In this document: one piece after another, positions 1 to 59,415 of the stretch
Position numbering within the stretch: the first letter of the stretch is position 1
Layout: the number at the start of each line of letters is the position of its first letter
Virus record (IMG/VR): IMGVR_UViG_3300020403_000009
Span: 1 to 59,415 of that record
Origin: a virus
Taxonomy: Duplodnaviria > Caudoviricetes
Length of the DNA: 59,415 nucleotides
Direction: 5' to 3' (one strand)
Position numbers and translations under genes: made by a program
Notes under the pieces: model-generated
Told to the model about the DNA's origin: nothing
Database searches by the model: none
Seen by the model: only the letters and a program-made list of their open reading frames with translations

Positions 1-2522
1 CTTGTCTGTTTGGCTTTACCTAAAAATATCGCATGAAATACTTCATGGGGTACAGTTATATCTGTAGCTTTAGAAAGGTCTATATGAATTACATTATCAG
101 CTGGATTATATTCTGCTTCAGCATTGGGAGTTGTTACATATTTTTGGAACTCTGTAGTAGAATCATGTAATACGATTTTAGTATTAGGTAATAATTTAGA
201 TATAGCTTTAGCAGCTGTCCTGGCTATTTTGGTTACAGAATTAATTCTTTTAAGTTGGTCTGGAGTTTTATCTACCGTCTCATTTTTTTTATTTATAACA
301 AGATTACCAGATAAAGACTCTGTTGTATCCTCAATTGTTTCACCAAAAAATATATCAACTGGAGATTCTTTTTTCTGCTTAGTTTGCTGTGGTTTTAAAC
401 CTAAAGAAAACTCTAAATCTTTGACCTCATCTTTCTGGTCCTCAGTAAGCTCGGTAACTTCTTCTTCTGAAACTTTGGTAGTTTCAACTGCTTCGGGTGT
501 AATCTCTCCGGTAATGTCCCCGGTGGTGTCTCCGACTCCCACCTCTTCGCCATCTCTGGCTTGTTCTTGTACATCCACCTCCTTTGGGCTTGACTCTTGA
601 ACGGCATCTTCTTTTGTTTTTGATTCAACAATAGATAAAAGCTCTTTATTAATAGTATCTAATTCTTTTTGTTTATTCACACTTAAACTAGAATCGTCTA
701 TTTCTTTTATCTCACTTTCTAAAATTCTTTTTCTTTTTAATAAATCTATAGTCTTAGTCTTCTGCTCATTAGTAAGATTTAAAGGTTTTAACTTGTTATT
801 ACCTACAGCTGTATCAAAAAAGTTTTGCTGTATCTTATCAGCCTCTTCTTTGGTCATCTCTCCTTTTTCAATTTTGCGTTTTAAGTCTTCAATTAAAACC
901 TCATCCGCTCGCTTAGTGTTTACTAAATCAAGCTGTAAGTCTGTTGTTTGTTCTGATTGAAACACTTGAGCTATATCACTAAACTCACTACGATTTATTT
1001 TTCTAGATATTTTAAATTTACCTACTGCTTTATTGATTGCTTTTGTGCCATTTATAAGAGTTATAGGAGCGCCATATACACCTCCGCTCCCGATACCAGC
1101 TAAGAATGCATCTGGCACGCCTTCATAAGCAGGTCTTCCGTCTATAAGATTTTGAGTTATTTGTGTTGCAACCTCCTCTATTCCTTCTCCAGTTGCAGCA
1201 GCTATAGGACCATATTTTTTTAACGCTGACTTGTAAGCATTAATAAGAGTGTTTTTAAATATTTTTACCCCTTCTTTTTTACCTTCTTTAAATATAATTT
1301 CTTTATAAACCTGACCTAAAGTACCTTGACTAATTGTGCTAAATACCATTTCCGCACCTGCCATACCGATAGCTTTTAAAACGCTCAAAGCTTTATCTTG
1401 CTTGGGATTATTTTCCTTTTGTTTTCTTAACTCTGGACCAGTCATCAATGCAGTAGCTCCAGTAGCTAAAGGTATAAGACCTACTCCTGAAGCAGATGCA
1501 GCCATTATTCCTAAGCTTACAGGGGCGCTTTGAACAATTGAATTAATTAATAATTTACTCCCGTTTTTATAATCTCCATTTGAAAAAGCCTCAACTATCC
1601 CTGTTTCAAGCCCTTTTTCTTTTCTATATAAAGCATCTTGTTTTTGACGGTATTCTTGTTCTTTTATTAATCCGTCTAATATTGACCTTGTTCCTATTAA
1701 TTCTTCAAAAGCTTTTAGGTTTGTTTCTTTACGACCCAACAATCTATTTATAGGGTCAGAAACATATGCAGCTCCAAATTCATATATACTACTAGGGAGA
1801 CTAACAATCATCTCTCCTAAACTCACATCAGCTGTTTTAAAATTGTTCTTTACCCAGTCTCCAAAATCACTATCAACAACAGCTTGTTTTTTATCTTTTG
1901 CTTGTTTTAAAAATTCATCAGCAGATAAATTATATTTAGCAGCCATATCATTAACAATCTGTTGACCGTCTTCATTAAGTTCTTCAAAATCAAATGTAGG
2001 TAATTGAAGTGCCAGGTCTAGCACATCCATCTTTTGTTCTTTTAAAAGAGATTCTGCCTCTTTTTTTTGTTGTATAATTTTAGGACGCTCTAAATCTGAC
2101 TCACGAGTCTGCGCTCGTACACTTATGGGTTTTTCTACTGTGTCGTCAACGACACTTTTTTCCTGCTCGTCTCCAGCTCTTTCTAAATCACTAGCTCTTA
2201 CATCGGCTCTTACGCTAGTCTGAACTGCTTGTTTTGGTTGCTCCGAAAAACCATCCTCCAATAGTGATTCCGAATCTTTTTTTTTTAAATCTCTCTGCCG
2301 TACATCAGCTCTTGTGCTAGTTAAAGGTTCAGGCTCAGCATTCTGCCATGCGCTTGAAAAGTCTTCAACAGTAGCAGTTACAAATAAACCAGATTGTTTA
2401 CCTAAGTCAAATAATTGTTGTTGTTGATTTTCATTTATATTCGAAAATTCCTCAAAAGAAACAGCTTCAGTTATAATCCCCTGGTCTAAATAAAGGTTAT
2501 ATAATTGTTGTAATTTATCCAT
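1..2522 (-). CDS. Giant virion/ejection (polyvalent-type) protein, N-terminal part, 3' truncated by the window; contains a zincin HExxH motif
   Basis: ATG at 2522 (MDKLQQLYNLYLDQG...), 4 nt after the previous stop. The frame is open in the stretches I translated and runs off position 1 reading ...IHIDLSKATDITVPHEVFHAIFLG. Its absence from the ORF track is consistent with having no stop. Confidence 0.8.
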   Translation of the reverse strand, partial: MDKLQQLYNLYLDQGIITEAVSFEEFSNINENQQQQLFDLGKQSGLFVTATVEDFSSAWQNAEPEPLTSTRADVRQRDLKKKDSESLLEDGFSEQPKQAVQTSVRADVRASDLERAGDEQEKSVVDDTVEKPISVRAQTRESDLERPKIIQQKKEAESLLKEQKMDVLDLALQLPTFDFEELNEDGQQIVNDMAAKYNLSADEFLKQAKDKKQAVVDSDFGDWVKNNFKTADVSLGEMIVSLPSSIYEFGAAYVSDPINRLLGRKETNLKAFEELIGTRSILDGLIKEQEYRQKQDALYRKEKGLETGIVEAFSNGDYKNGSKLLINSIVQSAPVSLGIMAASASGVGLIPLATGATALMTGPELRKQKENNPKQDKALSVLKAIGMAGAEMVFSTISQGTLGQVYKEIIFKEGKKEGVKIFKNTLINAYKSALKKYGPIAAATGEGIEEVATQITQNLIDGRPAYEGVPDAFLAGIGSGGVYGAPITLINGTKAINKAVGKFKISRKINRSEFSDIAQVFQSEQTTDLQLDLVNTKRADEVLIEDLKRKIEKGEMTKEEADKIQQNFFDTAVGNNKLKPLNLTNEQKTKTIDLLKRKRILESEIKEIDDSSLSVNKQKELDTINKELLSIVESKTKEDAVQESSPKEVDVQEQARDGEEVGVGDTTGDITGEITPEAVETTKVSEEEVTELTEDQKDEVKDLEFSLGLKPQQTKQKKESPVDIFFGETIEDTTESLSGNLVINKKNETVDKTPDQLKRINSVTKIARTAAKAISKLLPNTKIVLHDSTTEFQKYVTTPNAEAEYNPADNVIHIDLSKATDITVPHEVFHAIFLGKAKQT
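413..607 (-). CDS. Small basic protein (MPFKSQAQRRWM...) overprinted in an alternative frame of the giant gene
   Basis: 64-aa ORF with A-rich context before ATG at 607. It resembles a small phage protein family I recall as stand-alone genes. Confidence 0.5.
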   Translation of the reverse strand: MPFKSQAQRRWMYKNKPEMAKRWESETPPGTLPERLHPKQLKLPKFQKKKLPSLLRTRKMRSKI

Positions 2523-2526
2523 TTAA

Positions 2527-4350
2527 TTATTGTTGTTTAATAATTGCATCTCCAGGACCAGGCTGAGGTTGAGGGGTATTAGTTATATCTATATCTCTTA
2601 ATTCCTCGTCAATAATATTTTCTGATTGTTCTATAATTTTTTTATAAAACCCGTAATTTTTTATTAAAAACGCTTTTATATCTTTTATATCCTTATCCGA
2701 ATCTAAATCAAATCTTTTTTCTACGCCGTCTTTTATTTTTATTGTTACATTTGCTCCCACCCCACGAGCAGTGTCAACTTCAAAGTCTAAACCTAGATTA
2801 CCAAAAATTAATTCTAAATCTTTCTTTGCTTGTGAAGAGCTAGTTTTGCTAATTTCAGGAAGCTTTGTTTCTATATATTCTTCAAATTTATCTATTGGTT
2901 TTGGTGCATCTTGAATAGAATATTTAAATTCAGTAGAGCTACGAACAGCATCGGTAGGTAATGATGCTAGAGCAACCTTAACTATTTCATCAATGTCTGC
3001 GCCTTTAGGAGCAAATTCTGTTACTACAGAAGTAAAATAATCTTTGGCGTTTTCTGACTTAGCAATAGGAGGAAGCTGTAAGCGTCTTCCATTTTTATCT
3101 AATTTTGTTAAAATTAATTCTGGCTCTCCAGTGTTTGGATTATTTTTAAAATCATAATCTACTATATTCTGAGGATTTCCTGTTTGACCTTTAATAAGAT
3201 TTATTGCTACCTCAAAATCATTTGTATCATTACTATAAAAAGTTTTACCTATTGCTTCTCCTACTCGTTGAGCTTGTTTTATATCTAATTTTTCTCCAGC
3301 TGTTAATTTTTCAATAGGCATAGCTGTATCTTCCCTATCAACCATAGCTTCAAACTTTGTGGTTAAAGCTTTTCTAGCCATTTCTTTTTGGTCGTTGTTT
3401 AATTTAGCCTCATATCTCCCAGTATTTTCATTAGGCTGCATTAATATAAATTTATTTGATGTAGCTGCTTCTTTAGGGTCGTAGGTAAATTCAAATGAAA
3501 CATCTGTTGCTTCTCCTTTTTCATCTGGAACAACACCTAAATAATCCACAAGAACAGACATAGGTATATCTGGATTGGTTTCTATAAATGAATTTATAAA
3601 AGTATTTCTAGCATTTAAATAATTTGGATTTTGTCTTGCATCATCTCTAGTTTTTATACCATCCTTCATCAAAACCTTTATGGTCTCACTCAGCTCATCA
3701 ACACCAGGTTGTAAGTTTTGTGACACTTTAAATCTATCGTACTTAGTGTCAATTATGTTTCTAAGTTCATTAACAGATTTTAAATCATTAGGATTGTCAC
3801 TTAATTCAAAAACCTCTTTACCATCAGGTAAAGTTTTTTTAACTTTCATTCCAACAGCTACCTTTCCGTTTGTTGGGTCTATATATGCAGAAGATTTAGA
3901 AAAGTTAGAATATCCCTCGATATTTCCCATAGCCCAAGATTCTGCAAGGGAAGAACTTTTTTTATTCATACGTTCCATCTTATCGGCGTAGACAGCATTG
4001 TATTCTTTTGCTAAATTAAAAAGCTCTGTAGTGCCAGATGTTAAATTTGCTCTACCAATATTATAATCTTTTAAGCTCATCTGACCGCTTTTTAATAAAC
4101 GGTCTTGCATTAGTCTGTACTTTTCTGCGTTGTTAGCATATTCAATGGTAAAATCATTTATAGTTTTAGATTCTCCCATTGGAGCATTAGCTAATGTTTC
4201 TCCAGTTTTTCTTGATGCTTCATCAATAGCCTCTCTTTTAGCTTCTCTATCCTTAGCTATTTGACCTAGGCTTTCACTTACCGATTTAGTTATAGCCCCC
4301 CAGTCTACAACATCAGCACCTTCTCTTGATACATATTTATAGTATGTCAT
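2527..4350 (-). CDS. Putative internal virion/ejection protein
   Basis: 607 aa, charged and helical; middle of three increasing-size genes after the GNAT gene, the usual podovirus ejectosome position. Confidence 0.6.
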   Translation of the reverse strand: MTYYKYVSREGADVVDWGAITKSVSESLGQIAKDREAKREAIDEASRKTGETLANAPMGESKTINDFTIEYANNAEKYRLMQDRLLKSGQMSLKDYNIGRANLTSGTTELFNLAKEYNAVYADKMERMNKKSSSLAESWAMGNIEGYSNFSKSSAYIDPTNGKVAVGMKVKKTLPDGKEVFELSDNPNDLKSVNELRNIIDTKYDRFKVSQNLQPGVDELSETIKVLMKDGIKTRDDARQNPNYLNARNTFINSFIETNPDIPMSVLVDYLGVVPDEKGEATDVSFEFTYDPKEAATSNKFILMQPNENTGRYEAKLNNDQKEMARKALTTKFEAMVDREDTAMPIEKLTAGEKLDIKQAQRVGEAIGKTFYSNDTNDFEVAINLIKGQTGNPQNIVDYDFKNNPNTGEPELILTKLDKNGRRLQLPPIAKSENAKDYFTSVVTEFAPKGADIDEIVKVALASLPTDAVRSSTEFKYSIQDAPKPIDKFEEYIETKLPEISKTSSSQAKKDLELIFGNLGLDFEVDTARGVGANVTIKIKDGVEKRFDLDSDKDIKDIKAFLIKNYGFYKKIIEQSENIIDEELRDIDITNTPQPQPGPGDAIIKQQ

Positions 4351-4352
4351 TC

Positions 4353-5168
4353 TTATTGTCTTTTTAGAACATCAAATGGATTAAAACCACTAAGCCCCAG
4401 AGCATCTCTTCTCATTGCTCTTCCAAAACTTCTATCTTGCTGACCAATAAAATCTTTAAACTCTAAATCACTCATGCCACCTACAGCAGACACATCGACC
4501 CCATCAATCATACCTTGTTGTGCTAAAGTGTTTTTTATATCTTGAAGCTCACCATATTGCCCCGTTCTACCAGCTATTCTTTGAGACCTACCTAATTGCC
4601 TTGCTGCTGCATCTTTTTGGTATAACGGAAGAGCTTCCAATCCCGCTCCTATAAATTCACCAACACCTTCCATAGCTTGCTGTGTTGCTGCCGCTCTATT
4701 TATAGCAGCTTCTCTAGCCGCTATTTGAGCGCCTTCAGCTTCTTGTAAATCTAAATCAGATAATAATCCAGCTATTCTAGAGTCTTCACCAGCAGCTAAT
4801 TTTTCAAGACTAAGTAGTCTTTCTGCTTGGTCTGTTGCTATCCTTCTTTGAGCATCTCCCTGTGCCATTTGAACTCTTCCTGCCGCAGCAGCAGCTCCTC
4901 TAGATTCACCCTCTTGCGCAACCTGTAGAGCTTGTTGTCCCGATGCCAACATTGCTTCTCTAGCTCTTTCATAAGGTTCTTTTTGTAAAGACAAACCTTC
5001 GTAATAATTTACGCCTATTTTTTTTCTAGCGTCTGACATAAACTTATCAGCTTCTCGCTCTGCTTTTTGTTGCATTTTTTTTTGTTTAGATGCTTGAGCA
5101 AAACTAGCTCCTGCTTTTGCCGCCGCTAAACCTAAACTTATAATAGTTGTTGCCGTAATTGCTCCCAT
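4353..5168 (-). CDS. Putative small ejection protein
   Basis: Hydrophobic Ala/Gly N-terminus followed by an Ala/Gln-rich helical region; position. Confidence 0.6.
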   Translation of the reverse strand: MGAITATTIISLGLAAAKAGASFAQASKQKKMQQKAEREADKFMSDARKKIGVNYYEGLSLQKEPYERAREAMLASGQQALQVAQEGESRGAAAAAGRVQMAQGDAQRRIATDQAERLLSLEKLAAGEDSRIAGLLSDLDLQEAEGAQIAAREAAINRAAATQQAMEGVGEFIGAGLEALPLYQKDAAARQLGRSQRIAGRTGQYGELQDIKNTLAQQGMIDGVDVSAVGGMSDLEFKDFIGQQDRSFGRAMRRDALGLSGFNPFDVLKRQ

Positions 5169-5169
5169 A

Positions 5170-5580
5170 TTATAATATTTTTATCATTTCTTTGTTGTAG
5201 CTATCTCCTTGAATATATCCCAGCTCTTCATATGTTTTTATAAGACCATCGTGTTTTATAAGAGCGTATGTAAATTTATTTCCTGCGTTTTGTGCTACTC
5301 TAGTTAGAGCGTCAACCAACAAAGATAAAGCGGCTTTTCTGTTAGCCTTATTAGTATAATCTTTGTTAGATATAATCCAATCCACCCAAGCTACTTTTGA
5401 ATTTGTCATATATATAAATCCTGCACAAACAGGGGTTTTGTCATCATAAACAATTAAACCACCTTTACCTTCATCTGGCAAAAAATCTTTTACAGGAGCA
5501 TCCCATTTCCAATCTTTCCACCAACCTACTAAAATCTGCTCATAGTCAGACTCTTCAAGCGGTCTAATATTTAATTTCAT
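5170..5580 (-). CDS. GNAT-fold acetyltransferase-like protein
   Basis: IRPL..SDY start, VCAGFIY, WVDWIISN, YEELGY; typical position between nozzle and ejection genes. Confidence 0.65.
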   Translation of the reverse strand: MKLNIRPLEESDYEQILVGWWKDWKWDAPVKDFLPDEGKGGLIVYDDKTPVCAGFIYMTNSKVAWVDWIISNKDYTNKANRKAALSLLVDALTRVAQNAGNKFTYALIKHDGLIKTYEELGYIQGDSYNKEMIKIL

Positions 5581-5601
5581 TTAACTACAAAGATACTAAT
5601 T

Positions 5602-7434
5602 TTACGGATAGCTTTTCATTACTTCCGACTCTACTGCGAATAACTCAGTAGCTGTACTATCTGTATTTGTAATTGTAAACTGGCAGTAATGACCTAACAC
5701 TCCGTTAGATTCTGCCTGCTGATTTTTAATATACATTATAAACCCGTCCTGGATTGGTATAGTTACTGCTCCTGTGATTGAATTATCTATAACTATATTG
5801 TTGGTTGCATTCTGTAAATCTATATTTATAGCAGTTACTTTTCCTGCCATCTCTATAGCATTATATGGAGGTGGAGCGTAATATACTATATCTCCTACAG
5901 CTATATCACTTCCAATCTCTAACACTGGATTAGTTGCAAAGTTTATTATAGTGCTTGTACCTACAATATTTACAGAAGAGCTTCTACCTATACCATTAGC
6001 CGAGCGTAAAGAATATTCATCAGAGCCTGCTGGCTGCGTTCCATTGTTTCTTATAAAAGCAAACCAAGCTCCTTCTTTCTTTTCAAACCAGGTGCTATCT
6101 ATGGTAGCTCCTGTCTGTATATCACTGTCTAATGTAACAGACCATGAGCTATCTGATTCTAGGTTTATGGTTTTAAACAATTTATTCTCTAGTGGTTGCT
6201 CATTAAATACACTTGTTACAGTAGAGTTGTGTTGTACATTATAAAAATTATTTCTAACCTCATTGGTATTGTGTCTGTATAAATTACCACCTTTAAAACT
6301 GTAAAAATAATTATTCATACCTATTGTCCAGTCTGGATGGTAAGAGTAGAATGAAGGCCATCCTTTTACACTGTCGCTATAAGTAAGAGTATATAGCAAT
6401 GTAGGGTCTCCTTGAGGAGGTATGATTGGAGGTTGTAGGTTAGGACAGGTAGCATTGTCAAACATCAAATTGTTCTGACCTCCCATATATCCATGGTTAT
6501 AACACTCATAACTTAGCGTTCCATAATTACCAGTAACTGTGATAGTTACATCTCCATAAAAATATTCATATACATTTCCGTCTAATCCCGTCTTAGTTCC
6601 TGAGCTGTACTGCCCATCATATTGTATCAAACTTGTTTTACCAAAGTTTTGGATGGCTATAGGATGCGCCGATGGGACACCAGTTAAAACAAATATACCA
6701 GTCCCTGTACCATATATACCATAATTACCGCCAAAGACAAATACATTTCCAGAACCAATAGATTGAATTGTTGTAGCATTCGTGCTGCTCAAACAATAAT
6801 CAGGAGTTACAGGAATCGGAGTGGGGGTTGGTGTGGGTGTAGGACTAGGACTAGGTGTCGGTGTCGGCGTGGGGGTGGGCGTAGGCACACCTCCGCATAT
6901 ATTTGTTCCACCACAGTCGTACTTATTAGTTACAGTTCCATCAGGCTCAATTAGCAATATTCCTGTTCCTGTTGCTGGCGATGAACCTGGGGTGGCTATA
7001 TAAAATTGATTACTACCATTAAATGGCGTATTAAGATTAGCGTCCAACCAAAAATGCTGTGTTCCACAAGTTACGCCACTATACGAGTTTACGTCAGAGT
7101 ATACTGTTACAGGACAGTTTACACAGGAGGTTGGCTTTACAAACGCACCATTTCCCTGTACTGCATTAAACTGCCAAGCGTATGAAGTAACTGGTGTAGG
7201 AGCAGGGGTAGGTGTATTACAAGATGTACACCCATTGATACCATAGTCTGCTGCTATAGTTATAAATTGTCCTGATGAGGCAACACCATATACTTTCCAA
7301 CAATTACCAACTCCTTGTCCAGGAGCAAGGCCATATATTTGGTAAGTATGGTTAATAGATTGTTGCGTGGTAAAAGACGCATCAGCAAAAACACTTGAAT
7401 TATCGCAGCTCTGTAGCCTATAGTAAAAAGACAT
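5602..7434 (-). CDS. Virion protein: Cys-rich modules, PT repeats, cupredoxin-like domain, and C-terminal part of the tail nozzle/stabilisation protein
   Basis: PT repeats; HP...YECYNHGYMG; C-terminal TLTYSDSVKGWPSFYSY...KLFKTINLE...FEKKEG...ELFAVESE segment. Confidence 0.7.
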   Translation of the reverse strand: MSFYYRLQSCDNSSVFADASFTTQQSINHTYQIYGLAPGQGVGNCWKVYGVASSGQFITIAADYGINGCTSCNTPTPAPTPVTSYAWQFNAVQGNGAFVKPTSCVNCPVTVYSDVNSYSGVTCGTQHFWLDANLNTPFNGSNQFYIATPGSSPATGTGILLIEPDGTVTNKYDCGGTNICGGVPTPTPTPTPTPSPSPTPTPTPTPIPVTPDYCLSSTNATTIQSIGSGNVFVFGGNYGIYGTGTGIFVLTGVPSAHPIAIQNFGKTSLIQYDGQYSSGTKTGLDGNVYEYFYGDVTITVTGNYGTLSYECYNHGYMGGQNNLMFDNATCPNLQPPIIPPQGDPTLLYTLTYSDSVKGWPSFYSYHPDWTIGMNNYFYSFKGGNLYRHNTNEVRNNFYNVQHNSTVTSVFNEQPLENKLFKTINLESDSSWSVTLDSDIQTGATIDSTWFEKKEGAWFAFIRNNGTQPAGSDEYSLRSANGIGRSSSVNIVGTSTIINFATNPVLEIGSDIAVGDIVYYAPPPYNAIEMAGKVTAINIDLQNATNNIVIDNSITGAVTIPIQDGFIMYIKNQQAESNGVLGHYCQFTITNTDSTATELFAVESEVMKSYP

Positions 7435-7456
7435 AGGTTCTTATTTAGTTACAAAT

Positions 7457-8326
7457 TTACGAATTAAATTGCTTTGTCTTTTTACAGGCATCACAATCAG
7501 CTTGTATCAAAGCGACCCAGTCTTTTATAGTTCTGTCTTTTTGTTTGTACTCTAAATCCTGTAGAAAATTCAAACGATATTCTATATCTCTAGGCTGAAA
7601 TAATTCCCTGTAAGTATCTGTAGTTATGTATTTATGCCACACTATATTTTGTGGTATCGCATATAAATCTAAACCATGTAGATATATAAGTAGCGAGTAT
7701 ATTTCTTGTTCTTGATTGTGTTTGAATGTATAATCATCTAATGTTATAGCTTCTGCCAATCTGTTATCTCCAAAAATATTACCTCCAGATATTTGATTTA
7801 CTCTTTCATAAGCCATCTTAGGATGTCTTTGACAATGTGGTTTGTTAAAAGCAGATGTCCAAGGAAGTTCGTGAGGCGTGTATATAGTGGCTATATTTCT
7901 TTTAGTATACTGCTCGTATGATTGATGAAAATCAAAAGATTGCGGAAACACGCTTATCACTGCATTTTCTGGAGCGTTTTTATATATATCTATATAAGTG
8001 GTATCCCAATTATTTAAAAACCTTGAGTGCGAATCAACACACATAAAATAATCCTGTCCTCCATATAGATGCTTTGATATTACATTTCTTGCCCATCCAC
8101 ATCCTTTAGCTTTATTAGCATCAATAGTTTGTAAGAACATATTGTTTCTGTAGGGATGTCCCTTCAATATACTTAGTACATCTATTGTTGCTTGAGGTGT
8201 ATCTTGTAAAAAAACGCCAACAAAAACTCTTTCTGGATGAGCGGCTCTTGTATATAAATCGTCTATGGTTGGTATTAAATCACTGTCCTTATACGATGCT
8301 ATATTAACAAATATACTTTCATTCAT
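7457..8326 (-). CDS. GT60-like glycosyltransferase (Skp1-hydroxyproline GlcNAc-transferase/Gnt1 family)
   Basis: IFVNIASYKD, T...LY.RA.HPERVFVGV..Q, AKGCGWAR, YFMCVDSHSRF..WD and late WH motifs. Start probably 8326, overlapping the upstream stop. Confidence 0.8.
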   Translation of the reverse strand: MNESIFVNIASYKDSDLIPTIDDLYTRAAHPERVFVGVFLQDTPQATIDVLSILKGHPYRNNMFLQTIDANKAKGCGWARNVISKHLYGGQDYFMCVDSHSRFLNNWDTTYIDIYKNAPENAVISVFPQSFDFHQSYEQYTKRNIATIYTPHELPWTSAFNKPHCQRHPKMAYERVNQISGGNIFGDNRLAEAITLDDYTFKHNQEQEIYSLLIYLHGLDLYAIPQNIVWHKYITTDTYRELFQPRDIEYRLNFLQDLEYKQKDRTIKDWVALIQADCDACKKTKQFNS

Positions 8327-9227
8327 GATTAAAAATTGCAACTGAACAAGATGTACATATTTCTCCAAAAGCTTTTTGCATAACTTCTTGTCGCTTTTGT
8401 CCTGTCCAGATTTCTTTTAAAGTTTGTTTATTTAAATCTCCAAATACATAGTCCATATTGTAATCATTGCAACATAAAAAGACTTCACCTTTTGGTGTAA
8501 CATGAAGCCACTCTGTATCTCTCTTAGAAGAACATCCTACAACCTTACCTTCAGGCAAAGGATTCTCCATAACATCTTGCAATAATCCAGCCCTGTCAAT
8601 AAGATTCCATTGAGTCGTAACGCTTATACCTGGAAATAATTGCTTTGCTATTCTAGTTTGCGTTTCAAGTTCGTTCGGTTGCAGCTCTGGAAAATCTTTT
8701 AACTTGATAATATTAGACCTGTTATCAATACCATTAATTTGCAACAACAATATATTTTTATTTAATAGATTGTTTTGAGCATAATAAATGTTAGTAATTA
8801 ATGTTTCAAATAACTTCTCACGCATACCTGTTCTTTTTTCAAACAACTCTCTTTGGTATACTGGTGCGTTGATTGCTATTTGAGAAACCACTCCAGGATA
8901 TTTATTTATAAGGTCTATTTTATTTGGTGTGAGTGGGACACCATTAGTGAGTAAGCATAATGTAAGATTATGTTTTTGTAGCGTTTGCAACATTTGCTCA
9001 AAATATCTATACAATAAGACTTCGTTATAATGTGAAGCATATACAAAATGCAGTCTTGGACTTACAAGCTCGCCTTTTAAATCTACTATTTGTTTTATAA
9101 TAGATTCGTATAGCTCTGGTGGCATTTGGTTTTTATGTTCGCTTGGATTACCATGAATCGAAACTGGGCAGAACCAACATCCAGCATTGCATAATCCATT
9201 AGGGTCTATTTGTATAAAATTTATCAC
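8319..9227 (-). CDS. Radical SAM enzyme with SPASM/twitch domain
   Basis: CNAGCWFC (CxxxCxxC), LLTNG, and C-terminal C...G.VFLCC.D...GDL....L.EIW...CTSC. Confidence 0.9.
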   Translation of the reverse strand: MINFIQIDPNGLCNAGCWFCPVSIHGNPSEHKNQMPPELYESIIKQIVDLKGELVSPRLHFVYASHYNEVLLYRYFEQMLQTLQKHNLTLCLLTNGVPLTPNKIDLINKYPGVVSQIAINAPVYQRELFEKRTGMREKLFETLITNIYYAQNNLLNKNILLLQINGIDNRSNIIKLKDFPELQPNELETQTRIAKQLFPGISVTTQWNLIDRAGLLQDVMENPLPEGKVVGCSSKRDTEWLHVTPKGEVFLCCNDYNMDYVFGDLNKQTLKEIWTGQKRQEVMQKAFGEICTSCSVAIFNHE

Positions 9228-10366
9228 TTTATTTTATAGTGCATAAAAAAGTTTCTATAGTATGTTCCTTGAAAAGGTTCTGTTCTTCCGTGTTGGCACA
9301 AGGCAGATTCATAAAGTATCATATCTCCAGGCTCTGCATAAACCTTATACCACTCTCCATCATGTCCTTGAATATCTAAAGGCCAATCGTCTCCAAACTC
9401 TCGGCTTTGACATCCACACTTTAAATCTTTATCCACTATAATTATAGATGAAACATGATGAGTTTCTATTCTGTCTGTATGTTTTGAAAGGGTTGCTCCC
9501 CTTAAATACGACCTTATACCATACACGAATGTAGGCTCTATATCAACTCCTGCGAACTCTCGGTGTATCGGCAAAAGTTGATTGTGTATCATACTCCTTA
9601 TATGTGGTATATTGTCATACGACATTAATTGACTACCTCCTTGTATAAATGTTTCTTTGCCTGGAAAGTCTTCTTCTACAGTTCGGTCTTTTAATATATG
9701 GTATGAATCCTGAATAATACCCCATATATGCTCTGGTACTTTTACTACATCGAAACCAATATCAGTAAGCTTAGGTATATTAGGAACTACTTTGAGCGGA
9801 GCAGGTTTAGCCGCTCCCCATTCTCGCTCTCTCCACCACGATGTAATAATATATTTCTTGCCTGACGTTACTGGCATACCCTCGTGTATAGTGTCCTCTT
9901 GAGTTTGGCCATCTATCATGTTTTCCCAAGTTACAGCCTTCCCTGTCTCTGGCTGAGTTATGGTATTAAGCTTTGGAAAGTTAGTTCCACCACCCTCAAA
10001 GTCATCATTCAAATAAATCATCAAGGTGTGCGTTCTGTTTCCGCTATGCAAACAATGCTCATTATAAGCAGGACCGCTAAAAAAATCGTGATGAGGTTTA
10101 AAGTATTGACCTACTTCATAGAGCTGACCTTGAATGTTTTCACCTCTCTTTTCATCCAAACCTAGATGGTTTGCTATTTTTAAAAAAACACTTTTTACTA
10201 AGGGGTCGGTGTGACTTAAATTACAAGTGCTTGACGTTCGGCTTTTGTCATCTATAGAAGTTCCTCCAGAACCTGAAACCACTGTAGAAGGCTGGTGGTT
10301 TTTATCTATAATTTTAATTAATTCACTACACTCTTCTTGAGTGAGAAAATTCTGTATTTCAACCAT
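9224..10366 (-). CDS. Tandem 2OG-Fe(II) dioxygenase; N-terminal prolyl-4-hydroxylase-like domain plus a second 2OG domain
   Basis: Domain 1: NFLT.EEC, RTS, Y..GQYFKPHHD, R..T.MIYLND..EGGGT.FP, HEG.PV.SG.K. Domain 2: YGIRSY..GA.L..HTD...PGDMILYES...HGR. Confidence 0.9.
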   Translation of the reverse strand: MVEIQNFLTQEECSELIKIIDKNHQPSTVVSGSGGTSIDDKSRTSSTCNLSHTDPLVKSVFLKIANHLGLDEKRGENIQGQLYEVGQYFKPHHDFFSGPAYNEHCLHSGNRTHTLMIYLNDDFEGGGTNFPKLNTITQPETGKAVTWENMIDGQTQEDTIHEGMPVTSGKKYIITSWWREREWGAAKPAPLKVVPNIPKLTDIGFDVVKVPEHIWGIIQDSYHILKDRTVEEDFPGKETFIQGGSQLMSYDNIPHIRSMIHNQLLPIHREFAGVDIEPTFVYGIRSYLRGATLSKHTDRIETHHVSSIIIVDKDLKCGCQSREFGDDWPLDIQGHDGEWYKVYAEPGDMILYESALCQHGRTEPFQGTYYRNFFMHYKIK

Positions 10367-10393
10367 TAAATTTAATTTGTATAAAGATACAAA

Positions 10394-11203
10394 TTAATAG
10401 CAACTTCCTGACAAAGTGAAACTTGAGCCGTTCCAATATCTATATGAACCGCCTTGCGTGTAATACCCTGGAGTAGCATATGTGCTACATCCACTATTAG
10501 CAAAAGCAATTGTAGCTGTACTTAAAGAAGAGGTGTCAAAGAAATGAGAATCATAATTTCCTGAGCAAACAGCACTGCCTCTTTGTAAGTAAATAGCATA
10601 ACAAGTAGGACTTGGAGTAGGTGTCGGACTAGGACTAGGCGTTGGACTAGGAGTAGGACTAGGCGTTCCCGCACAAGCTGTACAGTTTGAATAGTATCCT
10701 TGAGGAGATATAGCCTGTGGCGTTCCTGTATTTGGACCATATACTTCCCAACATTGACCCGCATATTCTACAGAAGTTCCATAGCTTACTTGTTGTGGTA
10801 ATGAAACATTGTATTGCTGTCCAGTTGAACATTGTTGTAATAAATAGTCATAGGTCGGAGCTGGTGTAGGCGTTGGACTAGGACTTGGGCTTGGCGTTGG
10901 ACTAGGTGTAGGACCTGGTGTAGGGCTTGGAGTTGGACTAGGACTAGGTGTAGGTGTAGGGCTAGGGCTAGGACTAGGAGTTGGGCTAGGTGTGGGCGTA
11001 GGAGTTGGAGTCGGTGTTGGAGTAGGAGTAGGTACAGTACAACCTTGAGACGCTAATAATACACCTGAAACCTGCTGTCTAACTATAGACGAATCTGAAT
11101 ACCATCCATTAGCTGATACTGTAGTTAAATTTGCATCGTCATAAACAGTTGTTGCGTTTGCAAAACTTGCAGTATCAAAATAATATGTTCCTAGTGTTGC
11201 CAT
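10394..11203 (-). CDS. Pro-Thr/Pro-Ser repeat, Cys-rich virion accessory protein
   Basis: Three small beta/Cys modules separated by long (PT/PS)n linkers. Confidence 0.75.
10856..11036 (-). repeat. Hexamer repeat encoding (Pro-Thr/Pro-Ser)n
   Basis: Direct reading. Further tracts at about 10604-10667, 6800-6890, 7188-7215 and 12941-12980. Confidence 0.95.
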
Positions 11204-11206
11204 TTT

Positions 11207-14200
11207 TTAACAATTTATAATTTGACTTGGCGCTCCTGTTGAAGAATTAAATCTTAACGCTACCCCACTTCCAGTTCCACAAGAAGCACCTTGATAATAC
11301 CACTTGCTACTTATAGAGTATTGCAGGTAGTCTATAACTTTTGTTTTCTTAGCCTTATCCATCCACACGACATCTGATGTAGTTACGCAAGTTGTGCTGC
11401 CATCATGATAATAGTTTTGAGTGGTTGCAGTAGGACCATTATTACACGCATCTGTATTAGTAGAGAACCAACTTTCAACTTCATTCATTGTAAACTCTTG
11501 AACACATAGTGAATAGTAAGAGCTGCCTTGAGCGTTTACAAGTCCACTCGCTCCAATATAAAGGTTTACACCTGGTGTTACGCTATTTGTCTGAGCAGCA
11601 CCATAGTATAATGGAAGACCCGTGCCTGAATCGCTTCCATCAAATGTGGTTGTTAATCCAATATCTGTATAAGCGATGACAGTATATCCGTTAGTGTAAG
11701 CAAAATCTAACTGCTCTGTATTTTGAATAAAGATATTTCCTCCGCCAGGATTATATATTAAGTAAACTGATATAGCGCTACTGACAGTGTATGTACAAGA
11801 AGTGCTTGTGCTTGATTCTCCTGATTGTTGTCCATTATTTAAGTACCAAGCCTGTGGTGTTGAACAAGCTCCGTCTTGAGTTACTGCGCCATTTGTATTA
11901 GTGGTAAGGTAATTCCCATAAGTTGTACCACACGGAGAATAGTAGTTACTATAAGCACCAGCATAAAGAGGTGTAAGTAAATCTACATCGGTAAATATGT
12001 TATCAGAAGTTGAAGCTTGCGCACAAGCAGTTGAGCCAGTATGGTAATATGTCGTAGTGGGTTTTCCAGGACCCCAAGCACAAACACTTCCCAAAGGTGC
12101 GTAGTTATCTGAAGTTATTTCTATTGCAGTTATACAAGAATCAAATAAATCGCTTCCAGTTGTAGTAACGAGCGTACCTGTCTGAGAAACATTTATTGTC
12201 ATACCTGTATCTACTGTACCTGCGCCGCCGCCAGAAGCTCTAATTCCAACCCATGGGGCTAAGCTGCTATTTGGTATGAATGCTGTAGTTCCTCCTGCAT
12301 CTGTCCAAGCATTTACTGTTCTTCCAGCTGTTGCTGCATCTCTAAGGTCTTGAGCTGTGGATATAGCACCAGTACTATCACTTAAATATAAAGTTCCTGT
12401 TGAAGGTATTTGAATATTTTGAGCGCATGAGTTAGAGCTTGAAGAATAACCATTTCCATACACCGCCATATTAGTTAACCATGCTCCAGTAGGAGTAGGA
12501 GTAGGTGTTGGAGTTGGAGTAGGAGTAGGAGTAGGCGTAGGCGTAGGCGTAGGCGTAGGCGTAGGTGTTGGAGTCGGAGTCGGAGTAGGTGTTGGAGTCG
12601 GAGTAGGAGTCGGTGTAGGAGTCGGTGTAGGACTAGGACTTGGTGTTGGTGTAATATTACACACACCAGCAGTATCAATATTAGAAACTGTACCTATATC
12701 CGTCATTCTAAATATTCCTTCACTAAGACCATACCCTTTATTAGGTTCTCTTACACCAAAGTAGTTGTCTCCTCCTTGGAATAATGTTGTTAAAGATGCG
12801 TCTGTATAAAACAATGTGCTACCAGTTGCAGTTGTAGCAAATGAACTGGATGCACTATAAATAGGTGTAGATGCAAATGGGCAAGTAGATGGACTTGTTG
12901 CGCTACCAGTACCAGGCTCAATCAACCATCTGTAAGATACAGGTGCTGGTGTCGGAGTTGGAGTTGGTGTCGGTGTTGGGAATGTGCAACCAGTACAAGC
13001 ATCTGATGTGCTGGTAGTAGAAAAACATAAGTTTGCACTAGATGGTTTTCTGTAATCCCATATTAAATACAAGAAACGCCCCCCTGCTGGCAACGTAAAG
13101 CTACCGCTAAATTGATTTGGATTGGTTTCACTTACAACTGTGGTATTGGCTGCTGCTGCCAACAAACTATTTATATCACTTCCATTATTACCGTAAAAAG
13201 TGTTTGTTCTTAAATATTTTAATTTATTTTTAGAGATATCAAAAACAAAATTGTCAAAATTTTGTTTTCTACTTATTATTGACACTATAGATGCATCTCC
13301 AGGTATAACTCCTGCGCCTTGGAATCCAGCTACAAAATTGTACTGAGATACTATTGGGTTTGTATTGCTTGAAGAAAACTGTATTCTTTCTGAATGCAGC
13401 GGAGATGTAAATGTTCCGTCAGTCCATCTGTACTGATTAGTAATAAACTGTCCAGCATCTGAATTACTTGTAACAGCTACATTATAAATTGTTATTTCTT
13501 GTGCCTGTGGGCATCCAGTTGTTATATCAATGGTATCTGAAGTAGTGCTATCTTGAGTAACACTAATTTCAACTGTAGTGGTATTAACACTGTTTTTGTT
13601 AAATGTCAAAGTGCCGCTCTGATTTACTGGGCCAGTGCTATGAGACACCCCGTTATATGTTGCTGTTATAGTGTAATTAGTTGTACTTGTTTGCGCTTCA
13701 AGAACCATTTCATCTGATAATGCTTCTGTTACAACATTTGAATTTGTTTCGGAAACTATATTAGTAAAACCACCATCAAAAGGTATTTCATAATCAATAT
13801 CAACCAGTCCTAATAAGTCACCAACATCTACACAATATGTAAATGTTGTATTAGGCTCTATTACGATGTTTTTTGCTGTATCACAAGGTAAACATTCATC
13901 GTCTGCTGGAGGTAATTGTACATTTGAATGCAACACATACTCATTCATGTATGGGTCAAACCCTCCTAGCTTTTGTGTTTGGAAAGTATCTATAAATAAA
14001 TCTCTAAACCACGAGCGCATACCTGCTTCTGATATAACTTGAAGCTGCTCGTTATTATACGCACCTCCAATTAGATTTATTACCGCTCCACGCTTGGCAT
14101 CAGTAAAATATTTATTAGGCCCATAGGATGCATAACTCTCTGGGTTTTCACTAATACCATATTCTTCTAATCTAGCTATCTGTGTTCCTAACACTTCTGG

Positions 14201-17200
14201 CACAGACGTTACTGCACCTCCTCCAGTAGCATCACTTAGTAAATTTTTACCTGCTAAAACATAAGATATTTTATCTTCTTGCAGGGTAAGAATATCTGTT
14301 TTTCTACCATCTAATAACTGTACAGGCCCATAAGACTCTTCTAATGGTTTAAAATTAGCTAGTCCTAGGTTGAACTCATTTAATTTATTTACGTTCGTTT
14401 CATCGTTATATACACCACTATAAGTCAAATCAGCAAATCTATGTTCCTGCTTATAGTCCATATTAGATGTAGATGTAACACGCTCTCCAAGATTTAATGT
14501 TTTGCCTGTTATAGAGTCTAACATCTTGTAGCTTTCTACACCATTTCCAAAAGTGTAACAGTTCGAAAACTCTGTATCAATAATTGCTGATTGACCAGAG
14601 GTTTGATTTTGCACATTACCACTATGCATACCATCTGTATCAACAGGAAAAGATAAATGGTTTTCATACCAAACATTTGATAAAGCATCAGTAGGCTGTG
14701 TTTCAAAAACAATTAAACTATCTGCTCTATAAATTTGTATATCAGCTGTTACTGTTGAACGTCTTTTTGCTCTTGATAATGTACCACTGCAACGAACCGT
14801 TCCAGTAATAAGTAAAGATAATTCTCCATCTCCACCAGCTGGAGCTGGTTCTCTATAAAACTTATAATAGTTAGTTCCCTCAGAAGTTGATATGTCTGTT
14901 TTTGTTGTAGCAGTCGCTGACTCATATGTATTCGTAATGCTTCCAGTATTACCTCCAACCTCAGTAACCGCTCGGTTTAAAACCTCCTCTACATTATCTC
15001 CATTCCACCAGTCCTGCATATTATTGTAAGTTCTAGAAGATATAAGTTCAACATCTAATTGACTTATTCTTCTTTCACATTTTCCGTTTCCTTGCCCTGG
15101 CCCTAATCTTTCTTGCCTTATTGACATTATAATCCTACTTCCAGAAGGAACATCATAATCTAAAAACTGACCAGGATTTGCTGGGTCAGCTAAATTCATA
15201 GGATATGCAAGAATAGGGTAATCGTTAGCAGTGTCTTGAATATCAGTTAATGAACCAGGTGTAACAATGTCATTATCTCCTCTTTCTGTAGCGAAATTAT
15301 TAGGATTAATTTTCATATATGTTCCAGCAGGCGATGTAATAGAAGCTCCTTGAGAATCAGTTAAAAAATCTGCTGACTTAGCCTCTTTTTCTAAAACTGT
15401 GGCCTCAACACACCTTAAAACTGGACCTGAACTGTCAGACTTCACAAAGTATCTATCTCCCTCCTCTACTTTATTTGCATTCTCTCCTTCTAATAAAAAG
15501 TAAGTAGCATTGCTACCTGGGTCTTTAAAATATATGTTTGAATAAATAGTATCATATGTAGACTCATATGGTTTTAATACAAATTTATACCTTGTTGCCC
15601 AACTTGGAGCTAACTGCTGAGTTGGAACAATTACTCTTATTTCATTTTTATTAATAGAGTTTTGACATGGTATCTCTACAGTATTATTTGGACTGACAAG
15701 AGCGGTAGATGAGCGTCCAAAACTATCCATATATACTATACCCACCTCATATCCTCTATTGCTATGTAAACTTCTTGGATTGTCAAGATTACTAAAAGAA
15801 GCAGTAGCTGTTATTATTTCATAAAATTCATAAGCATTATTAGCTCCATCTACATACTGCATAGCAGTAAGCTGAAGCCCAATAGTATTACTTGCTGGAG
15901 ATGCTATAATTTCAATAGGCTCTGCTGTTGCAGTAATACCGCTTGCAGTTTTTGTGTATGTTCCTAATGTAGAAGGAAGCGCACAATTAATACGGTCTGT
16001 TAATGTTGTTCCATTACAAGCATCAACAACAGGTTGTATATTTGATGCAGTACCAACCTTTTCAATAAAATCTGTGCTTGTAGCTAATGAATATACATTA
16101 TTAAAATCTACTGGTAATACATATTCAAACAATATATCAGTTGATGAGGTTGTGGCCGATGGAGTATTATCAGTAAACTGGCTATGAGTAATAGTAAAAT
16201 CTAAAGAAATAGTTGAGCCAGCAGTAAGTTCTAAAGTTGTTCCATTTTGATTTGATAAATCAAAGTATATAATAGAGTTGTTTACATTCACTGGCGTTGG
16301 ACCTATAGTATAGTATCCTGCTCCTCTAGTATCCACAAGCTCAGAAGTAGCAATTTCTGTGCTATTTAAATCTGCTTCAAACTCTAATTTTATATCATTA
16401 CCAAACTTATCTTTTAAATCATAGCCCTCTTTGTAGTTTCCATAAACAACTCTATTACCCATTACAGTTTGAGCTTTAGCTATAATAGGAACATTGTCAT
16501 ACAATCTTAGCAGTTCTGAGTCTGGTAATAAAGTAAATATCTTACTGTTATCAAACGTATAAGTATAATCTGTATCATTAGAGTATCCTAAATTGGATTT
16601 ATCTAAATACTCTATGACTTTAATATTGTTTGTGGTAGATTCTTTGAAAAGCAACTGAATACCCTCTACGAGCGAACCTCCTGAATTAAAAGTTATAATC
16701 GCCGCATTCTTAGTATTCCTCATTCCTTCATTCAAATAGCTATTATAGCTAAATGAAAAAGTTGAAGGATTAAAAGCATATTGACTAAACTGAGAAGTAG
16801 CTGAGTATTGATTGTCTGCATACTTATATCTATATGCAAAAGCAATAAAACGCTCCTCTAAGTAATCATCTTCTTGACCTACTACATTAAAAGTTTGAAT
16901 ACTTGGAGCGGATACTGGTGGCCTTTTTATTACCATCAATGATTCCGCCGTAAAACCATCAAGATTGTTAGTAGGAGATGAATATCTTCTATTTACATTT
17001 ATTACTCTTGGTGGATTAAGATTATCCGTAAAAAATAAAAGAGAGTTATCAATAAGATTAACTCCAGTAATTAAGTGATATGGGCTAAAGTTTAAAGTAG
17101 TATTTATACCACCTCCGTCATCAAGACTTATTATATGATATGTAGTCGAGTTGTCAGTAGTATTATAAGAAACAATTAAATCAAGCTTACTTGTGTTTCC

Positions 17201-17482
17201 TAAAGTAAAAGCTGGGTCGTGTATAAACCAATAAATAGTTTCATTAGCACCATCTTCATAAGCACCTATACATCTAGCGTTATTACTAAGCTCAACCCCG
17301 TCAAACATAATAGTTGTTAGCCCAGTATTACCTTTTGAGTTTTCTACCGAACCATATTCAGATTCCTCGGTAGAACCAAGTCTTACATTTAATGCGTCAA
17401 TATATTCACCATTTGGTAAAAGCCTTTCATCAAGGCTTTTATTCATACGGCCTCTTATAAAATTTCTTTGAATATTTGCCAT
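11207..17482 (-). CDS. Tail nozzle/stabilisation protein (N-terminal major part) with PT-repeat and repeated beta-module extension
   Basis: [22 protein letters not shown] start, [35 protein letters not shown] motifs of crAss-like stabilisation proteins; follows the ring genes. Confidence 0.75.
12488..12652 (-). repeat. Hexamer tandem repeat encoding (Pro-Thr)n
   Basis: GTAGGA/GTAGGC/GTCGGA/GTTGGA units; synonymous variation between units indicates selection on the protein. Confidence 0.95.
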
Positions 17483-18393
17483 TACTTAATCCACTTATTC
17501 TCTCCTCTTAGATTCATTAGTAATCTGCCTGGATGAATATTGCTTAATCTAATTTTAGCATTTCTTAGTAAAGCTGTCTTTCTTTTTCTAGCTCTATTAA
17601 TGATGTACTCTTGTACATTAAATTTACTGTTTAATATTGCATACTCTATATACGCATATATATAATCTTCAAAAAGTTTATTCAGCTGAACTTTAGAATC
17701 ATCGCCATTTTCCATACCATCAGAGATATATTCCAAAATACAATTTTGATTAGCCATAGTAGAGTCAAAGTTGATAACCCCTGCTGTCTTATCAAGTCTA
17801 AATGTAGGATTGATATTACCTGTTTCAGTATTAAGACCGTAACGCGCTCCTATAGTATAGTCTGCATACCAGTTAGCTTGTGTATCCATTGGTATTTGGT
17901 CATCTGCATTATTTTTATTTAAATAAATACTGTTTTGTTGACCATTCAGTCTTTCTGTATCAAGTGTTGATTGTTCTATTATAACGTCATTACCATTAAA
18001 ATCTGGTGTACTTGAACTCTGCTGATAAGATGTAGCTGAATTTACCTGTATGTTTTCTGTGAGTGGTCTAATCCAGCCATCTTTATACATTGATAATCTT
18101 ACCCAATTAACAAAATCTGGAGGCAATATAAATTTTAAGTCATCATATACAGTAAGCTCTAATGCCTTTATATTATTAAATGCATCATAGTTAAGCTCCT
18201 GTATTCCTCTTTTAGCATGGAACAATATCTTATACCTTGACTCATTGTTAACTAATGAATGGTTTCCAGCGTACATCAGCTCAAAGTTATTTACTATATC
18301 TTCTAAGCTTACATACTGATACGAACCCCAATTAGCATCGGTTGGGTTTACTCCGTCATTAGTATAATATTTCTTCTGATTTATATAAGCCAT
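17482..18393 (-). CDS. Tail ring/adaptor protein
   Basis: [29 protein letters not shown]; position. Confidence 0.6.
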
Positions 18394-18394
18394 C

Positions 18395-19354
18395 TTATTG
18401 TTCTTGGTTTTCTTGTTGTTCTATTGCTTGTCCAAACTGCACTGTAGCTATTTCTCTAATAGACATTCCAGCATATTGTAGTATTCTAGCAACTAAATTA
18501 TTCACATCATCTTGAGGAAGTTCAAAATCCTGATAATCTGATTGAGATTGGTCAAAGATTGGCTCGCCTCCTGTAAGCGATATATAAGTCCACTTAGGGT
18601 CTTTTGGATATCTAATATACTGCGATACAACTCTTCCTATTTGATTTATAGAATTAGGATACAAAGTTAAAATATTACCCTCTTGTGTGTAAGCAGGGAA
18701 AGTAGTGTTTGGGCTTGTAAGCATTGACTTGGTAAGCATTGTAATTTTACTTTGGCTTACTGGCTCTGCTTCATTTTTTAAATTAACATTTTTATATATG
18801 CAATAATTTAACCCTGAAGAAGTTAATTGAGCTATGTTTACAACAAGTTCTGTCTCACTTGTTATTGACTGTACTGTTAAGTTAGTTACCACTGAATTAC
18901 TAATTACAATAGAAACTCTGTCACCCACAGCAACACCATCTGTTTGAAATGTTGCGCTCGAATCAATAAGTGCTGTATTTCCACCCCCTGTAGCGGTAGT
19001 AGTTCCAGATGAAGTTACTTCGCTATATATTAAAATCTTATTTAGCAAATAATAATCAGAACCTGTAGTTGCAGCAGTTGGAACTGTATAAAGATTACTT
19101 GAACTCTGAGATAAACTTCCTGTTACAGAAAAAGTATCTATTACTTCTTCATATCCCTTTTGTATATCTGCATATCCAGTTCCTGATACTCTACCATTCT
19201 GTTTGTTAACTTGATTATTGTAAGCTATAAAGTATTCGTCAAAAATATCTAACTGTGCTTGCTTTGCAAACAAGTTAAAATCTGATGGAGATATGTAACC
19301 GTAATTATTCTTGTTAAGGATAGCAAGAACTGTATTTCTAACAGCGTTTATCAT
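18395..19354 (-). CDS. Tail ring/head-tail connector protein
   Basis: NKNNYGYISPSDFNLFAKQAQ, YIRYPKDPKW, DFELP. Start probably 19354, downstream of a terminator and promoter. Confidence 0.6.
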   Translation of the reverse strand: MINAVRNTVLAILNKNNYGYISPSDFNLFAKQAQLDIFDEYFIAYNNQVNKQNGRVSGTGYADIQKGYEEVIDTFSVTGSLSQSSSNLYTVPTAATTGSDYYLLNKILIYSEVTSSGTTTATGGGNTALIDSSATFQTDGVAVGDRVSIVISNSVVTNLTVQSITSETELVVNIAQLTSSGLNYCIYKNVNLKNEAEPVSQSKITMLTKSMLTSPNTTFPAYTQEGNILTLYPNSINQIGRVVSQYIRYPKDPKWTYISLTGGEPIFDQSQSDYQDFELPQDDVNNLVARILQYAGMSIREIATVQFGQAIEQQENQEQ

Positions 19355-19379
19355 CGCTTTCTTTTTTACAAAGATAAGC

Positions 19380-19411
19380 AAAAAAAAAGAGGTCAATTAT
19401 TTTTGACCTCT
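19380..19411 (-). terminator. Intrinsic terminator
   Basis: AGAGGTCAA/TTGACCTCT stem followed by a U run on the minus strand. Confidence 0.75.
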
Positions 19412-19422
19412 CTCTACAATCG

Positions 19423-20169
19423 CTAATCTTCTAGCAATTTTTCTAGCATTTTCAAAGACTCTATACCATCATCGCTCTGTAAATATGATGATACAATGTA
19501 CATTGGGTCCTCTCCAAAAGGTACGGTTAGCATCTTCTTTTTATTAGTAGATGTATTAAACCATACTTCCTTTTGCTTGTTTCTAAACGACAATAATCCT
19601 TTATCAAAAAACAACTGTACATTAGATTGTAATTTCAACATAGGGTCATTAATCATTTTTAAGAATGTTTGAGGGTCACGCTTTACAAATATTAATATGT
19701 CTCTGCGAAGCTCTGCCGTACTCATTTGTTCTGTATTTCTTCCAAGTAAAACTCTAGATATAGTTTCGACCTGGTCTACAGAAAGTTTTCTAGCTTCAAT
19801 AAGAGCATCTGCCTCTACGTTCAATTGTTCAATCTCTGCTGCTGCATCTTTTTCTTCATTAACTTCAATAAACTTTTTTCCGTTTAATGGGTGATAGTAT
19901 AAAAATTCTTGCAACACAGGATTTGTTTTTGGAACTCTTAAAAAACCATCAACGAAATCGATAGGCTCTCTAACTACTTGTCCATCCTGCTCATCTTCAA
20001 AGCAAGACCTTTGGTTAGGAGAATATCTCAACACTCGGTTGATTCCTTTCTCTTCGTCAAAATGTAATAAGGGTTGTCTTTTTGAGCCGCCTGAAGGTAA
20101 TAAAAAAGATATAGGCGCTCTATCTCTAGTAAGTTTGTAGACTTTGTCTACTAATGCGTTTTTTTTCAT
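19423..20169 (-). CDS. Conserved hypothetical protein after the capsid gene
   Basis: 248-aa ORF between two terminators. Confidence 0.7.
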   Translation of the reverse strand: MKKNALVDKVYKLTRDRAPISFLLPSGGSKRQPLLHFDEEKGINRVLRYSPNQRSCFEDEQDGQVVREPIDFVDGFLRVPKTNPVLQEFLYYHPLNGKKFIEVNEEKDAAAEIEQLNVEADALIEARKLSVDQVETISRVLLGRNTEQMSTAELRRDILIFVKRDPQTFLKMINDPMLKLQSNVQLFFDKGLLSFRNKQKEVWFNTSTNKKKMLTVPFGEDPMYIVSSYLQSDDGIESLKMLEKLLED

Positions 20170-20192
20170 TATATATAAATTTAATTAGATTT

Positions 20193-20222
20193 AAAAAAAA
20201 GGGAGGCGGTTAAACCTCCCTT
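20193..20222 (-). terminator. Intrinsic terminator after major capsid gene
   Basis: GGGAGG/CCTCCC stem plus U8. Confidence 0.8.
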
Positions 20223-20232
20223 GATATTAACA

Positions 20233-21654
20233 CTACTCTTGGAATAAGAAGAAGTTGTTTGCACCTAAAGTACATACAGCTCTTTCTGATAAGAAGTGTA
20301 CTTCCATCGCATCTAAATCCGATGTAGCAGCTCCTCCAGCAGAACCTGTAATCCAAGTTTTGTATCTTCTGTCTTCTGTTTCAGAAGCTCTGTATCGAAC
20401 ATGAAGGAATGGTCTCTTCGCGTTCTTACCTAAAATCTGGTCGTATACTGTAGTAGAACCAGCTGGTACTAATAGTCCGTTGATACGGCCTGAGTTAGCT
20501 CCTGTTGGTAGTCCACCACGCATAGTTGGGTCATTTAAGTATTTCCAGTCAGACTTGTAGAAGTCATATCCTCTACGGAATCCAGTGAATCCTAGGTTTA
20601 ATGCCATGTCTTTATCATTGTCAAATAAACCATAAGATGTTCCACCAGCTCCATAAGAGTTCTGAGCTGCTAACATATCATCAATGTCAAAGCTAAATTC
20701 TCTATCAACGAAAATTACATTTTCTTCAATAGCTCCTTGCTTATCTAATCTTGAAATTACTGCATCAAAATCTGCTAATGCAGCTGGGTTTCCACCGCCC
20801 CATACATTTCCTCTATTTTCTACAACATAAAAAATACCTTCAGAGCCTTTGTTACCTACATCACCTGTAGCCGCAATAGCTCCTGAACCAACTTCAGCTG
20901 GTACAGCTTCAATCATTGCAGTTTCAAGATAGTCGTCAAAACGTAATCTTGTTTCATGCTCTGATTTTAGATACCATAAGTATCCAGATGCTCCATTTTC
21001 AGTAGTAACTTCAACCCATCCAATTTGTGCCATGTCAGACCCGCTTACAGCGTATTTGTCTTTGATAATGATTGGAGAGTTGTCAAAGATTTCATCGTCA
21101 GCTTCTAGTGAGCCTACCATTCCGTTAGTTCCTTTTTTAAATTCAGAACCATAAATGAATACTGTTCTTGTTAGTCCAGTACCACCAACTTGTCCGCCAG
21201 CTTCATAATAAGCTACATCAAAAGTACCTGCCGCTGTATCTACAGACGTAACAATACCTTTATTTAATCCTGCTCCTGCGTTATCAGAGATAACAACAGT
21301 CTGTCCTACACGAACTGCAATACTTCCAGTACCTGGTACTAATGCATCATTTACTGTAATTGTTGCTGTATCAGAAGCTGCTGCTGCTCCTGAAGCACAA
21401 TTAATATATTTAGTGTGTAATCTTCCTTGTTCTGCCCATTTGATAAGGTCAGAGTTAGACGGCATCTCTGCTCCTACTAAACGTAAGAAAGATGCAATAG
21501 TGCGATTTCCATATCGCTCAAACTCCTTTTCATAAGTATCAGGTAAATACTGATTTAAGAAATCAAAGTTTGTTATGTAATTAGTTGCCAAAGGCACCTG
21601 TTCTGCGCTTGGCTGTAAAGCAAACCCTGGGGTTGCTTGAACACTTCCTGCCAT
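20233..21654 (-). CDS. Major capsid protein
   Basis: 473 aa, follows portal and scaffold, strong codon bias, terminator after it; IKWAEQGRLH and HFLSER motifs. Confidence 0.85.
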   Translation of the reverse strand: MAGSVQATPGFALQPSAEQVPLATNYITNFDFLNQYLPDTYEKEFERYGNRTIASFLRLVGAEMPSNSDLIKWAEQGRLHTKYINCASGAAAASDTATITVNDALVPGTGSIAVRVGQTVVISDNAGAGLNKGIVTSVDTAAGTFDVAYYEAGGQVGGTGLTRTVFIYGSEFKKGTNGMVGSLEADDEIFDNSPIIIKDKYAVSGSDMAQIGWVEVTTENGASGYLWYLKSEHETRLRFDDYLETAMIEAVPAEVGSGAIAATGDVGNKGSEGIFYVVENRGNVWGGGNPAALADFDAVISRLDKQGAIEENVIFVDREFSFDIDDMLAAQNSYGAGGTSYGLFDNDKDMALNLGFTGFRRGYDFYKSDWKYLNDPTMRGGLPTGANSGRINGLLVPAGSTTVYDQILGKNAKRPFLHVRYRASETEDRRYKTWITGSAGGAATSDLDAMEVHFLSERAVCTLGANNFFLFQE

Positions 21655-21673
21655 AATAATTAATTTTTAAAAT

Positions 21674-22834
21674 TTACTTTCTTTTAATACTTCTAATTTT
21701 TAAGCCTCGTCCCGAATCAGGGTTAACTGACTTAACTTGAAATCCTCCTTTATTAGTCACTTCTGGTGCTTTACGCTCGCTCATATTTATATTTTTAGTT
21801 TTGCGTATCACATCTTCTGTGGCTTCAGACTTACCTTGCTCGTAAAAGAACTTGGCAAATTTGTCAGGATTCATTGCGATTGATAAAGCTCGATGGTATC
21901 CAGCAGCATCTTTAATCAAACCTTTATCATCCAAGTACTTATTAATAAAGTTCATTGGAGTTTCTTGGTTTTTCTTAATTGTCTGCGTATCACCTGGAGA
22001 GAAGGTTACTGTTTTGTCGTCAAGCACGAAATCAAAACCTTTGAAATCTTCAGTAAAAACTTTATCGGTTTCTTTTAAGAACCAATTACGTTTTGCCTCA
22101 CTTTCCTGTTGTTGAGTTTTAACAGATTCTAAGTATTGCCTATATTCTTGAAGCTCTTCATTGTTGCTCTGAGAATCAACAGCCGGTCTTGACTCAAGGG
22201 GCTGCTTGTATAATTCTTTTTGCTCATTAAAAAACTTCTTTGCTTTAGCAATAGCTTTTTTCTTTGCTAATTTAGTTTTCTTGATTACAGATTCATCATC
22301 CAGTTCTTCGTCATAAGAATAATCCTCCATTAAGGAATCAATATCTTCAGGGTCTAAACCTTCGCCTTCTGTAATTGTCAAATACTCTCTAAGCAAAGAG
22401 TCAGGATTCATAGCACTAAAGTCCCTCTGTAATTTTACATAGTCTTCAATACCTCTTCCTGTTTCTTTTTTATACTTAAAATAGGCTGCAACATCTTCTG
22501 GAAGCTCTTCAGCTTCTTCTCTAGCTGCATTTAATTCATCTAATGAATTAATTTCCCTACCGTATCTTTTACCAATATATGAAAGAACGTCTTGTTCAGA
22601 TAACTCGGCTGGCTCTTCAACCGACTCGGGTTTATCTTCAATTTTTTCTTCTTCTACTTTAGGAGTGTCGTTAACGACACTTTCCTCAGCAAAATCCATT
22701 TTTATCTGAGGAGTTTCTTCTGTTGTCTCAGAAGTTTCATTTAACTTCTCCTCATGCTTATCAAGAAGTTCTTGTTCAACCTCTTGCACTGATTTTTCTT
22801 CTACGGTATCTACCGCTCTTACTTTTAATTCCAT
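21674..22834 (-). CDS. Scaffold-like protein
   Basis: Very acidic helical protein between portal and capsid genes. Confidence 0.65.
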   Translation of the reverse strand: MELKVRAVDTVEEKSVQEVEQELLDKHEEKLNETSETTEETPQIKMDFAEESVVNDTPKVEEEKIEDKPESVEEPAELSEQDVLSYIGKRYGREINSLDELNAAREEAEELPEDVAAYFKYKKETGRGIEDYVKLQRDFSAMNPDSLLREYLTITEGEGLDPEDIDSLMEDYSYDEELDDESVIKKTKLAKKKAIAKAKKFFNEQKELYKQPLESRPAVDSQSNNEELQEYRQYLESVKTQQQESEAKRNWFLKETDKVFTEDFKGFDFVLDDKTVTFSPGDTQTIKKNQETPMNFINKYLDDKGLIKDAAGYHRALSIAMNPDKFAKFFYEQGKSEATEDVIRKTKNINMSERKAPEVTNKGGFQVKSVNPDSGRGLKIRSIKRK

Positions 22835-22879
22835 TTAATTTAATTTAGATTACAAATTTACTTAAAATATTAATGCTCA

Positions 22880-25315
22880 TTATCGAGGTGAAAACTCTGA
22901 TAAATCAAAGCCATCTAAGCTATCTTCATTAGATTCAAAATTCTGTGGTGGTAAATTATTTTTGCGCTGTGCAATTAATTTACTTTGCTCAGTGTTTTGC
23001 TGACTAATTCTTTCCTTCTTAGCTTCTTCTCTTGCCCCCTCTCTGAATGCTAATGCTTGTTCGCTCACATTTCGAAGCTGAACATTATAATCAAACTCTT
23101 GCTGCATCAATTGAGATTTAAGCTGGGCTTCTGATTTTTGCTTCTCAATCTCAAATGCTATTTCTGCTTGCTTAACTTTCATCTTAGATTGCGTCTCAAG
23201 CTCTATCTTCTGCATAGCTACTTGTGCAGCCATCTCCTGAGACTTGAGCTGTTGTTGAGCTGTCATCGCTTGTTTTTGCATAGCCATTCTTTCATCACGC
23301 TCCTGTTTAGCAAGTCTCTTAACTTTTAACAATTGATTAGCAAGTTTCAAGTTTTTAATCTCACGAATATCTATAGCATCTTCAAGATTAATATCTTGTT
23401 TAGATAAAGCCATTTGTATATTCTGCTCAAGCATAGCTTTTTGCTCTTCATCGGGCGATAATTCTATAAACACACCAAAATCATAAATATACAAGTCAGA
23501 TATTTCTCCAAGTATACTTACGTTATATTTACCAATCTTATTTACAAAGTCTTCTTTAAAATCTGAATACTCTAAAATATCTGCGATACGATACGTCAAT
23601 GCCTCTGCTAGACTTCTATATATATAAAGACTTCCTTCTAATATGTGCCTTGTAGCTGTGTTTGAATTTAAAGCTGCTAACTTCTGCACACCAACCAAAG
23701 CATCTGGAGATGGTGTAGAACCGTCTCTCGCTTCATTTAAGCCCGTTACAGAGCGAATCATATCTAGGTAGTGGTTATAGTTAGCTATAAGCATTTGTGT
23801 CTTAGAAGCTCCAGAACTGCTTGTAAGCTGTTGTATCGGAACTTTACCTTGATTATATTCTCCATCTTGCGTATAACTTCTACCCACTACACTACCTGTT
23901 TGGAAGTATAGTCTTAATGCATCTGATGGGTCGTATGCTGCTCCTGTACCTAAGTCAACTTCATTGAGTCCATCGGCATCAATATATACACCATCTGGTA
24001 CTGTTCTGGCAATAACTTGTTGTAACTTTAAATGTGTAACCTGTATTAAATCAGCAAAAGGAATCATTCGTCTTACTAAAGACTCAATAACTCCTTTGTA
24101 CATTCTAGGTGCTACAGCTACATAGTTAGGTAAAGCGTGCTGTGATGAGGATTTTGGTCGTACCATATTCTCTGCAAGCTCCCACTTTAACAGAATATTT
24201 GTACCCATAACCATAACGCCATCATACCACACATCAATAGTTTTTTCTATTCTTTCAAACCTGCCATCTTCCATCATTTCTTGTGGCGGATTGAAAGTAT
24301 CATCTTTTTCTATCATCTTAGAACCACCACCCTCAAGTATTCTTTTCTTATAAACCATCTTTTTAGTGGTTTTATAATTAAAATACATTAGAGTACAGGT
24401 GTCTCTATAAAAGATATCATTCTCATAAAACTGAGCTACATTATAATAATCATACCAGCTCTGGCTGTATTTAGATATTTCCTCTAAATCTGCATTGGTT
24501 AGAGTTGGGTCAATTTTTATCAACTCAGCTATAGGTAATGTTTTGATTTCACCCCAATAAAAACAATCTTTAAAATGAGGGTCTTCAGTGTAGCTGTATA
24601 CAACATTAGCTGGGTCAACGTAAGATATTTTAACTCCAGCTCCAGGTAAAAACTCGTGCTTTGCAACAGACATACCTAAAACTGTAGAGTCATAGTCTAA
24701 CTGTTTACGAATATCATCATAATGATTCTCTGCAAACATGGTATCTATTGCTTCTTCTTCTGCAATCTCAATCGCAGGCTTGTAGTTTAAATTCATATAC
24801 AGAGAAAGCTCCTCATCAGAAGATGGAAGTTCGTCAGGGTCCATAATAAATGGGTCTACTCCTGTCTGCTCTTGTATCGTAGTCAAGATATCTTTGGCAG
24901 CCATCTGGCCTTCTATCATATCTTGGTATTTACTTCTCTTAGCTTGTGATAATGCGTCTTGAGCGTAAGCTTTAACCTTAAACTCTCGGTCTTGCATACC
25001 ATTGACAACTATATCTACAAACTTAGGCAATATAGGAACTGGTGTCCAGTCTAAGTTTAGATAAGACAAGTCTCCATCTACTGCAATTTCGTTTTTATAT
25101 TTAGCTATTGATTGCTCTCCTCTTGCGTATAAACGCAGTCTGTGAAAGTCTCTCCATTGATTGTAATATCTACATTGGTTTCCATCTTTTTTAAACCACT
25201 CGTATTGAATAGCCTGTCCTATCTGTAAACCAAATTCGTCAGTTGCTTTTTCTGCATCTGAAACAAATTGACTTGGAAAGCCTGTAGATGCAATGTCTAT
25301 TGTAACATCCTTCAT
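22880..25315 (-). CDS. Portal protein
   Basis: 811 aa after terminase; LDWTPVPILPKFVDIVVNG, TGLNEARDG, Gln-rich coiled-coil C-terminus. Confidence 0.85.
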   Translation of the reverse strand: MKDVTIDIASTGFPSQFVSDAEKATDEFGLQIGQAIQYEWFKKDGNQCRYYNQWRDFHRLRLYARGEQSIAKYKNEIAVDGDLSYLNLDWTPVPILPKFVDIVVNGMQDREFKVKAYAQDALSQAKRSKYQDMIEGQMAAKDILTTIQEQTGVDPFIMDPDELPSSDEELSLYMNLNYKPAIEIAEEEAIDTMFAENHYDDIRKQLDYDSTVLGMSVAKHEFLPGAGVKISYVDPANVVYSYTEDPHFKDCFYWGEIKTLPIAELIKIDPTLTNADLEEISKYSQSWYDYYNVAQFYENDIFYRDTCTLMYFNYKTTKKMVYKKRILEGGGSKMIEKDDTFNPPQEMMEDGRFERIEKTIDVWYDGVMVMGTNILLKWELAENMVRPKSSSQHALPNYVAVAPRMYKGVIESLVRRMIPFADLIQVTHLKLQQVIARTVPDGVYIDADGLNEVDLGTGAAYDPSDALRLYFQTGSVVGRSYTQDGEYNQGKVPIQQLTSSSGASKTQMLIANYNHYLDMIRSVTGLNEARDGSTPSPDALVGVQKLAALNSNTATRHILEGSLYIYRSLAEALTYRIADILEYSDFKEDFVNKIGKYNVSILGEISDLYIYDFGVFIELSPDEEQKAMLEQNIQMALSKQDINLEDAIDIREIKNLKLANQLLKVKRLAKQERDERMAMQKQAMTAQQQLKSQEMAAQVAMQKIELETQSKMKVKQAEIAFEIEKQKSEAQLKSQLMQQEFDYNVQLRNVSEQALAFREGAREEAKKERISQQNTEQSKLIAQRKNNLPPQNFESNEDSLDGFDLSEFSPR

Positions 25316-27580
25316 CTATCTTATTAATTCACTTAAAGTTCCCTTATTTGTATACCTTGCAAAGTTAAGGTTTATTTTTGATTGTTTTTTTTCGACCTGA
25401 TACATATGTCTTTGTGTAGCCATAATCGCTAACCCAGAACTAATACTGGCATCAAACTTAGTTCTATTGTTTATATCAAACTTTGCCCAATCTTCTAAAG
25501 TCCTGGTAAACAACATATTTCCCATGTCTCCAGACTCTCTATACTGTCCATCAAAATCTATTCCTACATTTTTTTCTATGTAAGATTCAATTGCAGCAGC
25601 ATGAGACTGCTTCACATCCTCAGAACTATTAGGTATACCACCCAGTTCTTTTTCTGATTTTGACAACTTAGATATATGCTTATCTGGTCTATTCATAGAA
25701 AAACCTCTATATCCTCTGTTTTTAAAATGATATAACAATCTAGGTTTATTATTCTCTACCAGTATAGGCATACCATAAAATATGCACGCCATCAAAACTT
25801 CTTCAAAAAATATCTCAGCAGTCTGTGGTCTAGCCACATACTCCAAGAAAAACTCATTTGCAGGAGCTTCCTCCATGCTAAATTTTGTCATCCCGTGCAA
25901 AGCTCCATTAGAACCACCGCCACCTACAGTTCCAGATATATCATATGAGTCACATCCGAACGCACCTATATGGTCGTTACCTGGAAACTTTACACCTCTT
26001 CTCTCAATAACATGATTTTGTAAGTTTTTAGAAGGCAGCCAACTAACTAAAAACCTTCCTCGTTTATCAGGACTAAAAGCAACCTTAGAATCTTTAATAC
26101 CGTTTAACCAATAAAAATTACCTCTTGTTAAATGATGCTCTAATATTAAAGAGTCATTATAATCTATCTGCTGGTATATTTTTGTAAGGTTAAAAAGAGA
26201 AGACTTACTCTCGTCTCTGAATGCGTGAGATTCGGTTCTAGGAAACTGTCTATAAAATTCATTCAGTGCATCTGCATCTGACTTTAATGAATCTACTTCA
26301 GCTTGCCAGTAATCTATAGCTCCATTTGTAATCCACTCTCCATCAACGCCTTTAGTTTTTTCTTGTGGAGTTCTAAGTACAGGTTGTCCGTATATATCTA
26401 TAAAGCCTTCCATATTCATTTCCATAGGAATAAATAAAGAATACATACCACTCTTAGTTTGTCCGTTCGCATTTCTTTTCGTTACATCAGAATCCTCATA
26501 AAGTTTTTTAAAATTATTACCACCCTTATCTAATGCATTTGAAGTAGAACCCATCAAGCACTTGCCTATAATTTTACTACCTAGTCTTAAACAAGTTTTA
26601 GTAACTCTCCAGTTGTTTAATATGTTGTTTGGTTTAATCCACTTACCACTCTCATCATGAACTAATAATAATAATTTCTCACCATCATAAGAGTTGTCGT
26701 CTGTATTCTTCCAGTCAATAGTGGTATCAAGTCCTGTAAGCTCATCATCGACTGTATCGTACATATTTTTCTTTGTAATCTTAGAAGCTGGAACTCTAAA
26801 AGCTAATTCAGTCTTTGGTTTATCCATACCATCCTGTATGGGTTTAAAAAAGAAAGGAAGTCTATTAGATATAGGAACTACTTTATCGGTAAACATTTTT
26901 TTAGAATCTGCTCCTGTCTTTGATAATATTCCTACTCTAGAATCTTTTGCTAGTGTCCCTGCATTTACACACTCAGAAGAACCCATAAATGAAAATCCTG
27001 AACGTCTTATCTTTAAGTATATCATTCCAAAAGCTCGCTTGTCTGCTTTACAGGCCTCCCAAAAAATATAAAATATTCTGTTTGCCTCTCTATAATCTGG
27101 ATAACCCACATCAATTGCTGACCACTGCAAGTACATATAATGAGAACCTGTAATATAAGTTGGCTGTCCATTATTCATAAACCAATGCCCTTCTTCTCTA
27201 CTGTCAAACTCAGACTCAATATAGTCTACCCACTTTGACTTAAAAGCGGTAGGCATCTCATTCCACTGAAATATAGAATATATCCTAGACAGTTCTTTAG
27301 GCAGTTCCTGTCTTTCCCAATACTGTTCTGATTTAGTTTTAGACCTTGAAAAACAATTTTTAGGAGCTACAGGCAATCCCACTCTTAACCCTGATATTTC
27401 TACAACTTCTCCGAGCGTACCATTTTTAGAAATACAAACAAAATCATATTTGTCATTGTACCCATACTCCCAAGTCTTAGCTCTATTTTTATTAGCCAAT
27501 ACACCTTTAGGTATATATCCATCTAAAACTTTATAGATACTACTTCGAGCGTCTTTCTGCAAATCCTTGTTTTGTTTCAA
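25316..27580 (-). CDS. terL: Terminase large subunit
   Basis: KIRRSGFS Walker A-like, LLVHDESGKW Walker B, MGST motif III, GCDSYD nuclease. Confidence 0.9.
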   Translation of the reverse strand: MKQNKDLQKDARSSIYKVLDGYIPKGVLANKNRAKTWEYGYNDKYDFVCISKNGTLGEVVEISGLRVGLPVAPKNCFSRSKTKSEQYWERQELPKELSRIYSIFQWNEMPTAFKSKWVDYIESEFDSREEGHWFMNNGQPTYITGSHYMYLQWSAIDVGYPDYREANRIFYIFWEACKADKRAFGMIYLKIRRSGFSFMGSSECVNAGTLAKDSRVGILSKTGADSKKMFTDKVVPISNRLPFFFKPIQDGMDKPKTELAFRVPASKITKKNMYDTVDDELTGLDTTIDWKNTDDNSYDGEKLLLLVHDESGKWIKPNNILNNWRVTKTCLRLGSKIIGKCLMGSTSNALDKGGNNFKKLYEDSDVTKRNANGQTKSGMYSLFIPMEMNMEGFIDIYGQPVLRTPQEKTKGVDGEWITNGAIDYWQAEVDSLKSDADALNEFYRQFPRTESHAFRDESKSSLFNLTKIYQQIDYNDSLILEHHLTRGNFYWLNGIKDSKVAFSPDKRGRFLVSWLPSKNLQNHVIERRGVKFPGNDHIGAFGCDSYDISGTVGGGGSNGALHGMTKFSMEEAPANEFFLEYVARPQTAEIFFEEVLMACIFYGMPILVENNKPRLLYHFKNRGYRGFSMNRPDKHISKLSKSEKELGGIPNSSEDVKQSHAAAIESYIEKNVGIDFDGQYRESGDMGNMLFTRTLEDWAKFDINNRTKFDASISSGLAIMATQRHMYQVEKKQSKINLNFARYTNKGTLSELIR

Positions 27581-27821
27581 CTTTAACGTCTGTATTATTT
27601 GATAAGTTTATATTCTCCTGCTCCTGGTCTATTTTATTTAATATATCAAAAGCATCAAAAATAGCAAGCTTCTTAGTTGCAGCTGCGTTCTTTAATCTAT
27701 CTGCCGCCAGCTCATCTTCAGGGTCTGGCTTAATAATGTCTTCTTTAGCAACTTTGATAAGCTGTTCTACAGCCTTTCTTCCTGCTTCAATTATTTTCTT
27801 CTTGAGTTCCTCTGATTTCAT
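27540..27821 (-). CDS. Putative terminase small subunit
   Basis: 93-aa helical protein directly upstream of terL. Confidence 0.45.
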   Translation of the reverse strand: MKSEELKKKIIEAGRKAVEQLIKVAKEDIIKPDPEDELAADRLKNAAATKKLAIFDAFDILNKIDQEQENINLSNNTDVKVETKQGFAERRSK

Positions 27822-27927
27822 TTTGTTTTATTGCATTATCCAAGTGAGCTTCCTCCCAGTGTATTCTGTAATCATATCCACCAGTAAATGTTTTATCACA
27901 CTGACTACATTTTATAGTGTGTTTCAT
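27787..27927 (-). CDS. 46-aa C2H2 zinc-finger protein
   Basis: MKHTIKCSQCDKTFTGGYDYRIHWEEAH...; ATGA overlap with the upstream stop; fills the intergenic gap. Confidence 0.7.
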   Translation of the reverse strand: MKHTIKCSQCDKTFTGGYDYRIHWEEAHLDNAIKQNEIRGTQEENN

Positions 27928-28487
27928 AAAGACATAGTAATGTGGTGGTCATACATTCTATATAACTTTTGACCATCTACATAAAACTCATATTCAGTAT
28001 CTGGTCTATAAGTAACAAGGTCTCCCTCTTTTATACCGTAGTTTTTTAAAGTTTTATTTATGTATTTCATTTTACCCATGAGCGGCTCTTCTGCAAAAGG
28101 TTTATGAATATAAGATTCAGTAACTGGTACTGGCTCTACAAAACAATATCTATCATGACAATACCATTTATTGTTTTTGTTGTACATATAAAACTGCTCG
28201 TTATCTACAAAAAACAAATCATCCATAAAAAAACTCTTCCCGCTCTTTTGCCTTCCTTGCATATCATAATAATACTTAAATACATTATGATGTACTAAAA
28301 GTATATCTCCTGACTCTATCTCTCCATCATATCCTATTGGAGTAGAAACTACAATAGCCTCTCTGTTAGAAGCTATGTGATTTTCTTCTGAAGTGCTAGT
28401 TATAAAATCAACTCCACCTATATTCTTTGAGTTATTATATCTTTTACCCTTTATGGGTTTTACTATAAAGTAAAAAGGTGACCTCAT
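27924..28487 (-). CDS. Tandem GroES-like protein
   Basis: Two GroES-like halves (IESGDILLVHH; IKEGDLVTY...EFYVDGQKLYRM). Confidence 0.55.
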   Translation of the reverse strand: MRSPFYFIVKPIKGKRYNNSKNIGGVDFITSTSEENHIASNREAIVVSTPIGYDGEIESGDILLVHHNVFKYYYDMQGRQKSGKSFFMDDLFFVDNEQFYMYNKNNKWYCHDRYCFVEPVPVTESYIHKPFAEEPLMGKMKYINKTLKNYGIKEGDLVTYRPDTEYEFYVDGQKLYRMYDHHITMSL

Positions 28488-28711
28488 TAGAAGTTTATAT
28501 TATATTCTACAGCAATTGGAATAGTAGCGTTAAATTCTTTCCATAAAAATATCTCATCATTTTTTTGAATCCATATTTTTATTGAGCCTTTCTGCTCATC
28601 CTGTTTTATTAAATGTATGCTGTGTGAACCTCCAAGTATTTCTTGTCCTACAATGTAATGCATTGAACTAGACTTATAGTCTGGACCTATTGATATCTTT
28701 CTAATATCCAT
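28487..28711 (-). CDS. Hypothetical protein
   Basis: 74-aa ORF with promoter motif at 28731-28738. Confidence 0.7.
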   Translation of the reverse strand: MDIRKISIGPDYKSSSMHYIVGQEILGGSHSIHLIKQDEQKGSIKIWIQKNDEIFLWKEFNATIPIAVEYNINF

Positions 28712-28742
28712 TGTATTAAATTTATTAATACAAATATAACGA

Positions 28743-29165
28743 TTATTTGCCTGGAAGTTTTACCCCTATTTTATCTGCCGTTCTTGCGCCAAAATATCCG
28801 CAAAGTACCCATGTTAAAAGAGAGGCTGTATCTTCTGTAGGAAGTCCCATATACCATCCGCCTACATAAGCCAATACTAATACTGTTAAAGTTAAAGGTC
28901 TTACATTTCTAGCGAGCCAACTCTGACTTCCAGAGTCTGCCACCCAACGTCTAGTTACACCATCAATCTCTGCTCTTTCTAGTCTAAGTTTTTCAAGGGC
29001 AATAGCTTTATCACCTTCACTAAGTTCTGAGTTTCCTGATATAAGTTCAGATATAACATTACCAGGAAGTATAGCATCTCCTACTATTCCTAAAATAGAA
29101 GGGGCTTTCTCAATAAGAAACTTACCCACTCCAGTTTCTTTAAATGGTTTTTTACCTTTACTCAT
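28743..29165 (-). CDS. Holin-like membrane protein
   Basis: RW.AD..SWLARNVRP, transmembrane segments, YFGAR; next to the endolysin. Confidence 0.7.
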   Translation of the reverse strand: MSKGKKPFKETGVGKFLIEKAPSILGIVGDAILPGNVISELISGNSELSEGDKAIALEKLRLERAEIDGVTRRWVADSGSQSWLARNVRPLTLTVLVLAYVGGWYMGLPTEDTASLLTWVLCGYFGARTADKIGVKLPGK

Positions 29166-29623
29166 ATCACTCGATATGTGGTTTTACCATTTATTCGCTC
29201 GGCTTTAAGGGAGCGCTTTCTATTTTCATCAAAAGATATAAAACTTACATGAACCCAATCTGGATTATTGTCATCTCCAAACTCCCATATAAGTTGGTCA
29301 AAATCTAAATTATCTTTGATATAATGAAACATTTCAGAATTTGTCTTATAGCCAAAGGTATCATCCAGGTCAATTGCTCTACCTTCGCAATGCTGTGAGC
29401 GTGAACTTCCACCGATAGCTCGGTTCAAATCTTCACATCTAAAAAAACTATTTATTTTTATAGGACCTCCTACAAATTCTCTAAGAGGTTCGAAAAGATT
29501 AATAGCAATATTAACCATATTAGAAACTTGGTAATCATCTGGAGTGTTGTTTATTCCTAATCGTGTAGCAGTATTGGATTTTATTGCTTCTTTGAATGAT
29601 ATGTGCTTACTTATTTTTTCCAT
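29162..29623 (-). CDS. Endolysin, peptidase M15 family
   Basis: INSFFR...N..IGGS..SQH..G.A.D, FDQLIWE, WVHVS. Confidence 0.9.
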   Translation of the reverse strand: MEKISKHISFKEAIKSNTATRLGINNTPDDYQVSNMVNIAINLFEPLREFVGGPIKINSFFRCEDLNRAIGGSSRSQHCEGRAIDLDDTFGYKTNSEMFHYIKDNLDFDQLIWEFGDDNNPDWVHVSFISFDENRKRSLKAERINGKTTYRVI

Positions 29624-29762
29624 ACATTAAGTACCATTTGTGGACTGTGTATCCAATTGATACTAAAAGTAATACAATTTTTAATACAATATCTATCTCA
29701 GTCATAGATACTCCTAATACCAAACTATTTATACCTAATATTTTTATATCATTAATATTCAT
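29607..29762 (-). CDS. Small membrane protein (holin/antiholin-like)
   Basis: 51 aa MNINDIKILG...IVLLLVSIGYTVHKWY; overlaps both neighbours. Confidence 0.65.
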   Translation of the reverse strand: MNINDIKILGINSLVLGVSMTEIDIVLKIVLLLVSIGYTVHKWYLMYGKNK

Positions 29763-30883
29763 TATGCTGTATAAGTACCACTCCCAGTATAGGTTAATAT
29801 TGTATCGCTGCCATCAGTTGTCACTGTTGGACTTCCTGTAGTTGTTCCGCTATATTCAGCTGTTGGTAGTCTTAAAATAACTACTCCTGAACCACCATTT
29901 TTTCCAAGTTGGTTGTTGTTATATTGAATACCACCACCGCCACCACCGCCTGTATTGGCAGTACCTGCGGTTGCAGTTTGACAAGATGTATCATATCCAC
30001 CACCTCCAGTACCTCCTCCTTCTGAGTTAGTACAAGCAGCAACTCCGTGACAGCCTACAAAATCTGAGCCACCTATTCCTCCACCTCCTCTTCCAACTGA
30101 TGTCCCAGTAATTGAAGAATAAGCTCCTGCATTTCCAGTACCTGCACCACCACCATTTCTTCCTGATGGCCCTCCAGATGAGTTACAACTTCCTTGTCCA
30201 TCATTACCTTGACCCGTAGTCCCTGTTCCATTTACTCCACAAGTAGAGCCACCCCAAGAGCCACCTCCACCACCAGAGCCTCCATCTCCTCCATCATTTA
30301 CTAAACCAGCTGATGCACAATCTGGACTTGGTCCACCTGCTCCACCTGTGCCTCCACCTATAGATGTTATTGTTGTAATATCTGCTCCTGAAATACTTGA
30401 GTTTCCCCCTCCATTTCCGTCTAAACCACCTGTATTATACTGAGGTTTTGTAGTTGTAGCAGCACCTCCACCACCAACTGTAATTGTATAAGTTGTTCCA
30501 ATCTTAAATCCTACAGGAGTTTCTGTTGATGACCCACCTCCTGAATCTTCAGATGCGTATGAGTTTCTATAACCGCCAGCTCCACCGCCACCACCTCTTG
30601 CTTGGCTGTATGGTGTGCTTCCTGCTTGAATAGTATTACCACCCGAACCACCACCAGCAATAATTAAATACGATACACTAATAGGGTCCGCTTTAACATC
30701 AGAAAACTGAATCCATTGAACGCCATCATAATACTCCACCTTATTATCAACTGTATTATATCTTATCTCTCCATTAGAAGCAGAGCTAGGTCTTGCAGCT
30801 GTTGTTCCAACTGGCAACTGAACAGATGCAGTATTATCATTAAAACCTAATAAGTCTGAACTTAATATTTTGGTAGTAGCCAT
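29762..30883 (-). CDS. Glycine-rich fibre protein
   Basis: GTTAARP, IRYNT, YLIIAGGGSGG, ANTGGGGGG, GGSGVVILR. Confidence 0.8.
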   Translation of the reverse strand: MATTKILSSDLLGFNDNTASVQLPVGTTAARPSSASNGEIRYNTVDNKVEYYDGVQWIQFSDVKADPISVSYLIIAGGGSGGNTIQAGSTPYSQARGGGGGAGGYRNSYASEDSGGGSSTETPVGFKIGTTYTITVGGGGAATTTKPQYNTGGLDGNGGGNSSISGADITTITSIGGGTGGAGGPSPDCASAGLVNDGGDGGSGGGGGSWGGSTCGVNGTGTTGQGNDGQGSCNSSGGPSGRNGGGAGTGNAGAYSSITGTSVGRGGGGIGGSDFVGCHGVAACTNSEGGGTGGGGYDTSCQTATAGTANTGGGGGGGIQYNNNQLGKNGGSGVVILRLPTAEYSGTTTGSPTVTTDGSDTILTYTGSGTYTA

Positions 30884-30894
30884 ATTTTATTTTT

Positions 30895-31275
30895 TTATTC
30901 AGATACTAAATCCCAAGACTGAGTATCTTCATTCCATGTGTAATAATCCGTAGAACCTTCTTCAATAGTTGGGTAAGGAACTGGAGAGTCCCAATCCCAA
31001 GTAGTTTCATTTAATGTCCAAGATGGATAAGGTTGCGCAGGATAAAAAACATTATTAGCTGAATCGTAAGTCATCCCGACTCCAGCATAACGAAATCTCA
31101 TATTTGAATTATAAGAAGTTTGTACCCAATTGGTGTCTTGTCCATACAAGCTTTTACAAAATTCAATACCTAGTTGTTCGTTTTCATTTCCTTCTGAATC
31201 TAGTAATACTGCATTGTTTACAACAATGACTTGCTGTACTACGTTATTTGAATCTAATTTTGCAAAATGTGCCAT
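30895..31275 (-). CDS. Fibre-associated protein
   Basis: MAHFAKLD...WVQTSYN...YAG.G..YD...PYPSW pattern that commonly accompanies Gly-rich fibres. Confidence 0.65.
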   Translation of the reverse strand: MAHFAKLDSNNVVQQVIVVNNAVLLDSEGNENEQLGIEFCKSLYGQDTNWVQTSYNSNMRFRYAGVGMTYDSANNVFYPAQPYPSWTLNETTWDWDSPVPYPTIEEGSTDYYTWNEDTQSWDLVSE

Positions 31276-31285
31276 AATTTATTTA

Positions 31286-32359
31286 TTAATGTGTATAAGT
31301 ACCGCTTCCAGTATAAGTTAATATTGTATCACTTCCATCTGTAGTTACAGTGGGAGAACCTGTAGTTGTTCCGCTATATTCAGACGTTGGCATTCTTAAA
31401 ATAACTATTCCAGAACCTCCTGCTCCTCCAACTGCATTATTATGTGAAGCGTGAGCATTTTGCCCAGACCCGCCGCCGCCTGTGTTTGCAGTTCCATCAT
31501 TTCCAGGAGTCGCTCCAATAATAAAATAACTACCTAATCCGTCAGCGCCTCCACCAGCTCCACCAGGGAAACCAGTTGAACTATTTCCACCAGCAACAGT
31601 AGCACCAGCTCCACCAGCTCTAGTTACAGCTGAACCAGTTATTGAAGAGCTTGCTCCGTCTCCACCGTGTCCACCACCATTAGTGCCGCCAGTTTCTCCA
31701 GCGCCGCCACCGCCGCCACCTCTAGCAGAGTCTCCGCTTTCTCCAGCATATCCATGAGTTACTGGGTTTGTTACGGCTGCTCCACCAGCACCATAATATC
31801 CACCACCACCACCAGAGCCTCCAGTTCCGCTTAAATTAAAACCTCCAGCAGCACCTCCACCAATAGATTCGATAGTAGTTATATCTGAACCAGATATAGA
31901 CGAGCTAATCCCTTGGTTGCCTCTAGCGTGACTACTTGACCCAGTGGGTCTTCTTGCTCCACCAGCTCCGACTGTTATAGTGTATTGTGTTCCAGAAGAA
32001 AATGCTAACATCTGCTCAGTTGGTTCTCCACCTCCAGAAGTTTCTGAAGCATAAGAATTTCTATAGCCACCGCCACCTCCTCCACCAGAGCCGTACCCAG
32101 TTCCTCCAGAGCCTCCTCCTGCAATAACAAGATAAGAAACAAAAGGTATTGTTTCAGTATTCATTCTAACCCAACTCGTTCCGTTATAAAATTCAAAGGT
32201 AGTTGCGGCACTATTATTTGTAATAGAACTATTGTTTCTAATCATACCAGCCACAGGAGTTCCTGTAAACGAACTTGACCCTACTGGCATTTGAAATACA
32301 GTATCTACATTTGTTTCATTTAAATCTACTAAGCTTCCGCCTACTTTAGTTGTTGCCAT
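31286..32359 (-). CDS. Glycine-rich fibre protein, paralog of 29762-30883
   Basis: Same architecture with a nearly identical C-terminus. Confidence 0.8.
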   Translation of the reverse strand: MATTKVGGSLVDLNETNVDTVFQMPVGSSSFTGTPVAGMIRNNSSITNNSAATTFEFYNGTSWVRMNTETIPFVSYLVIAGGGSGGTGYGSGGGGGGGYRNSYASETSGGGEPTEQMLAFSSGTQYTITVGAGGARRPTGSSSHARGNQGISSSISGSDITTIESIGGGAAGGFNLSGTGGSGGGGGYYGAGGAAVTNPVTHGYAGESGDSARGGGGGGAGETGGTNGGGHGGDGASSSITGSAVTRAGGAGATVAGGNSSTGFPGGAGGGADGLGSYFIIGATPGNDGTANTGGGGSGQNAHASHNNAVGGAGGSGIVILRMPTSEYSGTTTGSPTVTTDGSDTILTYTGSGTYTH

Positions 32360-32361
32360 AT

Positions 32362-32550
32362 CTATACAGTACTAATTTGTCTCCATTCCGTGCCGTTATA
32401 AAATTCAAAAGCAGTATTATCAGTATTATATCTAAAATCTCCAACAACCGCAGAGCCAGGTCTTTGGGCAGTAGTTCCAGCGGCCCATGGAACAGCTCCA
32501 GAGTCTCCACTCAAATCTATTAAATTATTAGGGACTATTGTTGTTGCCAT
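32362..32550 (-). CDS. Short fibre-module protein
   Basis: GTTAQRP...FRYNT...FEFYNGTEW; corresponds to the N-terminal module of the Gly-rich fibres. Confidence 0.75.
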   Translation of the reverse strand: MATTIVPNNLIDLSGDSGAVPWAAGTTAQRPGSAVVGDFRYNTDNTAFEFYNGTEWRQISTV

Positions 32551-32554
32551 TTAT

Positions 32555-33388
32555 TTACTGTGTTATTACTACTTCGATGCCGTTTGTTGCTGTTACAGGT
32601 GGTGGTGTGACAAATGTTAGAGATGTTCCAGATACACTATAATTTGCCGTGCCACTCGAATCAACAGAGTTTTGATATACCCCACTAATAAATATGTTTA
32701 GATTATCAGCTGAACTTACTGAAGTAGACAATGTAAAGCCAGTAGCAGAATTGTTTCCTGTAAACTGGTCTTTGACAACTGTTACTCCAGCTGTATTGTC
32801 TATTGTAATCTCTGTAGCAGAAGTTTGAGTAAGTGAAATCCCTGTACCTTCTGTTAGATTTACTACTGAATCAGTTCCTGTAGCGGCATCTAAATTTATA
32901 GGCACGCTAGAACCAACTTTTGTTCCTGCGTTAATGCTGTAAGTATCACCAGGAGCTGTATTAGTTATAGTAACTACATCTGCGGCCTGTGTTATTGTAA
33001 GACCCGTACCTGGTGTAAGTGTTATATTGCTGTCTGTTCCAGTTGCTGCATCAAGATTTACATCTACACTCGAACCATTTGTAGAAGTACCAAGAGTATA
33101 AGTGTCTCCTGTAGCTGTAGAAGCAATTGTAAATCCATTACCTGCACCATCATCTGTTAAAGTTATATCAGACCCTGCTGTTATTGTGATTACATCTGTA
33201 GATGAATCACTTCCTGTTAATGTGATTGTTTCGTTAGCTCCTGCTTGTGCTGTGCCAACTGTATATGTTGTATTAGTTCCAACTAAACCTACTGGTATCT
33301 GTACGTTATCAGTTCCTTGATATCCTACAAGATAATCAATATCTCCTGTTGAAGCTGCTGTTGTAAACTGTGAAAATTTTACTGCCAT
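32555..33388 (-). CDS. Fibre protein with three ~55-aa repeats
   Basis: Repeats of DTY...NLDAATGTDS...GTG; C-terminal FTG...F.LS...ISGVYQ domain. Confidence 0.75.
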   Translation of the reverse strand: MAVKFSQFTTAASTGDIDYLVGYQGTDNVQIPVGLVGTNTTYTVGTAQAGANETITLTGSDSSTDVITITAGSDITLTDDGAGNGFTIASTATGDTYTLGTSTNGSSVDVNLDAATGTDSNITLTPGTGLTITQAADVVTITNTAPGDTYSINAGTKVGSSVPINLDAATGTDSVVNLTEGTGISLTQTSATEITIDNTAGVTVVKDQFTGNNSATGFTLSTSVSSADNLNIFISGVYQNSVDSSGTANYSVSGTSLTFVTPPPVTATNGIEVVITQ

Positions 33389-33389
33389 T

Positions 33390-33527
33390 TTATTCTGTTA
33401 TTAAATCTTCTAATGTGTCTTCGCTAACCATTTGTATAGCTAATTCTGTTATAATTTCTTCACTTCCAAACGGAGGTGCTTGAGAATTTATTCCTGTTAT
33501 AGCATTTGCTATCATTATGGCTAACAT
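33390..33527 (-). CDS. Small acidic structural protein
   Basis: 45-aa ORF MLAIMIANAITG...LITE filling the gap. Confidence 0.6.
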   Translation of the reverse strand: MLAIMIANAITGINSQAPPFGSEEIITELAIQMVSEDTLEDLITE

Positions 33528-33546
33528 AGTACACTACCTTTAATGA

Positions 33547-33804
33547 TTACCACAATGCTAATATATTCGTTGCGCTCGTACCAGTAGCAAATACTTTTAC
33601 TACTTGAACAGGTAAAAACGCTCCCGTATTGATTCCCACAAAAGTGACCTCATCACCTCCAACGGTTTCAACTTTTAAATTTCCTGCGCCACCAACATAA
33701 AGCACACAACCATTATTTACGCCTCCTGCTACATCAGGTATTCTTGCTGTATCACTTGGTGTAACGGCTGCGGCTCTGCCGACTTGTAACTTTTGATATG
33801 CCAT
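33547..33804 (-). CDS. Head spike base protein (RcGTA Rcc01079-like)
   Basis: AVTPSD...LYVGGAG.L.V...VTF....G.FLPV.V..V.ATGT.AT.I.AL. Confidence 0.7.
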   Translation of the reverse strand: MAYQKLQVGRAAAVTPSDTARIPDVAGGVNNGCVLYVGGAGNLKVETVGGDEVTFVGINTGAFLPVQVVKVFATGTSATNILALW

Positions 33805-33806
33805 TT

Positions 33807-33962
33807 TTAATCTTTATAAGGTATTAATCTATTTAATGTGTCACGCCTACCTTCACATCCGCAATCGGTGTTTGTCGCTTTTGCAACTGTATCTACCACA
33901 CGCTTTATTCCTGTGGCTTTTGTGAATTTATGTATAGTATCTCCGAATCCTCTTGATTTCAT
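33807..33962 (-). CDS. Small protein with CGC motif
   Basis: MKSRGFGDTIHKFTKATGIK...DCGCEGRRDTLN, 51 aa. Confidence 0.7.
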   Translation of the reverse strand: MKSRGFGDTIHKFTKATGIKRVVDTVAKATNTDCGCEGRRDTLNRLIPYKD

Positions 33963-34108
33963 TTGTTACAAGTACATAAATTGTTTTCACATTTTTTTGT
34001 TTTTAATGAAAGAAACAATAAACCTTTGTTCCATTTACATTTACATTTTTCCCAAAAAGAGCTAATCCAATTAGCTGCTTTTAGTAACCAGGCTGATAAC
34101 TTTCTCAT
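33959..34108 (-). CDS. Small Cys/Lys-rich protein
   Basis: 49 aa, ATGA-coupled at both ends. Confidence 0.6.
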   Translation of the reverse strand: MRKLSAWLLKAANWISSFWEKCKCKWNKGLLFLSLKTKKCENNLCTCNK

Positions 34109-34302
34109 CTTTTACATCCAAAATTATTGGCATAATTTGCCATTTTAACAACAGTTCCAGAATACTTATTAGTATTTTTCATAACAGCCGAAGCAGCAGC
34201 ACAAGTGCTTTTGCCAGGCATATTTCTTTTTACCCACTCTGTAAACTTTCCCTGTCTCGATTTTTTTATCTGCGGGAATTTTGTTCTTCCTTTAGTAGCC
34301 AT
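34105..34302 (-). CDS. Small basic protein
   Basis: ORF track; MATKGRTK start. Confidence 0.7.
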   Translation of the reverse strand: MATKGRTKFPQIKKSRQGKFTEWVKRNMPGKSTCAAASAVMKNTNKYSGTVVKMANYANNFGCKR

Positions 34303-34303
34303 A

Positions 34304-34504
34304 TTATTTTAAGTGGTCGTGTGTTTTCCAGTGCAAGTTATTGCTTCTATATTCCATTCCCTTGTCAGCGCCATATGCATGGCCGTACATTTTTTTAGAC
34401 ATCGCCTTGCTTTCATCTCTTCTGTCTTTCATTGACTGAGATTTTTTACCATTGCGAGCGCCTATTGACTCATCTAATCTTGAATTGTAACCTTGTTTTT
34501 TCAT
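34304..34504 (-). CDS. Small basic protein
   Basis: ORF track; promoter motif at 34522-34529. Confidence 0.7.
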   Translation of the reverse strand: MKKQGYNSRLDESIGARNGKKSQSMKDRRDESKAMSKKMYGHAYGADKGMEYRSNNLHWKTHDHLK

Positions 34505-34529
34505 TCTAAAATATTATTTTACAAATATA

Positions 34530-34820
34530 CTAATATTTTCCTTGCCTACTTTTTGGTGAACTCTTGGTAGAACCCCCTGGTCCAGCCCATAATTTTTTAC
34601 AAGCCCAGTACCGAGCAGTAAACTTAGAACTTGCTGTACTACACTTATGTCTAGCACGAAAAGACTTTCTTGCAGCAGATGAATAGTTGTGTCCATATCC
34701 TGTTGCGCCAAAGTGTATTAGCTTCTCTTTTCCACCTTGACAGGCTTTTACCATTTTCTTCTTCCCAGCCCTGTCACTTTTAGTAACGACATTGCATTTC
34801 ATTTTACTCTTGTCTGCCAT
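34530..34820 (-). CDS. Small basic protein
   Basis: KLIHFG...RKSFRARHKC...ARYWAC..LW. Confidence 0.75.
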   Translation of the reverse strand: MADKSKMKCNVVTKSDRAGKKKMVKACQGGKEKLIHFGATGYGHNYSSAARKSFRARHKCSTASSKFTARYWACKKLWAGPGGSTKSSPKSRQGKY

Positions 34821-35284
34821 TATGTTGATTTTGCTTGTATCACTATCCAGTTTGAACCATCAGACCAAACAGCAATACCATTAAATGCTTTATTCATTGT
34901 ATAACTAGCCGCTCCGTCAATAGTATCTCCTCCTGTAGCTGTTATGTTTACTCTTTCATTAGCTGTTACTGTAGAATCATTTACTATTCTCAAAAAACGA
35001 TAGGGTATCGCTGCTGCTGAGGGAAGGTTTAAAGTATAGTCTCCTCCGCCTCCAGACCATGTGATGTCTATAATATTTTTTGTAGTTGTTATTGTTGATG
35101 AACTTCCAGGAGATGCTGTTATAAACTCAGGCTCTAATGTAGCTGTTACTCCTGTGTATGTATAAGAAGCAATATCATCAATGGTGTATGCCTCTCTCAA
35201 TGTATCGATAAAAGCAGACCCTTTATCTACTGTGTCTACACTAGGGGCTACTCCGTGAAATTTTGTTCCTGCTGGTATGCTCAT
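34820..35284 (-). CDS. Structural beta-rich protein
   Basis: TLNLP.A, DTIDG, WSDGSNW fibre-like motifs. Confidence 0.7.
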   Translation of the reverse strand: MSIPAGTKFHGVAPSVDTVDKGSAFIDTLREAYTIDDIASYTYTGVTATLEPEFITASPGSSSTITTTKNIIDITWSGGGGDYTLNLPSAAAIPYRFLRIVNDSTVTANERVNITATGGDTIDGAASYTMNKAFNGIAVWSDGSNWIVIQAKST

Positions 35285-35514
35285 GCGTTTCTTACTGTTC
35301 TAGTGTTGCTTACAAATTGTTTTTTGCCTCCAGAAGCTTTCTTCTTTCTGGCTGTTGCGGCAAGCGCTCGCTTGCTAAGTCTTTTGGCTTTTGCTAAAGG
35401 CAAACATCTGTCAGGATTCTTTTTGTTCTTGCTTGTACCGCATGGACCTTTTATCTTGCCATCCATTCCAATACGAACCCATTTTTGCTCACGCCATTTT
35501 TTAAGCTCACCCAT
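35281..35514 (-). CDS. Small basic protein
   Basis: LKKW..QKWV...CG...CLP..KA...KQF. Confidence 0.75.
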   Translation of the reverse strand: MGELKKWREQKWVRIGMDGKIKGPCGTSKNKKNPDRCLPLAKAKRLSKRALAATARKKKASGGKKQFVSNTRTVRNA

Positions 35515-35633
35515 TACTTTTTAGGTTTTTTCATAGACTTTAATAATCTATCAATTTTGCCTGCTTGAGCTTTGTGCATAGCTGAAGCTTTTTTTAATTG
35601 AGATGAAATCTCTTTTAATTTTTTAGCATCCAT
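35514..35633 (-). CDS. Small basic protein (39 aa)
   Basis: MDAKKLKEISSQLKKASAMHKAQA...; TAATG-coupled. Confidence 0.65.
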   Translation of the reverse strand: MDAKKLKEISSQLKKASAMHKAQAGKIDRLLKSMKKPKK

Positions 35634-35770
35634 TATTTTTTTCTTCTTAAAGCTTTGAAGTCTGCCGCCTCAATCTTATTAGGATTGCCAGCTTGACTTG
35701 CAATATACTTTTGACCTTTGGTTAGCTTGTCAATGTTTTTATTTGAAAAGCCAATCCCATTATAATCCAT
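35633..35770 (-). CDS. Small basic protein
   Basis: MDYNGIG...ADFKALRRKK; the start could be 35785. Confidence 0.6.
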   Translation of the reverse strand: MDYNGIGFSNKNIDKLTKGQKYIASQAGNPNKIEAADFKALRRKK

Positions 35771-35771
35771 T

Positions 35772-35924
35772 TTATTTTTTGCCATAATTAGGGTCTTTAC
35801 AATATTTACTGGCAGCCATGTTAGCATAAGCGGATGGGTACTTATCAAAAGTACGCTTTGCCCAAGCTATTCCTGCTGCACAAATTTTATTTCCTTTCTT
35901 CTTCGTTCTTCCTTTAGTAGCCAT
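35772..35924 (-). CDS. Small basic protein (50 aa)
   Basis: MATKGRTKKKGNKIC...KYPSAYAN; not in ORF track. Confidence 0.7.
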   Translation of the reverse strand: MATKGRTKKKGNKICAAGIAWAKRTFDKYPSAYANMAASKYCKDPNYGKK

Positions 35925-36076
35925 TAGTATCCTGACTTAGTTTTTTTCTCCATCCCATATCCTGGGTTGTAAGATATTTTCCCTTTGCTCATTTTAGCAA
36001 ATGAATCTGCTTGAGCTTTTCCGACTGCGTTGTATGGAAAGGTTCTCTTCTTTCCTTTAATTTTTACTGTAGGCAT
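35924..36076 (-). CDS. Small basic protein (50 aa)
   Basis: MPTVKIKGKKRTFPY...; TAATG-coupled. Confidence 0.7.
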   Translation of the reverse strand: MPTVKIKGKKRTFPYNAVGKAQADSFAKMSKGKISYNPGYGMEKKTKSGY

Positions 36077-36078
36077 AA

Positions 36079-36249
36079 TTAAGCTGTTGTTTTAGGTTTA
36101 TTTGTTACAAATCCAGTCCCCATAGGACCTTCAAAACTTTTTTTTCTTTTCTTTCCTGGTTTATTTTTAGCCTCCATATTCTTTAGAAACTTTTCTACTA
36201 CTGTGTTTCTAAAGAGAAATGTACTGGGGTCGATTGGTTTTTTTGTCAT
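36079..36249 (-). CDS. Small basic protein (56 aa)
   Basis: MTKKPIDPSTFLF...; ATGA-coupled. Confidence 0.6.
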   Translation of the reverse strand: MTKKPIDPSTFLFRNTVVEKFLKNMEAKNKPGKKRKKSFEGPMGTGFVTNKPKTTA

Positions 36250-36431
36250 TTTATTTTTTTAAACATTTCATTATACAATACCTGTGCAAGGTACACTTCA
36301 TGTGGATTATCCACACAAATATCTTTAGTCATTTCTTTGAACTGACTTTGTTTTAATTTCATTAGTTGAGGTTGGATACCACCGCACCCCATCATCGTTA
36401 GGGTCACAACTAAAATACATATTTTTTTCAT
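36246..36431 (-). CDS. Putative lipoprotein
   Basis: MKK, hydrophobic stretch, MMGC lipobox-like motif. Confidence 0.55.
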   Translation of the reverse strand: MKKICILVVTLTMMGCGGIQPQLMKLKQSQFKEMTKDICVDNPHEVYLAQVLYNEMFKKIK

Positions 36432-36546
36432 GGTGTTTGTGTGTTTGTGCTATAATAGCGTTAGTTAGATTGTCGATACTTTTGCGTATCTCCTTTAATT
36501 CGTTTCTTAATCCGTTTGATTTAATTTTAATCTCTTCTTTGCTCAT
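36325..36546 (-). CDS. Hypothetical coiled-coil protein
   Basis: ATGA-coupled start; its 3' half overlaps the lipoprotein gene. Confidence 0.55.
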   Translation of the reverse strand: MSKEEIKIKSNGLRNELKEIRKSIDNLTNAIIAQTHKHHEKNMYFSCDPNDDGVRWYPTSTNEIKTKSVQRND

Positions 36547-36632
36547 CTTTTTTTAGCTGGTTTATTTTTACCTTTTTTTTGCGCTCTTGTACAGTGACTA
36601 TATTTTCCTCTTCTATTTAGACTCTTTCCCAT
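36543..36632 (-). CDS. 29-aa basic peptide
   Basis: MGKSLNRRGKYSHCTRAQKKGKNKPAKKR; fills the gap. Confidence 0.45.
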   Translation of the reverse strand: MGKSLNRRGKYSHCTRAQKKGKNKPAKKR

Positions 36633-36993
36633 TTTTTTTCAATTCAAAATATACTCCTGCAATAGAAAGCTTGTCTACGATTTCCTTTTGCATTTCGATA
36701 AGCATTCCTTCTAGCTCATCTTTTTGCTGAATTAACTGAGCAACTTGTCCTTCAAGTTTTTCATTTGCATTTTTAAGCTCTTGAACTTCGTTAGGGTTTC
36801 TACCTATAATAGTAAATAAAATTACTGATAATGAGCCAGATATAACCCCTACGATACTAACAAATAAATCTTTGTTATCGGATGGTATTTTGTTGTAAGA
36901 TAAGAATAATAACAATCCAACTACAACTAAAAAAATTCCAGCCGCTCCTGCGTAATGTCTAATTTCTTTTTCGGTACTTTTTTCTACAGCCAT
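36613..36993 (-). CDS. Two-TM membrane protein with coiled coil
   Basis: Two hydrophobic helices then heptad repeats; start probably 36993. Confidence 0.7.
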   Translation of the reverse strand: MAVEKSTEKEIRHYAGAAGIFLVVVGLLLFLSYNKIPSDNKDLFVSIVGVISGSLSVILFTIIGRNPNEVQELKNANEKLEGQVAQLIQQKDELEGMLIEMQKEIVDKLSIAGVYFELKKNGKESK

Positions 36994-37001
36994 TTTATAA
37001 A

Positions 37002-37019
37002 TATCTTTGTACAAATTTA
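37002..37019. promoter_or_regulatory. Two abutting Bacteroidota-type -7 elements on opposite strands
   Basis: TATCTTTG (+, 37002-37009) and TAAATTTG (-, 37019-37012) between divergent genes. Confidence 0.65.
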
Positions 37020-37033
37020 CTAAATAAAATTCA

Positions 37034-37468
37034 ATGCAATCTGATTACCTAAAGTACTGGAGAGTAGTGCGATACTTTATTAAGGCTAAGTATGGTCTAA
37101 ATGCTCAAGAGCTAGATATGCTTCTTTTTTTAAGGTCGGAGCAATATTTCGACAAAGGAAGGTTCCAAGAGTTCAATCAACTTTTGAATTGGAATAAAAA
37201 TAGATTTGAAAAACTAAGACAAGAAGGTTGGATAGAAGTCTTTCGTAAAGGTCACCGAGGAAGAAGAGCAGTATACTGTCTATCTTATAAAACAAAGCGT
37301 GTTATAAAATCTATATATGATAAGCTAGAGGGTAAAGAAATACCCACATCTCAAACTTCAAATCCCTTATTTGCTAAAAACGTATCATACTCCGATAAAG
37401 TGTATCGCAACATGATAATAGAAATGAACAAGTTTATAAAACAACAACGACATCGTTCTGAGAAATAA
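37034..37468 (+). CDS. Winged-HTH-like DNA-binding protein
   Basis: L...ELDMLLFL...L..EGWIEV...Y.LS.K; the only plus-strand gene in the late block. Confidence 0.55.
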   Translation: MQSDYLKYWRVVRYFIKAKYGLNAQELDMLLFLRSEQYFDKGRFQEFNQLLNWNKNRFEKLRQEGWIEVFRKGHRGRRAVYCLSYKTKRVIKSIYDKLEGKEIPTSQTSNPLFAKNVSYSDKVYRNMIIEMNKFIKQQRHRSEK

Positions 37469-37691
37469 TCGTGTAAGGTTCTTCATTGATGAGCATAGTA
37501 TATCCAGCTCTCTTATCATAATATATTTCATCTCCTTCTGATATCACAGTAACATCTGTTCCTGGTTTTACTACTTTTCCTTTTTTGTATCTTAGCTGGT
37601 TTGCATCTTCTGAAGATAACAATAGCCCTGAAGAAGTTTTAATCTCTTCTTCTATGGTTTTAATTACAATGTTTGTTCCTATTGGTTTCAT
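37434..37691 (-). CDS. groES: Co-chaperonin GroES
   Basis: MKPIG..IVIK...KT.SGLLL...G.VV..G...GD.I.Y...QNDV. Confidence 0.85.
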   Translation of the reverse strand: MKPIGTNIVIKTIEEEIKTSSGLLLSSEDANQLRYKKGKVVKPGTDVTVISEGDEIYYDKRAGYTMLINEEPYTIISQNDVVVVL

Positions 37692-37783
37692 TGGTTTTTA
37701 AATATTTCGTACCACCACTTAACAATAATATACTTTAAAAGCTCCCAACAAAATATTCCCGCTATTATCTCTTCCCAACTCAT
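37688..37783 (-). CDS. 31-aa membrane peptide
   Basis: MSWEEIIAGIFCWELLKYIIVKWWYEIFKNQ; ATGA-coupled to both groEL and groES. Confidence 0.55.
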   Translation of the reverse strand: MSWEEIIAGIFCWELLKYIIVKWWYEIFKNQ

Positions 37784-39405
37784 TTTTGCTCATAGCTTCG
37801 TGCCATAGTAACTATAGCGTTAGTAGATAAAATTGTTATAGCTACCGATACAGCATTTTGTAGTGCGCTCTTAGTTACTTTCATTGGGTCTATAATTCCC
37901 ATTTTGTACATATCACCATGCACTCCGTTCTTTACATCATAACCTCTATTTGGTAGATGGCTTTCGTTGTTATTGATATTATATATATCATCTAAATATA
38001 ATCCTGCATTCGAAAGAATTTGAGATATTGGCGCGCGAAGCGCGTCCGCCAAAATTGCGCAAGCAATTTTTTTCGATTCTGAATATTTAAAGTATGTGGC
38101 CATGTCATGATAATATAAGTAATAATCATACAACGCCAGTCCTCCACCAGGAAGTATACCTTCTAATAAAGCCGAGCGCACCGCACAGACAGCGTCATCA
38201 ACTCTGTCATAAAGCTCTTTCTGCTCTAGGTCGGTGTTACCGCCAACATATATAACACCTATTCCGCCTGTAAGCGATGCAATTCTCGACAATATAAAAT
38301 CCTTATCTGGCTTCTTGTTGGCAAGGTCATGAGCCTCCCACAATTGATTAACCCGCTCATGAACTTTATCTTCGGTTTCTTTATTATCTTTTATTACTAT
38401 AGTAGAATCTTTTCCTACAATAACCTTAGCCGCATGGCCGAGGTCTTTAAACTCCACGATACTCAAATCGTCTCCTGTCTTCTCTGAAAAATAAGTAGCA
38501 CCAACTGTCAGGGCAATGTCCTGCATAAGTTCATGTTGTTTGTAACCAAAGGAGGGTGGAGTTATGTTACAAATTTTCAAGTTGTTCTTCATCACATTCG
38601 CCGCAAGGGTGTTTATGACGTTTGTAGAACAAGGCGCTACTATTAATATTTTTTTTCCTTCTTGGATAATTGGCTTGAGTACGTTCTCTATCGTGAGCAG
38701 GTTTGTTATCTCCGCATCCGATACAAGTATATGCACATCCTCCAGTATACACTCATCCTTCTTCTGATTATTTACAAACAAGTTCGAGCTATACCCTCTA
38801 TCTATCTTGAGTCCATCAGTGGTCTCACTATAAGTATCTGAAGTCTGAGACCGCTCCACTGTCACAATCCCATTCTCTCCAACCTTATTATAAGTGTCGG
38901 CAATAATTTTACCAATAGTAGCATCGTTGTTGGCGGATATAGTCGCCACATCAGTCAGCATCTTCTTAGTAACCTTTCGACTATTCTTCTTTAATTTCTT
39001 TATAAGCTCTTTCGTCACAGATAAAAGTTCACGCAATATTTCAGTCTTATTATGCTCTTCTTTTATTAACTCCATACCCGAGCGTACTAACGCCTCTGTC
39101 AGTACTATCGCTGTAGTAGTACCATCACCCGCAAGGGTCGCCGTTCGGTCAGCCGCCTCACGCATCATGCGTACCGCTAAATTTTCTACTGGGTCTATAA
39201 GACTAATAGACTTTGCTACAGTAACACCATCCTTAGTCACAGTAATACCATGCGTATGCTCTGGTGATTCTATAATAACAGTATTACCCATTGGACCTAG
39301 CGTACTCTTTACAGCATCAGCCATCTTGGTTATACCTCTAATAAGTTTTGACTGCCCCTCCTTAGCAAAGTGTAACTCCTTTGGTGTGTATCCTCCTTGT
39401 TCCAT
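37780..39405 (-). CDS. groEL: Chaperonin GroEL (phage type)
   Basis: VKSTLGP.G, TKDGVTVAK, AGDGTTT, DRGY, GILPGGG, IIDP.KV; no GGM tail. Confidence 0.97.
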   Translation of the reverse strand: MEQGGYTPKELHFAKEGQSKLIRGITKMADAVKSTLGPMGNTVIIESPEHTHGITVTKDGVTVAKSISLIDPVENLAVRMMREAADRTATLAGDGTTTAIVLTEALVRSGMELIKEEHNKTEILRELLSVTKELIKKLKKNSRKVTKKMLTDVATISANNDATIGKIIADTYNKVGENGIVTVERSQTSDTYSETTDGLKIDRGYSSNLFVNNQKKDECILEDVHILVSDAEITNLLTIENVLKPIIQEGKKILIVAPCSTNVINTLAANVMKNNLKICNITPPSFGYKQHELMQDIALTVGATYFSEKTGDDLSIVEFKDLGHAAKVIVGKDSTIVIKDNKETEDKVHERVNQLWEAHDLANKKPDKDFILSRIASLTGGIGVIYVGGNTDLEQKELYDRVDDAVCAVRSALLEGILPGGGLALYDYYLYYHDMATYFKYSESKKIACAILADALRAPISQILSNAGLYLDDIYNINNNESHLPNRGYDVKNGVHGDMYKMGIIDPMKVTKSALQNAVSVAITILSTNAIVTMARSYEQK

Positions 39406-39454
39406 AATTAAATTGAATTTATACCAAAGCTATAACATTTTATCAAAAAATAAA

Positions 39455-39630
<176 letters not shown>

Positions 39631-39690
39631 TAGTATAATTGTAGTCTGTTTGGCTGAAGTCTAATGTACCCCCTACAGTGCCAGAAATAG

Positions 39691-39712
39691 AAAAGGTAGC
39701 CGAAGCTACCTT
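39691..39712 (-). terminator. Intrinsic terminator with C(UUCG)G loop
   Basis: Minus strand reads AAGGTAGC-TTCG-GCTACCTTTT. Confidence 0.8.
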
Positions 39713-39740
39713 ATCATTGACCAAACATAAAACTAAACAT

Positions 39741-39917
39741 TTAGAGAAGTCCTCTAAATTTCTTCATAGATTCCGCTCTTTCGATTCCATCTGCAACCAT
39801 CTTAATCTTGCGGTCCTCTTTAATAATTCTTTTCATATTGGCAGCTTGTTGGATGCCTGTCATACCATCAGGTCTCTCATTTATAAGTCTACCATTCTTA
39901 ATAGTTAGTCCGTGCAT
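39741..39917 (-). CDS. Hypothetical protein (58 aa)
   Basis: MHGLTIKNGRLINERPDG...; followed by a terminator. Confidence 0.65.
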   Translation of the reverse strand: MHGLTIKNGRLINERPDGMTGIQQAANMKRIIKEDRKIKMVADGIERAESMKKFRGLL

Positions 39918-39918
39918 A

Positions 39919-40053
39919 TCAATACATTATTTTTAAACTTATTAATCCTAAATAGATTGTCACTTCAGAATAATTAAAATCCCTGTCTTTAGGGTAATAA
40001 GACCAGCCTAATGCAAATCCTATTTTAAGTCTGTTGTGAATTTCTAATTCCAT
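39919..40053 (-). CDS. Hypothetical protein (44 aa)
   Basis: MELEIHNRLKIGFALGWSYY...; TACCTTTG at 40064-40057. Confidence 0.6.
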   Translation of the reverse strand: MELEIHNRLKIGFALGWSYYPKDRDFNYSEVTIYLGLISLKIMY

Positions 40054-40509
40054 ATACAAAGGTAATAAAAAATATTAGATACATAGAGTGTTTGGGTTCT
40101 CTATGCGCGCACGGCCGCCGCGCCCAAACCGAAAGCCGATTTTTTTTTGCTATCCCCCATATCGATTTAGCTATTGCAGTCTAGATTTTTTGCCGTTTTT
40201 CCTAGCTACCTAAGCCTAGACTACATTGTGTCTAGCCTAGCCTAGGAGGAACGTACGTTTCACGTTTGTTTTACAGACAAAGAAACATCCGTTAACATCT
40301 CTCCAGTTAAACAACATCCAAAACAAAACTATGTATTCAATGCTATTCTAATCCCTTTATCCATAGCCTATTGCAGTAGATTGCACACGAAAGATTAGTA
40401 TCGTAGCTAATTTTCCCGAAAAACCTATGGTAATATCAATACTTTACACTATATTTACATAAGTAATGCACAAGAGATGTGCATCGATAAACACTAAAAC
40501 TAGATTAAA

Positions 40510-41181
40510 ATGAGAAATCTACTAGAAATTGAGACAGGGCTACTAAGCTCGGATGTAGTCAAACAAGGGCTACAATTGACTAAGGTTAAATCCTTACAGA
40601 AATCTATCAAGACTGCTGAACGTACTAAATTCAGAAAATCTTTAGAGATGGCTACCTTGATGAGACAAGGTAAAGAATGGTTTGATAAGCCTGAGACACA
40701 ATTACTATTTGCTGAGCAAGGTATTGTATGGACAATTGATGAATTAGCTGATAAAGTATTCGAATTATCAAAATCAAGAATGTACAGATGCATCAAGGCT
40801 AGTAACGTAGCTGAGGATGTGGTCCAAATCTTCGAAAACCAATGTAAGCATTTGCAGGATGCAGGAGAAAAGGTAGAAATATCTATTGATGCATTAAACC
40901 AATTTGCTAAGGCTTATGCTGAGGATGAAGATGTGAACGTAGCTGATTTACAAGCTACTTCTGATAGTGTCGTTAACGACACTACTGCTGATGATAGTGT
41001 CAATGAGGATACTACTGAGGATGCTACTGAGACTACTAGCGATACCATTTTTACTTTGTCTTTCAAACGTGATAGTGGTAACGTGTCTGTACGATACAGT
41101 CATAGCGAAGGATTAGTTACTACCAATAGTGCTGATGATATCCGTAGTGCAATAGCATTTCTAACTGAACAATTACAATAA
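40510..41181 (+). CDS. First early gene; hypothetical with possible HTH and acidic linker
   Basis: WTIDELADKVFELSKSRMYRCIK; D/E/T-rich linker. Confidence 0.75.
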   Translation: MRNLLEIETGLLSSDVVKQGLQLTKVKSLQKSIKTAERTKFRKSLEMATLMRQGKEWFDKPETQLLFAEQGIVWTIDELADKVFELSKSRMYRCIKASNVAEDVVQIFENQCKHLQDAGEKVEISIDALNQFAKAYAEDEDVNVADLQATSDSVVNDTTADDSVNEDTTEDATETTSDTIFTLSFKRDSGNVSVRYSHSEGLVTTNSADDIRSAIAFLTEQLQ

Positions 41182-41202
41182 CCTAAAATAACTTCAAACA
41201 TT

Positions 41203-42123
41203 ATGAAAAAAGGTATAACATATACAGTAACAGGAGAACAGTCACGTTCTCGCATGAATAGTTACCATGGCAAACCTAGTGTACTAGACCATAGCTATGG
41301 TGCTACTGAGATTGATGTGAAGAACATCAAATCCAAAGTACTAGACCAATCTGGAATTTCAGTTGTACTAGGTCGTAGAACAAGGATAGCTAACTATCGC
41401 AGTAAGTACACTATTGGATTCGAGATTGAGAAATCTACATTTGGTAGAGGACAACGTAAGGAGTACGCTCTAATCCAAGGCTACGAGCGTGATGGTAGTT
41501 GTGGTGTGGAGGCTGTGACTAACATACTACCTTTACTTCCTCCTAGCCAATGGAGGAATAAAATCTTCGATATGATTTTTAAAGCCAAGGGTATTATGGA
41601 TGATGATAAAAGTCCAAGTACAATGCGATGTGGTGGTCACATCACTATTGGTGTGAATGGTTTGTGTGGACAAGAGTTAAACGAGAAAGTTAGACTCAAT
41701 GCATCTATCTTACTAGCCTTATTCCGTAAGAGACTAAAGAATGGGTATGTGCGAAACAACCTACGGATGCAACCATATGCTGACAACAATGGAGAGAGAC
41801 TATCTCATTTCAATGGATGGGATAGAAAGTATCAAATCGCGTTAGCTAAGAATAACTGCCTAGAGTTTAGAGTACCTAATCGTATTACTAGCTACAAGCA
41901 GATGTTCAGAAGATACGAACTGATGTATCAGATTGTTGATTTCAGCATCACTAAACCCAATGGTAGATTCAGTACTTTACTCAATAAGGTAAAGCCTACT
42001 ATCCTCTCTATGTACGAGGGAGATACTACCAAGACTGATATGATACTAAGCCTTGCGAAAGACTTCTACAAGTTTGTCAAGGATGGTACAATATCTAATA
42101 GCATCGAGGAGTTTATCCGATGA
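41203..42123 (+). CDS. Amidoligase (COOH-NH2 ligase, Amidoligase_2-like)
   Basis: IGFEIE, DGS..VE.VT, CGGHI, LEFR motifs. Confidence 0.75.
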   Translation: MKKGITYTVTGEQSRSRMNSYHGKPSVLDHSYGATEIDVKNIKSKVLDQSGISVVLGRRTRIANYRSKYTIGFEIEKSTFGRGQRKEYALIQGYERDGSCGVEAVTNILPLLPPSQWRNKIFDMIFKAKGIMDDDKSPSTMRCGGHITIGVNGLCGQELNEKVRLNASILLALFRKRLKNGYVRNNLRMQPYADNNGERLSHFNGWDRKYQIALAKNNCLEFRVPNRITSYKQMFRRYELMYQIVDFSITKPNGRFSTLLNKVKPTILSMYEGDTTKTDMILSLAKDFYKFVKDGTISNSIEEFIR

Positions 42124-42133
42124 TGTAAGCAAA

Positions 42134-42160
42134 GGGTGGTGTCCATTGTGGACACTATCC
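42134..42160 (+). other. RNA hairpin directly 5' of the ribozyme
   Basis: GGGTGGTGTCCA-TTG-TGGACACTATCC; 12 bp with two G-U pairs and no U tail. Confidence 0.75.
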
Positions 42161-42211
42161 TCTGTCCATAGGTGTGTGCCTATGCTGATGAGACTAAAAG
42201 GTCGAAACAGA
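42161..42211 (+). ncRNA. Hammerhead ribozyme, type III
   Basis: Stem III TCTGT/ACAGA, GUC cleavage triplet (after 42166), stem I CATAGG/CCTATG, CTGATGA core, stem II GAC/GTC, GAAA. Confidence 0.9.
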
Positions 42212-42234
42212 AACATTAATTTAAATTAAATATT

Positions 42235-42417
42235 ATGAGTGTAAACTACGAATGTAAATATGCAGAACGAGATAAAAAAAGAAGAGAGATAGCACAAGAA
42301 CGTGCTGAAGAACTTATAGATAATCTCAATGAGGAGATGAGAAGTAAAGCCTATTCTGAATCAGAACAGATAGCAATACTTAGTCAAATCAAATCTATTT
42401 TTAACAAATATTATTAA
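42235..42417 (+). CDS. Hypothetical protein
   Basis: ORF track; A/T-rich leader. Confidence 0.7.
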   Translation: MSVNYECKYAERDKKRREIAQERAEELIDNLNEEMRSKAYSESEQIAILSQIKSIFNKYY

Positions 42418-42421
42418 TACT

Positions 42422-42742
42422 ATGACACAGTTAGATTTAACCGAAAGACTGACACGAAAAAAGTACTCAGTCTATGCGTACACTAATGTGTACCTTAACG
42501 ATGGATTCATAGCCTTTGCTGATAGCCTAGGCATAGGATTCCTTAAACGCACTCGAAAGGGTGTTAGAACTACTGCCAATGGCAGAGTGAGATGGTATCA
42601 TACCAACGACAATGCGATACAATCGGCTCTCACCAGCGTGAGAAAGAACTATGGCATATCAATTCCCAGCAATGGCTGGAATAAAGTGAAGGTCAAGCAT
42701 TATAACTTGACTGATGTTGAACAGTTAATCCCATTACTATGA
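42422..42742 (+). CDS. Hypothetical protein
   Basis: ORF track. Confidence 0.7.
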   Translation: MTQLDLTERLTRKKYSVYAYTNVYLNDGFIAFADSLGIGFLKRTRKGVRTTANGRVRWYHTNDNAIQSALTSVRKNYGISIPSNGWNKVKVKHYNLTDVEQLIPLL

Positions 42743-42870
42743 GCAGTAAAGCTAGATGGGAACGAGCAATTACCCTGCAAAAAAAGTGGGGTAAATTGTC
42801 TCGACAGGTAGAAAAAGAGACAGGGCAAAAAACTAACCTGTTGATAAATAATAACTTGAATAATAAATAA
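42739..42870 (+). CDS. Hypothetical protein (43 aa)
   Basis: MSSKARWERAITLQKKWG...; ATGA-coupled. Confidence 0.55.
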   Translation: MSSKARWERAITLQKKWGKLSRQVEKETGQKTNLLINNNLNNK

Positions 42871-42891
42871 TTTATATAACTTGCAAAACCT

Positions 42892-43101
42892 ATGGAACTA
42901 AACAAAAAAACGCTAGATGCAAAGCTAAAGCAGATAGCACAATTCGAAGAGACTTATGGAAGTGACCATGGACAGACTAGCGTTCATGCCATGAAGAAAT
43001 TTTGTACCGATGAAAAATACAGAAAGCGTGTACGAGATTTCAATAAATCGATAGCTGAAACATTCCGGACTTATCGATTTAAAACTCCTTATAACGATTA
43101 G
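42892..43101 (+). CDS. Hypothetical protein
   Basis: ORF track. Confidence 0.7.
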   Translation: MELNKKTLDAKLKQIAQFEETYGSDHGQTSVHAMKKFCTDEKYRKRVRDFNKSIAETFRTYRFKTPYND

Positions 43102-43131
43102 GATTAAAATCGTTTAACTAAACTATATATT

Positions 43132-43407
43132 ATGAATTTTGAAACTGATTATTTAGCCAACAAAATCGAGGACAAACAACTCCAAGATTTATTAATCAAA
43201 TCAAGAAAGAAAGTGAACGGAAAAACTTATGTAAGACCTGTTCATTACCAAGGCAGAACCTATTGGAATGTAGGTCAAGCCATAAACGAAGAGAAAGCGA
43301 GAACATCAGACACAACCATTCTAAAGATGGGTGCAATAATGATGGGAGTACAGATGACACTAATGATAGGGTTATATGTAGTAGCAAGGTATTTGGGATT
43401 ATCCTGA
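43132..43407 (+). CDS. C-terminally anchored membrane protein
   Basis: Hydrophobic C-terminus. Confidence 0.7.
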   Translation: MNFETDYLANKIEDKQLQDLLIKSRKKVNGKTYVRPVHYQGRTYWNVGQAINEEKARTSDTTILKMGAIMMGVQMTLMIGLYVVARYLGLS

Positions 43408-43433
43408 TGTTTTGTTTTGTTTTTTTAGTGATG

Positions 43434-43460
43434 GGGAGGCAGAAATGTCTCCCTTTTTTT
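43434..43460 (+). terminator. Intrinsic terminator, copy 1
   Basis: GGGAGGCA-GAAA-TGTCTCCC-T7. Confidence 0.9.
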
Positions 43461-43467
43461 ATGCGAT

Positions 43468-43511
43468 AGTGTCGCCAACGACACTCACAATAGTGTCGTC
43501 ACAACGACACT
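43468..43511. promoter_or_regulatory. Two tandem AGTGTCG-N4/6-CGACACT palindromic sites
   Basis: Between terminator and promoter; further copies at 2139, 22664 and 40966. Confidence 0.75.
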
Positions 43512-43529
43512 CAAAAAACACAAAATAAA

Positions 43530-43561
43530 TTTGGTTATGTGCGAATAATGTGTTATCTTTG
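43530..43561 (+). promoter_or_regulatory. Bacteroidota sigma-A promoter
   Basis: TTTG-N20-TATCTTTG. Confidence 0.85.
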
Positions 43562-43615
43562 TGATTATTAATCGAGGTCAGTGTAGACCAATGCACTCCT
43601 CACAAACATAAAACT

Positions 43616-44668
43616 ATGTGTATTATTATTATCAAACAAAAGACCAATGCCATTCCAATGGACATCCTCAAGAACTCAGCGAGGATTAATCCCCACGGAC
43701 TAGGCATTGTTTGGTTAGATACCTATAAGGTATCGTACCACAAATCAAAAGAGTATAAACTTCTAAACACAGACAGACCATTCATTGCACACTTTAGGTA
43801 TGCAACTGTTGGTGCAATAAACAGAGACAACACACATCCATTTGTATGTGGTAACAACTCTGATGAACTGCTGATGATGAACGGAACTATCAAGGGACTT
43901 GGCAATGACAAGATGTGTGATAGTAAGGTACTAGCTAACAAGCTAGGACTTGTGCCGAGACAGACTTGGAAAAAATCACTAGCCAAGTATGATTGTCGAT
44001 TCGTTACAATCAATACTAGAACTCGTTCGTTTCAGATTTACAACAAGCATCTCTACACTCACAGAGATGGAGTATGGTATTCCAAGACCAACGTACTACA
44101 AGACAATCTTGTAGCAGTCTACGGAACTCTAAAGAAAGGATACTCAAACTACCAACGCTATCTTAGAACTTCAAACCACATCGCTAGTGGTGTGACTGCT
44201 AACAAATATCCTCTTGTTATCAAAGGACTTCCGTATCTCATCGAGAGAGAGGGTAAGGGATACAATGTAGAGGTAGATATCTTTAGTGTATCAAACGATA
44301 CGCTAAGAGATTTAGACAGTCTTGAGGGACATCCCAACTTCTACGAGCGAAAGCAGACAGAGATTCTTGCCAAGGGTAAGCGATACACTTGTTGGATATA
44401 CTTCAACCGAACTCATACGAGCGAGGGAGAGGTATACCACGAGTCATATAGTCAAGCACCATTACGCTCATACCTATTCGAAAGAGAGGAAGAGGTATTG
44501 CCATCTTGCAATCAGTTTAGCTTTGATGATGTGCCATTGGAGGATGAGTCTCCAATATGCATAGATTGTTTCCACGACCTAGAGTATGATGGATTCAACA
44601 ACTACCATTGCACAGGATGTGATGGATGGTTTACAGAAAACGATGTTACACACTTTAATAAATTTTAA
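43616..44668 (+). CDS. Class II glutamine amidotransferase fused to gamma-glutamylcyclotransferase and a Zn ribbon
   Basis: MC start, NPHG.G, HFRYAT.G...NTHPF, NG, DS; VYGTLKKG..N, LD.LEG..FYER; CIDC...CTGC. Confidence 0.88.
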   Translation: MCIIIIKQKTNAIPMDILKNSARINPHGLGIVWLDTYKVSYHKSKEYKLLNTDRPFIAHFRYATVGAINRDNTHPFVCGNNSDELLMMNGTIKGLGNDKMCDSKVLANKLGLVPRQTWKKSLAKYDCRFVTINTRTRSFQIYNKHLYTHRDGVWYSKTNVLQDNLVAVYGTLKKGYSNYQRYLRTSNHIASGVTANKYPLVIKGLPYLIEREGKGYNVEVDIFSVSNDTLRDLDSLEGHPNFYERKQTEILAKGKRYTCWIYFNRTHTSEGEVYHESYSQAPLRSYLFEREEEVLPSCNQFSFDDVPLEDESPICIDCFHDLEYDGFNNYHCTGCDGWFTENDVTHFNKF

Positions 44669-44670
44669 TC

Positions 44671-44862
44671 ATGAAAAATTTTAAAGCAGATATTGGAGAT
44701 ATTGTTTATCATCTTGGAGTAAAATCTAAGATTATAAGCATAGAATGGTGCAGTTACACAAAACAATTCCTTTACGACATAAAAGAATTAGAACCACCAT
44801 TTTATCAAGTAAGAGCAGTCGGCTCAAAATGGAGAGCATTAACACACTTTAATAAATTTTAA
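44671..44862 (+). CDS. Hypothetical protein flanked by a 22-bp direct repeat
   Basis: Ends in THFNKF, like the upstream gene. Confidence 0.65.
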   Translation: MKNFKADIGDIVYHLGVKSKIISIEWCSYTKQFLYDIKELEPPFYQVRAVGSKWRALTHFNKF

Positions 44863-44864
44863 TT

Positions 44865-45011
44865 ATGAGAACAAAAATAACAGAAACAATAACCAATAAG
44901 TTTAGAGTATTGTGGTCAGACTGCAATGGACTTAGAGGTGGGTATCAAGATTTTGATACCCTAGACCAAGCGAAAGATTTTAATAACCTTAAAATAAAAG
45001 ACAATGCCTAA
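44865..45011 (+). CDS. Hypothetical protein (48 aa)
   Basis: MRTKITETITNKFRVLWSD...; fills the gap. Confidence 0.6.
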   Translation: MRTKITETITNKFRVLWSDCNGLRGGYQDFDTLDQAKDFNNLKIKDNA

Positions 45012-45540
45012 TCACGTTTATAATGTTTTACATACAGACAAGCCTTTGACTGCTAAAGTATTACACGAGCAGTCAGAACACTTGAATGGTGGACTAGCTA
45101 TGTTAGTCATGCCAAGACCAACAGACCAAGAAGAAAATTGGTATGCTTGGAACTGCAACAATTGGGGAACTAAATGGGGATGCTACGACCAAGATGTAGA
45201 AGGAGACCAAATAAACTTTACAACTGCATGGGACACACTTAGTGATGATGTTCTTGATAAACTTGCCAAACACTTTCCTAATATGGTTTTTTATTATGAA
45301 GAAGAACAAGGATGGGGAGGAGAGATTGTATATAAAAATGGAACTCAATATTCCCATGAAAGATTTGATATCCCTAAATGGGATGCTCATGGACAGACAC
45401 AGGATGGTGTAGATGTATACAGACTTGCTGAAAACTACACGAGGATTGATGAAAGTTATGATAGTGGGTGGTATTACCATCAGAACTTAGAAGAACCTGT
45501 AGATTTGTCAGAGAAAATTTTGATTGTTCAAGAATATTAA
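45004..45540 (+). CDS. DUF1281/YubB-like ferredoxin-fold protein
   Basis: MPN, WY.W...NWGTKW, F.TAW, Y.EE..G. Confidence 0.75.
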   Translation: MPNHVYNVLHTDKPLTAKVLHEQSEHLNGGLAMLVMPRPTDQEENWYAWNCNNWGTKWGCYDQDVEGDQINFTTAWDTLSDDVLDKLAKHFPNMVFYYEEEQGWGGEIVYKNGTQYSHERFDIPKWDAHGQTQDGVDVYRLAENYTRIDESYDSGWYYHQNLEEPVDLSEKILIVQEY

Positions 45541-45590
45541 TTACATTAGCATAAATAAGAGTGTTCATAAAGTTTGAAGTTAATTAATTA

Positions 45591-45619
45591 GGGAGGCAGA
45601 AATGTCTCCCTTTTTTTTT
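45591..45619 (+). terminator. Intrinsic terminator, copy 2
   Basis: Stem-loop identical to copy 1, plus T9. Confidence 0.9.
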
Positions 45620-45628
45620 GCATAAAAG

Positions 45629-45660
45629 TTTGGTGGTGTGCAGAAGATGTGTTACCTTTG
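45629..45660 (+). promoter_or_regulatory. Bacteroidota sigma-A promoter
   Basis: TTTG-N20-TACCTTTG. Confidence 0.85.
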
Positions 45661-45683
45661 AGTAAACATAAAACTTATATATT

Positions 45684-45848
45684 ATGCCAACACTTTCAGA
45701 AGACCAACTGTTTAATAACTTTCTTGATGATGACTATCAAGCTAAACAGTTTCAAATCCAAACTAAAACTCCCTACAGGGAACGTAACCCAAAGCAAGAG
45801 AACATTATAGATATGGTGGCACTTGCTAATAAAATCTTTTTAAAATGA
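45684..45848 (+). CDS. Hypothetical protein (54 aa)
   Basis: MPTLSEDQLFNNFL...; ATGA-coupled to the next gene. Confidence 0.6.
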   Translation: MPTLSEDQLFNNFLDDDYQAKQFQIQTKTPYRERNPKQENIIDMVALANKIFLK

Positions 45849-46153
45849 ATAAGAGACAAATCTTTCAGTCTTACATAGACAACATCACTCAATTTTTTGG
45901 TATAAGCCAGAGCGAATTATTTTCTGGAGCAAGAGACTATGATAGTCTAGAGCAGAGACAACTCTTCTTTTATCTTTGTAATAAGAGGGGCATACCTGTT
46001 GCATCTATCCAAAGATTTTTAGAGAAGAACAACTACAACATCCATCACTCTAATATCCTAAGAGGTATACAGAAGATGAATGAGAAGATTGAACAGAGCG
46101 AGGATTACAAACGAATTATTCCTCGCCTTGAAGTTATTACTGCTGATGTATAA
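45845..46153 (+). CDS. DnaA domain IV-like HTH protein
   Basis: FFGIS..EL.S..R......RQ...YL...HS.IL.G. Confidence 0.7.
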   Translation: MNKRQIFQSYIDNITQFFGISQSELFSGARDYDSLEQRQLFFYLCNKRGIPVASIQRFLEKNNYNIHHSNILRGIQKMNEKIEQSEDYKRIIPRLEVITADV

Positions 46154-46553
46154 TGAACTACATGATGTTTACGAACAAGCAGTAGAAGACCATGCAACTA
46201 CAAACCTTGATGGTAATGAATACGATGCGAGGATGTCTTATGGAATCAAAATAGTACGAAACCACAACGACAACACAGTACAGATATTTAATACTGCGAG
46301 AGGTGGAGACTACTACAAAGAACTAGATGAGGATGAGTATAATATCTTCTTTGAGTTTGGGTGGGTAGTAGGTGTCTGTAAGATGACACTTAAAAAATAT
46401 AAGGAGAGACTTGATACTGTTGAAGAAAAAATGAAAAACGAAATCAATGGTAGAAACAACTCCAAGTATATTTCTTTCTTAAAAGAAACAAGAAAGGTAA
46501 CCTTAAATAAATATTATAAAATAACTCAAAAATTAAATCAACATGAAAACTAA
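46146..46553 (+). CDS. Hypothetical protein
   Basis: ORF track; start probably 46146. Confidence 0.7.
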   Translation: MYNELHDVYEQAVEDHATTNLDGNEYDARMSYGIKIVRNHNDNTVQIFNTARGGDYYKELDEDEYNIFFEFGWVVGVCKMTLKKYKERLDTVEEKMKNEINGRNNSKYISFLKETRKVTLNKYYKITQKLNQHEN

Positions 46554-47250
46554 ATTTGTAAGGACCCTAGATTACAATCGATTCAGATTCTTCAACACCA
46601 ACAGAAGTATTGTAGAATCGCACGTTAGAAAACTAATAGCATCTATCTCAGAGATAGGACTGTTAGAAGAGATAACAATCAATGAAGACTATTATATTAT
46701 AGATGGTCAGCATAGATTCGAGGCACTAAAAAGAATGGGCGAACATATCGTTGCTAAGATAAAAATAGGTGCATCATCAGATAGTATCATCCCTGTAAAC
46801 ATTATAAGAAAAGGATGGTCTATTATGGATTACATAAATCATTATGCTGAAAGAGGTAATAATCACTACAAACTTATTAGAGAAGTAATAGAGAATAATG
46901 ATACCAAACTATCAACAGGAACACTCCTTGATTTATATTCAGATAGTACGTCTCAATCTTCAGCTAAAGGAATCAGAGAAGGTATTTTTAAAATCAATAT
47001 GGACAAAGGTGTAATGTTAACGGATATGATTGTAGGACTTGAACCATACATTCCAATGTATTCACAAACAACCAAGTTTGCACGAGCGTTTAGTAAAGTA
47101 GTAAAGAGTAATGAGAACTTTGATATTAAAAGATTCAAAAGGCAATTACAAAAATACAAGCTGATGATTTATCCAAACTCAGATGATACTGCAAGAAGTA
47201 TAGTGGAATTATATAACAGAAGATTAGGAGAAAAAAATAGAATATTTTAA
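46543..47250 (+). CDS. ParB/Srx N-terminal domain protein
   Basis: NR...L..SI...GL...I.I....IIDGQHR..A. Confidence 0.8.
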   Translation: MKTKFVRTLDYNRFRFFNTNRSIVESHVRKLIASISEIGLLEEITINEDYYIIDGQHRFEALKRMGEHIVAKIKIGASSDSIIPVNIIRKGWSIMDYINHYAERGNNHYKLIREVIENNDTKLSTGTLLDLYSDSTSQSSAKGIREGIFKINMDKGVMLTDMIVGLEPYIPMYSQTTKFARAFSKVVKSNENFDIKRFKRQLQKYKLMIYPNSDDTARSIVELYNRRLGEKNRIF

Positions 47251-47252
47251 TT

Positions 47253-47807
47253 ATGACAAATCAACTTAAAACAATAAAGGTACAAGGTGGTAAAGAATAC
47301 GCTGAGGTACACACAAGAGTAAACTATTTCCGTTCACAAGAGAAATATAAAGACTGGTCAGAAGACTGTGACATCATTCAATGTGCAGATGATATGTCTT
47401 GGGTGCTGATGAAAGCAACCATATCATATCCCGATGGGCGAGTAGCTTCTGTTGGTCATGCTTTTGAAAAGCAAGATGGAAGTAGAATCAACCAACGAAA
47501 CCACGTTGAGAACTGCGAGACATCAGCAGTAGGTCGTGCATTAGGACTGCTAGGTATAGGTAGCGATGGTAGTATTGCTTCCTATGAGGAGGTAGTTAAT
47601 GCAATCGAGAACGAGAAGACTGATACTAGCAAACCAAAGGAGTACATCTTGGACACAGACAATTGGGCGAAAGCACTAAAGTATATCGCATCCAAGAAAG
47701 ATACCATGACTCTAGAGCAAATTATTAAAACCTTTGAAGACCAGAAATACGGAACTCTTCGGGCGAAAGATAAGACTGCCGTTAAAAAAGCTTATGAAGG
47801 AAAGTAA
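47253..47807 (+). CDS. Single-strand annealing protein (Rad52/Sak/ERF-like)
   Basis: GKEY..V..RV, ENCETSAVGRALG.LGIG...IAS.EE. Confidence 0.7.
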   Translation: MTNQLKTIKVQGGKEYAEVHTRVNYFRSQEKYKDWSEDCDIIQCADDMSWVLMKATISYPDGRVASVGHAFEKQDGSRINQRNHVENCETSAVGRALGLLGIGSDGSIASYEEVVNAIENEKTDTSKPKEYILDTDNWAKALKYIASKKDTMTLEQIIKTFEDQKYGTLRAKDKTAVKKAYEGK

Positions 47808-47997
47808 GCTAATCGAAATGCAGAACAAGGTCGAGTCTCAAACTCGTGTGATGCAACAGATAATTAACGAACTAGGGCAGACACGACAAATCGTGATAAG
47901 CTTACTAGAAATAGTTAAGAGATTTAAAGAATATGAACCAATCATAAAACAACTAGAAGATGAACGAAAAGCAGATTCTAAAAAAGCTAAAGGATGA
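47794..47997 (+). CDS. Hypothetical coiled-coil protein
   Basis: MKESKLIEMQ...; start probably 47794. Confidence 0.6.
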   Translation: MKESKLIEMQNKVESQTRVMQQIINELGQTRQIVISLLEIVKRFKEYEPIIKQLEDERKADSKKAKG

Positions 47998-48724
47998 CAA
48001 TGAGTATTACAATGGTATAGGTTTAAACTACCTATCCAACTCAAACATCGAGGCACTTACAACTGAGCCAAGGCAATTTCAAGCACCTCAGAAGGATGGA
48101 GAACACTTTGTAAAGGGTAGATACTTCCATCAACTGATACTCGAACCTGAGAAGGCTAAGGACTTTCATATTGTAGATACCACATCAAGAAGTACTAAGG
48201 TGTACAAAGAGTATGTGGCTGACAATAAATTAGACTACGCTCTTCTGACAAAAGATGCTGAGGGCATTAAAGATATGGTGGATTTTACACTAGAGAGTTT
48301 ACCTTTTTTTGATTTGATTAATGACCCGACTGCTGAGTATGAAGTACCTGCAATCGGAGAGATAATGGGAGCAATGTGGAAAGGTAAGGCTGACATCCTT
48401 ACCAAGGATTATGTAATTGATTTGAAAACGTCTTCAGATGTTTTTAAGTTTGTAAGAAATGCTCCCTATTATTTCTATCACACTCAAGCATATATTTACC
48501 AAAAGTTATTTGGTAAAGCTGTTGTGTTTCTGGTCACAGGAAAGACTAAGAAGTATGACAGGAATGGAAAAAGATATTATGACCTAGGAATATTTCCGGT
48601 CAGCGAGAACTCAATGACTCTTGCTGAAGAAAAGGTCGGACAAGCAGTAGCATCCTACAATAAATGGTTTGCTCCTGACTCAAAAGATAATATAGATAAC
48701 TATATTATAAACACACCTATTTAA
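47960..48724 (+). CDS. PD-(D/E)XK exonuclease (RecE/DUF3799-like)
   Basis: LSNS, G..FH..ILEP, KGKAD, IDLKT, Y..QA..Y. Confidence 0.85.
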   Translation: MNEKQILKKLKDDNEYYNGIGLNYLSNSNIEALTTEPRQFQAPQKDGEHFVKGRYFHQLILEPEKAKDFHIVDTTSRSTKVYKEYVADNKLDYALLTKDAEGIKDMVDFTLESLPFFDLINDPTAEYEVPAIGEIMGAMWKGKADILTKDYVIDLKTSSDVFKFVRNAPYYFYHTQAYIYQKLFGKAVVFLVTGKTKKYDRNGKRYYDLGIFPVSENSMTLAEEKVGQAVASYNKWFAPDSKDNIDNYIINTPI

Positions 48725-48740
48725 TTTTTAATTTTTTATT

Positions 48741-48995
48741 ATGACAGACCAAAAAGAAAAAGTGTTTGCTGATGGATTAATCAGCAAAAGAAATGAGAAC
48801 GCTCCCGACTTTGTGATTGTAAACCAATCATACAAGGTCGATGAGTTTATTGCATTCCTTAAAAAGAATGCAAAGAATGGATGGGTTAACACCCAGACCA
48901 AGATAGCTAAGTCTGGAAAGTATTACACAGAACTAGATACTTTTGAGCCAAAATCAAAAACTGCTACTGAAACACAAACAGAAGTACCCTTTTAG
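48741..48995 (+). CDS. Small SSB-like protein
   Basis: Beta-rich with C-terminal EVPF, next to SSAP and exonuclease, followed by a terminator. Confidence 0.5.
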   Translation: MTDQKEKVFADGLISKRNENAPDFVIVNQSYKVDEFIAFLKKNAKNGWVNTQTKIAKSGKYYTELDTFEPKSKTATETQTEVPF

Positions 48996-49010
48996 ATTTT
49001 GCTCCAAACT

Positions 49011-49038
49011 AGGGGGAGTTAACTACTCCCCTTTTTTT
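49011..49038 (+). terminator. Intrinsic terminator
   Basis: GGGGAGT/ACTCCCC stem plus T7. Confidence 0.85.
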
Positions 49039-49049
49039 GGCTTTGTGCT

Positions 49050-49200
49050 ATGTTCTTTTTAAAATTCTATATACTATATATATTTTATTATTTATAATTA
49101 TTTATTTTCTTATATACGAAGAAATAATCGACATAACCGACATGACCTTATAAACATTGACTTTAATCGACATAAAACCGACACCAAAATGACACACATC
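49050..49200. other. Origin-like element 2 upstream of primase-helicase
   Basis: AT-rich tract plus four CGACA repeats and one TGACA; paralogous to 39455-39630. Confidence 0.55.
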
Positions 49201-51597
49201 GTCACAATATTTAAAGACATAAAGAATACAGATACACCTTTCCACATAGATGTGGCTAAGATTATCGAGAGAATAAGAGATGGCAAGTCTAAAGAACTTG
49301 TAACTCAAATAAGAAAAGAAAAAGATAAATCTGAGCGTAACGAACTTAAAAAGAAACTACCATCAATATGTTTTAGTGGTAAGTTTTCCAAACGTGCAGA
49401 CAACTCTTTGCTTGAACATAGTGGACTTATATGTTTGGACTTTGATGGATACACCAAGCAAAGGGATATGATACAAGACAAGGAGAAGATGATGAAGGAT
49501 AAGTATACGTTCTGTGTTTTTATATCACCATCAGGCAACGGACTGAAAGTTTTGGTTAAGATTCCAAACGATGCTGAGAATCACGTTAAATACTTTCAAT
49601 CGCTAGAGAACTACTACAACTCAAATCACTTCGACACTACAAGTAAAAACATAAGCAGGGTTTGTTATGAATCTTATGACCCTCTTGTATATGTAAACGA
49701 TAAGTCTACTGTATGGGAAACAATAGAGGAGACAGAGTACAGAGAAGTTATTGTCAACAAAGACCAACCTACGATACCAATCACAGATGAGAATAAGATT
49801 GTAGACATACTGGTTAAGTGGTGGCAAAAAAAATATCCAATGATAGAAGGTCAGAGAAACCATAATGTATATGTATTAGCAATGGCATTCAATGATTATG
49901 GTATAAATAAGAACCTAGCACAATACATATGTAACCAATACCAGTCAAAAGACTTTACTTTATCAGAGATAGAGCAAACTATTAACTCAGCATATCAGAA
50001 CACGGCTAAGTTTAATTCAAAGTACTACGAGGATGATGAGGCTATAACTCAGATAAGACAGAAACTAAAGCGTGGCGTAAACAAATCAGAGATTAGAACT
50101 CAACTATCAAGACTTGATATAGAAGAGGAAGTAATCGATGCAGTACTAGAGCGTGCTGATGATGAGAACAAGCAGATGAAGTTCTGGACTAAGAACGAAA
50201 AGGGTATTGTGAAAATAATACACTATGTATTTAAAGAGTTTTTAGAAGACAATGGATTCTACAAGTACTGTCCAGAGGGTAGTAAAAATTATGTGTTTGT
50301 AAAGGTAACCAACAACCTTATAGACCACACTAGCGATAAAGAAATAAAAGACTTTGTCCTTGAGCATCTAAAAAATCAAGATGATTTTAGTGTATATAAT
50401 TACTTTGCAGACCAGACTAGATTTTTCAAGGAAGATTTTTTAAGTCTGTTAAGCACAATAGATATACTGTTTATTGAGGATACACACGATACAAGTTATC
50501 TATACTACAACAACTGTGCAGTTAGAATAACCAAGGATGAAATCAAAACCATAGACTACCTAGACCTTGGTGGTTACGTTTGGAAAGACCACATCATAGA
50601 CAGGAACTACAAAGAAGAGCCTGTAACCAAGTGTGATTACAAAAGCTTTATCAATAACATTTGCAACAGAGACAGTAGCAGAACCACATCAATGGAATCA
50701 ACCATAGGATTCCTACTACATGGACACAAGAGTATGTCCTACTGCCCTGCTGTGATTTTAAATGATGAGATTATATCAGACAATCCTGAAGGAGGAACAG
50801 GCAAAGGGGTGTTTAAAAATGCATTAGGTCATATGAAAAAGCTAGTGAACATAGATGGTAAATCATTTACGTTCGAGAGAGCATTTGCATATCAGCTCGT
50901 ATCAGCAGATACTCAGCTCCTGTGTTTTGATGATGTAAAAAAATACTTTGACTTCGAAAGATTGTTCAGTGTAGTGACAGAAGGTATGACCCTTGAAAAG
51001 AAAAACAAGGATGCGATTACGATACCATTCAGTAAGTCTCCGAAAATAATTATTACAACCAACTATGCAATCAAGGGTGCAGGTAATTCTTTTGCTCGAA
51101 GAAAGTGGGAACTAGAACTACACCAATACTATACAAAAGAGTTTACACCTATCATAGAGTTTGGTAAGATGTTCTTTAGCGATTGGGATACAGAGGAGTG
51201 GCTACAGTTTGACAACTATATGATTGAGTGCTTACAACTGTTTCTAAATAAAGGACTCATGCAAAGTAAGTTTGTAAATCTGAAAGTAAGACAACTATCA
51301 GCAGAGACCTGTCACGATTTTATTGAGTGGTGTGGTCTTATTGAGGGTACTATTCCTAACAGAAGACTTATCGAAGGAGAAAAGATATACAAGCAAGAAC
51401 TATACGAGGACTTCGTTCACGAGTACCCAGACTATTCGCCACGAGCGAAGTATTCAATATCGAGAACTAGATTCTACAAGTGGTTAAACGCTTATGGATT
51501 ATTCAAAGAAGGATTCTTACCCGAAGAGGGTAGAGATTCAATCGGAAGATGGATTAAATTTAAAGAGATTAAAAAACAAAAAGAACTTGAATTTTGA
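49189..51597 (+). CDS. Primase-helicase (VirE-N/BT4734-like primase, PriCT, P-loop NTPase)
   Basis: K..LP.I.FSG.F..R, SGLICLDFD, F.SPSGNGLK, GQRN; GGTGKG Walker A, CFDD Walker B, IITTN. Confidence 0.88.
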   Translation: MTHIVTIFKDIKNTDTPFHIDVAKIIERIRDGKSKELVTQIRKEKDKSERNELKKKLPSICFSGKFSKRADNSLLEHSGLICLDFDGYTKQRDMIQDKEKMMKDKYTFCVFISPSGNGLKVLVKIPNDAENHVKYFQSLENYYNSNHFDTTSKNISRVCYESYDPLVYVNDKSTVWETIEETEYREVIVNKDQPTIPITDENKIVDILVKWWQKKYPMIEGQRNHNVYVLAMAFNDYGINKNLAQYICNQYQSKDFTLSEIEQTINSAYQNTAKFNSKYYEDDEAITQIRQKLKRGVNKSEIRTQLSRLDIEEEVIDAVLERADDENKQMKFWTKNEKGIVKIIHYVFKEFLEDNGFYKYCPEGSKNYVFVKVTNNLIDHTSDKEIKDFVLEHLKNQDDFSVYNYFADQTRFFKEDFLSLLSTIDILFIEDTHDTSYLYYNNCAVRITKDEIKTIDYLDLGGYVWKDHIIDRNYKEEPVTKCDYKSFINNICNRDSSRTTSMESTIGFLLHGHKSMSYCPAVILNDEIISDNPEGGTGKGVFKNALGHMKKLVNIDGKSFTFERAFAYQLVSADTQLLCFDDVKKYFDFERLFSVVTEGMTLEKKNKDAITIPFSKSPKIIITTNYAIKGAGNSFARRKWELELHQYYTKEFTPIIEFGKMFFSDWDTEEWLQFDNYMIECLQLFLNKGLMQSKFVNLKVRQLSAETCHDFIEWCGLIEGTIPNRRLIEGEKIYKQELYEDFVHEYPDYSPRAKYSISRTRFYKWLNAYGLFKEGFLPEEGRDSIGRWIKFKEIKKQKELEF

Positions 51598-51866
51598 AAT
51601 ATCACATTGACATAGCTATGAGAAACTCCTACGATATTATAATCAACAAAGTTTCACTGAGACATTTCGATGATGTAAACAATTCGTATTTTATACACAA
51701 CCCAACCGAAGAGATTACAGATGACATTTTAAAAGAGATGCATTTTTATTTTTCATCTCAAAAAGAATGGGATAAAGTTTTAAAGATTAATACGCTAAGA
51801 GCAAAACTAAAATTTTATGATACAACTAAGAGACTATCAAAAATCTATAGTAGAAAAAGCAACTAA
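51594..51866 (+). CDS. Hypothetical protein
   Basis: ORF track; start uncertain. Confidence 0.55.
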   Translation: MKYHIDIAMRNSYDIIINKVSLRHFDDVNNSYFIHNPTEEITDDILKEMHFYFSSQKEWDKVLKINTLRAKLKFYDTTKRLSKIYSRKSN

Positions 51867-53052
51867 GGTTATAAACATAAGTGGTTTTGTATACTTAGCT
51901 ATGGAGGTTAGGACAGGAAAAACACTAACATCTTTATCTATTGCTAGTAATGTAAACGCACAGAAGGTATTGTTTGTGACTAAGAAAAAAGCAATATCTT
52001 CTATTGAGAAAGATTACGAACTACTAGAGCCATCTTTTTATTTGCATACGATAAATTATGAAAGTCTTCACAAGGTATCATACGAGCTAGACTGGGATGT
52101 TATTATACTGGATGAAGCACATTCTATGGGTGCGTTTCCAAAGCCAAGTAAGAGAGCAAGGGATGTTAAGATGCGTATAATAAAAAGCAAAGCTAAAGTT
52201 ATACTTCTTTCAGGAACGCCAACTCCTGAATCGTATAGTCAAATGTACCATCAAGTGTATGGCATACCCAACAATCCATTCAAACAGTATAGTAGCTTTT
52301 ATAAGTTTGCACACGCTCATATAAAAATTACGGAGCGTATGATAAACAGCCTGCGTATCAGAGATTATTCAAATGGACTTCCTAGCATAATGGATAGTAT
52401 GAAACCATATATGATAGCCTACTCACAAAAGGAAGCAGGATTTAAAGTAAAGACTACAGAGAAAGTTTTGGAGGTAGAGATGGAAAAGACAACCTATGAA
52501 TTAGCAAAGGAACTAAAGAAACATTTAGTTATCGAAGGAAAGCGTGAAGTAATACTTGCAGACACGCCTGTAAAATTAATGATGAAACTTCATCAGCTAT
52601 ATTCTGGAACTATAAAGTTTGAGAGTGGAAACGCAGAAGTATTGGACTATTCAAAAGCTCGGTTTATACACAAGTATTTTTACAAAGCGAAGGTGGGTAT
52701 CTTTTATAAGTTTAAAGCAGAGCTGAAGGCTCTAAAAGAGGTCTACGGAGATGATTTAACCACAGAACTAGATGAGTTTAATACAACAGACAAGAGCATA
52801 GCCTTGCAGATTGTGAGCGGGAGAGAAGGAATAAGCTTGCGTCAAGCCAAGTGTTTGGTGTATTACAACATAGACTTTAGTGCTACCAGTTACTGGCAGA
52901 GCAGGGACAGGATGACAACTAAAAACAGATTAGAAAATAATGTGTATTGGATATTTAGTAAACGAGGTATTGAGAAAAAAATATACAAGGCTGTAACAAA
53001 TAAAAAAGATTATACCTTGTCACATTTTAAAAAGGATTTACTTAGCTTATGA
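51817..53052 (+). CDS. SF2 (SNF2-like) helicase
   Basis: LRDYQ, RTGKT, INYE, ILDEAH, LSGTP, EGISL, QS.DR. Confidence 0.9.
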   Translation: MIQLRDYQKSIVEKATKVINISGFVYLAMEVRTGKTLTSLSIASNVNAQKVLFVTKKKAISSIEKDYELLEPSFYLHTINYESLHKVSYELDWDVIILDEAHSMGAFPKPSKRARDVKMRIIKSKAKVILLSGTPTPESYSQMYHQVYGIPNNPFKQYSSFYKFAHAHIKITERMINSLRIRDYSNGLPSIMDSMKPYMIAYSQKEAGFKVKTTEKVLEVEMEKTTYELAKELKKHLVIEGKREVILADTPVKLMMKLHQLYSGTIKFESGNAEVLDYSKARFIHKYFYKAKVGIFYKFKAELKALKEVYGDDLTTELDEFNTTDKSIALQIVSGREGISLRQAKCLVYYNIDFSATSYWQSRDRMTTKNRLENNVYWIFSKRGIEKKIYKAVTNKKDYTLSHFKKDLLSL

Positions 53053-53170
53053 TTATGGATTTTATTAATTTTATTATATATCTCTCTTCCTTTGTATGTA
53101 TTATATACTTAGTGAGAATATTGTTTTTTAACAATACCGATTTATTTTAATTACTATGCACGCATAATAA

Positions 53171-53548
53171 ATGGATTACAATAGCGATTTTAGATATGAC
53201 CTAGAGATAGGTAAGGAAGGCGAACGAATTGTTCACGAGATTTTTTCAAACAAAAAGCTGGAAGTAAAACGAGATAGCTGGATAGGTCGTACTGGAAACA
53301 TTGCTATTGAATTTAAAAGCAGGAATAAACCATCAGGTATAGTAACCACAGAGGCAGACTACTGGGTATTTATATTTTCTAAAGAGTATCAAGACAAAGT
53401 GATACTAATAGTAGAAACCCAGAGGCTCAAAGATGTAGCAAGAGAGTACGCTATAAAAGGTTCCATTAAAGAAATGGGAGACGATAATACCTCGATGGCT
53501 GTACTGATTCCTATAAAAGAAATTAGTAAATTTGCTGTCTATGACTGA
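53171..53548 (+). CDS. PD-(D/E)XK-fold nuclease-like protein
   Basis: DL..G..GE, EVKRD, TGNIAIE, KPSGI..T.ADYW. Confidence 0.6.
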   Translation: MDYNSDFRYDLEIGKEGERIVHEIFSNKKLEVKRDSWIGRTGNIAIEFKSRNKPSGIVTTEADYWVFIFSKEYQDKVILIVETQRLKDVAREYAIKGSIKEMGDDNTSMAVLIPIKEISKFAVYD

Positions 53549-53780
53549 ACAACAGATACAGTCAAAAAGAATTAAAGAATTAGAAGCCGAAGGCTACTAT
53601 GTAATTAAATTAATTAAAACAAATAAGAATGGTATACCAGATATTATTGCGATACCACCTAACTGTAATGTAATCTTTAGTGAAATAAAAACAAAAAAGG
53701 GTAAGGTCTCTTCCCTACAAGAGTACCGATTAAAAGAATTAAAAAAACATGGATTTATTACAGAAATATACCGGGGCTGA
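53541..53780 (+). CDS. VRR-NUC domain nuclease
   Basis: EQQIQ, GIPDII, EIKT..G..S.LQ. Confidence 0.85.
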   Translation: MTEQQIQSKRIKELEAEGYYVIKLIKTNKNGIPDIIAIPPNCNVIFSEIKTKKGKVSSLQEYRLKELKKHGFITEIYRG

Positions 53781-54060
53781 TACATTTTATGAGCTTGATG
53801 AAGCAGTAATCGAGACTATAGATACCTTATCTCCAGTCAGAGCAACAAAGATTATTATTGAAATTCAAAAAGCTTTACCAAAATTAGAAAGAAAAAATTA
53901 TCGCTCTCAAATAATTGGATTTGTATTGAGTGGTAGAAATCCAGTATACTTTGCCCTTAGATATATTTATGAAGAAAACGAAGCCCCTTATTTTTTTCAG
54001 TTGTTTGAGATAACATCTGATGAATATTTAGACCTATATAACTTAAATAAAATCATATAA
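53749..54060 (+). CDS. Hypothetical protein
   Basis: ORF track. Confidence 0.65.
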   Translation: MDLLQKYTGADTFYELDEAVIETIDTLSPVRATKIIIEIQKALPKLERKNYRSQIIGFVLSGRNPVYFALRYIYEENEAPYFFQLFEITSDEYLDLYNLNKII

Positions 54061-54061
54061 A

Positions 54062-54523
54062 ATGTGTGTAGAATTAATTAAAAATTTAGTAGAATCAGAA
54101 TTTAACTTACAATTAAAAAGAAAAACAAGAAAGAGAGTATATGTAGAAGCTAGAGCTATGTACTATCTGCTTCTTAGAACAAAATCAAGAATGACTATGG
54201 CGGCTATATCAAGTACAGTTGACAAAAATCATGCAACAGTTTTACATGGTATTAGAAGCTTAAAAAATTGGATGACATACGATACCAATCTAAAAAATAT
54301 TTATAACAATTTAGATAAAAAGGTAAATGACAAAATACGTCAACACCCTGAAGAGTTTGGATTTGCACAAACTGAAGAACAGTTTTATGTATTAGCTTAT
54401 AACGACCTAGAAGCTAAACACAGAAGGCTTAAAGGTAGATATGCTTTTTTATTGCATAGGCTAAAACAAACAGCTCCACAGACATATGAAAACTTCAAAC
54501 AACTAGAAGCCAGCGATATATAA
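54062..54523 (+). CDS. DnaA domain IV-like HTH protein
   Basis: RKR.YV.AR.MYY.L.R....I....KNHATVLHG. Confidence 0.75.
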   Translation: MCVELIKNLVESEFNLQLKRKTRKRVYVEARAMYYLLLRTKSRMTMAAISSTVDKNHATVLHGIRSLKNWMTYDTNLKNIYNNLDKKVNDKIRQHPEEFGFAQTEEQFYVLAYNDLEAKHRRLKGRYAFLLHRLKQTAPQTYENFKQLEASDI

Positions 54524-54564
54524 AATATTTTTCATAACTTTATGAAACCATTAAAATATATGTT

Positions 54565-54798
54565 ATGGAATTTAGTATTGAAAATATTCCTAATATTGTT
54601 GAATGTACTGAATGTACGCCGAAGAAAAAAGTGGACAGACTTTTAGAAATGGATGCAAATATGTATACTAACATGGGAATTGAAACACCTAAATCAAAAA
54701 GAAAGTTAATTAAAGGAAACTCTAGGAAAATCTATTACGCCATCAAAAAGATTAACCCTGAATTAGGCACAAAACTTATTCAGGCTATGGACGAATGA
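54565..54798 (+). CDS. Hypothetical protein
   Basis: ORF track. Confidence 0.7.
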   Translation: MEFSIENIPNIVECTECTPKKKVDRLLEMDANMYTNMGIETPKSKRKLIKGNSRKIYYAIKKINPELGTKLIQAMDE

Positions 54799-54804
54799 TA
54801 GCGT

Positions 54805-54987
54805 ATGAAATCTCTGGAGGATAAACGTATCCAGAACATTAACTTTATTATGGATGAGGTTCACTCTGCATCCAACAACATCTACGAGAACTTAGTGGAC
54901 AAGGACTTTGACTCTTTAAAAATAGAGGTTCAATCGCTGATAAAACAACTAAAACTAATACTAGAATCAGTACAAGATGAACTCTAA
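54805..54987 (+). CDS. Hypothetical protein
   Basis: ORF track. Confidence 0.65.
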   Translation: MKSLEDKRIQNINFIMDEVHSASNNIYENLVDKDFDSLKIEVQSLIKQLKLILESVQDEL

Positions 54988-55693
54988 AGACTTTAGACCA
55001 AGACTTAAAGGCGATAAAAGAATAGCATACGACAACTTAACTACAAACGAAAGAAGAATCTTAGTTGTTGGAGACATACACGCTCCATTCGAACTAGAAG
55101 GTTACCTGGAGTTTTGCCAGGAAACGTATGCAAAACATTTATGTAATCAAGTAGTATTTATTGGGGATATAATTGATAATCATTACACCTCATACCATGA
55201 GACATCAAGTGATGGCTTAGGAGGGGCAGATGAGCTTTACCACGCTATACAAGTGGTTAATCAATGGAAGAAAGCATTCCCAGTGGCAGATGTTATTATT
55301 GGAAACCATGATAGGATGGTAATGCGTAAGGCACAGACATCAGATATTCCGAGCGCATGGATTAAATCTTATAATGAGGTGCTGGGAACAAAATGGAACT
55401 GGGTAGAGCGTATCGTATATGATAATGTACAATACATTCACGGCGAAGGTGGAACAGCTCGTACAAAAGCGAAGAACGATATGATGTCTACAGTCCAGGG
55501 ACATATCCACACTCAAGCGTATACTGAGTGGATGGTTGGTAGAAACTTTCGTATCTTTGGTATGCAGGTTGGCTGCGGCATAGACGGCGGCTCATATGCG
55601 GCTGCATATGCAAAGCATTTTAAGAAGCAAGCTATAGGTTGTGCTGTGATATTAGGAGGACACACAGCTATTAATTGTTTAATGAATTTATAA
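54977..55693 (+). CDS. Calcineurin-like metallophosphoesterase
   Basis: GDIH, GDIID, GNHD, HG, GHIH. Confidence 0.9.
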   Translation: MNSKDFRPRLKGDKRIAYDNLTTNERRILVVGDIHAPFELEGYLEFCQETYAKHLCNQVVFIGDIIDNHYTSYHETSSDGLGGADELYHAIQVVNQWKKAFPVADVIIGNHDRMVMRKAQTSDIPSAWIKSYNEVLGTKWNWVERIVYDNVQYIHGEGGTARTKAKNDMMSTVQGHIHTQAYTEWMVGRNFRIFGMQVGCGIDGGSYAAAYAKHFKKQAIGCAVILGGHTAINCLMNL

Positions 55694-56073
55694 TGTTTGA
55701 ACAAGACCAAGATATAACCAAAGAAAAAAAAGCTGTAGAGCTTTACCTAAGAAGAATAGGTGGTAGCTATAAGAAGCTTAGTCCAGCAGATGTAGACTTC
55801 AGAATCATAGGGGAAAACAAATCTACCATAGGATATGCAGAGGTAAATGTTTTGGATACAGAGATGAAAGATTCGTTCCCACTCATGGTTCAGGCTCGAA
55901 AGATTATTAAACTTAGAGACAAGCGTCTTCACGCTGTAATGATATGGTCTTGTATAGATGGGATATACTATCTTCCTATAGAAGGACTTGTGGGTAGAGC
56001 TACTTGGTCAGAAGAAGGAGAGCTGATGCTGTCCTTTGATAATAAAAAACTTTTTAAGTATGTCAAACCCTAA
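55693..56073 (+). CDS. PD-(D/E)XK-fold-like hypothetical protein
   Basis: E...VDF......YAEV pattern without the catalytic Lys; TAATG-coupled start at 55693. Confidence 0.5.
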   Translation: MFEQDQDITKEKKAVELYLRRIGGSYKKLSPADVDFRIIGENKSTIGYAEVNVLDTEMKDSFPLMVQARKIIKLRDKRLHAVMIWSCIDGIYYLPIEGLVGRATWSEEGELMLSFDNKKLFKYVKP

Positions 56074-56139
56074 AGTAAACTTTACGATAGCGATAATAAT
56101 AAACACGATACTGTGTTACTTATTATATAAAATTATTTT

Positions 56140-59100
56140 TTAATCTGGAGGAGGACCCTGTGTTTTTTTATCTCTTGGTCTATATGATTTGCTAATACCT
56201 ATAAAGTCATATATTTCTCCTTCATCAGCTTCCATGTCTTTAAATAAATTTATAACACCTACAGCTGGGTCTGTTTGGACTCCCAAAACTCCATCTATAA
56301 CTCCTTTAATAGCACTAAAATAAGTAGGTTCTTTTATAAACCTGTTTAATTTAAACCAAAAAGCATTAAATGGATTAACAATCGGACTAGATGTTGTTAC
56401 TCTTTTTCTTAGCCCTAAACCAACTTCAGCTCTTTGTACCACTTGTTCTGCCGCAACACCAAATAAAGGAATTTGATACAATAAGTTTAGTCCAATAGCA
56501 GCCTCTGCAATAGCTAAATAAACCTCTTTTCTATCTTCATCATCTCCTGCCCACAGCCTTGCAATATTTGATGTTGCAACAAATAATGCATTAGCAATAG
56601 AAAGGTTTAGAGCTAAATCTCTAATATCTCTGGTTGGGGGCATTTTGCCTTTTAATAAATGTTTGGCAAAAATATTTCTTTGAGCCATAGCTACCCTATT
56701 CATTTGTAAAAATAAGGTGCTTCCAAAAGATGTAAACACTCTGTTATATCCTTTTGCTCTTTGAATAGGACTTTTTTCTGTATTTCTTCTACTTTGTTGA
56801 GTTGCATTATAATTATTAAAAGCCTTCAATGCTTCTGCTTGACTCATTCCGTTTTTAATATTTCTATTATAGTTTGCCACATAACCCATAACTCCCAACA
56901 CATCTCCTAAAACTGTTGGAGAAGCCGCAGCTTTTCTAAAATTTCTTCTTAGCCTAGTGGCTTTAGCGCTTGTCTCTGGAAGATATTGAAATAATCCACC
57001 AGATTCTAAAGAGTGAATATCTCCCTCCAATCCTTTTTCTAATCTTTCTCTAAAAGTTGCGGACACTTCTTTCATTTTCTTCAAATTACTTCTGAAATTA
57101 GCTAGAACTAGAGCGTATTCTGCCAAGAAGCTAAGCGTGTCTATTACTGGAGTATATTTTCCAGGTCTAAATTGATGCTCATTAAAAGCGTTGACAAAAG
57201 ATGTCATTTGCTTAGGTATTTGTATAAATTTAAAAGATAAAGCATACGATGTAAACCAACTAAAAATTTTACGAGTGCTGTCTTTGATTTCATTTCTTAG
57301 ACCGTATGTAGGATTTATTTCAAAATTAATACTAGACCTGATTAAATTATCTATATCTAAAACATTTTTATCTAATAATGTTTTAACAGCCTCTGTATTA
57401 AAAATAGTATTAAGCTCCCTAGTTCCAGACGCATATGCTTTATATCTTTCCATAGAATTTATATAGTTTTCTAAAGTGTATGAAAATCCAAATTCTAAAT
57501 CTAATGGTAAATCTTTTGCTGTTCTTTCTTTAAGAGCAGATGCATTTTCTAAACCTAAAACTTTATTAAAGTCTCCATCTAGAAGACTAACCTGGTCTGC
57601 ATCAGATATACTTGCTGTAGGAAAATAGTTTTCTATGTAACCTAAGTTAGCATCATTTACATCTGAATAGATATCATTTAATCCTTCAAAGTAATCATTA
57701 CTCAAGTAATCTACTATTCTATCTGTAAAAGAAACAAGCTCTGGACCGAGAATATCTTTTATTTCTTTTATGTTTTTTATACCTTCTTTTTCTAAACGCT
57801 TCTTTTGTACGTCATTAAGACTTAAAGCATACATTCTCATTATTTGGTCTGCGGTGTACTCTACTTTTTTGTTTCCTTCAGTAATTTCTACGATTCCAAT
57901 TGTCTGTAGTTTTTTTAATATACCCGAATATCCTCCTTCTATTCCCTCAACACTATCAGCTATAGAATCTATAATTTTTTGCTGATAAAATTTTCCTTTC
58001 AAAGAGTTCTCGCTCATGATATTTAACCTGTCATAAACCTGTTCTTGAAAAAATCCAGTTAAAGAGTAATTATCTAAAATTCTTGTTAAAGAACCGAGAT
58101 GAGCTATTTTAGTTCTAAAAAAAGCAGATATATTTTTACCTACTGTAAAATCATAATATTTATATAAATTTTTTAACCCTTGCCATATCTTTAATTTAGC
58201 AAAGCTCTTGTTAATTTCTTTTATATCCGCTCGAATCTCTTTAATACTTTTTAAAACTTTTTTCCCATTTTTATCTGTTTTAAAAAGGATTCCAAAATCT
58301 TTTTCTATTTGTGAAGTTACTTGCTCTTGTAGTCTAGCATCTTTTTCAGCTTTTCTAATTCTTTTTTCCTTTACAACCTTCCTTGATGATTCAGCACCTG
58401 ATTGTAAATCTTCAAATAAATCCTGCACTTCCTCTAGTGATTTGTCTTTAATGTCTGCAAACATTTCAAAAGCAATAGACTTGTCTAAATATTTAGACTC
58501 TTTTACAGTAAGCTTTTCTCCTCTAGCCTCTTTAGCAATAATTTCATTGTATCTTTCAATGTCTGAAAGTTCATTTGCTATAACAGCCATTCTGTTTATA
58601 GCATTAGACCCTAATGCAGCTTTTAGTATTTGATTTAGTTGAGAAAAAAATTGTTGCCCTTGAGCATCAAGTCCTTTTGATTTTCTTTTTTTTGAGCCTC
58701 TAGGTATTACTTTAGCTTTTGAAGATACAAATTTTTGAAGCTTACTTATTAACGAGTTCTTCTTTCTTTCTCTTGCAGTTTCTACTTTTTTAATAACTCT
58801 TTCAATTGCTGCTGGTAAATCGTTTATTGATTTAACATCAGTAACTATGCTTATTGCATTTGCAATATCTGTTTCAGAATACCCTTGAGATTTAGGCATA
58901 ACTGTGCGAATGAAATTTTTAAGCTCAATCTGTGCGCTTCTTAAATCCTTCACCCCTTTTTTAAAACCTTTTACTAAGTTTTTAACACGAGTTATCTCAC
59001 GCTGTATTGTTTTATTAGCTCTGCTGCCTACAAATTTATCAATAGCTAGAATTAATTCGTTCTGCTGGTTTTCTGGTAGGTTTTTATATTCTTCAGTATT

Positions 59101-59415
59101 TTGTAAAATATCTAAAGCCTTAGCCCTTACCTCAGCATTACTAGGTTTTTCTTTTGTTTTTCTATTTGGAGTGTTTTTAAACCTGTTGATTTTGGAGCGT
59201 AGACTCCTAAAGAACTGTAACCCGTCTGGTATTGTTCTAAACACTGCGGGTAATGTTTCTCCTTTTTTCAGCGCTTCCTCCAAGGCTGTATTAATATCAG
59301 AGGCTTTGAATCCACGACCTATTAATACTGCTTTGATAGCTGTATCAGAAAAACCTTGCGCTCTTCCTTGCTCTACTACACCTTCGATTGTTATAGCTTC
59401 TCCTTCTATTGGAGC
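56140..59415 (-). CDS. Giant virion protein, C-terminal part (5' truncated by the window)
   Basis: The frame of the 1047-aa ORF stays open to 59415 (APIEGEAITIEG...); ENYFP motif and amphipathic C-terminus. Confidence 0.8.
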   Translation of the reverse strand, partial: APIEGEAITIEGVVEQGRAQGFSDTAIKAVLIGRGFKASDINTALEEALKKGETLPAVFRTIPDGLQFFRSLRSKINRFKNTPNRKTKEKPSNAEVRAKALDILQNTEEYKNLPENQQNELILAIDKFVGSRANKTIQREITRVKNLVKGFKKGVKDLRSAQIELKNFIRTVMPKSQGYSETDIANAISIVTDVKSINDLPAAIERVIKKVETARERKKNSLISKLQKFVSSKAKVIPRGSKKRKSKGLDAQGQQFFSQLNQILKAALGSNAINRMAVIANELSDIERYNEIIAKEARGEKLTVKESKYLDKSIAFEMFADIKDKSLEEVQDLFEDLQSGAESSRKVVKEKRIRKAEKDARLQEQVTSQIEKDFGILFKTDKNGKKVLKSIKEIRADIKEINKSFAKLKIWQGLKNLYKYYDFTVGKNISAFFRTKIAHLGSLTRILDNYSLTGFFQEQVYDRLNIMSENSLKGKFYQQKIIDSIADSVEGIEGGYSGILKKLQTIGIVEITEGNKKVEYTADQIMRMYALSLNDVQKKRLEKEGIKNIKEIKDILGPELVSFTDRIVDYLSNDYFEGLNDIYSDVNDANLGYIENYFPTASISDADQVSLLDGDFNKVLGLENASALKERTAKDLPLDLEFGFSYTLENYINSMERYKAYASGTRELNTIFNTEAVKTLLDKNVLDIDNLIRSSINFEINPTYGLRNEIKDSTRKIFSWFTSYALSFKFIQIPKQMTSFVNAFNEHQFRPGKYTPVIDTLSFLAEYALVLANFRSNLKKMKEVSATFRERLEKGLEGDIHSLESGGLFQYLPETSAKATRLRRNFRKAAASPTVLGDVLGVMGYVANYNRNIKNGMSQAEALKAFNNYNATQQSRRNTEKSPIQRAKGYNRVFTSFGSTLFLQMNRVAMAQRNIFAKHLLKGKMPPTRDIRDLALNLSIANALFVATSNIARLWAGDDEDRKEVYLAIAEAAIGLNLLYQIPLFGVAAEQVVQRAEVGLGLRKRVTTSSPIVNPFNAFWFKLNRFIKEPTYFSAIKGVIDGVLGVQTDPAVGVINLFKDMEADEGEIYDFIGISKSYRPRDKKTQGPPPD

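Follow-up and report, generated by a model that had tools for sequence, protein, structure and literature searches.

Two genes of an uncultured podophage together encode a predicted tail nozzle and flank putative linker-modifying enzymes

Homology and structure prediction support two open reading frames (ORFs) of an uncultured podophage as the N- and C-terminal parts of a single tail nozzle/muzzle fold. On balance, we favour the reading that the nozzle is made from these two genes and that enzymes encoded in the gap between them hydroxylate and glycosylate the linkers of both halves. The window, by which we mean the whole stretch of 59,415 nucleotides analysed, comes from one metagenome-derived virus record and is a nearly complete genome related to those of Cellulophaga and Flavobacterium phages. 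The six genes of the locus (5602–17482) all run in the same direction, on the minus strand, with −50 to +27 nt between neighbours. A promoter and terminator scan gave no signal above shuffles. Four genes, occupying 7457–11203, lie between the two nozzle ORFs:

11207–17482, minus strand: nozzle/muzzle N-half gene, 2091 aa (phrog_14478 virion structural protein, E 8.9e-235)
13928–17482, minus strand: N-half core, aa 1–1185
13931–13972, minus strand: N-side motif of 14 residues, N-half aa 1171–1184, final core strand
11210–13927, minus strand: N-half C-terminal extension, aa 1186–2091
10394–11203, minus strand: gene for a 269-aa protein
9224–10366, minus strand: double Fe(II)/2-oxoglutarate oxygenase, 380 aa
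8319–9227, minus strand: radical SAM enzyme with SPASM/twitch domain, 302 aa
7457–8368, minus strand: GT60-type glycosyltransferase, 303 aa counted from TTG
5602–7434, minus strand: nozzle/muzzle C-half gene, 610 aa (PF25729 crAss_MUZ_C)
6400–7434, minus strand: C-half N-terminal extension, aa 1–345, two linkers and modules
6340–6390, minus strand: C-side motif TLTYSDSVKGWPSFYSY, C-half aa 349–365, opening core strand
5602–6399, minus strand: C-half core, aa 346–610

The original prediction was of a nozzle gene split in two, with one motif near 13930 and the other near 6390. Both motifs are present there (13931–13972 and 6340–6390), and sequence homology to fused forms, fold mapping and co-folding all agree on the split. 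Residues 723–1073 of the one-piece protein gp097 of phage phi38:1 align with N-half residues 815–1185, and its residues 1077–1323 with C-half residues 347–610. The motifs had been expected to lie close together in one polypeptide of homologues; counted by hand on the aligned stretches, they are 5–30 residues apart in seven of seven uninterrupted proteins (phi38:1 gp097, elemo gp22, P0264, P0270, P0271, the 1899-aa ORF of L045, and the fragment P0266). In gp44 of crAss001, no position could be assigned to the N-side motif (E 4.4).

The muzzle protein gp44 (PDB 7QOK/7QOL) has a ring-joining part and a seven-bladed propeller bearing Ig-like domains and large inserted ones (Nature 2023, PMC10172136). 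The model of N-half residues 1–1190 superimposes on gp44 residues 53–1216 (7QOL_P; Z 16.0, 510 residues, rmsd 5.4), and that of the N-half core matches the T7 nozzle 8e4g_P (Z 12.2) and, in the range of Z 12–13, the SU10, P22, and T7 nozzles. Residues 342–607 of the C-half model correspond to gp44 residues 1180–1371 (7QOL_P; Z 11.5, rmsd 2.5, 156 residues) and to residues 499–790 of T7 gp12 (Z 6.1). PF25729 crAss_MUZ_C is found only in the C-half (aa 393–464, 66 bits versus a cut-off of 27), and the family profile aligns with gp44 residues 1199–1283 (E 2.4e-8). The two ORFs are collinear on solved one-piece nozzles, with neither overlap nor gap, and the order of the fold is that of gp44 and T7-type nozzles, including collinear cores and a C-terminal propeller part with crAss_MUZ_C. 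However, gp44 is one chain of 1371 aa, whereas here the chain is cut near the equivalent of gp44 ~1180–1199, both cut ends carry hundreds of additional residues, and the C-core contains an additional beta-barrel (aa ~466–571) that has no alignment to gp44. The single polypeptide characteristic of the nozzle/muzzle family is replaced by ORFs four genes apart; the family member is the pair of N-half and C-half, and neither ORF alone.

Co-folding of the N-half with the C-half resulted in an ipSAE of 0.87 (three runs, 0.86–0.88), compared with 0.64 for the best control, in which chain 2 was retained, and 0.00 for two others. Of 157 solved complexes, 116 attained that mark, as did 2 of 215 mismatched pairs. 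Contact agreement among the runs was at least 93%, and the partner pLDDT at least 78. In the predicted complex, N-half residues 1181–1185 touch C-half residues 349–352 with an expected error of 0.4–0.6 Å, and the two motifs are paired as adjacent strands across the cut. N-half residues 28–32, 53–56, and 71 contact C-half residues 362–363, 380, 385–386, and 405–407. The score may reflect the likeness of the halves to the solved one-piece crAss001 muzzle. Failure of the 5602–6400 segment to complete the fold had been named as evidence against the split; in the models, the core that it encodes maps onto gp44 1180–1371 and closes the propeller. The N-core modelled alone has pLDDT values below 50 at residues 1–53 and 1167–1190, and the C-half extension folds with low confidence at residues 1–208.

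In the nozzle predicted from these models, the bulk of the beta-propeller would come from the N-half, along with the ring-joining part and the large inserted domains. The final propeller part, equivalent to ~190 residues and sealed against the N terminus, would come from the C-half. The cut site would correspond to the 5–30-residue hairpin loop of the one-piece homologues, and therefore two free chain ends would emerge at the same point of the fold. The break had been described as a surface loop: the short hairpin loop exists in uninterrupted homologues, and we infer that it is located on the outer surface of the nozzle.

Among 159 proteins bearing the C-core, 103 are stand-alone ("bare"), 50 are extended, and 6 are fused. 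The excess of stand-alone over fused forms, and a C-core tree with an unresolved base and fused forms dispersed through a 14-row group, could mean that the 610-aa ORF encodes a tail protein in its own right, which shares the nozzle C-terminal domain without completing the N-half fold, or, in a weaker version, that the fused relatives are secondary fusions. We regard this as very improbable, as the solved outgroups (crAss001 gp44, T7 gp12, and other podophage nozzles) are single-chain and both ORFs map collinearly on them, the N-half alone is missing the final propeller portion and has its last 24 residues unstructured in the model, and the propeller is closed in the co-fold. Because of the unresolved base and scattered fused forms, the number and direction of split and fusion events are not set by the tree.

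Returning to one nozzle fold encoded by two genes, the commonest state in relatives is adjoining halves without enzyme genes; phi13:2, L037–L041, and L044 are examples, and the majority of the 103 bare C-halves also belong here. Within the first set, the extended loci with enzymes group in a single clade (32 rows, support 99) that is nested within the bare forms. Therefore, the split is older than the island and the junction was colonised afterwards, and we reject the island as the cause of the split, which the original prediction had proposed. The further possibility named as evidence against the split, that homologues are always two genes and never carry an island, is contradicted by the one-piece forms and by the relatives with enzyme islands. 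Of the ~7.5 kb between the motifs, which had been described as an island, the four genes do lie inside it, but part consists of the extensions of the two halves, with ~2.7 kb being the in-frame N-half C-terminal extension (aa 1185–2091) and ~1.0 kb the C-half N-terminal extension (aa 1–345). The independent viral contig L005 has an identical layout with protein identities of 93–97%, and an assembly artefact is therefore excluded. Dozens of independent contigs show similar arrangements, all ORFs are intact, and the catalytic residues are conserved. We thus give practically no credence to the split or the island being an assembly chimera or a decaying pseudogene, for which the derivation of the window from a single metagenome record could be cited.

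The junction between the halves is an insertion hotspot. Its usual content in split relatives is one fibre-like gene, which in many of them is the only gene between the halves, and protein-glycosylation enzymes are additionally present in two clades. The comparison of island content among relatives shows a variation from none, to a fibre-like gene, to enzyme cassettes. The suggestion that the loop acquired its own modifying enzymes holds in that protein-modifying enzyme families lie between the halves, but does not extend to the many relatives with the fibre-like gene only. The 269-aa protein, which is likely to be fibre-like or to serve in decoration, has a conserved ~55-aa N-terminal domain followed by long Pro-Thr/Pro-Ser linkers and Cys-rich modules. 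Most split relatives also encode this N-terminal domain between the halves, among them enzyme-free ones such as MW202828 and, in the second set, 20 of 51 loci, all 20 without enzymes (L075–L084, L086, and L090–L098). We propose that the split is old and common in the phage group and that the junction became a place of gene insertion; the first insert would have been a fibre-like protein with the conserved N-terminal domain, joined later, in some clades, by protein-modification enzymes.

The slot from the hydroxylase to the C-half is exchanged for other cassettes among near-identical relatives. In the pairs L011 and L012, and L014 and L015, the DNA is 77–96% identical up to the hydroxylase stop, unrelated in between, and identity resumes ~30 nt ahead of the C-half start. 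The same slot in relatives contains members of the hydroxyproline O-arabinosyltransferase family PF23452, O-FucT PF10250, GT60, and GT32, as well as the sugar-tailoring carbamoyltransferase, DegT aminotransferase, GNAT, and FkbM methyltransferase.

A split nozzle has a solved precedent in the Pseudomonas podophage A1002, in which gp39 ("nozzle-rope") and gp42 ("nozzle-base") jointly rebuild the canonical nozzle propeller, and one half has a long extension that is bound by fibre proteins (PLoS Biol 2026, PMC13730344). Joint rebuilding of the propeller by the two products is likewise predicted here in silico (co-fold 0.87 versus 0.64). The intervening genes of A1002, gp40 and gp41 by their numbering, are fibre genes in the same account, and the 269-aa family is a candidate docking fibre of this kind because it is conserved between the halves. 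A1002 belongs to another phage group and, unlike here, has the cut within its fibre-dock region and the gene for the C part in first place; Pro-Thr linkers and enzymes between the halves do not appear in the available description, which sets it apart. Closer counterparts are phi13:2 (gp120 and gp121) and MW202828, which are cut at the same position as here and have both products annotated as structural in GenBank. MW202828 has one small gene between the halves, the N terminus of which matches the 269-aa protein. Unlike the locus described here, phi13:2 and MW202828 have no enzymes, no Pro-rich linkers, and a C-half without an N-terminal extension.

The presence of PT-linked modules at the break, anticipated for each half, is borne out by linkers and Cys-rich modules in both. 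The N-half has Pro-Thr linkers at aa 1502–1515 (12938–12979) and 1611–1665 (12488–12649), with a 95-aa Cys-containing module between them and four further modules down to 11210; Cys makes up 2.3% of its extension versus 0.7% of its core. N-half residues 1185–1500 are common to MW202828 and phi13:2 gp120. The Pro-Thr linkers of the C-half are at aa 74–82 and 183–206, and six of the seven Pro-X runs in the window are within the three genes flanking the enzymes.

The oxygenase matches PF13640 with 59.9 bits (cut-off 27), and its N domain matches the Bacillus anthracis prolyl 4-hydroxylase (P4H) 5IAX with E 4.6e-25, as well as human, Chlamydomonas, and PBCV-1 P4Hs. By family membership, the N domain is a putative collagen-type prolyl 4-hydroxylase. 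The residues of its HxD...H iron triad, His92, Asp94, and His161, are invariant in the 21 of 21 sequences having the N domain, and of the 24 aligned rows, 22 have Lys171, the 2-oxoglutarate-binding lysine. A second HxD...H...R domain forms the C domain, with His296, Asp298, His359, and Arg361 invariant in 24 of 24. The radical SAM enzyme exceeds the cut-offs of PF04055 (44.5 bits) and PF13186 (49.3 bits), and has a CNAGCWFC sequence near its N terminus that fits the CX3CX2C cluster motif; no NCBIfam subfamily matched it at or above cut-off. The glycosyltransferase matches PF11397 with 124.1 bits (cut-off 21) in two stretches covering profile positions 97–277 of 352, and a PDB search with it gave no match. 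Its true start is likely the ATG at 8326, which gives an 8-nt overlap with the radical-SAM stop; its orthologues in L012 and L015, each of 291 aa, share 8 and 14 nt with the radical-SAM gene. It is ~100 aa shorter than the second-clade GT60s and contains the sequence CVDSHSRF, which, by analogy with related transferases, is a candidate metal-binding DxD/DxH catalytic motif.

That these enzymes act on the linkers is suggested by their family names and by co-occurrence. Both halves are in view in 84 of the 98 loci examined, and near-identical loci are included in the counts. At least 20 Pro/Thr/Ser-linker residues, the threshold used, are present in every one of the 51 loci with enzymes and in none of the 33 without; of the latter, 31 have zero and the highest value is 14. 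The linkers comprise at least 74 residues in the 21 P4H loci, at least 20 in the 26 loci with GT60 only, and 29–119 in the other four. However, enzymes and linkers each need only two changes on the C-core tree, with one independent contrast between them on well-supported branches and two on all branches. One or two evolutionary events can thus explain the co-occurrence, and the 51-versus-0 pattern does not count as statistical support. This would also fit a split nozzle with linkers that are plain flexible spacers and with auxiliary enzymes targeting the host envelope or capsule, other proteins, small molecules, or DNA. Phage 2-oxoglutarate oxygenases are often classed as auxiliary metabolic genes, the top PHROG here being phrog_61 ("moron, auxiliary metabolic gene"), and the nearest solved relative of the radical SAM enzyme, BtrN (4M7S, E 1e-9), uses an aminocyclitol and not a protein. 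We nevertheless consider such auxiliary roles unlikely: several slot families are defined by protein acceptors (collagen-type P4H, hydroxyproline O-arabinosyltransferase, GT60, and protein O-FucT), the enzymes are within a late structural operon between the halves of one virion protein, in frames that overlap or nearly abut, and no enzyme-free locus has 20 or more linker residues.

In the favoured linker-modification scheme, each free chain end at the cut bears small Cys-rich modules on Pro-Thr/Pro-Ser linkers. While virion proteins are being made in the host cytoplasm, the P4H domain would hydroxylate linker prolines, and GT60 would add a sugar, probably HexNAc, onto linker Thr/Ser or hydroxyproline. 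The strings at the tail tip would thereby gain a coat resembling mucin or extensin, which could stiffen the linkers, shield them from proteases, or tune adhesion, and exchange of the hydroxylase-to-C-half slot for other sugar cassettes would vary the glycan. More tentatively, and in our judgement somewhat short of an even chance, the cut hairpin may be a display socket for lectin-like modules on hydroxyproline/threonine-O-glycosylated linkers, with the swappable enzyme slot providing close relatives with distinct glycan "serotypes".

Proline hydroxylation is coupled with O-glycosylation in the Skp1 pathway, in which PhyA is followed by the GT60 enzyme Gnt1. Protists have GT60 mucin-type GlcNAc transferases, plants O-arabinosylate hydroxyproline, and PBCV-1 encodes a prolyl 4-hydroxylase. 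The locus shares collagen-type P4H and GT60 with these eukaryotic and giant-virus systems, and its relatives share the HPAT family, likewise beside Pro-rich repetitive acceptor-like sequences. In contrast to them, it belongs to a bacterial virus without a Skp1-like target, and its radical-SAM partner has no known counterpart in their pathways. Of the related loci, 26 have GT60 but lack P4H, and just 4 of the 21 with P4H have GT60; a strict order of hydroxylase and then GT60 is therefore unsupported, and a Skp1-type dependence of GT60 on a partner hydroxylase was rejected. In work attributed to Freeman et al. 2023, mycobacteriophage glycosyltransferases reportedly lie beside structural genes and are thought to modify the phages' own virion proteins. 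That system differs in its transferase families and hosts, and is not known to include a hydroxylase or linker-strung modules or to be located at the nozzle. None of the papers listed in our literature search describes a prolyl hydroxylase of a phage in connection with the glycosylation of tails or fibres.

If the favoured reading is true, a conserved tail beta-propeller can be severed at a single loop and still assemble from the products of two genes, which would free two chain ends for modular display at the host-contact end of the virion. Bacteroidota phages, like mycobacteriophages, would glycosylate their own virions, with enzymes whose families are otherwise familiar from the biology of collagen, plant cell walls, and protist mucins, and which near-identical phages swap as cassettes. 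Under the same favoured reading, the locus would offer a concrete route to what the "2OG-Fe(II) oxygenase" and GT60 genes that are widespread in phages do. If the more tentative display-socket reading were also true, a bacterial virus would have built a eukaryote-style hydroxyproline-rich glycoprotein system for its own virion.

The nozzle chain of the window is cut between two open reading frames, one encoding a 2091-residue N-half (core residues 1–1185) and the other a 610-residue C-half, the core of which (C-core) comprises residues 346–610. The two nozzle motifs that the original prediction had assigned to different genes are found in different open reading frames at the positions claimed:

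13931–13972, minus strand: N-side motif of 14 residues, N-half residues 1171–1184 (open reading frame 11207–17482)
6340–6390, minus strand: C-side motif TLTYSDSVKGWPSFYSY, C-half residues 349–365 (open reading frame 5602–7434)

In the original prediction, the motifs lie close together in one polypeptide of homologs. This is correct, because residues 723–1073 of the 1324-residue phi38:1 gp097 align to N-half residues 815–1185 and its residues 1077–1323 to C-half residues 347–610, and because the motifs are 5–30 residues apart in seven uninterrupted homologs. The spacings, counted by eye on the junction stretches, are 5 residues in P0271, 6 in phi38:1 gp097, 8 in P0264 and P0270, 20 in P0266 (a fragment), 21 in elemo gp22, and 30 in contig locus L045. 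Between these two strands, the window has four genes, flanked by 907 residues of extension on the N-half and 348 on the C-half. The search of the whole window against Rfam at gathering thresholds gave no matches, and thus no intron or ribozyme able to rejoin the halves is indicated.

The two-gene nozzle fold is well supported in silico. The predicted structures of the two halves map end to end on gp44, the 1371-residue one-piece muzzle protein of crAss001 (PDB: 7QOK and 7QOL), which is likewise well supported in silico, since the C-half model fits gp44 residues 1180–1371 and the N-half model residues 53–1216. AlphaFold predicts the C-half with a mean pLDDT of 70 and block means of 85–97 across residues 351–610. 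Structures 7QOK and 7QOL rank first in Foldseek (E 3.4e-5), and VIA-align superimposes model residues 342–607 on gp44 with a Z-score of 11.5 and an rmsd of 2.5 over 156 residues, followed by the C-terminal parts of the T7, Carin-1, and HRP29 nozzles (Z 6–7). The model of N-half residues 1–1190 has a mean pLDDT of 72, falling below 50 at residues 1–53 and 1167–1190, and matches gp44 (Z 16.0, 510 residues, rmsd 5.4) ahead of other podophage nozzles (Z 12–13). The C-half also matches Pfam crAss_MUZ_C with 66 bits (cut-off 27), and a profile of 112 C-half relatives matches gp44 residues 1199–1283 (E 2.4e-8). Pfam identified no domain in the N-half. Single-sequence phmmer searches of the PDB returned low-complexity Pro-Thr matches only for the N-half and nothing for the C-half. 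The N-half family profile found no chain in the PDB, and its matches to gp44 are weak but collinear. According to its published description (PMC10172136), gp44 combines a ring-joining domain with a propeller of seven blades, into which two Ig-like domains and a large 'crass' domain are inserted, and the chain beyond residue ~1021 forms the remainder of the propeller; the cut therefore falls within the propeller. A small beta-barrel in the C-core (window 5719–6036, C-half residues ~466–571) has no alignment to gp44 and most resembles generic barrels, such as the Gar1 domain and the N-terminal barrels of ATPases (Z 7–8).

Three chains, N-half residues 1–360, N-half residues 955–1190, and C-half residues 342–610, were co-folded. 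The ipSAE reached 0.86–0.88 in three runs versus 0.00, 0.00, and 0.64 in the controls, the last of which retained the true chain 2, with contact agreement between runs of at least 93% and partner pLDDT of at least 78. Of 157 solved complexes, 116 attain the mark used, compared with 2 of 215 mismatched pairs; the pass obtained here indicates likeness, not binding, and may owe much to one-piece nozzles already known to the folding model. N-half residues 1181–1185 pair with C-half residues 349–352, so that both motifs form neighboring strands in the co-fold. In addition, C-half residues 362–363, 380, 385–386, and 405–407 touch N-half residues 28–32, 53–56, and 71, and the ring is closed. By homolog alignment, the crAss_MUZ_C match, the mapping of the models on gp44, and the co-fold, the C-half completes the nozzle fold of the N-half in silico.

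The IMG/VR record, the whole of which is the window (59,415 bases), has an estimated completeness of 98%. The late genes, including terminase, portal, and structural proteins, form a single minus-strand block at bases 1–39,400, and the nearest named relatives are uncultured podovirus MW202828 and podophages of Cellulophaga, Flavobacterium, Tenacibaculum, and Maribacter. Large open reading frames continue past either end of the record (56140–59415 and 3–2522), and the matching position in MW202828 is occupied by an 11.6-kb gene annotated as 'reticulocyte binding/rhoptry protein'. A 136-residue gene (phrog_17252, window 5170–5580) directly follows the C-half gene, a placement shared by nearly all relatives with split or fused nozzles (elemo, phi13:2, MW202828). 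The scan for promoters and terminators found 55 and 7 sites versus 55.8 and 7.6 expected from shuffles, and is uninformative on transcription units.

The tblastn search with the 610-residue protein matched 87 phage records, none of which reaches 80% query coverage, and among the matches listed only the last ~265–270 residues are covered. With the C-core as query, a full HMMER search yielded 2,528 representatives with E-values up to 0.001; among the best 150, most are stand-alone proteins of 240–300 residues and three are fused to the N part in one polypeptide (1316–1512 residues). Classification of 159 C-core-bearing proteins gave 103 bare forms, 50 with an N-terminal extension, including P0266, which is actually a fragment of a fused protein, and 6 fused forms. 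The halves adjoin with nothing between them in phi13:2 (gp120 and gp121, both annotated as structural), L037–L041, and L044. The original prediction had the ~7.5-kb decoration-and-enzyme island splitting the nozzle gene. This is not borne out, as split forms without the island are the commonest state; the island entered an already existing junction and is not the cause of the split. In a FastTree phylogeny of 150 C-cores rooted on gp44, the first-set loci with enzymes and extensions form one 32-row clade (support 99) nested among bare forms, and fused and bare forms share a poorly resolved 14-row group. The solved nozzles to which the N-half model aligns are single polypeptides, and on this ground we regard fusion as the ancestral condition.

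The content of the junction was compared among 98 loci (the window, four GenBank records, 42 viral contigs found with the C-core, and 51 found with P0131), in 84 of which both halves are in view. Enzymes are absent from 33 of the 84, where the halves are fused, adjacent, or separated by a single gene, the first ~55 residues of which match the 269-residue linker-rich protein of the window (MW202828, L075–L084, L086, L090–L098). A double 2-oxoglutarate (2OG) oxygenase with a P4H domain is encoded in 21 loci. It is accompanied by a radical-SAM enzyme and a short GT60 in the window, L005, L012, and L015, and by nothing in L085 and L088. In other P4H loci it stands alongside a 206–207-residue DXD glycosyltransferase (PF04488), a hydroxyproline-O-arabinosyltransferase-family protein (PF23452) with either DegT and GNAT or a 220-residue open reading frame, or an uncharacterized 276–281-residue protein. 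A long GT60 (403–410 residues) without P4H is present in 26 loci, some of which add a large GT32-type protein or an FkbM methyltransferase. The remaining four encode only the C domain of the oxygenase, together with an O-FucT-family protein, a carbamoyltransferase, and an uncharacterized 180-residue protein. The DNA of L011 and L012, and that of L014 and L015, is homologous up to the oxygenase stop and again from ~30 nt before the C-half start, and unrelated between, which defines a slot. In 11 loci of the GT60-only clade (L064–L074) and in L021, the N-terminal extension and the C-core of the C-half are two separate open reading frames (for instance, L064:8986–9510 and 9555–10376; L021:9050–10036 and 10067–10792), the first of which stops within or just past the Pro/Thr linker. 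As several contigs show this layout, it may reflect recoding or a genuine second split, and not an error of sequencing.

The N domain of the window oxygenase matches Bacillus anthracis P4H (PDB: 5IAX, E 4.6e-25), as well as human C-P4H alpha-2, Chlamydomonas P4H, and PBCV-1 P4H. Its His92, Asp94, and His161 are invariant in all 21 homologs that have the domain, and 22 of 24 aligned rows have Lys171. The C domain contributes a separate set (His296, Asp298, His359, and Arg361), which is invariant in 24 of 24. Its ESM Atlas matches are unnamed viral clusters only (185–217 residues), and the nearest named clusters are 2OG oxygenases (0.88–0.91), which provide a lead only. This second domain (window 9224–9800, residues ~190–380) occurs as a free-standing ~199-residue protein in relatives without the P4H domain (L008:5276–5875), next to O-FucT-family and carbamoyltransferase genes. 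The window glycosyltransferase belongs to PF11397 (124 bits), described as the Skp1 hydroxyproline GlcNAc transferase family and assigned to CAZy family GT60, which also includes protist mucin-type Thr/Ser GlcNAc transferases. The radical-SAM enzyme combines a CX3CX2C motif with a SPASM domain and is closest, among solved structures, to BtrN; its gene adjoins the short GT60 in all four loci that have it. In NCBIfam, the radical-SAM enzyme has sub-threshold matches only, and the oxygenase, GT60, and three uncharacterized slot open reading frames of relatives have none.

Six of the seven Pro-X runs in any frame of the window lie within the N-half, the 269-residue protein, and the C-half; the seventh is the 8-residue PQPQPGPG at the end of a 607-residue open reading frame. 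Cysteine makes up 2.3–3.5% of the extensions versus 0.4–0.7% of the cores. Requiring at least four consecutive Pro-X dipeptides overlooks the irregular Pro/Thr linkers in the GT60-only clade; linkers were therefore counted in 12-residue windows with at least four Pro and at least nine Pro, Thr, and Ser in total. By this window-based count, near-identical loci included, at least 20 linker residues are present in 51 of 51 enzyme-bearing loci and in none of the 33 enzyme-free loci, 31 of which have zero. The co-occurrence is striking but not independent, because enzymes and linkers each require only two changes on a tree of 82 loci, and the independent-contrast test, with only 1–2 contrasts, has no power. 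ESM Atlas gave no usable match to N-half extension residues 1186–1500. All three linker-bearing proteins (window 11210–12950, 10394–11203, and 6400–7434) share a module signature of an aromatic residue, D/N, L-T-T, G, and aromatics, exemplified by an 18-residue stretch, with six copies found by a loose regular expression. The signature also starts the conserved N-terminal domain of the 269-residue protein family, and no Pfam family matches it. The GC skew is +0.02 to +0.07 at 6001–8000 and 10001–14000, where GC reaches 0.38–0.40, and −0.1 to −0.25 in the surrounding block. The shift falls on the parts coding for linkers and modules, and so probably reflects the codon composition of their Pro/Thr/Ser/Gly-rich sequence.

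We propose a nozzle assembled from two gene products, from whose cut hairpin two chains of linker-strung modules would emerge, with a third linker-rich protein encoded between the nozzle halves. The genes between the halves also include a small operon, the protein-modifying enzymes of which would most likely hydroxylate and O-glycosylate these linkers. Virion glycosylation is known in mycobacteriophages. A recently solved split nozzle is described for Pseudomonas phage A1002 (PMC13730344), in which, likewise, fiber genes gp40 and gp41 are numbered between nozzle genes gp39 and gp42, and one nozzle half has a long fiber-binding extension. What is new is the location at a split-propeller junction, along with a delimited slot whose content is exchangeable and the range of acceptor-typed enzyme families in that slot.

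What the first reader, a model, noticed from the sequence alone, without database searches (positions are those of the whole stretch)
7457..10366. Candidate phage-encoded hydroxyproline-glycosylation pathway beside its likely Pro-repeat substrates
Seen: three translationally coupled genes (P4H-like double dioxygenase, radical SAM/SPASM, GT60-like transferase). A -7-like element at 10382-10389 precedes them. They are flanked on both sides by the only genes carrying (PT/PS)n tracts. Known: prolyl-4-hydroxylase plus GT60 Gnt1 is the pair that makes Hyp-O-GlcNAc on Skp1 in Dictyostelium/Toxoplasma. (XP)n tracts are P4H substrates in algal and plant hydroxyproline-rich glycoproteins, and chlorovirus PBCV-1 has its own P4H. 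Inference: the phage hydroxylates and glycosylates stiff polyproline-II stalks on its tail, making an extensin/mucin-like virion decoration. This could aid protease resistance, adhesion, or entry through glycan-uptake receptors of Bacteroidota. I do not know of this being described in a bacteriophage.
Basis: partly seen in the sequence, partly recalled or inferred. Interest (0 to 1): 0.93.

Follow-up and report, generated by a model that had tools for sequence, protein, structure and literature searches.

The report
Phage tail-linker hydroxylase and glycosyltransferase cassette
A marine flavobacterial-type phage carries, in the middle of its tail genes, a proline-hydroxylase-type enzyme, a radical SAM enzyme and a mucin-type protein sugar transferase that most likely decorate the Pro-Thr linkers of its own tail proteins, a modification not yet shown chemically in any bacterial virus.

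Summary
The three genes are real and correctly typed. Gene 9224-10366 fuses a collagen-type prolyl 4-hydroxylase domain (all 8 PDB sequence hits are P4Hs; HxD..H..K kept) to a second, intact 2OG oxygenase domain whose model is nearest PHD-type prolyl hydroxylases. Gene 8319-9227 is a radical SAM enzyme nearest BtrN. Gene 7457-8326 is a GT60 (PF11397) transferase with a DSH motif and a fold nearest mucin-type polypeptide GalNAc-transferases. The only real Pro-rich tracts in the window lie in the three flanking tail genes. The cassette sits at the same site in related phage contigs. Its parts recur beside Pro-rich repeat proteins in at least three other phage lineages. In close relatives the slot is swapped for other glycosyltransferases, including a hydroxyproline-arabinosyltransferase-like family, plus sugar-tailoring enzymes. 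Relatives without any oxygenase mostly lack Pro-rich tracts (7 of 8), but a tree shows only two independent changes, so this contrast is weak. Acceptor (Hyp or Thr/Ser), sugar and the radical SAM step are unproven. The -7-like element is a one-mismatch match of no weight. This scan has noted the same kind of cassette on other DNA (8 earlier notes). I found no paper reporting it.

The parts
9224..10366 (-). Fused double 2OG-Fe(II) oxygenase (380 aa). The N domain (about residues 1-195, 9782-10366) is a collagen-type prolyl 4-hydroxylase. The C domain (residues 196-380, 9227-9781) is a second oxygenase of an unnamed family.
   Evidence: N domain: PF13640 4.9e-16. All 8 PDB hits are prolyl 4-hydroxylases, best 4.6e-25, with H92, D94, H161 and K171 aligned to the Bacillus anthracis enzyme's HxD..H..K. 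C domain: no Pfam hit at E<=0.1; H101, D103 and H164 (domain numbering) invariant in 30 sequences. AF2 model pLDDT 96. Foldseek top hits are Pseudomonas PPHD, Dictyostelium PHD and human PHD2, TM 0.56-0.65.
8319..9227 (-). Radical SAM enzyme with a C-terminal auxiliary Fe-S domain (302 aa).
   Evidence: Radical_SAM plus SPASM. CX3CX2C (C13, C17, C20) and C232, C252, C253, C291, C294 invariant in 31 sequences. Best solved relative is BtrN, 1e-9 alone and 1e-12 with the profile, over both the core and the auxiliary domain; next is YydG at 1e-4. No NCBIfam model reaches its cut-off.
7457..8326 (-). GT60-type (PF11397) GT-A glycosyltransferase, 289 aa from the probable ATG at 8326.
   Evidence: PF11397 1.2e-35, 124 bits against a cut-off of 21. 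D98-S99-H100 and H231 invariant in 20 sequences. AF2 model pLDDT 88.6. Foldseek ranks 1-10 are all polypeptide GalNAc-transferases (GT27), E down to 4e-10.
10394..11203 (-). 269-aa tail appendage protein: a conserved about 55-residue N-terminal domain, then Cys-containing modules joined by (PT/PS)n linkers. Candidate substrate.
   Evidence: Pro-rich tracts at 10850-11041 and 10601-10672, 88 residues in all. phrog_15511. The N-terminal 55 residues are conserved in relatives with and without linkers.
11207..17482 (-). 2091-aa virion structural (tail) protein. Its variable C-terminal extension carries (PT)n linkers. Candidate substrate.
   Evidence: Tracts at 12932-12985 and 12482-12655. Residues 1-1499 match 'virion structural protein' of Cellulophaga phages phi18:3, phi19:3, phi13:2 and phi46:3 at 31% identity.
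5602..7434 (-). 610-aa tail protein with a crAss muzzle-protein C-terminal domain and an N-terminal part holding (PT)n linkers. Candidate substrate.
   Evidence: PF25729 4.2e-18. Tracts at 7183-7218 and 6802-6891.
10382..10389 (-).
   Evidence: One mismatch to TAnnTTTG, within a 27-nt gap. The exact motif is barely enriched in the window and absent here. Not counted as evidence.

Best explanation
This is a tail-protein tailoring cassette, read with the structural genes and acting in the cytoplasm on the phage's own tail proteins before or during assembly.

Step 1 (inferred from family): the fused oxygenase uses Fe(II), 2-oxoglutarate and O2 to hydroxylate prolines in the (Pro-Thr/Pro-Ser)n linkers. 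These linkers join the small Cys-containing modules of the three flanking tail proteins.

Step 2 (inferred): the GT60 transferase adds a hexosamine-type sugar from a UDP-sugar to the linker. The acceptor is most likely the new hydroxyproline, as in the Skp1 and plant HRGP pathways. Neighbouring Thr/Ser is possible.

Step 3 (weakest): the BtrN-like radical SAM enzyme works together with the transferase. It either tailors the sugar or prepares or alters the acceptor residue.

The result would be a stiff, sugar-coated linker on the distal, host-facing parts of the tail. Related phages change the glycan by swapping the transferase and sugar-tailoring genes at this one site.
For: Enzyme identity:
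- P4H domain: 8 of 8 PDB hits are peptidyl prolyl 4-hydroxylases and the catalytic HxD..H..K is kept.
- Second oxygenase domain is intact and nearest PHD-type prolyl hydroxylases by fold.
- The transferase is PF11397/GT60 with a DSH motif. Its fold is nearest the enzymes that start mucin O-glycans on Pro/Thr/Ser-rich peptides.

Place:
- The cassette is embedded, with overlaps or gaps of at most 27 nt, in a long same-strand run of tail genes.
- The only real Pro-rich tracts of the window are in the three flanking genes.

Synteny:
- 17 of 21 IMG/VR loci found with the transferase profile carry C domain, radical SAM and GT in this order. 15 of those 17 also have the N domain. Several of the 21 are near-duplicates.

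Other lineages:
- L010-L013, one on a 229-kb contig, have GT60 plus a P4H-like gene just after proteins with APTVTPT or PPTPA repeats and a giant fibre with a Peptidase_S74 domain, along with GT2, GT7 and GT32 genes, a methyltransferase and a cytidylyltransferase-like gene.
- In a distant group, 10 loci have P4H-like, radical SAM and GT60-like genes (radical SAM about 40% identity), and 8 of the 10 have a Pro-rich ORF of 74-283 tract residues.
- L021/L023 carry the full cassette in a phage with a different portal, and L023 has phrog_15511 PT proteins nearby.

Slot swapping:
- By my tally of these calls, all 23 relatives with an oxygenase also have a glycosyltransferase-like gene in the slot.
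- The types are GT60, GT32, O-FucT-like, or a family of which 2 of 5 members match Pfam HPAT (hydroxyproline O-arabinosyltransferase, best 2e-7, 30.7 bits against a cut-off of 23.9).

Contrast:
- 23 of 23 relatives with an oxygenase have 80-341 Pro-rich tract residues.
- 7 of 8 relatives without one have 0-19.

Radical SAM and GT link:
- The two are fused in one 622-aa ORF in a Syntrophorhabdaceae MAG.
- The Atlas lists a 61-member cluster of GT2 plus radical SAM plus SPASM fusions.
Against: - No chemistry of any kind has been done.
- The within-family contrast rests on only 2 independent changes on the tree (sign test p 0.5).
- L066 has the longest Thr-Pro tracts (420 residues) with GT60 and GT32 but no oxygenase. 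L072, L075 and L081 have a GT60 with hardly any Pro-rich tract. GT60 therefore does not need a phage P4H, and Pro-rich tracts do not need one either.
- Most radical SAM homologues lie elsewhere: 47 of 62 diverse viral loci lack the P4H-like cluster, and some sit next to ribonucleotide reductase or chaperonin genes.
- PT linkers and extra enzymes could both simply mark a variable tail region.
- The DSBH fold matches are only moderate (TM about 0.6) and such folds resemble one another.
- 76 of 80 bacterial GT60-like loci have neither partner.
Confidence: 0.6

Rival explanations
1. Mucin-type reading. The GT60 enzyme glycosylates Thr/Ser of the PT/PS linkers directly, as protist GT60 polypeptide GlcNAc-transferases do. 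Prolyl hydroxylation is then a separate modification (for example linker stiffening), or the oxygenases hydroxylate something else on the same proteins.
For: - The transferase fold is nearest Ser/Thr-directed polypeptide GalNAc-transferases.
- GT60 genes occur without any oxygenase in 4 of 31 relatives. These include L066, with 28% Thr and 17% Pro in the neighbouring protein.
- Every second linker residue here is Thr or Ser.
Against: - Those oxygenase-free GT60s are a longer subtype (413-420 aa, 26-38% identity). The short subtype of this window lies with a P4H-like or C-type oxygenase in 21 of 21 viral loci.
- P4H-type genes also pair with an HPAT-like family.
Confidence: 0.25
2. Host-takeover reading. 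The oxygenases and partners modify host proteins (for example translation factors or ribosomal proteins, as PHD-type bacterial enzymes do) or host envelope glycans. Their place among the tail genes would be incidental.
For: - The C domain's closest fold is Pseudomonas PPHD, solved with EF-Tu.
- Stand-alone homologues are common in cyanophages.
Against: - The cassette keeps a fixed position between tail genes in relatives.
- Oxygenase plus GT pairs recur next to Pro-rich fibre proteins in unrelated phages.
- The slot is otherwise filled with protein-type glycosyltransferases and sugar-tailoring enzymes.
Confidence: 0.08
3. DNA hypermodification, or synthesis of a small molecule or RiPP, by an oxygenase, radical SAM and glycosyltransferase set.
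For: - Oxygenase plus GT sets are known for phage DNA base modification (recalled; PMC7824862 passages cite such systems).
- Radical SAM/SPASM enzymes often mature peptides (NCBIfam partial hits).
Against: - The oxygenase is P4H-type, not TET/JBP. No TET_JBP hit was listed for the window protein at E<=0.1.
- GT60 and its structural neighbours act on polypeptides.
- There is no small precursor ORF inside the cassette.
- No NCBIfam maturase model reaches its cut-off.
Confidence: 0.04

Closest known systems
Skp1 hydroxyproline glycosylation pathway of Dictyostelium and Toxoplasma (PhyA prolyl 4-hydroxylase, then Gnt1, a GT60 GlcNAc-transferase, then further GTs)
   Same: - It is a cytoplasmic pair of a 2OG prolyl hydroxylase and a PF11397/GT60 transferase.
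- The Dictyostelium PHD (6t8m) is among the top 10 fold matches of the C domain.
- Other phage loci add GT2 and GT32 extenders, and in L011 the GT60 is fused to a GT32-type domain.
   Different: - The target here would be long repeat linkers of phage tail proteins, not one Pro of Skp1.
- The N domain is collagen-type, not PHD-type.
- A radical SAM enzyme sits between the two genes.
- My knowledge of this pathway is recalled. Of PMC3515798 I saw only the search listing and the start of the abstract.
Plant and green-algal hydroxyproline-rich glycoproteins (P4H acting on (Ser-Pro)n or poly-Pro, then Hyp O-arabinosyl or galactosyl transferases such as HPAT)
   Same: - Repeats of X-Pro are the presumed substrate.
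- Chlamydomonas P4H structures are among the 8 PDB hits of the N domain.
- Relatives put an HPAT-like gene in the same slot.
   Different: - This would happen in the bacterial cytoplasm, not the ER/Golgi.
- The window itself has GT60, not HPAT.
- The HPAT match is modest and reached by only 2 of 5 members.
Protist GT60 polypeptide alpha-GlcNAc-transferases and animal GT27 polypeptide GalNAc-transferases (mucin-type O-glycan initiation on Thr/Ser)
   Same: - The fold is GT-A with a DxH (DSH) metal motif, and the best structural matches are GT27 enzymes.
- The acceptor regions are Pro/Thr/Ser-rich.
   Different: - Those enzymes need no hydroxylase.
- They are Golgi enzymes, many with lectin domains. 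The phage enzyme is a bare 289-aa catalytic domain.
Giant-virus protein tailoring: chlorovirus PBCV-1 prolyl 4-hydroxylase, and mimivirus L230 collagen lysyl hydroxylase/glucosyltransferase
   Same: - It is a virus-encoded hydroxylase acting on the virus's own repeat proteins.
- A viral P4H structure (5c5t; its assignment to PBCV-1 is recalled) is among the N domain's PDB hits.
- PMC9301287 passages cite Eriksson 1999 for Hyp in viral proteins.
   Different: - Those are viruses of eukaryotes.
- No GT60 or radical SAM partner is known there, and the substrates are not tail fibres.
BtrN (radical SAM 2-deoxy-scyllo-inosamine dehydrogenase, Twitch-type auxiliary cluster)
   Same: - It is the best solved relative over both the CX3CX2C core and the auxiliary-cluster region.
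- Five conserved C-terminal Cys are kept, fewer than a full SPASM motif (the motif count is recalled).
   Different: - Similarity is weak (51 bits).
- The substrate here is unknown.
- The gene context is a protein glycosyltransferase, not aminoglycoside synthesis.

Membership tests
Collagen-type prolyl 4-hydroxylase (PF13640 / P4Hc), N domain | Sequence membership above the curated threshold, with nearest solved relatives being peptidyl P4Hs | tested here: met
   PF13640 at 59.9 bits against a cut-off of 27. 8 of 8 PDB hits are prolyl 4-hydroxylases, best 4.6e-25.
Collagen-type prolyl 4-hydroxylase (PF13640 / P4Hc), N domain | Fe(II) triad HxD...H and the Lys that binds 2-oxoglutarate | tested here: met
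   H92, D94, H161 and K171 align with the corresponding residues of the B. anthracis enzyme (alignment).
Collagen-type prolyl 4-hydroxylase (PF13640 / P4Hc), N domain | Hydroxylates peptidyl proline at C4 | not testable with these tools
   Needs an enzyme assay and mass spectrometry.
PHD-type protein prolyl hydroxylase, C domain | DSBH fold with HxD...H, nearest PHD/PPHD structures | tested here: inconclusive
   The triad is invariant. Top Foldseek hits are PPHD, Dictyostelium PHD and PHD2, but TM is only 0.56-0.65 and identity 12-17%. No Pfam hit was listed and there is no PDB sequence hit.
CAZy GT60 / Pfam PF11397 (GlcNAc) | Sequence membership above the curated threshold | tested here: met
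   124.1 bits against a cut-off of 21, in two stretches covering profile positions 1-40 and 97-277.
CAZy GT60 / Pfam PF11397 (GlcNAc) | GT-A fold with a DxH-type metal motif | tested here: met
   D98-S99-H100 and H231 are invariant. The model has pLDDT 88.6 and is nearest GT27/GT2 GT-A enzymes. That DxH defines these families is recalled.
CAZy GT60 / Pfam PF11397 (GlcNAc) | Transfers GlcNAc from UDP-GlcNAc to Hyp (Gnt1) or Thr/Ser of a polypeptide | not testable with these tools
   Donor and acceptor need assays. Context favours a polypeptide acceptor.
Radical SAM / SPASM-Twitch | CX3CX2C cluster motif | tested here: met
   C13, C17 and C20 are invariant in 31 sequences. PF04055 at 44.5 bits against a cut-off of 29.5.
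Radical SAM / SPASM-Twitch | Full SPASM seven-Cys motif (two auxiliary clusters) as opposed to Twitch (one cluster) | tested here: inconclusive
   PF13186 at 49.3 bits, but only 5 conserved C-terminal Cys. The best solved relative is the Twitch enzyme BtrN.
Named radical SAM maturases (anSME, PqqE, SCIFF, mycofactocin, DynA and others) | Score above the NCBIfam equivalog cut-off | tested here: not met
   The best is spiro-SPASM at 53.9 bits against a cut-off of 250. All 13 listed families fall far below their cut-offs.
Hydroxyproline O-arabinosyltransferase (PF23452 HPAT); relatives' slot only, not in the window | Sequence membership above the curated threshold | tested here: inconclusive
   L033 protein scores 30.7 bits against a cut-off of 23.9. 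2 of 5 homologous members match at E<=0.01. No PDB relative.
TET/JBP DNA base oxygenase system | TET_JBP-type oxygenase domain | tested here: not met
   No PF12851 hit for the window protein at E<=0.1. A distant homologue (L173) gave only 16.6 bits against a cut-off of 34.9.

The most novel reading that the evidence does not exclude
Tailed phages of aquatic bacteria build plant-like hydroxyproline-rich glycoprotein linkers on their tail fibres. A cytoplasmic prolyl hydroxylase makes the acceptor. One hot-swappable gene slot (GT60 with a radical SAM partner, HPAT-like, GT32, O-FucT-like with carbamoyltransferase, sugar aminotransferase plus acetyltransferase) rewrites the glycan between close relatives. 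This would explain what the very common 'viral P4H' genes of marine viromes are for. The recurrent coupling and fusion of the radical SAM enzyme with the transferase would mark a new radical-SAM-dependent step in protein glycosylation.
Probability: 0.35. Interest if true: 0.85.

Novelty: new variant of a known kind. Interest (0 to 1): 0.72.

Why it matters
- Prolyl 4-hydroxylase (K00472) is among the most frequent 'auxiliary' genes in aquatic viromes. One survey found it at 62% of Baltic water stations and calls its use by viruses cryptic (PMC9301287, passages read).
- This locus and its relatives give a concrete, testable answer: the enzyme tailors the phage's own tail-fibre linkers, together with protein glycosyltransferases.
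- If true, it would be the first hydroxyproline-based glycoprotein system in a bacterial virus.
- It would be a cytoplasmic bacterial counterpart of the protist Skp1 and plant extensin pathways.
- It would add a new layer of host-range and stability variation: glycan swapping at one slot.
- It would also supply compact enzymes for making Hyp-glycosylated linkers in bacteria.

Tried and rejected
Close DNA relatives among cultured phages: none (megablast).

By protein search in the phage collection:
- The transferase matched only Xanthomonas jumbo phages XacN1 and Xoo-sp13, at 27-28% identity.
- The radical SAM enzyme matched nothing.
- The oxygenase matched only half-length hits.
- I therefore found no cultured carrier of the cassette in that collection.
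- The XacN1 neighbourhood has a carbamoyltransferase and a GT9 but no annotated hydroxylase. It is not a close analogue.

Profile searches against PDB sequences gave nothing useful for the transferase, the C domain or the HPAT-like family.

Within-family statistics:
- The raw contrast looks strong: 23 of 23 against 1 of 8.
- The tree shows 2 independent changes only, sign test p 0.5. I do not use the contrast as a significance claim.
- In that script I copied the table by hand and gave the window a placeholder tract value of 999. Its real value is 206. This does not change its binary state.

Bacterial genomes: of 80 loci kept out of 157 relatives of the transferase, 76 have neither partner, 2 have a P4H-like gene and 2 a radical SAM gene. 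All are at most 35% identical and none is from Bacteroidota, so there is no host clue.

The promoter-like element is rejected as evidence.

Literature searches:
- (terms listed there) gave no paper on hydroxyproline or GT60 glycosylation of phage proteins.
- In PMC7824862 I read only the matched passages; none concerns this.
- In PMC12774648 I read two passages, on phage oxygenases resembling EGLN3.
- Supplementary files were not opened and could hold gene lists that bear on this.
- The library lacks most subscription journals. Mycobacteriophage virion glycosylation is recalled, not seen.

Not run: complex prediction (an enzyme with its substrate is rarely informative), the sequencing-run tools, the search of protein representatives and the metagenome scan.

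Full report
WHAT IS THERE

The window is a whole 59,415-base virus record, estimated 98% complete. Its large tail protein matches virion structural proteins of Cellulophaga phages phi18:3, phi19:3, phi13:2 and phi46:3. It also matches Flavobacterium 'elemo', Tenacibaculum and Maribacter phages at about 31-33% identity. The host is therefore probably a member of the Flavobacteriia.

From 2527 to about 39400 nearly all long ORFs are on the - strand. Within this run lie, in transcription order:
- a 2091-aa tail protein (17482-11207)
- a 269-aa Pro-Thr protein (11203-10394)
- the three cassette genes (10366-7457)
- a 610-aa protein with a crAss muzzle C-terminal domain (7434-5602)
- a 136-aa GNAT-like protein

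Gaps around the cassette are 27 and 22 nt. Inside it the genes overlap.

THE ENZYMES

(a) Gene 9224-10366 is a fusion of two oxygenase domains.
- Residues 1-183 align with Bacillus anthracis P4H at 4.6e-25.
- All 8 PDB sequence hits are prolyl 4-hydroxylases (B. anthracis, human C-P4H alpha-2, Chlamydomonas, and a viral one). H92, D94, H161 and K171 are in register with the catalytic residues.
- Residues 196-380 have no Pfam hit at E<=0.1. They form a family of about 190-aa stand-alone proteins, with 59 hits, which one source labels 'prolyl 4-hydroxylase'.
- In 30 aligned members, H101, D103, H164 and R166 are invariant.
- The AF2 model is confident (pLDDT 96). Its best fold matches are Pseudomonas PPHD (alone and with EF-Tu), a Shewanella oxygenase, the Dictyostelium PHD and human PHD2. 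TM is 0.56-0.65.

(b) Gene 8319-9227 is a radical SAM enzyme.
- It has CX3CX2C and five conserved C-terminal cysteines.
- Its only clear solved relative is BtrN, matched in both the core and the auxiliary-cluster region (1e-9; 1e-12 with a profile). Next is the peptide epimerase YydG at 1e-4.
- No named maturase model comes near its cut-off.

(c) Gene 7457-8326 is a PF11397 (GT60) transferase, 124 bits.
- D98-S99-H100 and H231 are invariant.
- The model (pLDDT 88.6) is nearest polypeptide GalNAc-transferases. These enzymes start mucin-type O-glycans, and they fill Foldseek ranks 1-10.
- Homologue alignment places the start at 8326, not 8368.

THE CANDIDATE SUBSTRATES

With a strict pattern, only three ORFs of >=100 aa have (P[TS])>=3 runs, and they are the three tail genes that flank the cassette.

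A looser Pro-rich window over 192 six-frame ORFs gives the same three genes, with 42, 88 and 76 tract residues. It also flags two short frames antisense to two paralogous Gly-rich genes, which are artefacts.

The tracts join small Cys-containing modules. They sit in the parts of these proteins that vary between relatives:
- the C-terminal extension of the big protein
- everything after the first 55 residues or so of the 269-aa protein
- the N-terminal part of the muzzle-like protein

COMPARATIVE EVIDENCE

1. A transferase profile found 21 IMG/VR loci.
   - 17 of the 21 carry C domain, radical SAM and GT in the same order. 15 of those 17 also have the N domain.
   - Most lie between homologues of the same tail genes.
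   - Several of the 21 are near-duplicates.

2. The other four loci (L010-L013, one from a 229-kb contig) belong to different phages.
   - There the GT60 and a stand-alone P4H-like gene follow a 1713-1856-aa fibre with a Peptidase_S74 domain.
   - Directly before them lie proteins made of Cys-containing modules joined by APTVTPT, PPTPA or PTPA repeats.
   - The same clusters hold GT2, GT7 and GT32 genes (GT32 fused to the GT60 in L011), a methyltransferase and a cytidylyltransferase-like gene.

3. A radical SAM profile found 268 viral relatives, of which 80 were kept.
   - I analysed 62 diverse loci. 15 have a P4H-like cluster, 14 a GT60-like cluster and 11 both, within 4 kb.
   - Ten loci show P4H-like, radical SAM and GT60-like genes by tblastn, at only about 26%, 40% and 26% identity. 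8 of those 10 have a Pro-rich ORF of 74-283 tract residues.
   - Other radical SAM loci sit beside a GT1/methyltransferase/GT25 fusion and a GT9, beside ribonucleotide reductase, or beside a chaperonin. The family is not confined to this use.

4. L021/L023 carry the full cassette in a phage with a different portal and a tape-measure-like gene. L023 has phrog_15511 PT proteins about 4 kb upstream.

In 31 of the 80, both flanking tail genes were present, so the slot could be read.

Contents of the slot in those 31 loci:

| Slot type | Contents | Loci |
|---|---|---|
| NCRG | N, C, radical SAM, GT60 | 3 |
| -CRG | C, radical SAM, GT60 | 1 |
| NC-G | N, C, GT60-like; O-FucT-like in all 5, an NAD-epimerase in at least 2 | 5 |
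| NC-- | N, C plus a GT32, an HPAT-like or an O-FucT-like gene | 11 |
| -C-- | stand-alone C-type oxygenase plus O-FucT-like, carbamoyltransferase and a 184-aa unknown | 3 |
| ---G | long-type GT60 only | 4 |
| ---- | nothing | 4 |

   - One HPAT-like locus also has a DegT aminotransferase and a GNAT.
   - By my tally of these calls, all 23 loci with an oxygenase also have a glycosyltransferase-like gene.
   - The HPAT match is modest: 30.7 bits against a cut-off of 23.9, and 2 of 5 members match.
   - Close relatives (at least 73% identity in the tail protein) differ in slot content, so the slot turns over fast.

THE CONTRAST AND ITS LIMITS

The 23 loci with an oxygenase have 80-341 Pro-rich tract residues. 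Of the 8 without one, seven have 0-19 and one (L066) has 420.

On a tree of the tail protein (FastTree, 32 rows) oxygenase presence changes only twice, and so does the tract state. The sign test gives p 0.5. The within-family contrast therefore counts as two events, not 31.

The stronger argument is the repeated positive co-occurrence in separate lineages (points 2-4). Such cases are not contrasts.

L066 shows that long Thr-Pro tracts can go with GT60 and GT32 and no phage oxygenase. L072, L075 and L081 show a GT60 with almost no Pro-rich tract. These are a longer GT60 subtype of 413-420 aa.

THE RADICAL SAM ENZYME

It always lies between oxygenase and transferase in the phage cassettes.

In two of 80 bacterial GT60-like loci it lies next to the transferase without any oxygenase. 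In one of them, a Syntrophorhabdaceae MAG, both are one 622-aa ORF: PF11397 at 3e-61 plus Radical_SAM plus SPASM.

The ESM Atlas lists a 61-member bacterial cluster of GT2, radical SAM and SPASM fusions as a structural neighbour.

This argues that the enzyme works with the transferase. In sister loci the same slot holds sugar-tailoring enzymes, and the nearest solved relative oxidises a sugar-like substrate. I therefore lean towards sugar tailoring, at perhaps 40%. Acceptor modification is the other option. Neither is shown.

MECHANISM PROPOSED

Shown:
- gene families and catalytic motifs
- position in the tail operon
- co-occurrence with Pro-rich tail proteins

Inferred:
- late co-expression
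- hydroxylation of linker prolines
- transfer of a HexNAc-type sugar to Hyp (or Thr/Ser)
- a coupled radical SAM step
- a glycan coat on the distal tail parts that is diversified by slot swapping

The enzymes have no evident signal peptide (read from the sequences). This fits action in the cytoplasm, where virions assemble.

COMPARISON WITH THE KNOWN

The nearest analogues are the cytoplasmic Skp1 Hyp-glycosylation pathway (PHD-type hydroxylase plus GT60), plant and algal Hyp-rich glycoproteins (P4H plus HPAT), mucin-type initiation by GT60/GT27, and giant-virus hydroxylases.

The present system differs in four ways: its host (a tailed phage), its presumed target (tail-fibre linkers), the double oxygenase, and the radical SAM partner.

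Four literature searches found no report of it. One virome paper calls the role of viral P4H cryptic.

This scan has noted similar cassettes in at least 8 other genomes. Those notes are unchecked and I do not count them as evidence.

VERDICT

A tail-protein hydroxylation and glycosylation system is the best reading (0.6). The Hyp linkage itself is less certain, and the ecological benefits are untested.

Novelty is a new variant of a known kind. Interest is 0.72.

Noticed in passing
window 29762-30883 and 31286-32359 (- strand): Two paralogous Gly-rich proteins (373 and 357 aa). They share the N-terminus MATTK and a nearly identical C-terminal stretch of about 45 residues. Their antisense frames mimic Pro-rich ORFs. 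The region has the highest G+C in the window (0.436).
   Followed up: partly
L250:7998-9866 (Syntrophorhabdaceae MAG): A single 622-aa ORF fuses a GT60 domain to a homologue of the window's radical SAM enzyme. It lies just after DUF2169, pentapeptide-repeat, DUF3540 and PAAR-like genes, a type VI secretion-style neighbourhood. It might therefore be a secreted protein-glycosylating effector.
   Followed up: partly
L027, L039, L058, L077, L082, L099 (slot between the tail genes): A recurring trio of an O-FucT-like transferase, a carbamoyltransferase and a 184-aa protein of no known family replaces the radical SAM and GT60 pair. Xanthomonas phage XacN1 also has a carbamoyltransferase beside its GT60-like gene (L260).
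   Followed up: partly
window 7452-7459 and 5588-5595 (- strand): Exact TAnnTTTG matches lie just upstream of the muzzle-like gene and of the 136-aa GNAT-like gene. There is none before the cassette.
   Followed up: no
window 5170-5580 (- strand): A 136-aa protein (phrog_17252, weak acetyltransferase match) follows the muzzle-like gene. It is kept in relatives with and without the cassette, so it is probably not part of it.
   Followed up: partly
L174:1993-2229 and 10 other distant loci: A 79-aa protein with a weak DUF6171 match (26.3 bits, just under the cut-off of 27) lies between the Pro-rich protein and the P4H-like gene in the distant radical SAM group. The window's cassette has no counterpart.
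   Followed up: no
L013:8372-9991 and L011:6556-7260: The Pro-rich repeat protein of L013, and a protein next to the Pro-rich one in L011, carry weak, below-cut-off Hint/intein-like matches. This may point to self-cleaving or self-attaching modules.
   Followed up: no

Follow-up and report, generated by a model that had tools for sequence, protein, structure and literature searches.

The intergenic element at positions 42161-42211 (plus strand) of the window, i.e. of the whole stretch of 59,415 nucleotides analysed here, is a genuine type III hammerhead ribozyme beyond chance, as judged from its sequence and from those of its relatives. We consider it probable (roughly 0.7) that this hammerhead is part of a cassette conserved between cistrons in marine Flavobacteriia podophages, where it would cut the transcript and uncouple the two halves of an operon. 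The most likely activity would be cleavage of a multi-gene transcript at the gene junction.

When we read the sequence, every nucleotide of the catalytic core was found in place, and a 12-bp hairpin adjoins the ribozyme on its 5' side. Stem III comprises 5 bp (U42161-U42165 with A42207-A42211), its 5' strand UCUGU extending from 42161 to 42165, and is open; stems I and II are closed by loops. The NUH triplet is GUC (G42164 U42165 C42166), C42166 corresponds to C17 and the predicted scissile bond is C42166/C42167. Stem I with its loop UGUGUG follows at 42167-42184 (42167-42172 paired with 42179-42184, 6 bp and a possible U.G pair), and the catalytic core strand CUGAUGA (C3-A9) occupies 42185-42191. 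Stem II (42192-42203) pairs GACU with GGUC (42192-42195 with 42200-42203, three Watson-Crick pairs and one U.G) around the loop AAAA. The last segment (42204-42211) consists of the core GAA (G12-A14, 42204-42206) and the 3' strand of stem III, ACAGA. The conserved core positions C3 U4 G5 A6 N7 G8 A9 and G12 A13 A14 are all present, and so is the A15.1-U16.1 pair (A42207-U42165). For stem III, C17 and the two core strands, the assignment was also obtained from the alignment to RF00008, in which model positions 1-54 were aligned over their full length. All these elements lie on the plus strand; 38 nt separate the upstream stop codon from the hammerhead and 23 nt (42212-42234) separate the hammerhead from the ATG at 42235. 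A preliminary description of this DNA had reported a type III hammerhead, with its three stems and the whole catalytic core, at these distances. The coordinates agree, and the ribozyme assignment was confirmed by the sequence, the RF00008 alignment and covariation.

That description had also proposed a search with hammerhead models. RF00008 matched positions 42159-42213 at 38.6 bits, with E-values of 3.3e-7 when 251 nt were searched, 2.2e-5 for the 16.7-kb plus arm and 1.8e-8 in a per-genome search, but the score did not reach the gathering cut-off of 48.5 bits. Since the structural features of a type III hammerhead are all present, we read the sub-cut-off score as a probable poor fit of RF00008 to a short-stemmed phage subfamily. 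Two relatives, L002 and L003, scored 41.9 and 32.0 bits with the same model, and with a covariance model built from relatives the window scored 74.5 bits. Two whole-window Rfam scans (at the gathering threshold and at E up to 0.05) yielded no match, for which the speed filters are the probable cause; the hammerhead was detected by Rfam when the input was at most 17 kb long or in the per-genome search. Among the control genomes, sub-threshold RF00008 matches at E up to 1 were seen in 3 of 14. Folding of the 101-nt region gave -36.4 kcal/mol (z -5.05), and none of 200 shuffled sequences folded as well. The stability of the 54-nt hammerhead alone was ordinary (z -1.71), and 12 of 200 shuffles were as good. 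A nearest-neighbour model favours, by 4 kcal/mol, an alternative fold (-36.4) over the hammerhead fold (-32.4); in this alternative, the core CUG is paired with the CAG of stem III.

Among 79 related phage loci found via the upstream gene, 66 carry a hammerhead, which starts 10-59 nt past the stop codon of this gene. Both protein-found relatives, whose upstream proteins share 85% and 49% amino-acid identity, have it as well. More than 124 stretches of viral contigs were matched by one exact search pattern. From 130 pattern matches we prepared an alignment of 90 unique cores (A1, duplicates collapsed), leaving out 14 matches (odd cases and those of type I topology) in which the fixed geometry allowed at most 4 of the 6 pairs of stem I; a protein-anchored alignment (A3) comprised 83 unique sequences. 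In A1, 90.1% of the cells were paired, compared with 63.5% after shuffling and at most 42.8% when the partners were slid; both-side changes occurred in 14 of 18 pairs, and the observed covariation score was reached by none of 500 shuffles. The corresponding values for A3 were 96.4% versus 72.2%, with both-side changes in 13 of 16 pairs. Both-side changes were found in 6 of 7 pairs of stem I in A1 and in A3, stem I being partly pre-selected in A1 (at least 5 of 6 pairs) and stems II and III not. Stem II was paired in 100% of the 90 A1 sequences, though the search pattern had left it free, and stem III covaries at pairs 16.3/15.3 and 16.5/15.5. Conservation in relatives and covariation of the stems, which the preliminary description had named as checks, were both found.

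In the protein-anchored set, the core strand CUGAUGA is invariant except for position 7, and the loops are conserved in sequence (U-G-N-G-U in loop I, NAAA in loop II). In A1, the U of loop I is invariant and two G positions are at least 90% conserved. Such conservation fits a tertiary contact between the two loops, which may form in the folded ribozyme. The cleavage triplet among 106 unique relatives is GUC in 83, GUA in 20 and GUU in 3. The cultured Flavobacterium phage vB_FspP_elemoE_10-3D (elemoE) has a hammerhead of the same subfamily, which is located in a divergent intergenic region 5' of the first gene of an operon, without an obvious hairpin. A candidate in the nearest named relative, MW202828.1, scored 15.3 bits (E 0.039, model R1) and was not counted. 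At the DNA level, a similarity search with 41200-43200 against 50,697 phage records gave no match.

The hairpin upstream of the ribozyme (42134-42160, plus strand) was defined by sequence and fold. Its arms GGGUGGUGUCCA and UGGACACUAUCC form 12 bp, including two G.U pairs, around the loop UUG (42146-42148), they contain a GUGUC...GACAC core, and the structure abuts stem III. It is directly followed by CCUCUGUC, i.e. there is no U tract, and because of this we rejected an intrinsic terminator; the hairpin was also absent from the terminator-like sites found. The preliminary description had already noted an adjoining 12-bp hairpin lacking a U tract, and relatives bear this out: an abutting hairpin of at least 6 bp was present in 75 of 102 modules compared with 113 of 1158 control positions (9.8%), and 71 of these 75 have only 1-3 T in the 8 nt past the hairpin. 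An upstream minimum free energy of -10 kcal/mol or lower was obtained for 74.5% of the modules and for 6.4% of the controls. Among 60 orthologous modules, 49 have the hairpin, the sequence of which has changed among the relatives; the loops include UUCG in 13 and GAAA in 6 cases. When the hairpin pairs of the relatives were inspected, G.U combinations outnumbered A.C combinations by 55 to 17, and this excess fits a function as sense-strand RNA. The cassette has a constant order: stop codon, 6-9 nt (as in the majority of the 49 hairpin-bearing orthologous modules), hairpin, hammerhead, about 23 nt, ATG.

The upstream cistron (41203-42123, plus strand, ending with TGA) encodes a conserved protein of 306 amino acids. 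Its homologues number 565, none of which has a Pfam domain, and the protein itself matched no Pfam family at E up to 0.01 and no relevant one at E up to 1, no PHROG and no PDB profile below E 0.79. Its description as an amidoligase found some support in the ESM-Atlas, where feature neighbours (scores 0.95-0.96) carry PF12224 (Amidoligase_2) in 12-61% of their members and one row of the structure search meets the naming bar for this family, but the profile searches did not back it. We take amidoligase-like as a lead for this protein. In 28 of the 95 modules found by pattern, the gene upstream of the hammerhead encodes a homologue of this protein. Downstream of the hammerhead, an A/U-rich leader of 23 nt (42212-42234) precedes a 60-aa ORF (42235-42417), the first of four small genes on the plus strand before an intrinsic terminator at 43433-43454 (plus strand, 9-bp stem and T7 tract). 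This terminator is likely the 3' end of the hammerhead's transcription unit. A second terminator-like site lies at 45590-45611, and the terminators of this phage carry T7-T8 tracts. A promoter-like motif TTTG-N20-TAnnTTTG was found at 43530-43561, 3' of the first terminator. The Bacteroidetes-type motif had 9 matches versus 3.66 expected (equalled by 3 of 100 shuffles), and only the two sites that follow terminators were used; a sigma-70 scan (37 sites versus 29.1 expected) was uninformative. The plus arm (39.7-56 kb) contains ParB-like, exonuclease, primase/helicase and helicase genes and diverges from the structural and lysis arm. On the basis of this gene content the plus arm is a putative early operon, in line with the earlier term.

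Contigs of four RNA libraries (X15-X18), which may stem from DNA and do not report transcript ends, were compared with the window. Two of them span the site 42166/42167 uncut (X15 record 4, 41647-42210; X16 record 11, 41966-42203). X15 and X16 mostly represent relatives at 90-95% identity, and X17 and X18 contributed two contigs each at 99% identity or more. Contigs of relatives become divergent at 42222; in one, 42225 is directly joined to 42421 and the 60-aa ORF is lost. Runs of 11 studies contain the stretch of the window; they are mostly marine by label, small-share RNA rows being no guide to habitat.

In 13 of the 79 loci the hammerhead is missing, and 8 of these have an acceptor-stem/T-arm minihelix in its slot. 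The others contain a variant T-arm-like hairpin (two loci), the hairpin alone (two loci) or a DUF805b-like motif (one locus). In three minihelix loci (L171, L179, L191) the hairpin is placed 3' and not 5' of the minihelix. The minihelices were ruled out as real tRNAs, since ARAGORN detected no tRNA in the 13 loci, nor any in the window, and Rfam gave no tRNA-clan match in these loci. In the window, a search for the T-arm motif returned a single match at chance level. Acceptor/T-arm structures are model substrates of RNase P, and tRNA-like t-elements and tRNAs punctuate organellar transcripts. The minihelices of the relatives follow the same punctuation logic, an element of this kind being absent from the window, and would be putative substrates of the host tRNA-processing enzymes RNase P or RNase Z. 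Their presence in the hammerhead slot argues that RNA cutting is the selected function.

The cassette suggests the following course of events. As the operon of the plus arm is transcribed, folding would begin with the 12-bp hairpin and with stems I and II, and synthesis of the 3' strand of stem III (42207-42211) would close the ribozyme, which would then cut itself after C42166. The upstream RNA would comprise two cistrons, including the conserved amidoligase-like gene, and would end with the hairpin plus 6 nt and a 2',3'-cyclic phosphate. The downstream RNA would start with the folded ribozyme body, bearing a 5'-OH, and continue through a standard, unstructured A/U-rich leader (about 23 nt) to the ATG; it would contain the four small variable genes and extend to the terminator at 43433-43454. 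The halves of the operon would thereby be uncoupled in stability and translation, and any downstream gene would receive a context-independent leader. The data are consistent with self-cleavage after C42166, hairpin protection and stabilisation by the 5'-OH; cleavage in vivo, stabilisation of the upstream piece by the hairpin and an effect on expression are what we infer from the arrangement. A 5'-OH end does not stabilise RNA in every bacterium: in Bacillus, the product of the glmS ribozyme is degraded by RNase J1. A wider and more speculative scheme, which we regard as rather unlikely in its entirety, is a modular, interchangeable punctuation between early genes of marine Flavobacteriia podophages: a lineage-specific GUGUC hairpin shortly past the stop codon, then a hammerhead, a minihelix cleaved by host RNase P or RNase Z, or nothing, and a standard leader of about 20 nt before the ATG would cut and stabilise the transcript, serve as a joint for gene exchange and be read at the hairpin by a dedicated phage or host protein.

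The hairpin may be more than a passive protective stem, possibly a protein-recognition site, because it is part of a repeated GUGUC...GACAC family. Seven copies of GTGTC-N(2-9)-GACAC occur in the window versus 0.21 expected, a number reached by none of 100 shuffles, and three relatives have 8, 7 and 14 copies versus 0-1 for the backwards control. The 14 copies of MW202828.1 are one identical 16-mer; 8 of them lie in intergenic gaps, and 5 of these 8 start 4 nt past an annotated stop, without a ribozyme, and end 18-40 nt before the next start. In the window, the copies at 43469 and 43493 are located between the terminator and the promoter-like motif, and the core is carried by 37 of the 60 orthologous hammerhead modules. 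These observations would suit a hairpin that is chiefly a sequence-specific element of recognition or punctuation (a site bound by a protein as RNA or as DNA, or a signal to which a phage polymerase or nuclease responds), with the hammerhead as optional add-on and 3'-end protection as incidental. We are doubtful about this explanation. Unrelated stable hairpins with UUCG or GAAA loops occupy the same orthologous slot, which argues that structure and not sequence is kept across the wider family, and the preference for G.U over A.C is easier to reconcile with a stem in sense-strand RNA than with an operator in double-stranded DNA. Moreover, elemoE contains no copy of the motif, though it has the hammerhead.

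It is also conceivable, if still on the less probable side, that the downstream gene is the main beneficiary and that stabilisation of the upstream mRNA is secondary. Like a natural counterpart of RiboJ, the cassette would then remove upstream RNA context and translating ribosomes and standardise leader and 5' structure for the hypervariable small genes. The distance from hammerhead to ATG is tight, with a median of 23 nt and quartiles of 20 and 26 nt for 99 of 102 modules, and a constant cassette precedes diverse downstream genes (70 clusters among 98 modules, 29 among the 60 orthologous loci). The position of the elemoE hammerhead before a first gene points in the same direction, and RiboJ is reported to increase the expression of the genes that it insulates (PMC6206723). 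However, the hairpin is located upstream and keeps just as tight a distance to the stop codon, which speaks for a role of the upstream product as well. That the cassette is mainly a joint for recombination, at which phages swap small early genes, with RNA cleavage being secondary or vestigial, appears improbable to us. The combination of a conserved upstream with a variable downstream gene, a second hammerhead directly 3' of the first small ORF in 12 of 60 loci, the breakpoints in the contigs of relatives and the precedent of PeSL cassettes, as far as the sources describe it (PMC2839356, PMC4122927), would fit such a joint, but compensatory changes in all three stems together with invariant catalytic nucleotides indicate selection on the RNA fold and not merely on DNA homology, and the cassettes are too divergent between phages to make good homology arms. 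A chance or decayed hammerhead-like motif, or a hairpin that is simply an intrinsic terminator, is very hard to defend. The score below the Rfam gathering cut-off, the sub-threshold matches in control genomes and the unexceptional fold of the 54 nt alone would be expected for a chance motif, but not the per-genome E-value, the intact core and the 66 of 79 syntenic loci that keep the hammerhead with covariation; for the terminator, the missing U tract contrasts with the T7-T8 tracts of this phage's terminators. Cutting of the transcript with uncoupling of the operon halves remains our preferred reading.

Phages and prophages have been known to carry intergenic hammerheads since 2011, and the passages of Perreault et al. 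on which we draw report in vitro cleavage of native polycistronic RNAs and a haloarchaeal phage transcript with a mapped 5' end no more than 3 nt away from a hammerhead site (PMC3088659). According to parts of a review, processing of polycistronic RNAs by hammerheads is proposed but not established, and most hammerheads of bacteria and phages have no settled biological role (PMC6765202). The present element shares with the cases of 2011, as presented in these passages, the catalytic core, the GUC site, the three-stem topology and the position between genes of a phage polycistronic unit, and the multiple hammerheads around single small genes in relatives resemble their tandem arrangements (PMC3088659). 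It differs from them in the fixed layout, the abutting upstream hairpin and the spacing of about 23 nt to the ATG. The word terminator is absent from the passages, and hairpin is used there solely with reference to loop closure or to a different class of ribozyme. Our literature search returned no paper with both hammerhead and Flavobacterium phage, and neither the hairpin-hammerhead-leader layout nor the minihelix swap was described in what it retrieved; the supplementary alignments of PMC3088659 may already include members of the subfamily. An intergenic phage hammerhead is a known kind of element; its tightly conserved layout appeared in none of the literature retrieved. Unlike typical RF00008 members, this subfamily is short-stemmed, with U-G-N-G-U in loop I and NAAA in loop II, and the present element stays at 38.6 bits versus the cut-off of 48.5.

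In coliphage T7, RNase III cuts between cistrons of the early genes and the upstream product keeps a stabilising 3'-terminal stem. Intercistronic cutting of phage early mRNA with an upstream 3' stem is predicted here as well, but the RNA would cut itself and need no host enzyme, and its ends would be a 2',3'-cyclic phosphate and a 5'-OH instead of the 3'-OH and 5'-phosphate left by RNase III. With its 12 bp, the hairpin falls short of a typical RNase III substrate, T7-type sites extending over about two helical turns and usually containing an internal loop. In RiboJ, which is engineered, the extra hairpin sits downstream of the ribozyme; here the hairpin is upstream and would stay with the 5' product. 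What the two have in common, according to parts of a RiboJ report, is a self-cleaving hammerhead plus hairpin just 5' of the translation start and a standardised 5' UTR (PMC6206723). T4-type PeSL cassettes, as characterised in sections of the pertinent papers, are likewise regulatory cassettes that occur repeatedly and delimit small, hypervariable early genes, but they consist of a promoter and a terminator-like stem-loop and act via transcription and recombination (PMC2839356, PMC4122927), whereas the cassette described here contains a ribozyme and covaries at the RNA level.

Taken together, these phages harbour an abundant hammerhead subfamily that the Rfam cut-off and speed filters miss. 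They offer a clean comparative case with one conserved junction, fixed geometry, natural replacement by minihelices and a cultured relative, elemoE, and this combination makes the hypothesis that the ribozyme uncouples cistrons directly testable.

The intergenic region downstream of the 41203-42123 ORF of the window (59,415 bp, G+C 35.7%, completeness about 98% as an IMG/VR virus record) carries a complete type III hammerhead fold on the plus strand. The upstream ORF ends with TGA and is followed by a spacer of 10 nt and by a 12-bp hairpin, GGGUGGUGUCCA-UUG-UGGACACUAUCC, which includes two G.U pairs (42134-42160). The 5' strand of stem III (UCUGU, 42161-42165) directly adjoins this hairpin and leads to the predicted cleavage nucleotide, C42166 of a GUC triplet. 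Stem I (CAUAGG/CCUAUG with the loop UGUGUG, 42167-42184), the core strand CUGAUGA (42185-42191), stem II (GACU/GGUC with the loop AAAA, 42192-42203) and finally GAA plus ACAGA (42204-42211) complete the element, and an A/U-rich leader of 23 nt between 42211 and 42235 separates it from the ATG (42235) of a 60-aa downstream ORF. A hammerhead preceded directly by a hairpin without a U tract had been proposed for this place in a preliminary description. We confirmed that both elements are present there, and all coordinates and distances proved correct when checked against the sequence.

The Rfam type III model (RF00008) aligned over its full length at 42159-42213 with 38.6 bits, which is lower than its curated cut-off of 48.5 bits. 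The corresponding E-values were 3.3e-7 (251 nt), 2.2e-5 (16.7-kb plus arm) and 1.8e-8 (per-genome search). When control genomes were subjected to the same per-genome search, 3 of 14 gave sub-threshold RF00008 matches and none scored above the cut-off. When the entire 59-kb window was scanned with Rfam, the hammerhead was missed both at the gathering threshold and at E-values up to 0.05; scans of up to 17 kb do detect it. Folding of the 101-nt region gave -36.4 kcal/mol (z -5.05, none of 200 shuffles as stable), but the hammerhead by itself reached a z-score of only -1.71, so that most of this stability is due to the hairpin. In context, the hammerhead fold has -32.4 kcal/mol compared with -36.4 kcal/mol for the minimum, which involves an alternative CUG/CAG pairing, and such nearest-neighbour energies take no account of the tertiary structure of the core.

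A first-pass search with the upstream protein yielded two viral contigs (85% and 49% amino-acid identity), each with a hammerhead in the same position (41.9 and 32.0 bits). In both, all three stems show compensatory changes, and the hairpin upstream differs in sequence. When viral contigs were scanned with the exact core pattern, in which the stem II positions were left free, more than 124 stretches matched. Among the matches listed, 117 of 130 could be parsed as type III, and the 106 unique ones involve GUC (83), GUA (20) or GUU (3) as cleavage triplet. An alignment of 90 unique fixed-geometry cores (A1; 14 matches whose stem I paired poorly in this geometry were left out) showed standard pairs in 90.1% of the pair cells, compared with 63.5% after shuffling and 30-43% when the partners were slid. 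Both sides had changed in 14 of 18 pairs, and stem II was 100% paired despite its free positions in the search pattern. For a wider set, 80 loci were selected by means of an upstream-protein profile (A2) and without any RNA pattern. Here, the covariance model built from A1 (R1) found 99 matches, every one on the gene strand, and two hammerheads were located inside 3.3 kb in 31 loci. The hammerhead started 10-59 nt past the stop in 66 of the 79 loci with a placeable gene end. In the alignment of 83 distinct sequences from this set (A3), which was fitted to the covariance model, 96.4% of the cells were paired (72.2% when shuffled) and 13 of 16 pairs had changed on both sides. The element is conserved in relatives and its stems covary, the lack of which would have spoken against the original proposal, and its identity as a type III hammerhead is almost certain. 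Even in the protein-anchored set, the sequences U-G-N-G-U of loop I and NAAA of loop II are kept, and they are compatible with a loop-loop contact. Judged by the primase, the closest relatives in culture belong to the Flavobacterium podophage genus Elemovirus. In one of them, MT497078.1 (Flavobacterium phage vB_FspP_elemoE_10-3D), an unannotated hammerhead of the same subfamily (core CUGAAGA, site GUA; R1 39.5 bits, E 9.9e-10) is located at 28911-28968 on the minus strand (L130, about 1500-1560), in a divergent intergenic region directly 5' of an annotated small gene.

The abutting hairpin is as characteristic of these modules as their spacing. Hairpins of at least 6 bp ending a few nt from stem III were found in 75 of the 102 unique pattern-found modules listed, compared with 113 of 1158 control positions (9.8%) in the same loci, and an upstream minimum free energy of -10 kcal/mol or lower was reached by 74.5% of the modules listed and 6.4% of the controls. 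Among 60 unique orthologous modules, 49 carry the hairpin, mostly 6-9 nt from the stop. The distance from hammerhead to ATG has a median of 23 nt (quartiles 20 and 26) in 99 of the 102 modules listed. A stable hairpin behind a stop codon might act as terminator, but the true terminators of this phage (43433-43454, 45590-45611) carry T7-T8 tracts, whereas just 1-3 T are present in the 8 nt 3' of the hairpin in 71 of the 75 modules listed, and we rejected this explanation. Since the hairpins of the 102 modules listed also involve more G.U (55) than A.C pairs (17), they should rather be RNA structures of the sense strand; their loops include UUCG (13) and GAAA (6). The chances that the hairpin stabilises the 3'-end of the upstream product appear evenly balanced.

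The hairpin core of the window, GUGUC...GACAC, is a repeated element, and GTGTC-N(2-9)-GACAC occurs in 7 copies (0.21 expected), three of them inside ORFs. The copy at 42139-42155 lies within the hairpin 5' of the hammerhead, and that at 2140-2155 looks terminator-like with a T6 run on its 3' side. The copies at 22665-22680 and 40967-40982 form an identical 18-nt perfect palindrome within ORFs, both coding SVVNDT; those at 43469-43484 and 43493-43510 have a terminator on one side and a promoter-like motif on the other, and another is located at 46372-46389. Two relatives carry 8 and 7 copies and MW202828.1, the nearest named relative, carries 14, all identical. Eight of these 14 are intergenic, and 5 of the 8 begin 4 nt past an annotated stop, with 18-40 nt left to the next start and without a ribozyme. 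Such copies at ribozyme-free junctions suggest that the hairpin is the default punctuation mark of this lineage, and it may be recognised by a protein. In the wider hammerhead family, stable hairpins of unrelated sequence occupy the same position, and a generic structural role (3'-end block, folding insulation, or both) is compatible with all cases.

According to PHROG matches, the minus strand carries genes for structure, packaging and lysis (2.5-39.4 kb), and the plus strand carries ParB-like, exonuclease, primase/helicase and helicase genes (46-53 kb). The hammerhead lies 2 kb inside the plus arm and its unit ends at the terminator 43433-43454, a layout which suggests that its operon is early. 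Two near-identical units (43433-43561 and 45590-45660), each a GGGAGGCAGAAATGTCTCCCT stem and a T7-T8 tract followed by the promoter-like TTTGG-N-TGTGC-N-TGTGTTAYCTTTG, split this arm into transcription units, and a TTTG-N20-TAnnTTTG motif is found 3' of the terminator 43433-43454. The minus strand also encodes GroEL (37780-39405, PHROG E 2.6e-135), a GroES-like protein (27924-28487), a protein in which 2OG-Fe(II) oxygenase-like and ferrochelatase-like parts are united (9224-10366) and a 2091-aa virion protein (11207-17482). The upstream gene had been called an amidoligase. Its 306-aa product has no match in Pfam, PHROG or PDB profiles and none of 565 homologues carries a Pfam domain; only Atlas neighbours suggest Amidoligase_2. 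A GATase-GGACT fusion gene, a type which is a frequent partner of phage amidoligase genes, follows downstream (43616-44668).

In 13 syntenic loci the hammerhead is lacking. Eight of them hold GGTTCGAnTCC in its slot, within a minihelix of acceptor stem and T-arm that lacks an anticodon arm and includes a short linker with GG. A variant T-arm-like hairpin (two loci), the GUGUC hairpin alone (two) and a DUF805b-like motif directly past the stop of the amidoligase-like gene (L213 2120-2152, plus strand; 39.3 bits, gathering 35.6) were found in the others. Altogether, 19 minihelices were counted across 13 loci (L144 2100-2175, L162 2082-2150, L168 2100-2150, L171 2073-2120, L173 2120-2195, L175 2090-2140, three copies in L179, two in L191, and others), only on the gene strand and either in the slot or at neighbouring gene junctions. 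Their T-arm loop is UUCGAnU, and most have a GUGUC hairpin 5' and a start codon 3'. ARAGORN called none of them a tRNA and Rfam did not recognise them either. They are likely substrates of host tRNA-processing enzymes, and the exchange of a self-cleaving RNA for such putative substrates is the best indirect evidence here for transcript cutting as the selected function. One of the hammerhead-less relatives also carries a type-P3 twister ribozyme just 5' of the amidoligase-like gene (L176 1095-1172, plus strand; 61.8 bits, gathering 39.9).

Intergenic hammerheads of phages and prophages are known; they cleaved native polycistronic RNAs in vitro, and a transcript 5'-end mapped beside a phage hammerhead (Perreault et al., 2011, PMC3088659). 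A 2019 review treats processing with differential stability as proposed but unproven (PMC6765202). In our literature search, which covered text passages of PMC3088659, neither the hairpin-ribozyme-leader layout nor the exchange with minihelices turned up; the kind of hammerhead is known, but the well-defined cassette architecture is apparently undescribed. We consider a self-cleaving intercistronic processing cassette the probable role of this hammerhead (about 70%). Since whole-window Rfam scans remain blank, this subfamily, although abundant, would be overlooked by routine annotation. Of 95 pattern-found modules listed, 28 have an upstream gene of the amidoligase-like family, and the downstream genes of 98 such modules fall into 70 clusters. 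Downstream of the amidoligase-like gene specifically, 60 small proteins (34-103 aa) form 29 clusters, and in 12 of these 60 loci a second hammerhead directly follows the small ORF. The similarity between the window and contigs of close relatives breaks off at 42222. One contig from an RNA-library run (X15), which belongs to a relative with 90-95% identity, joins 42225 to 42421 via 4 other letters and lacks the 60-aa ORF. Taken together, the conserved upstream gene, the diverse downstream genes and the contig breaks suggest that the ribozyme sits where a conserved gene gives way to a set of small genes prone to being swapped.
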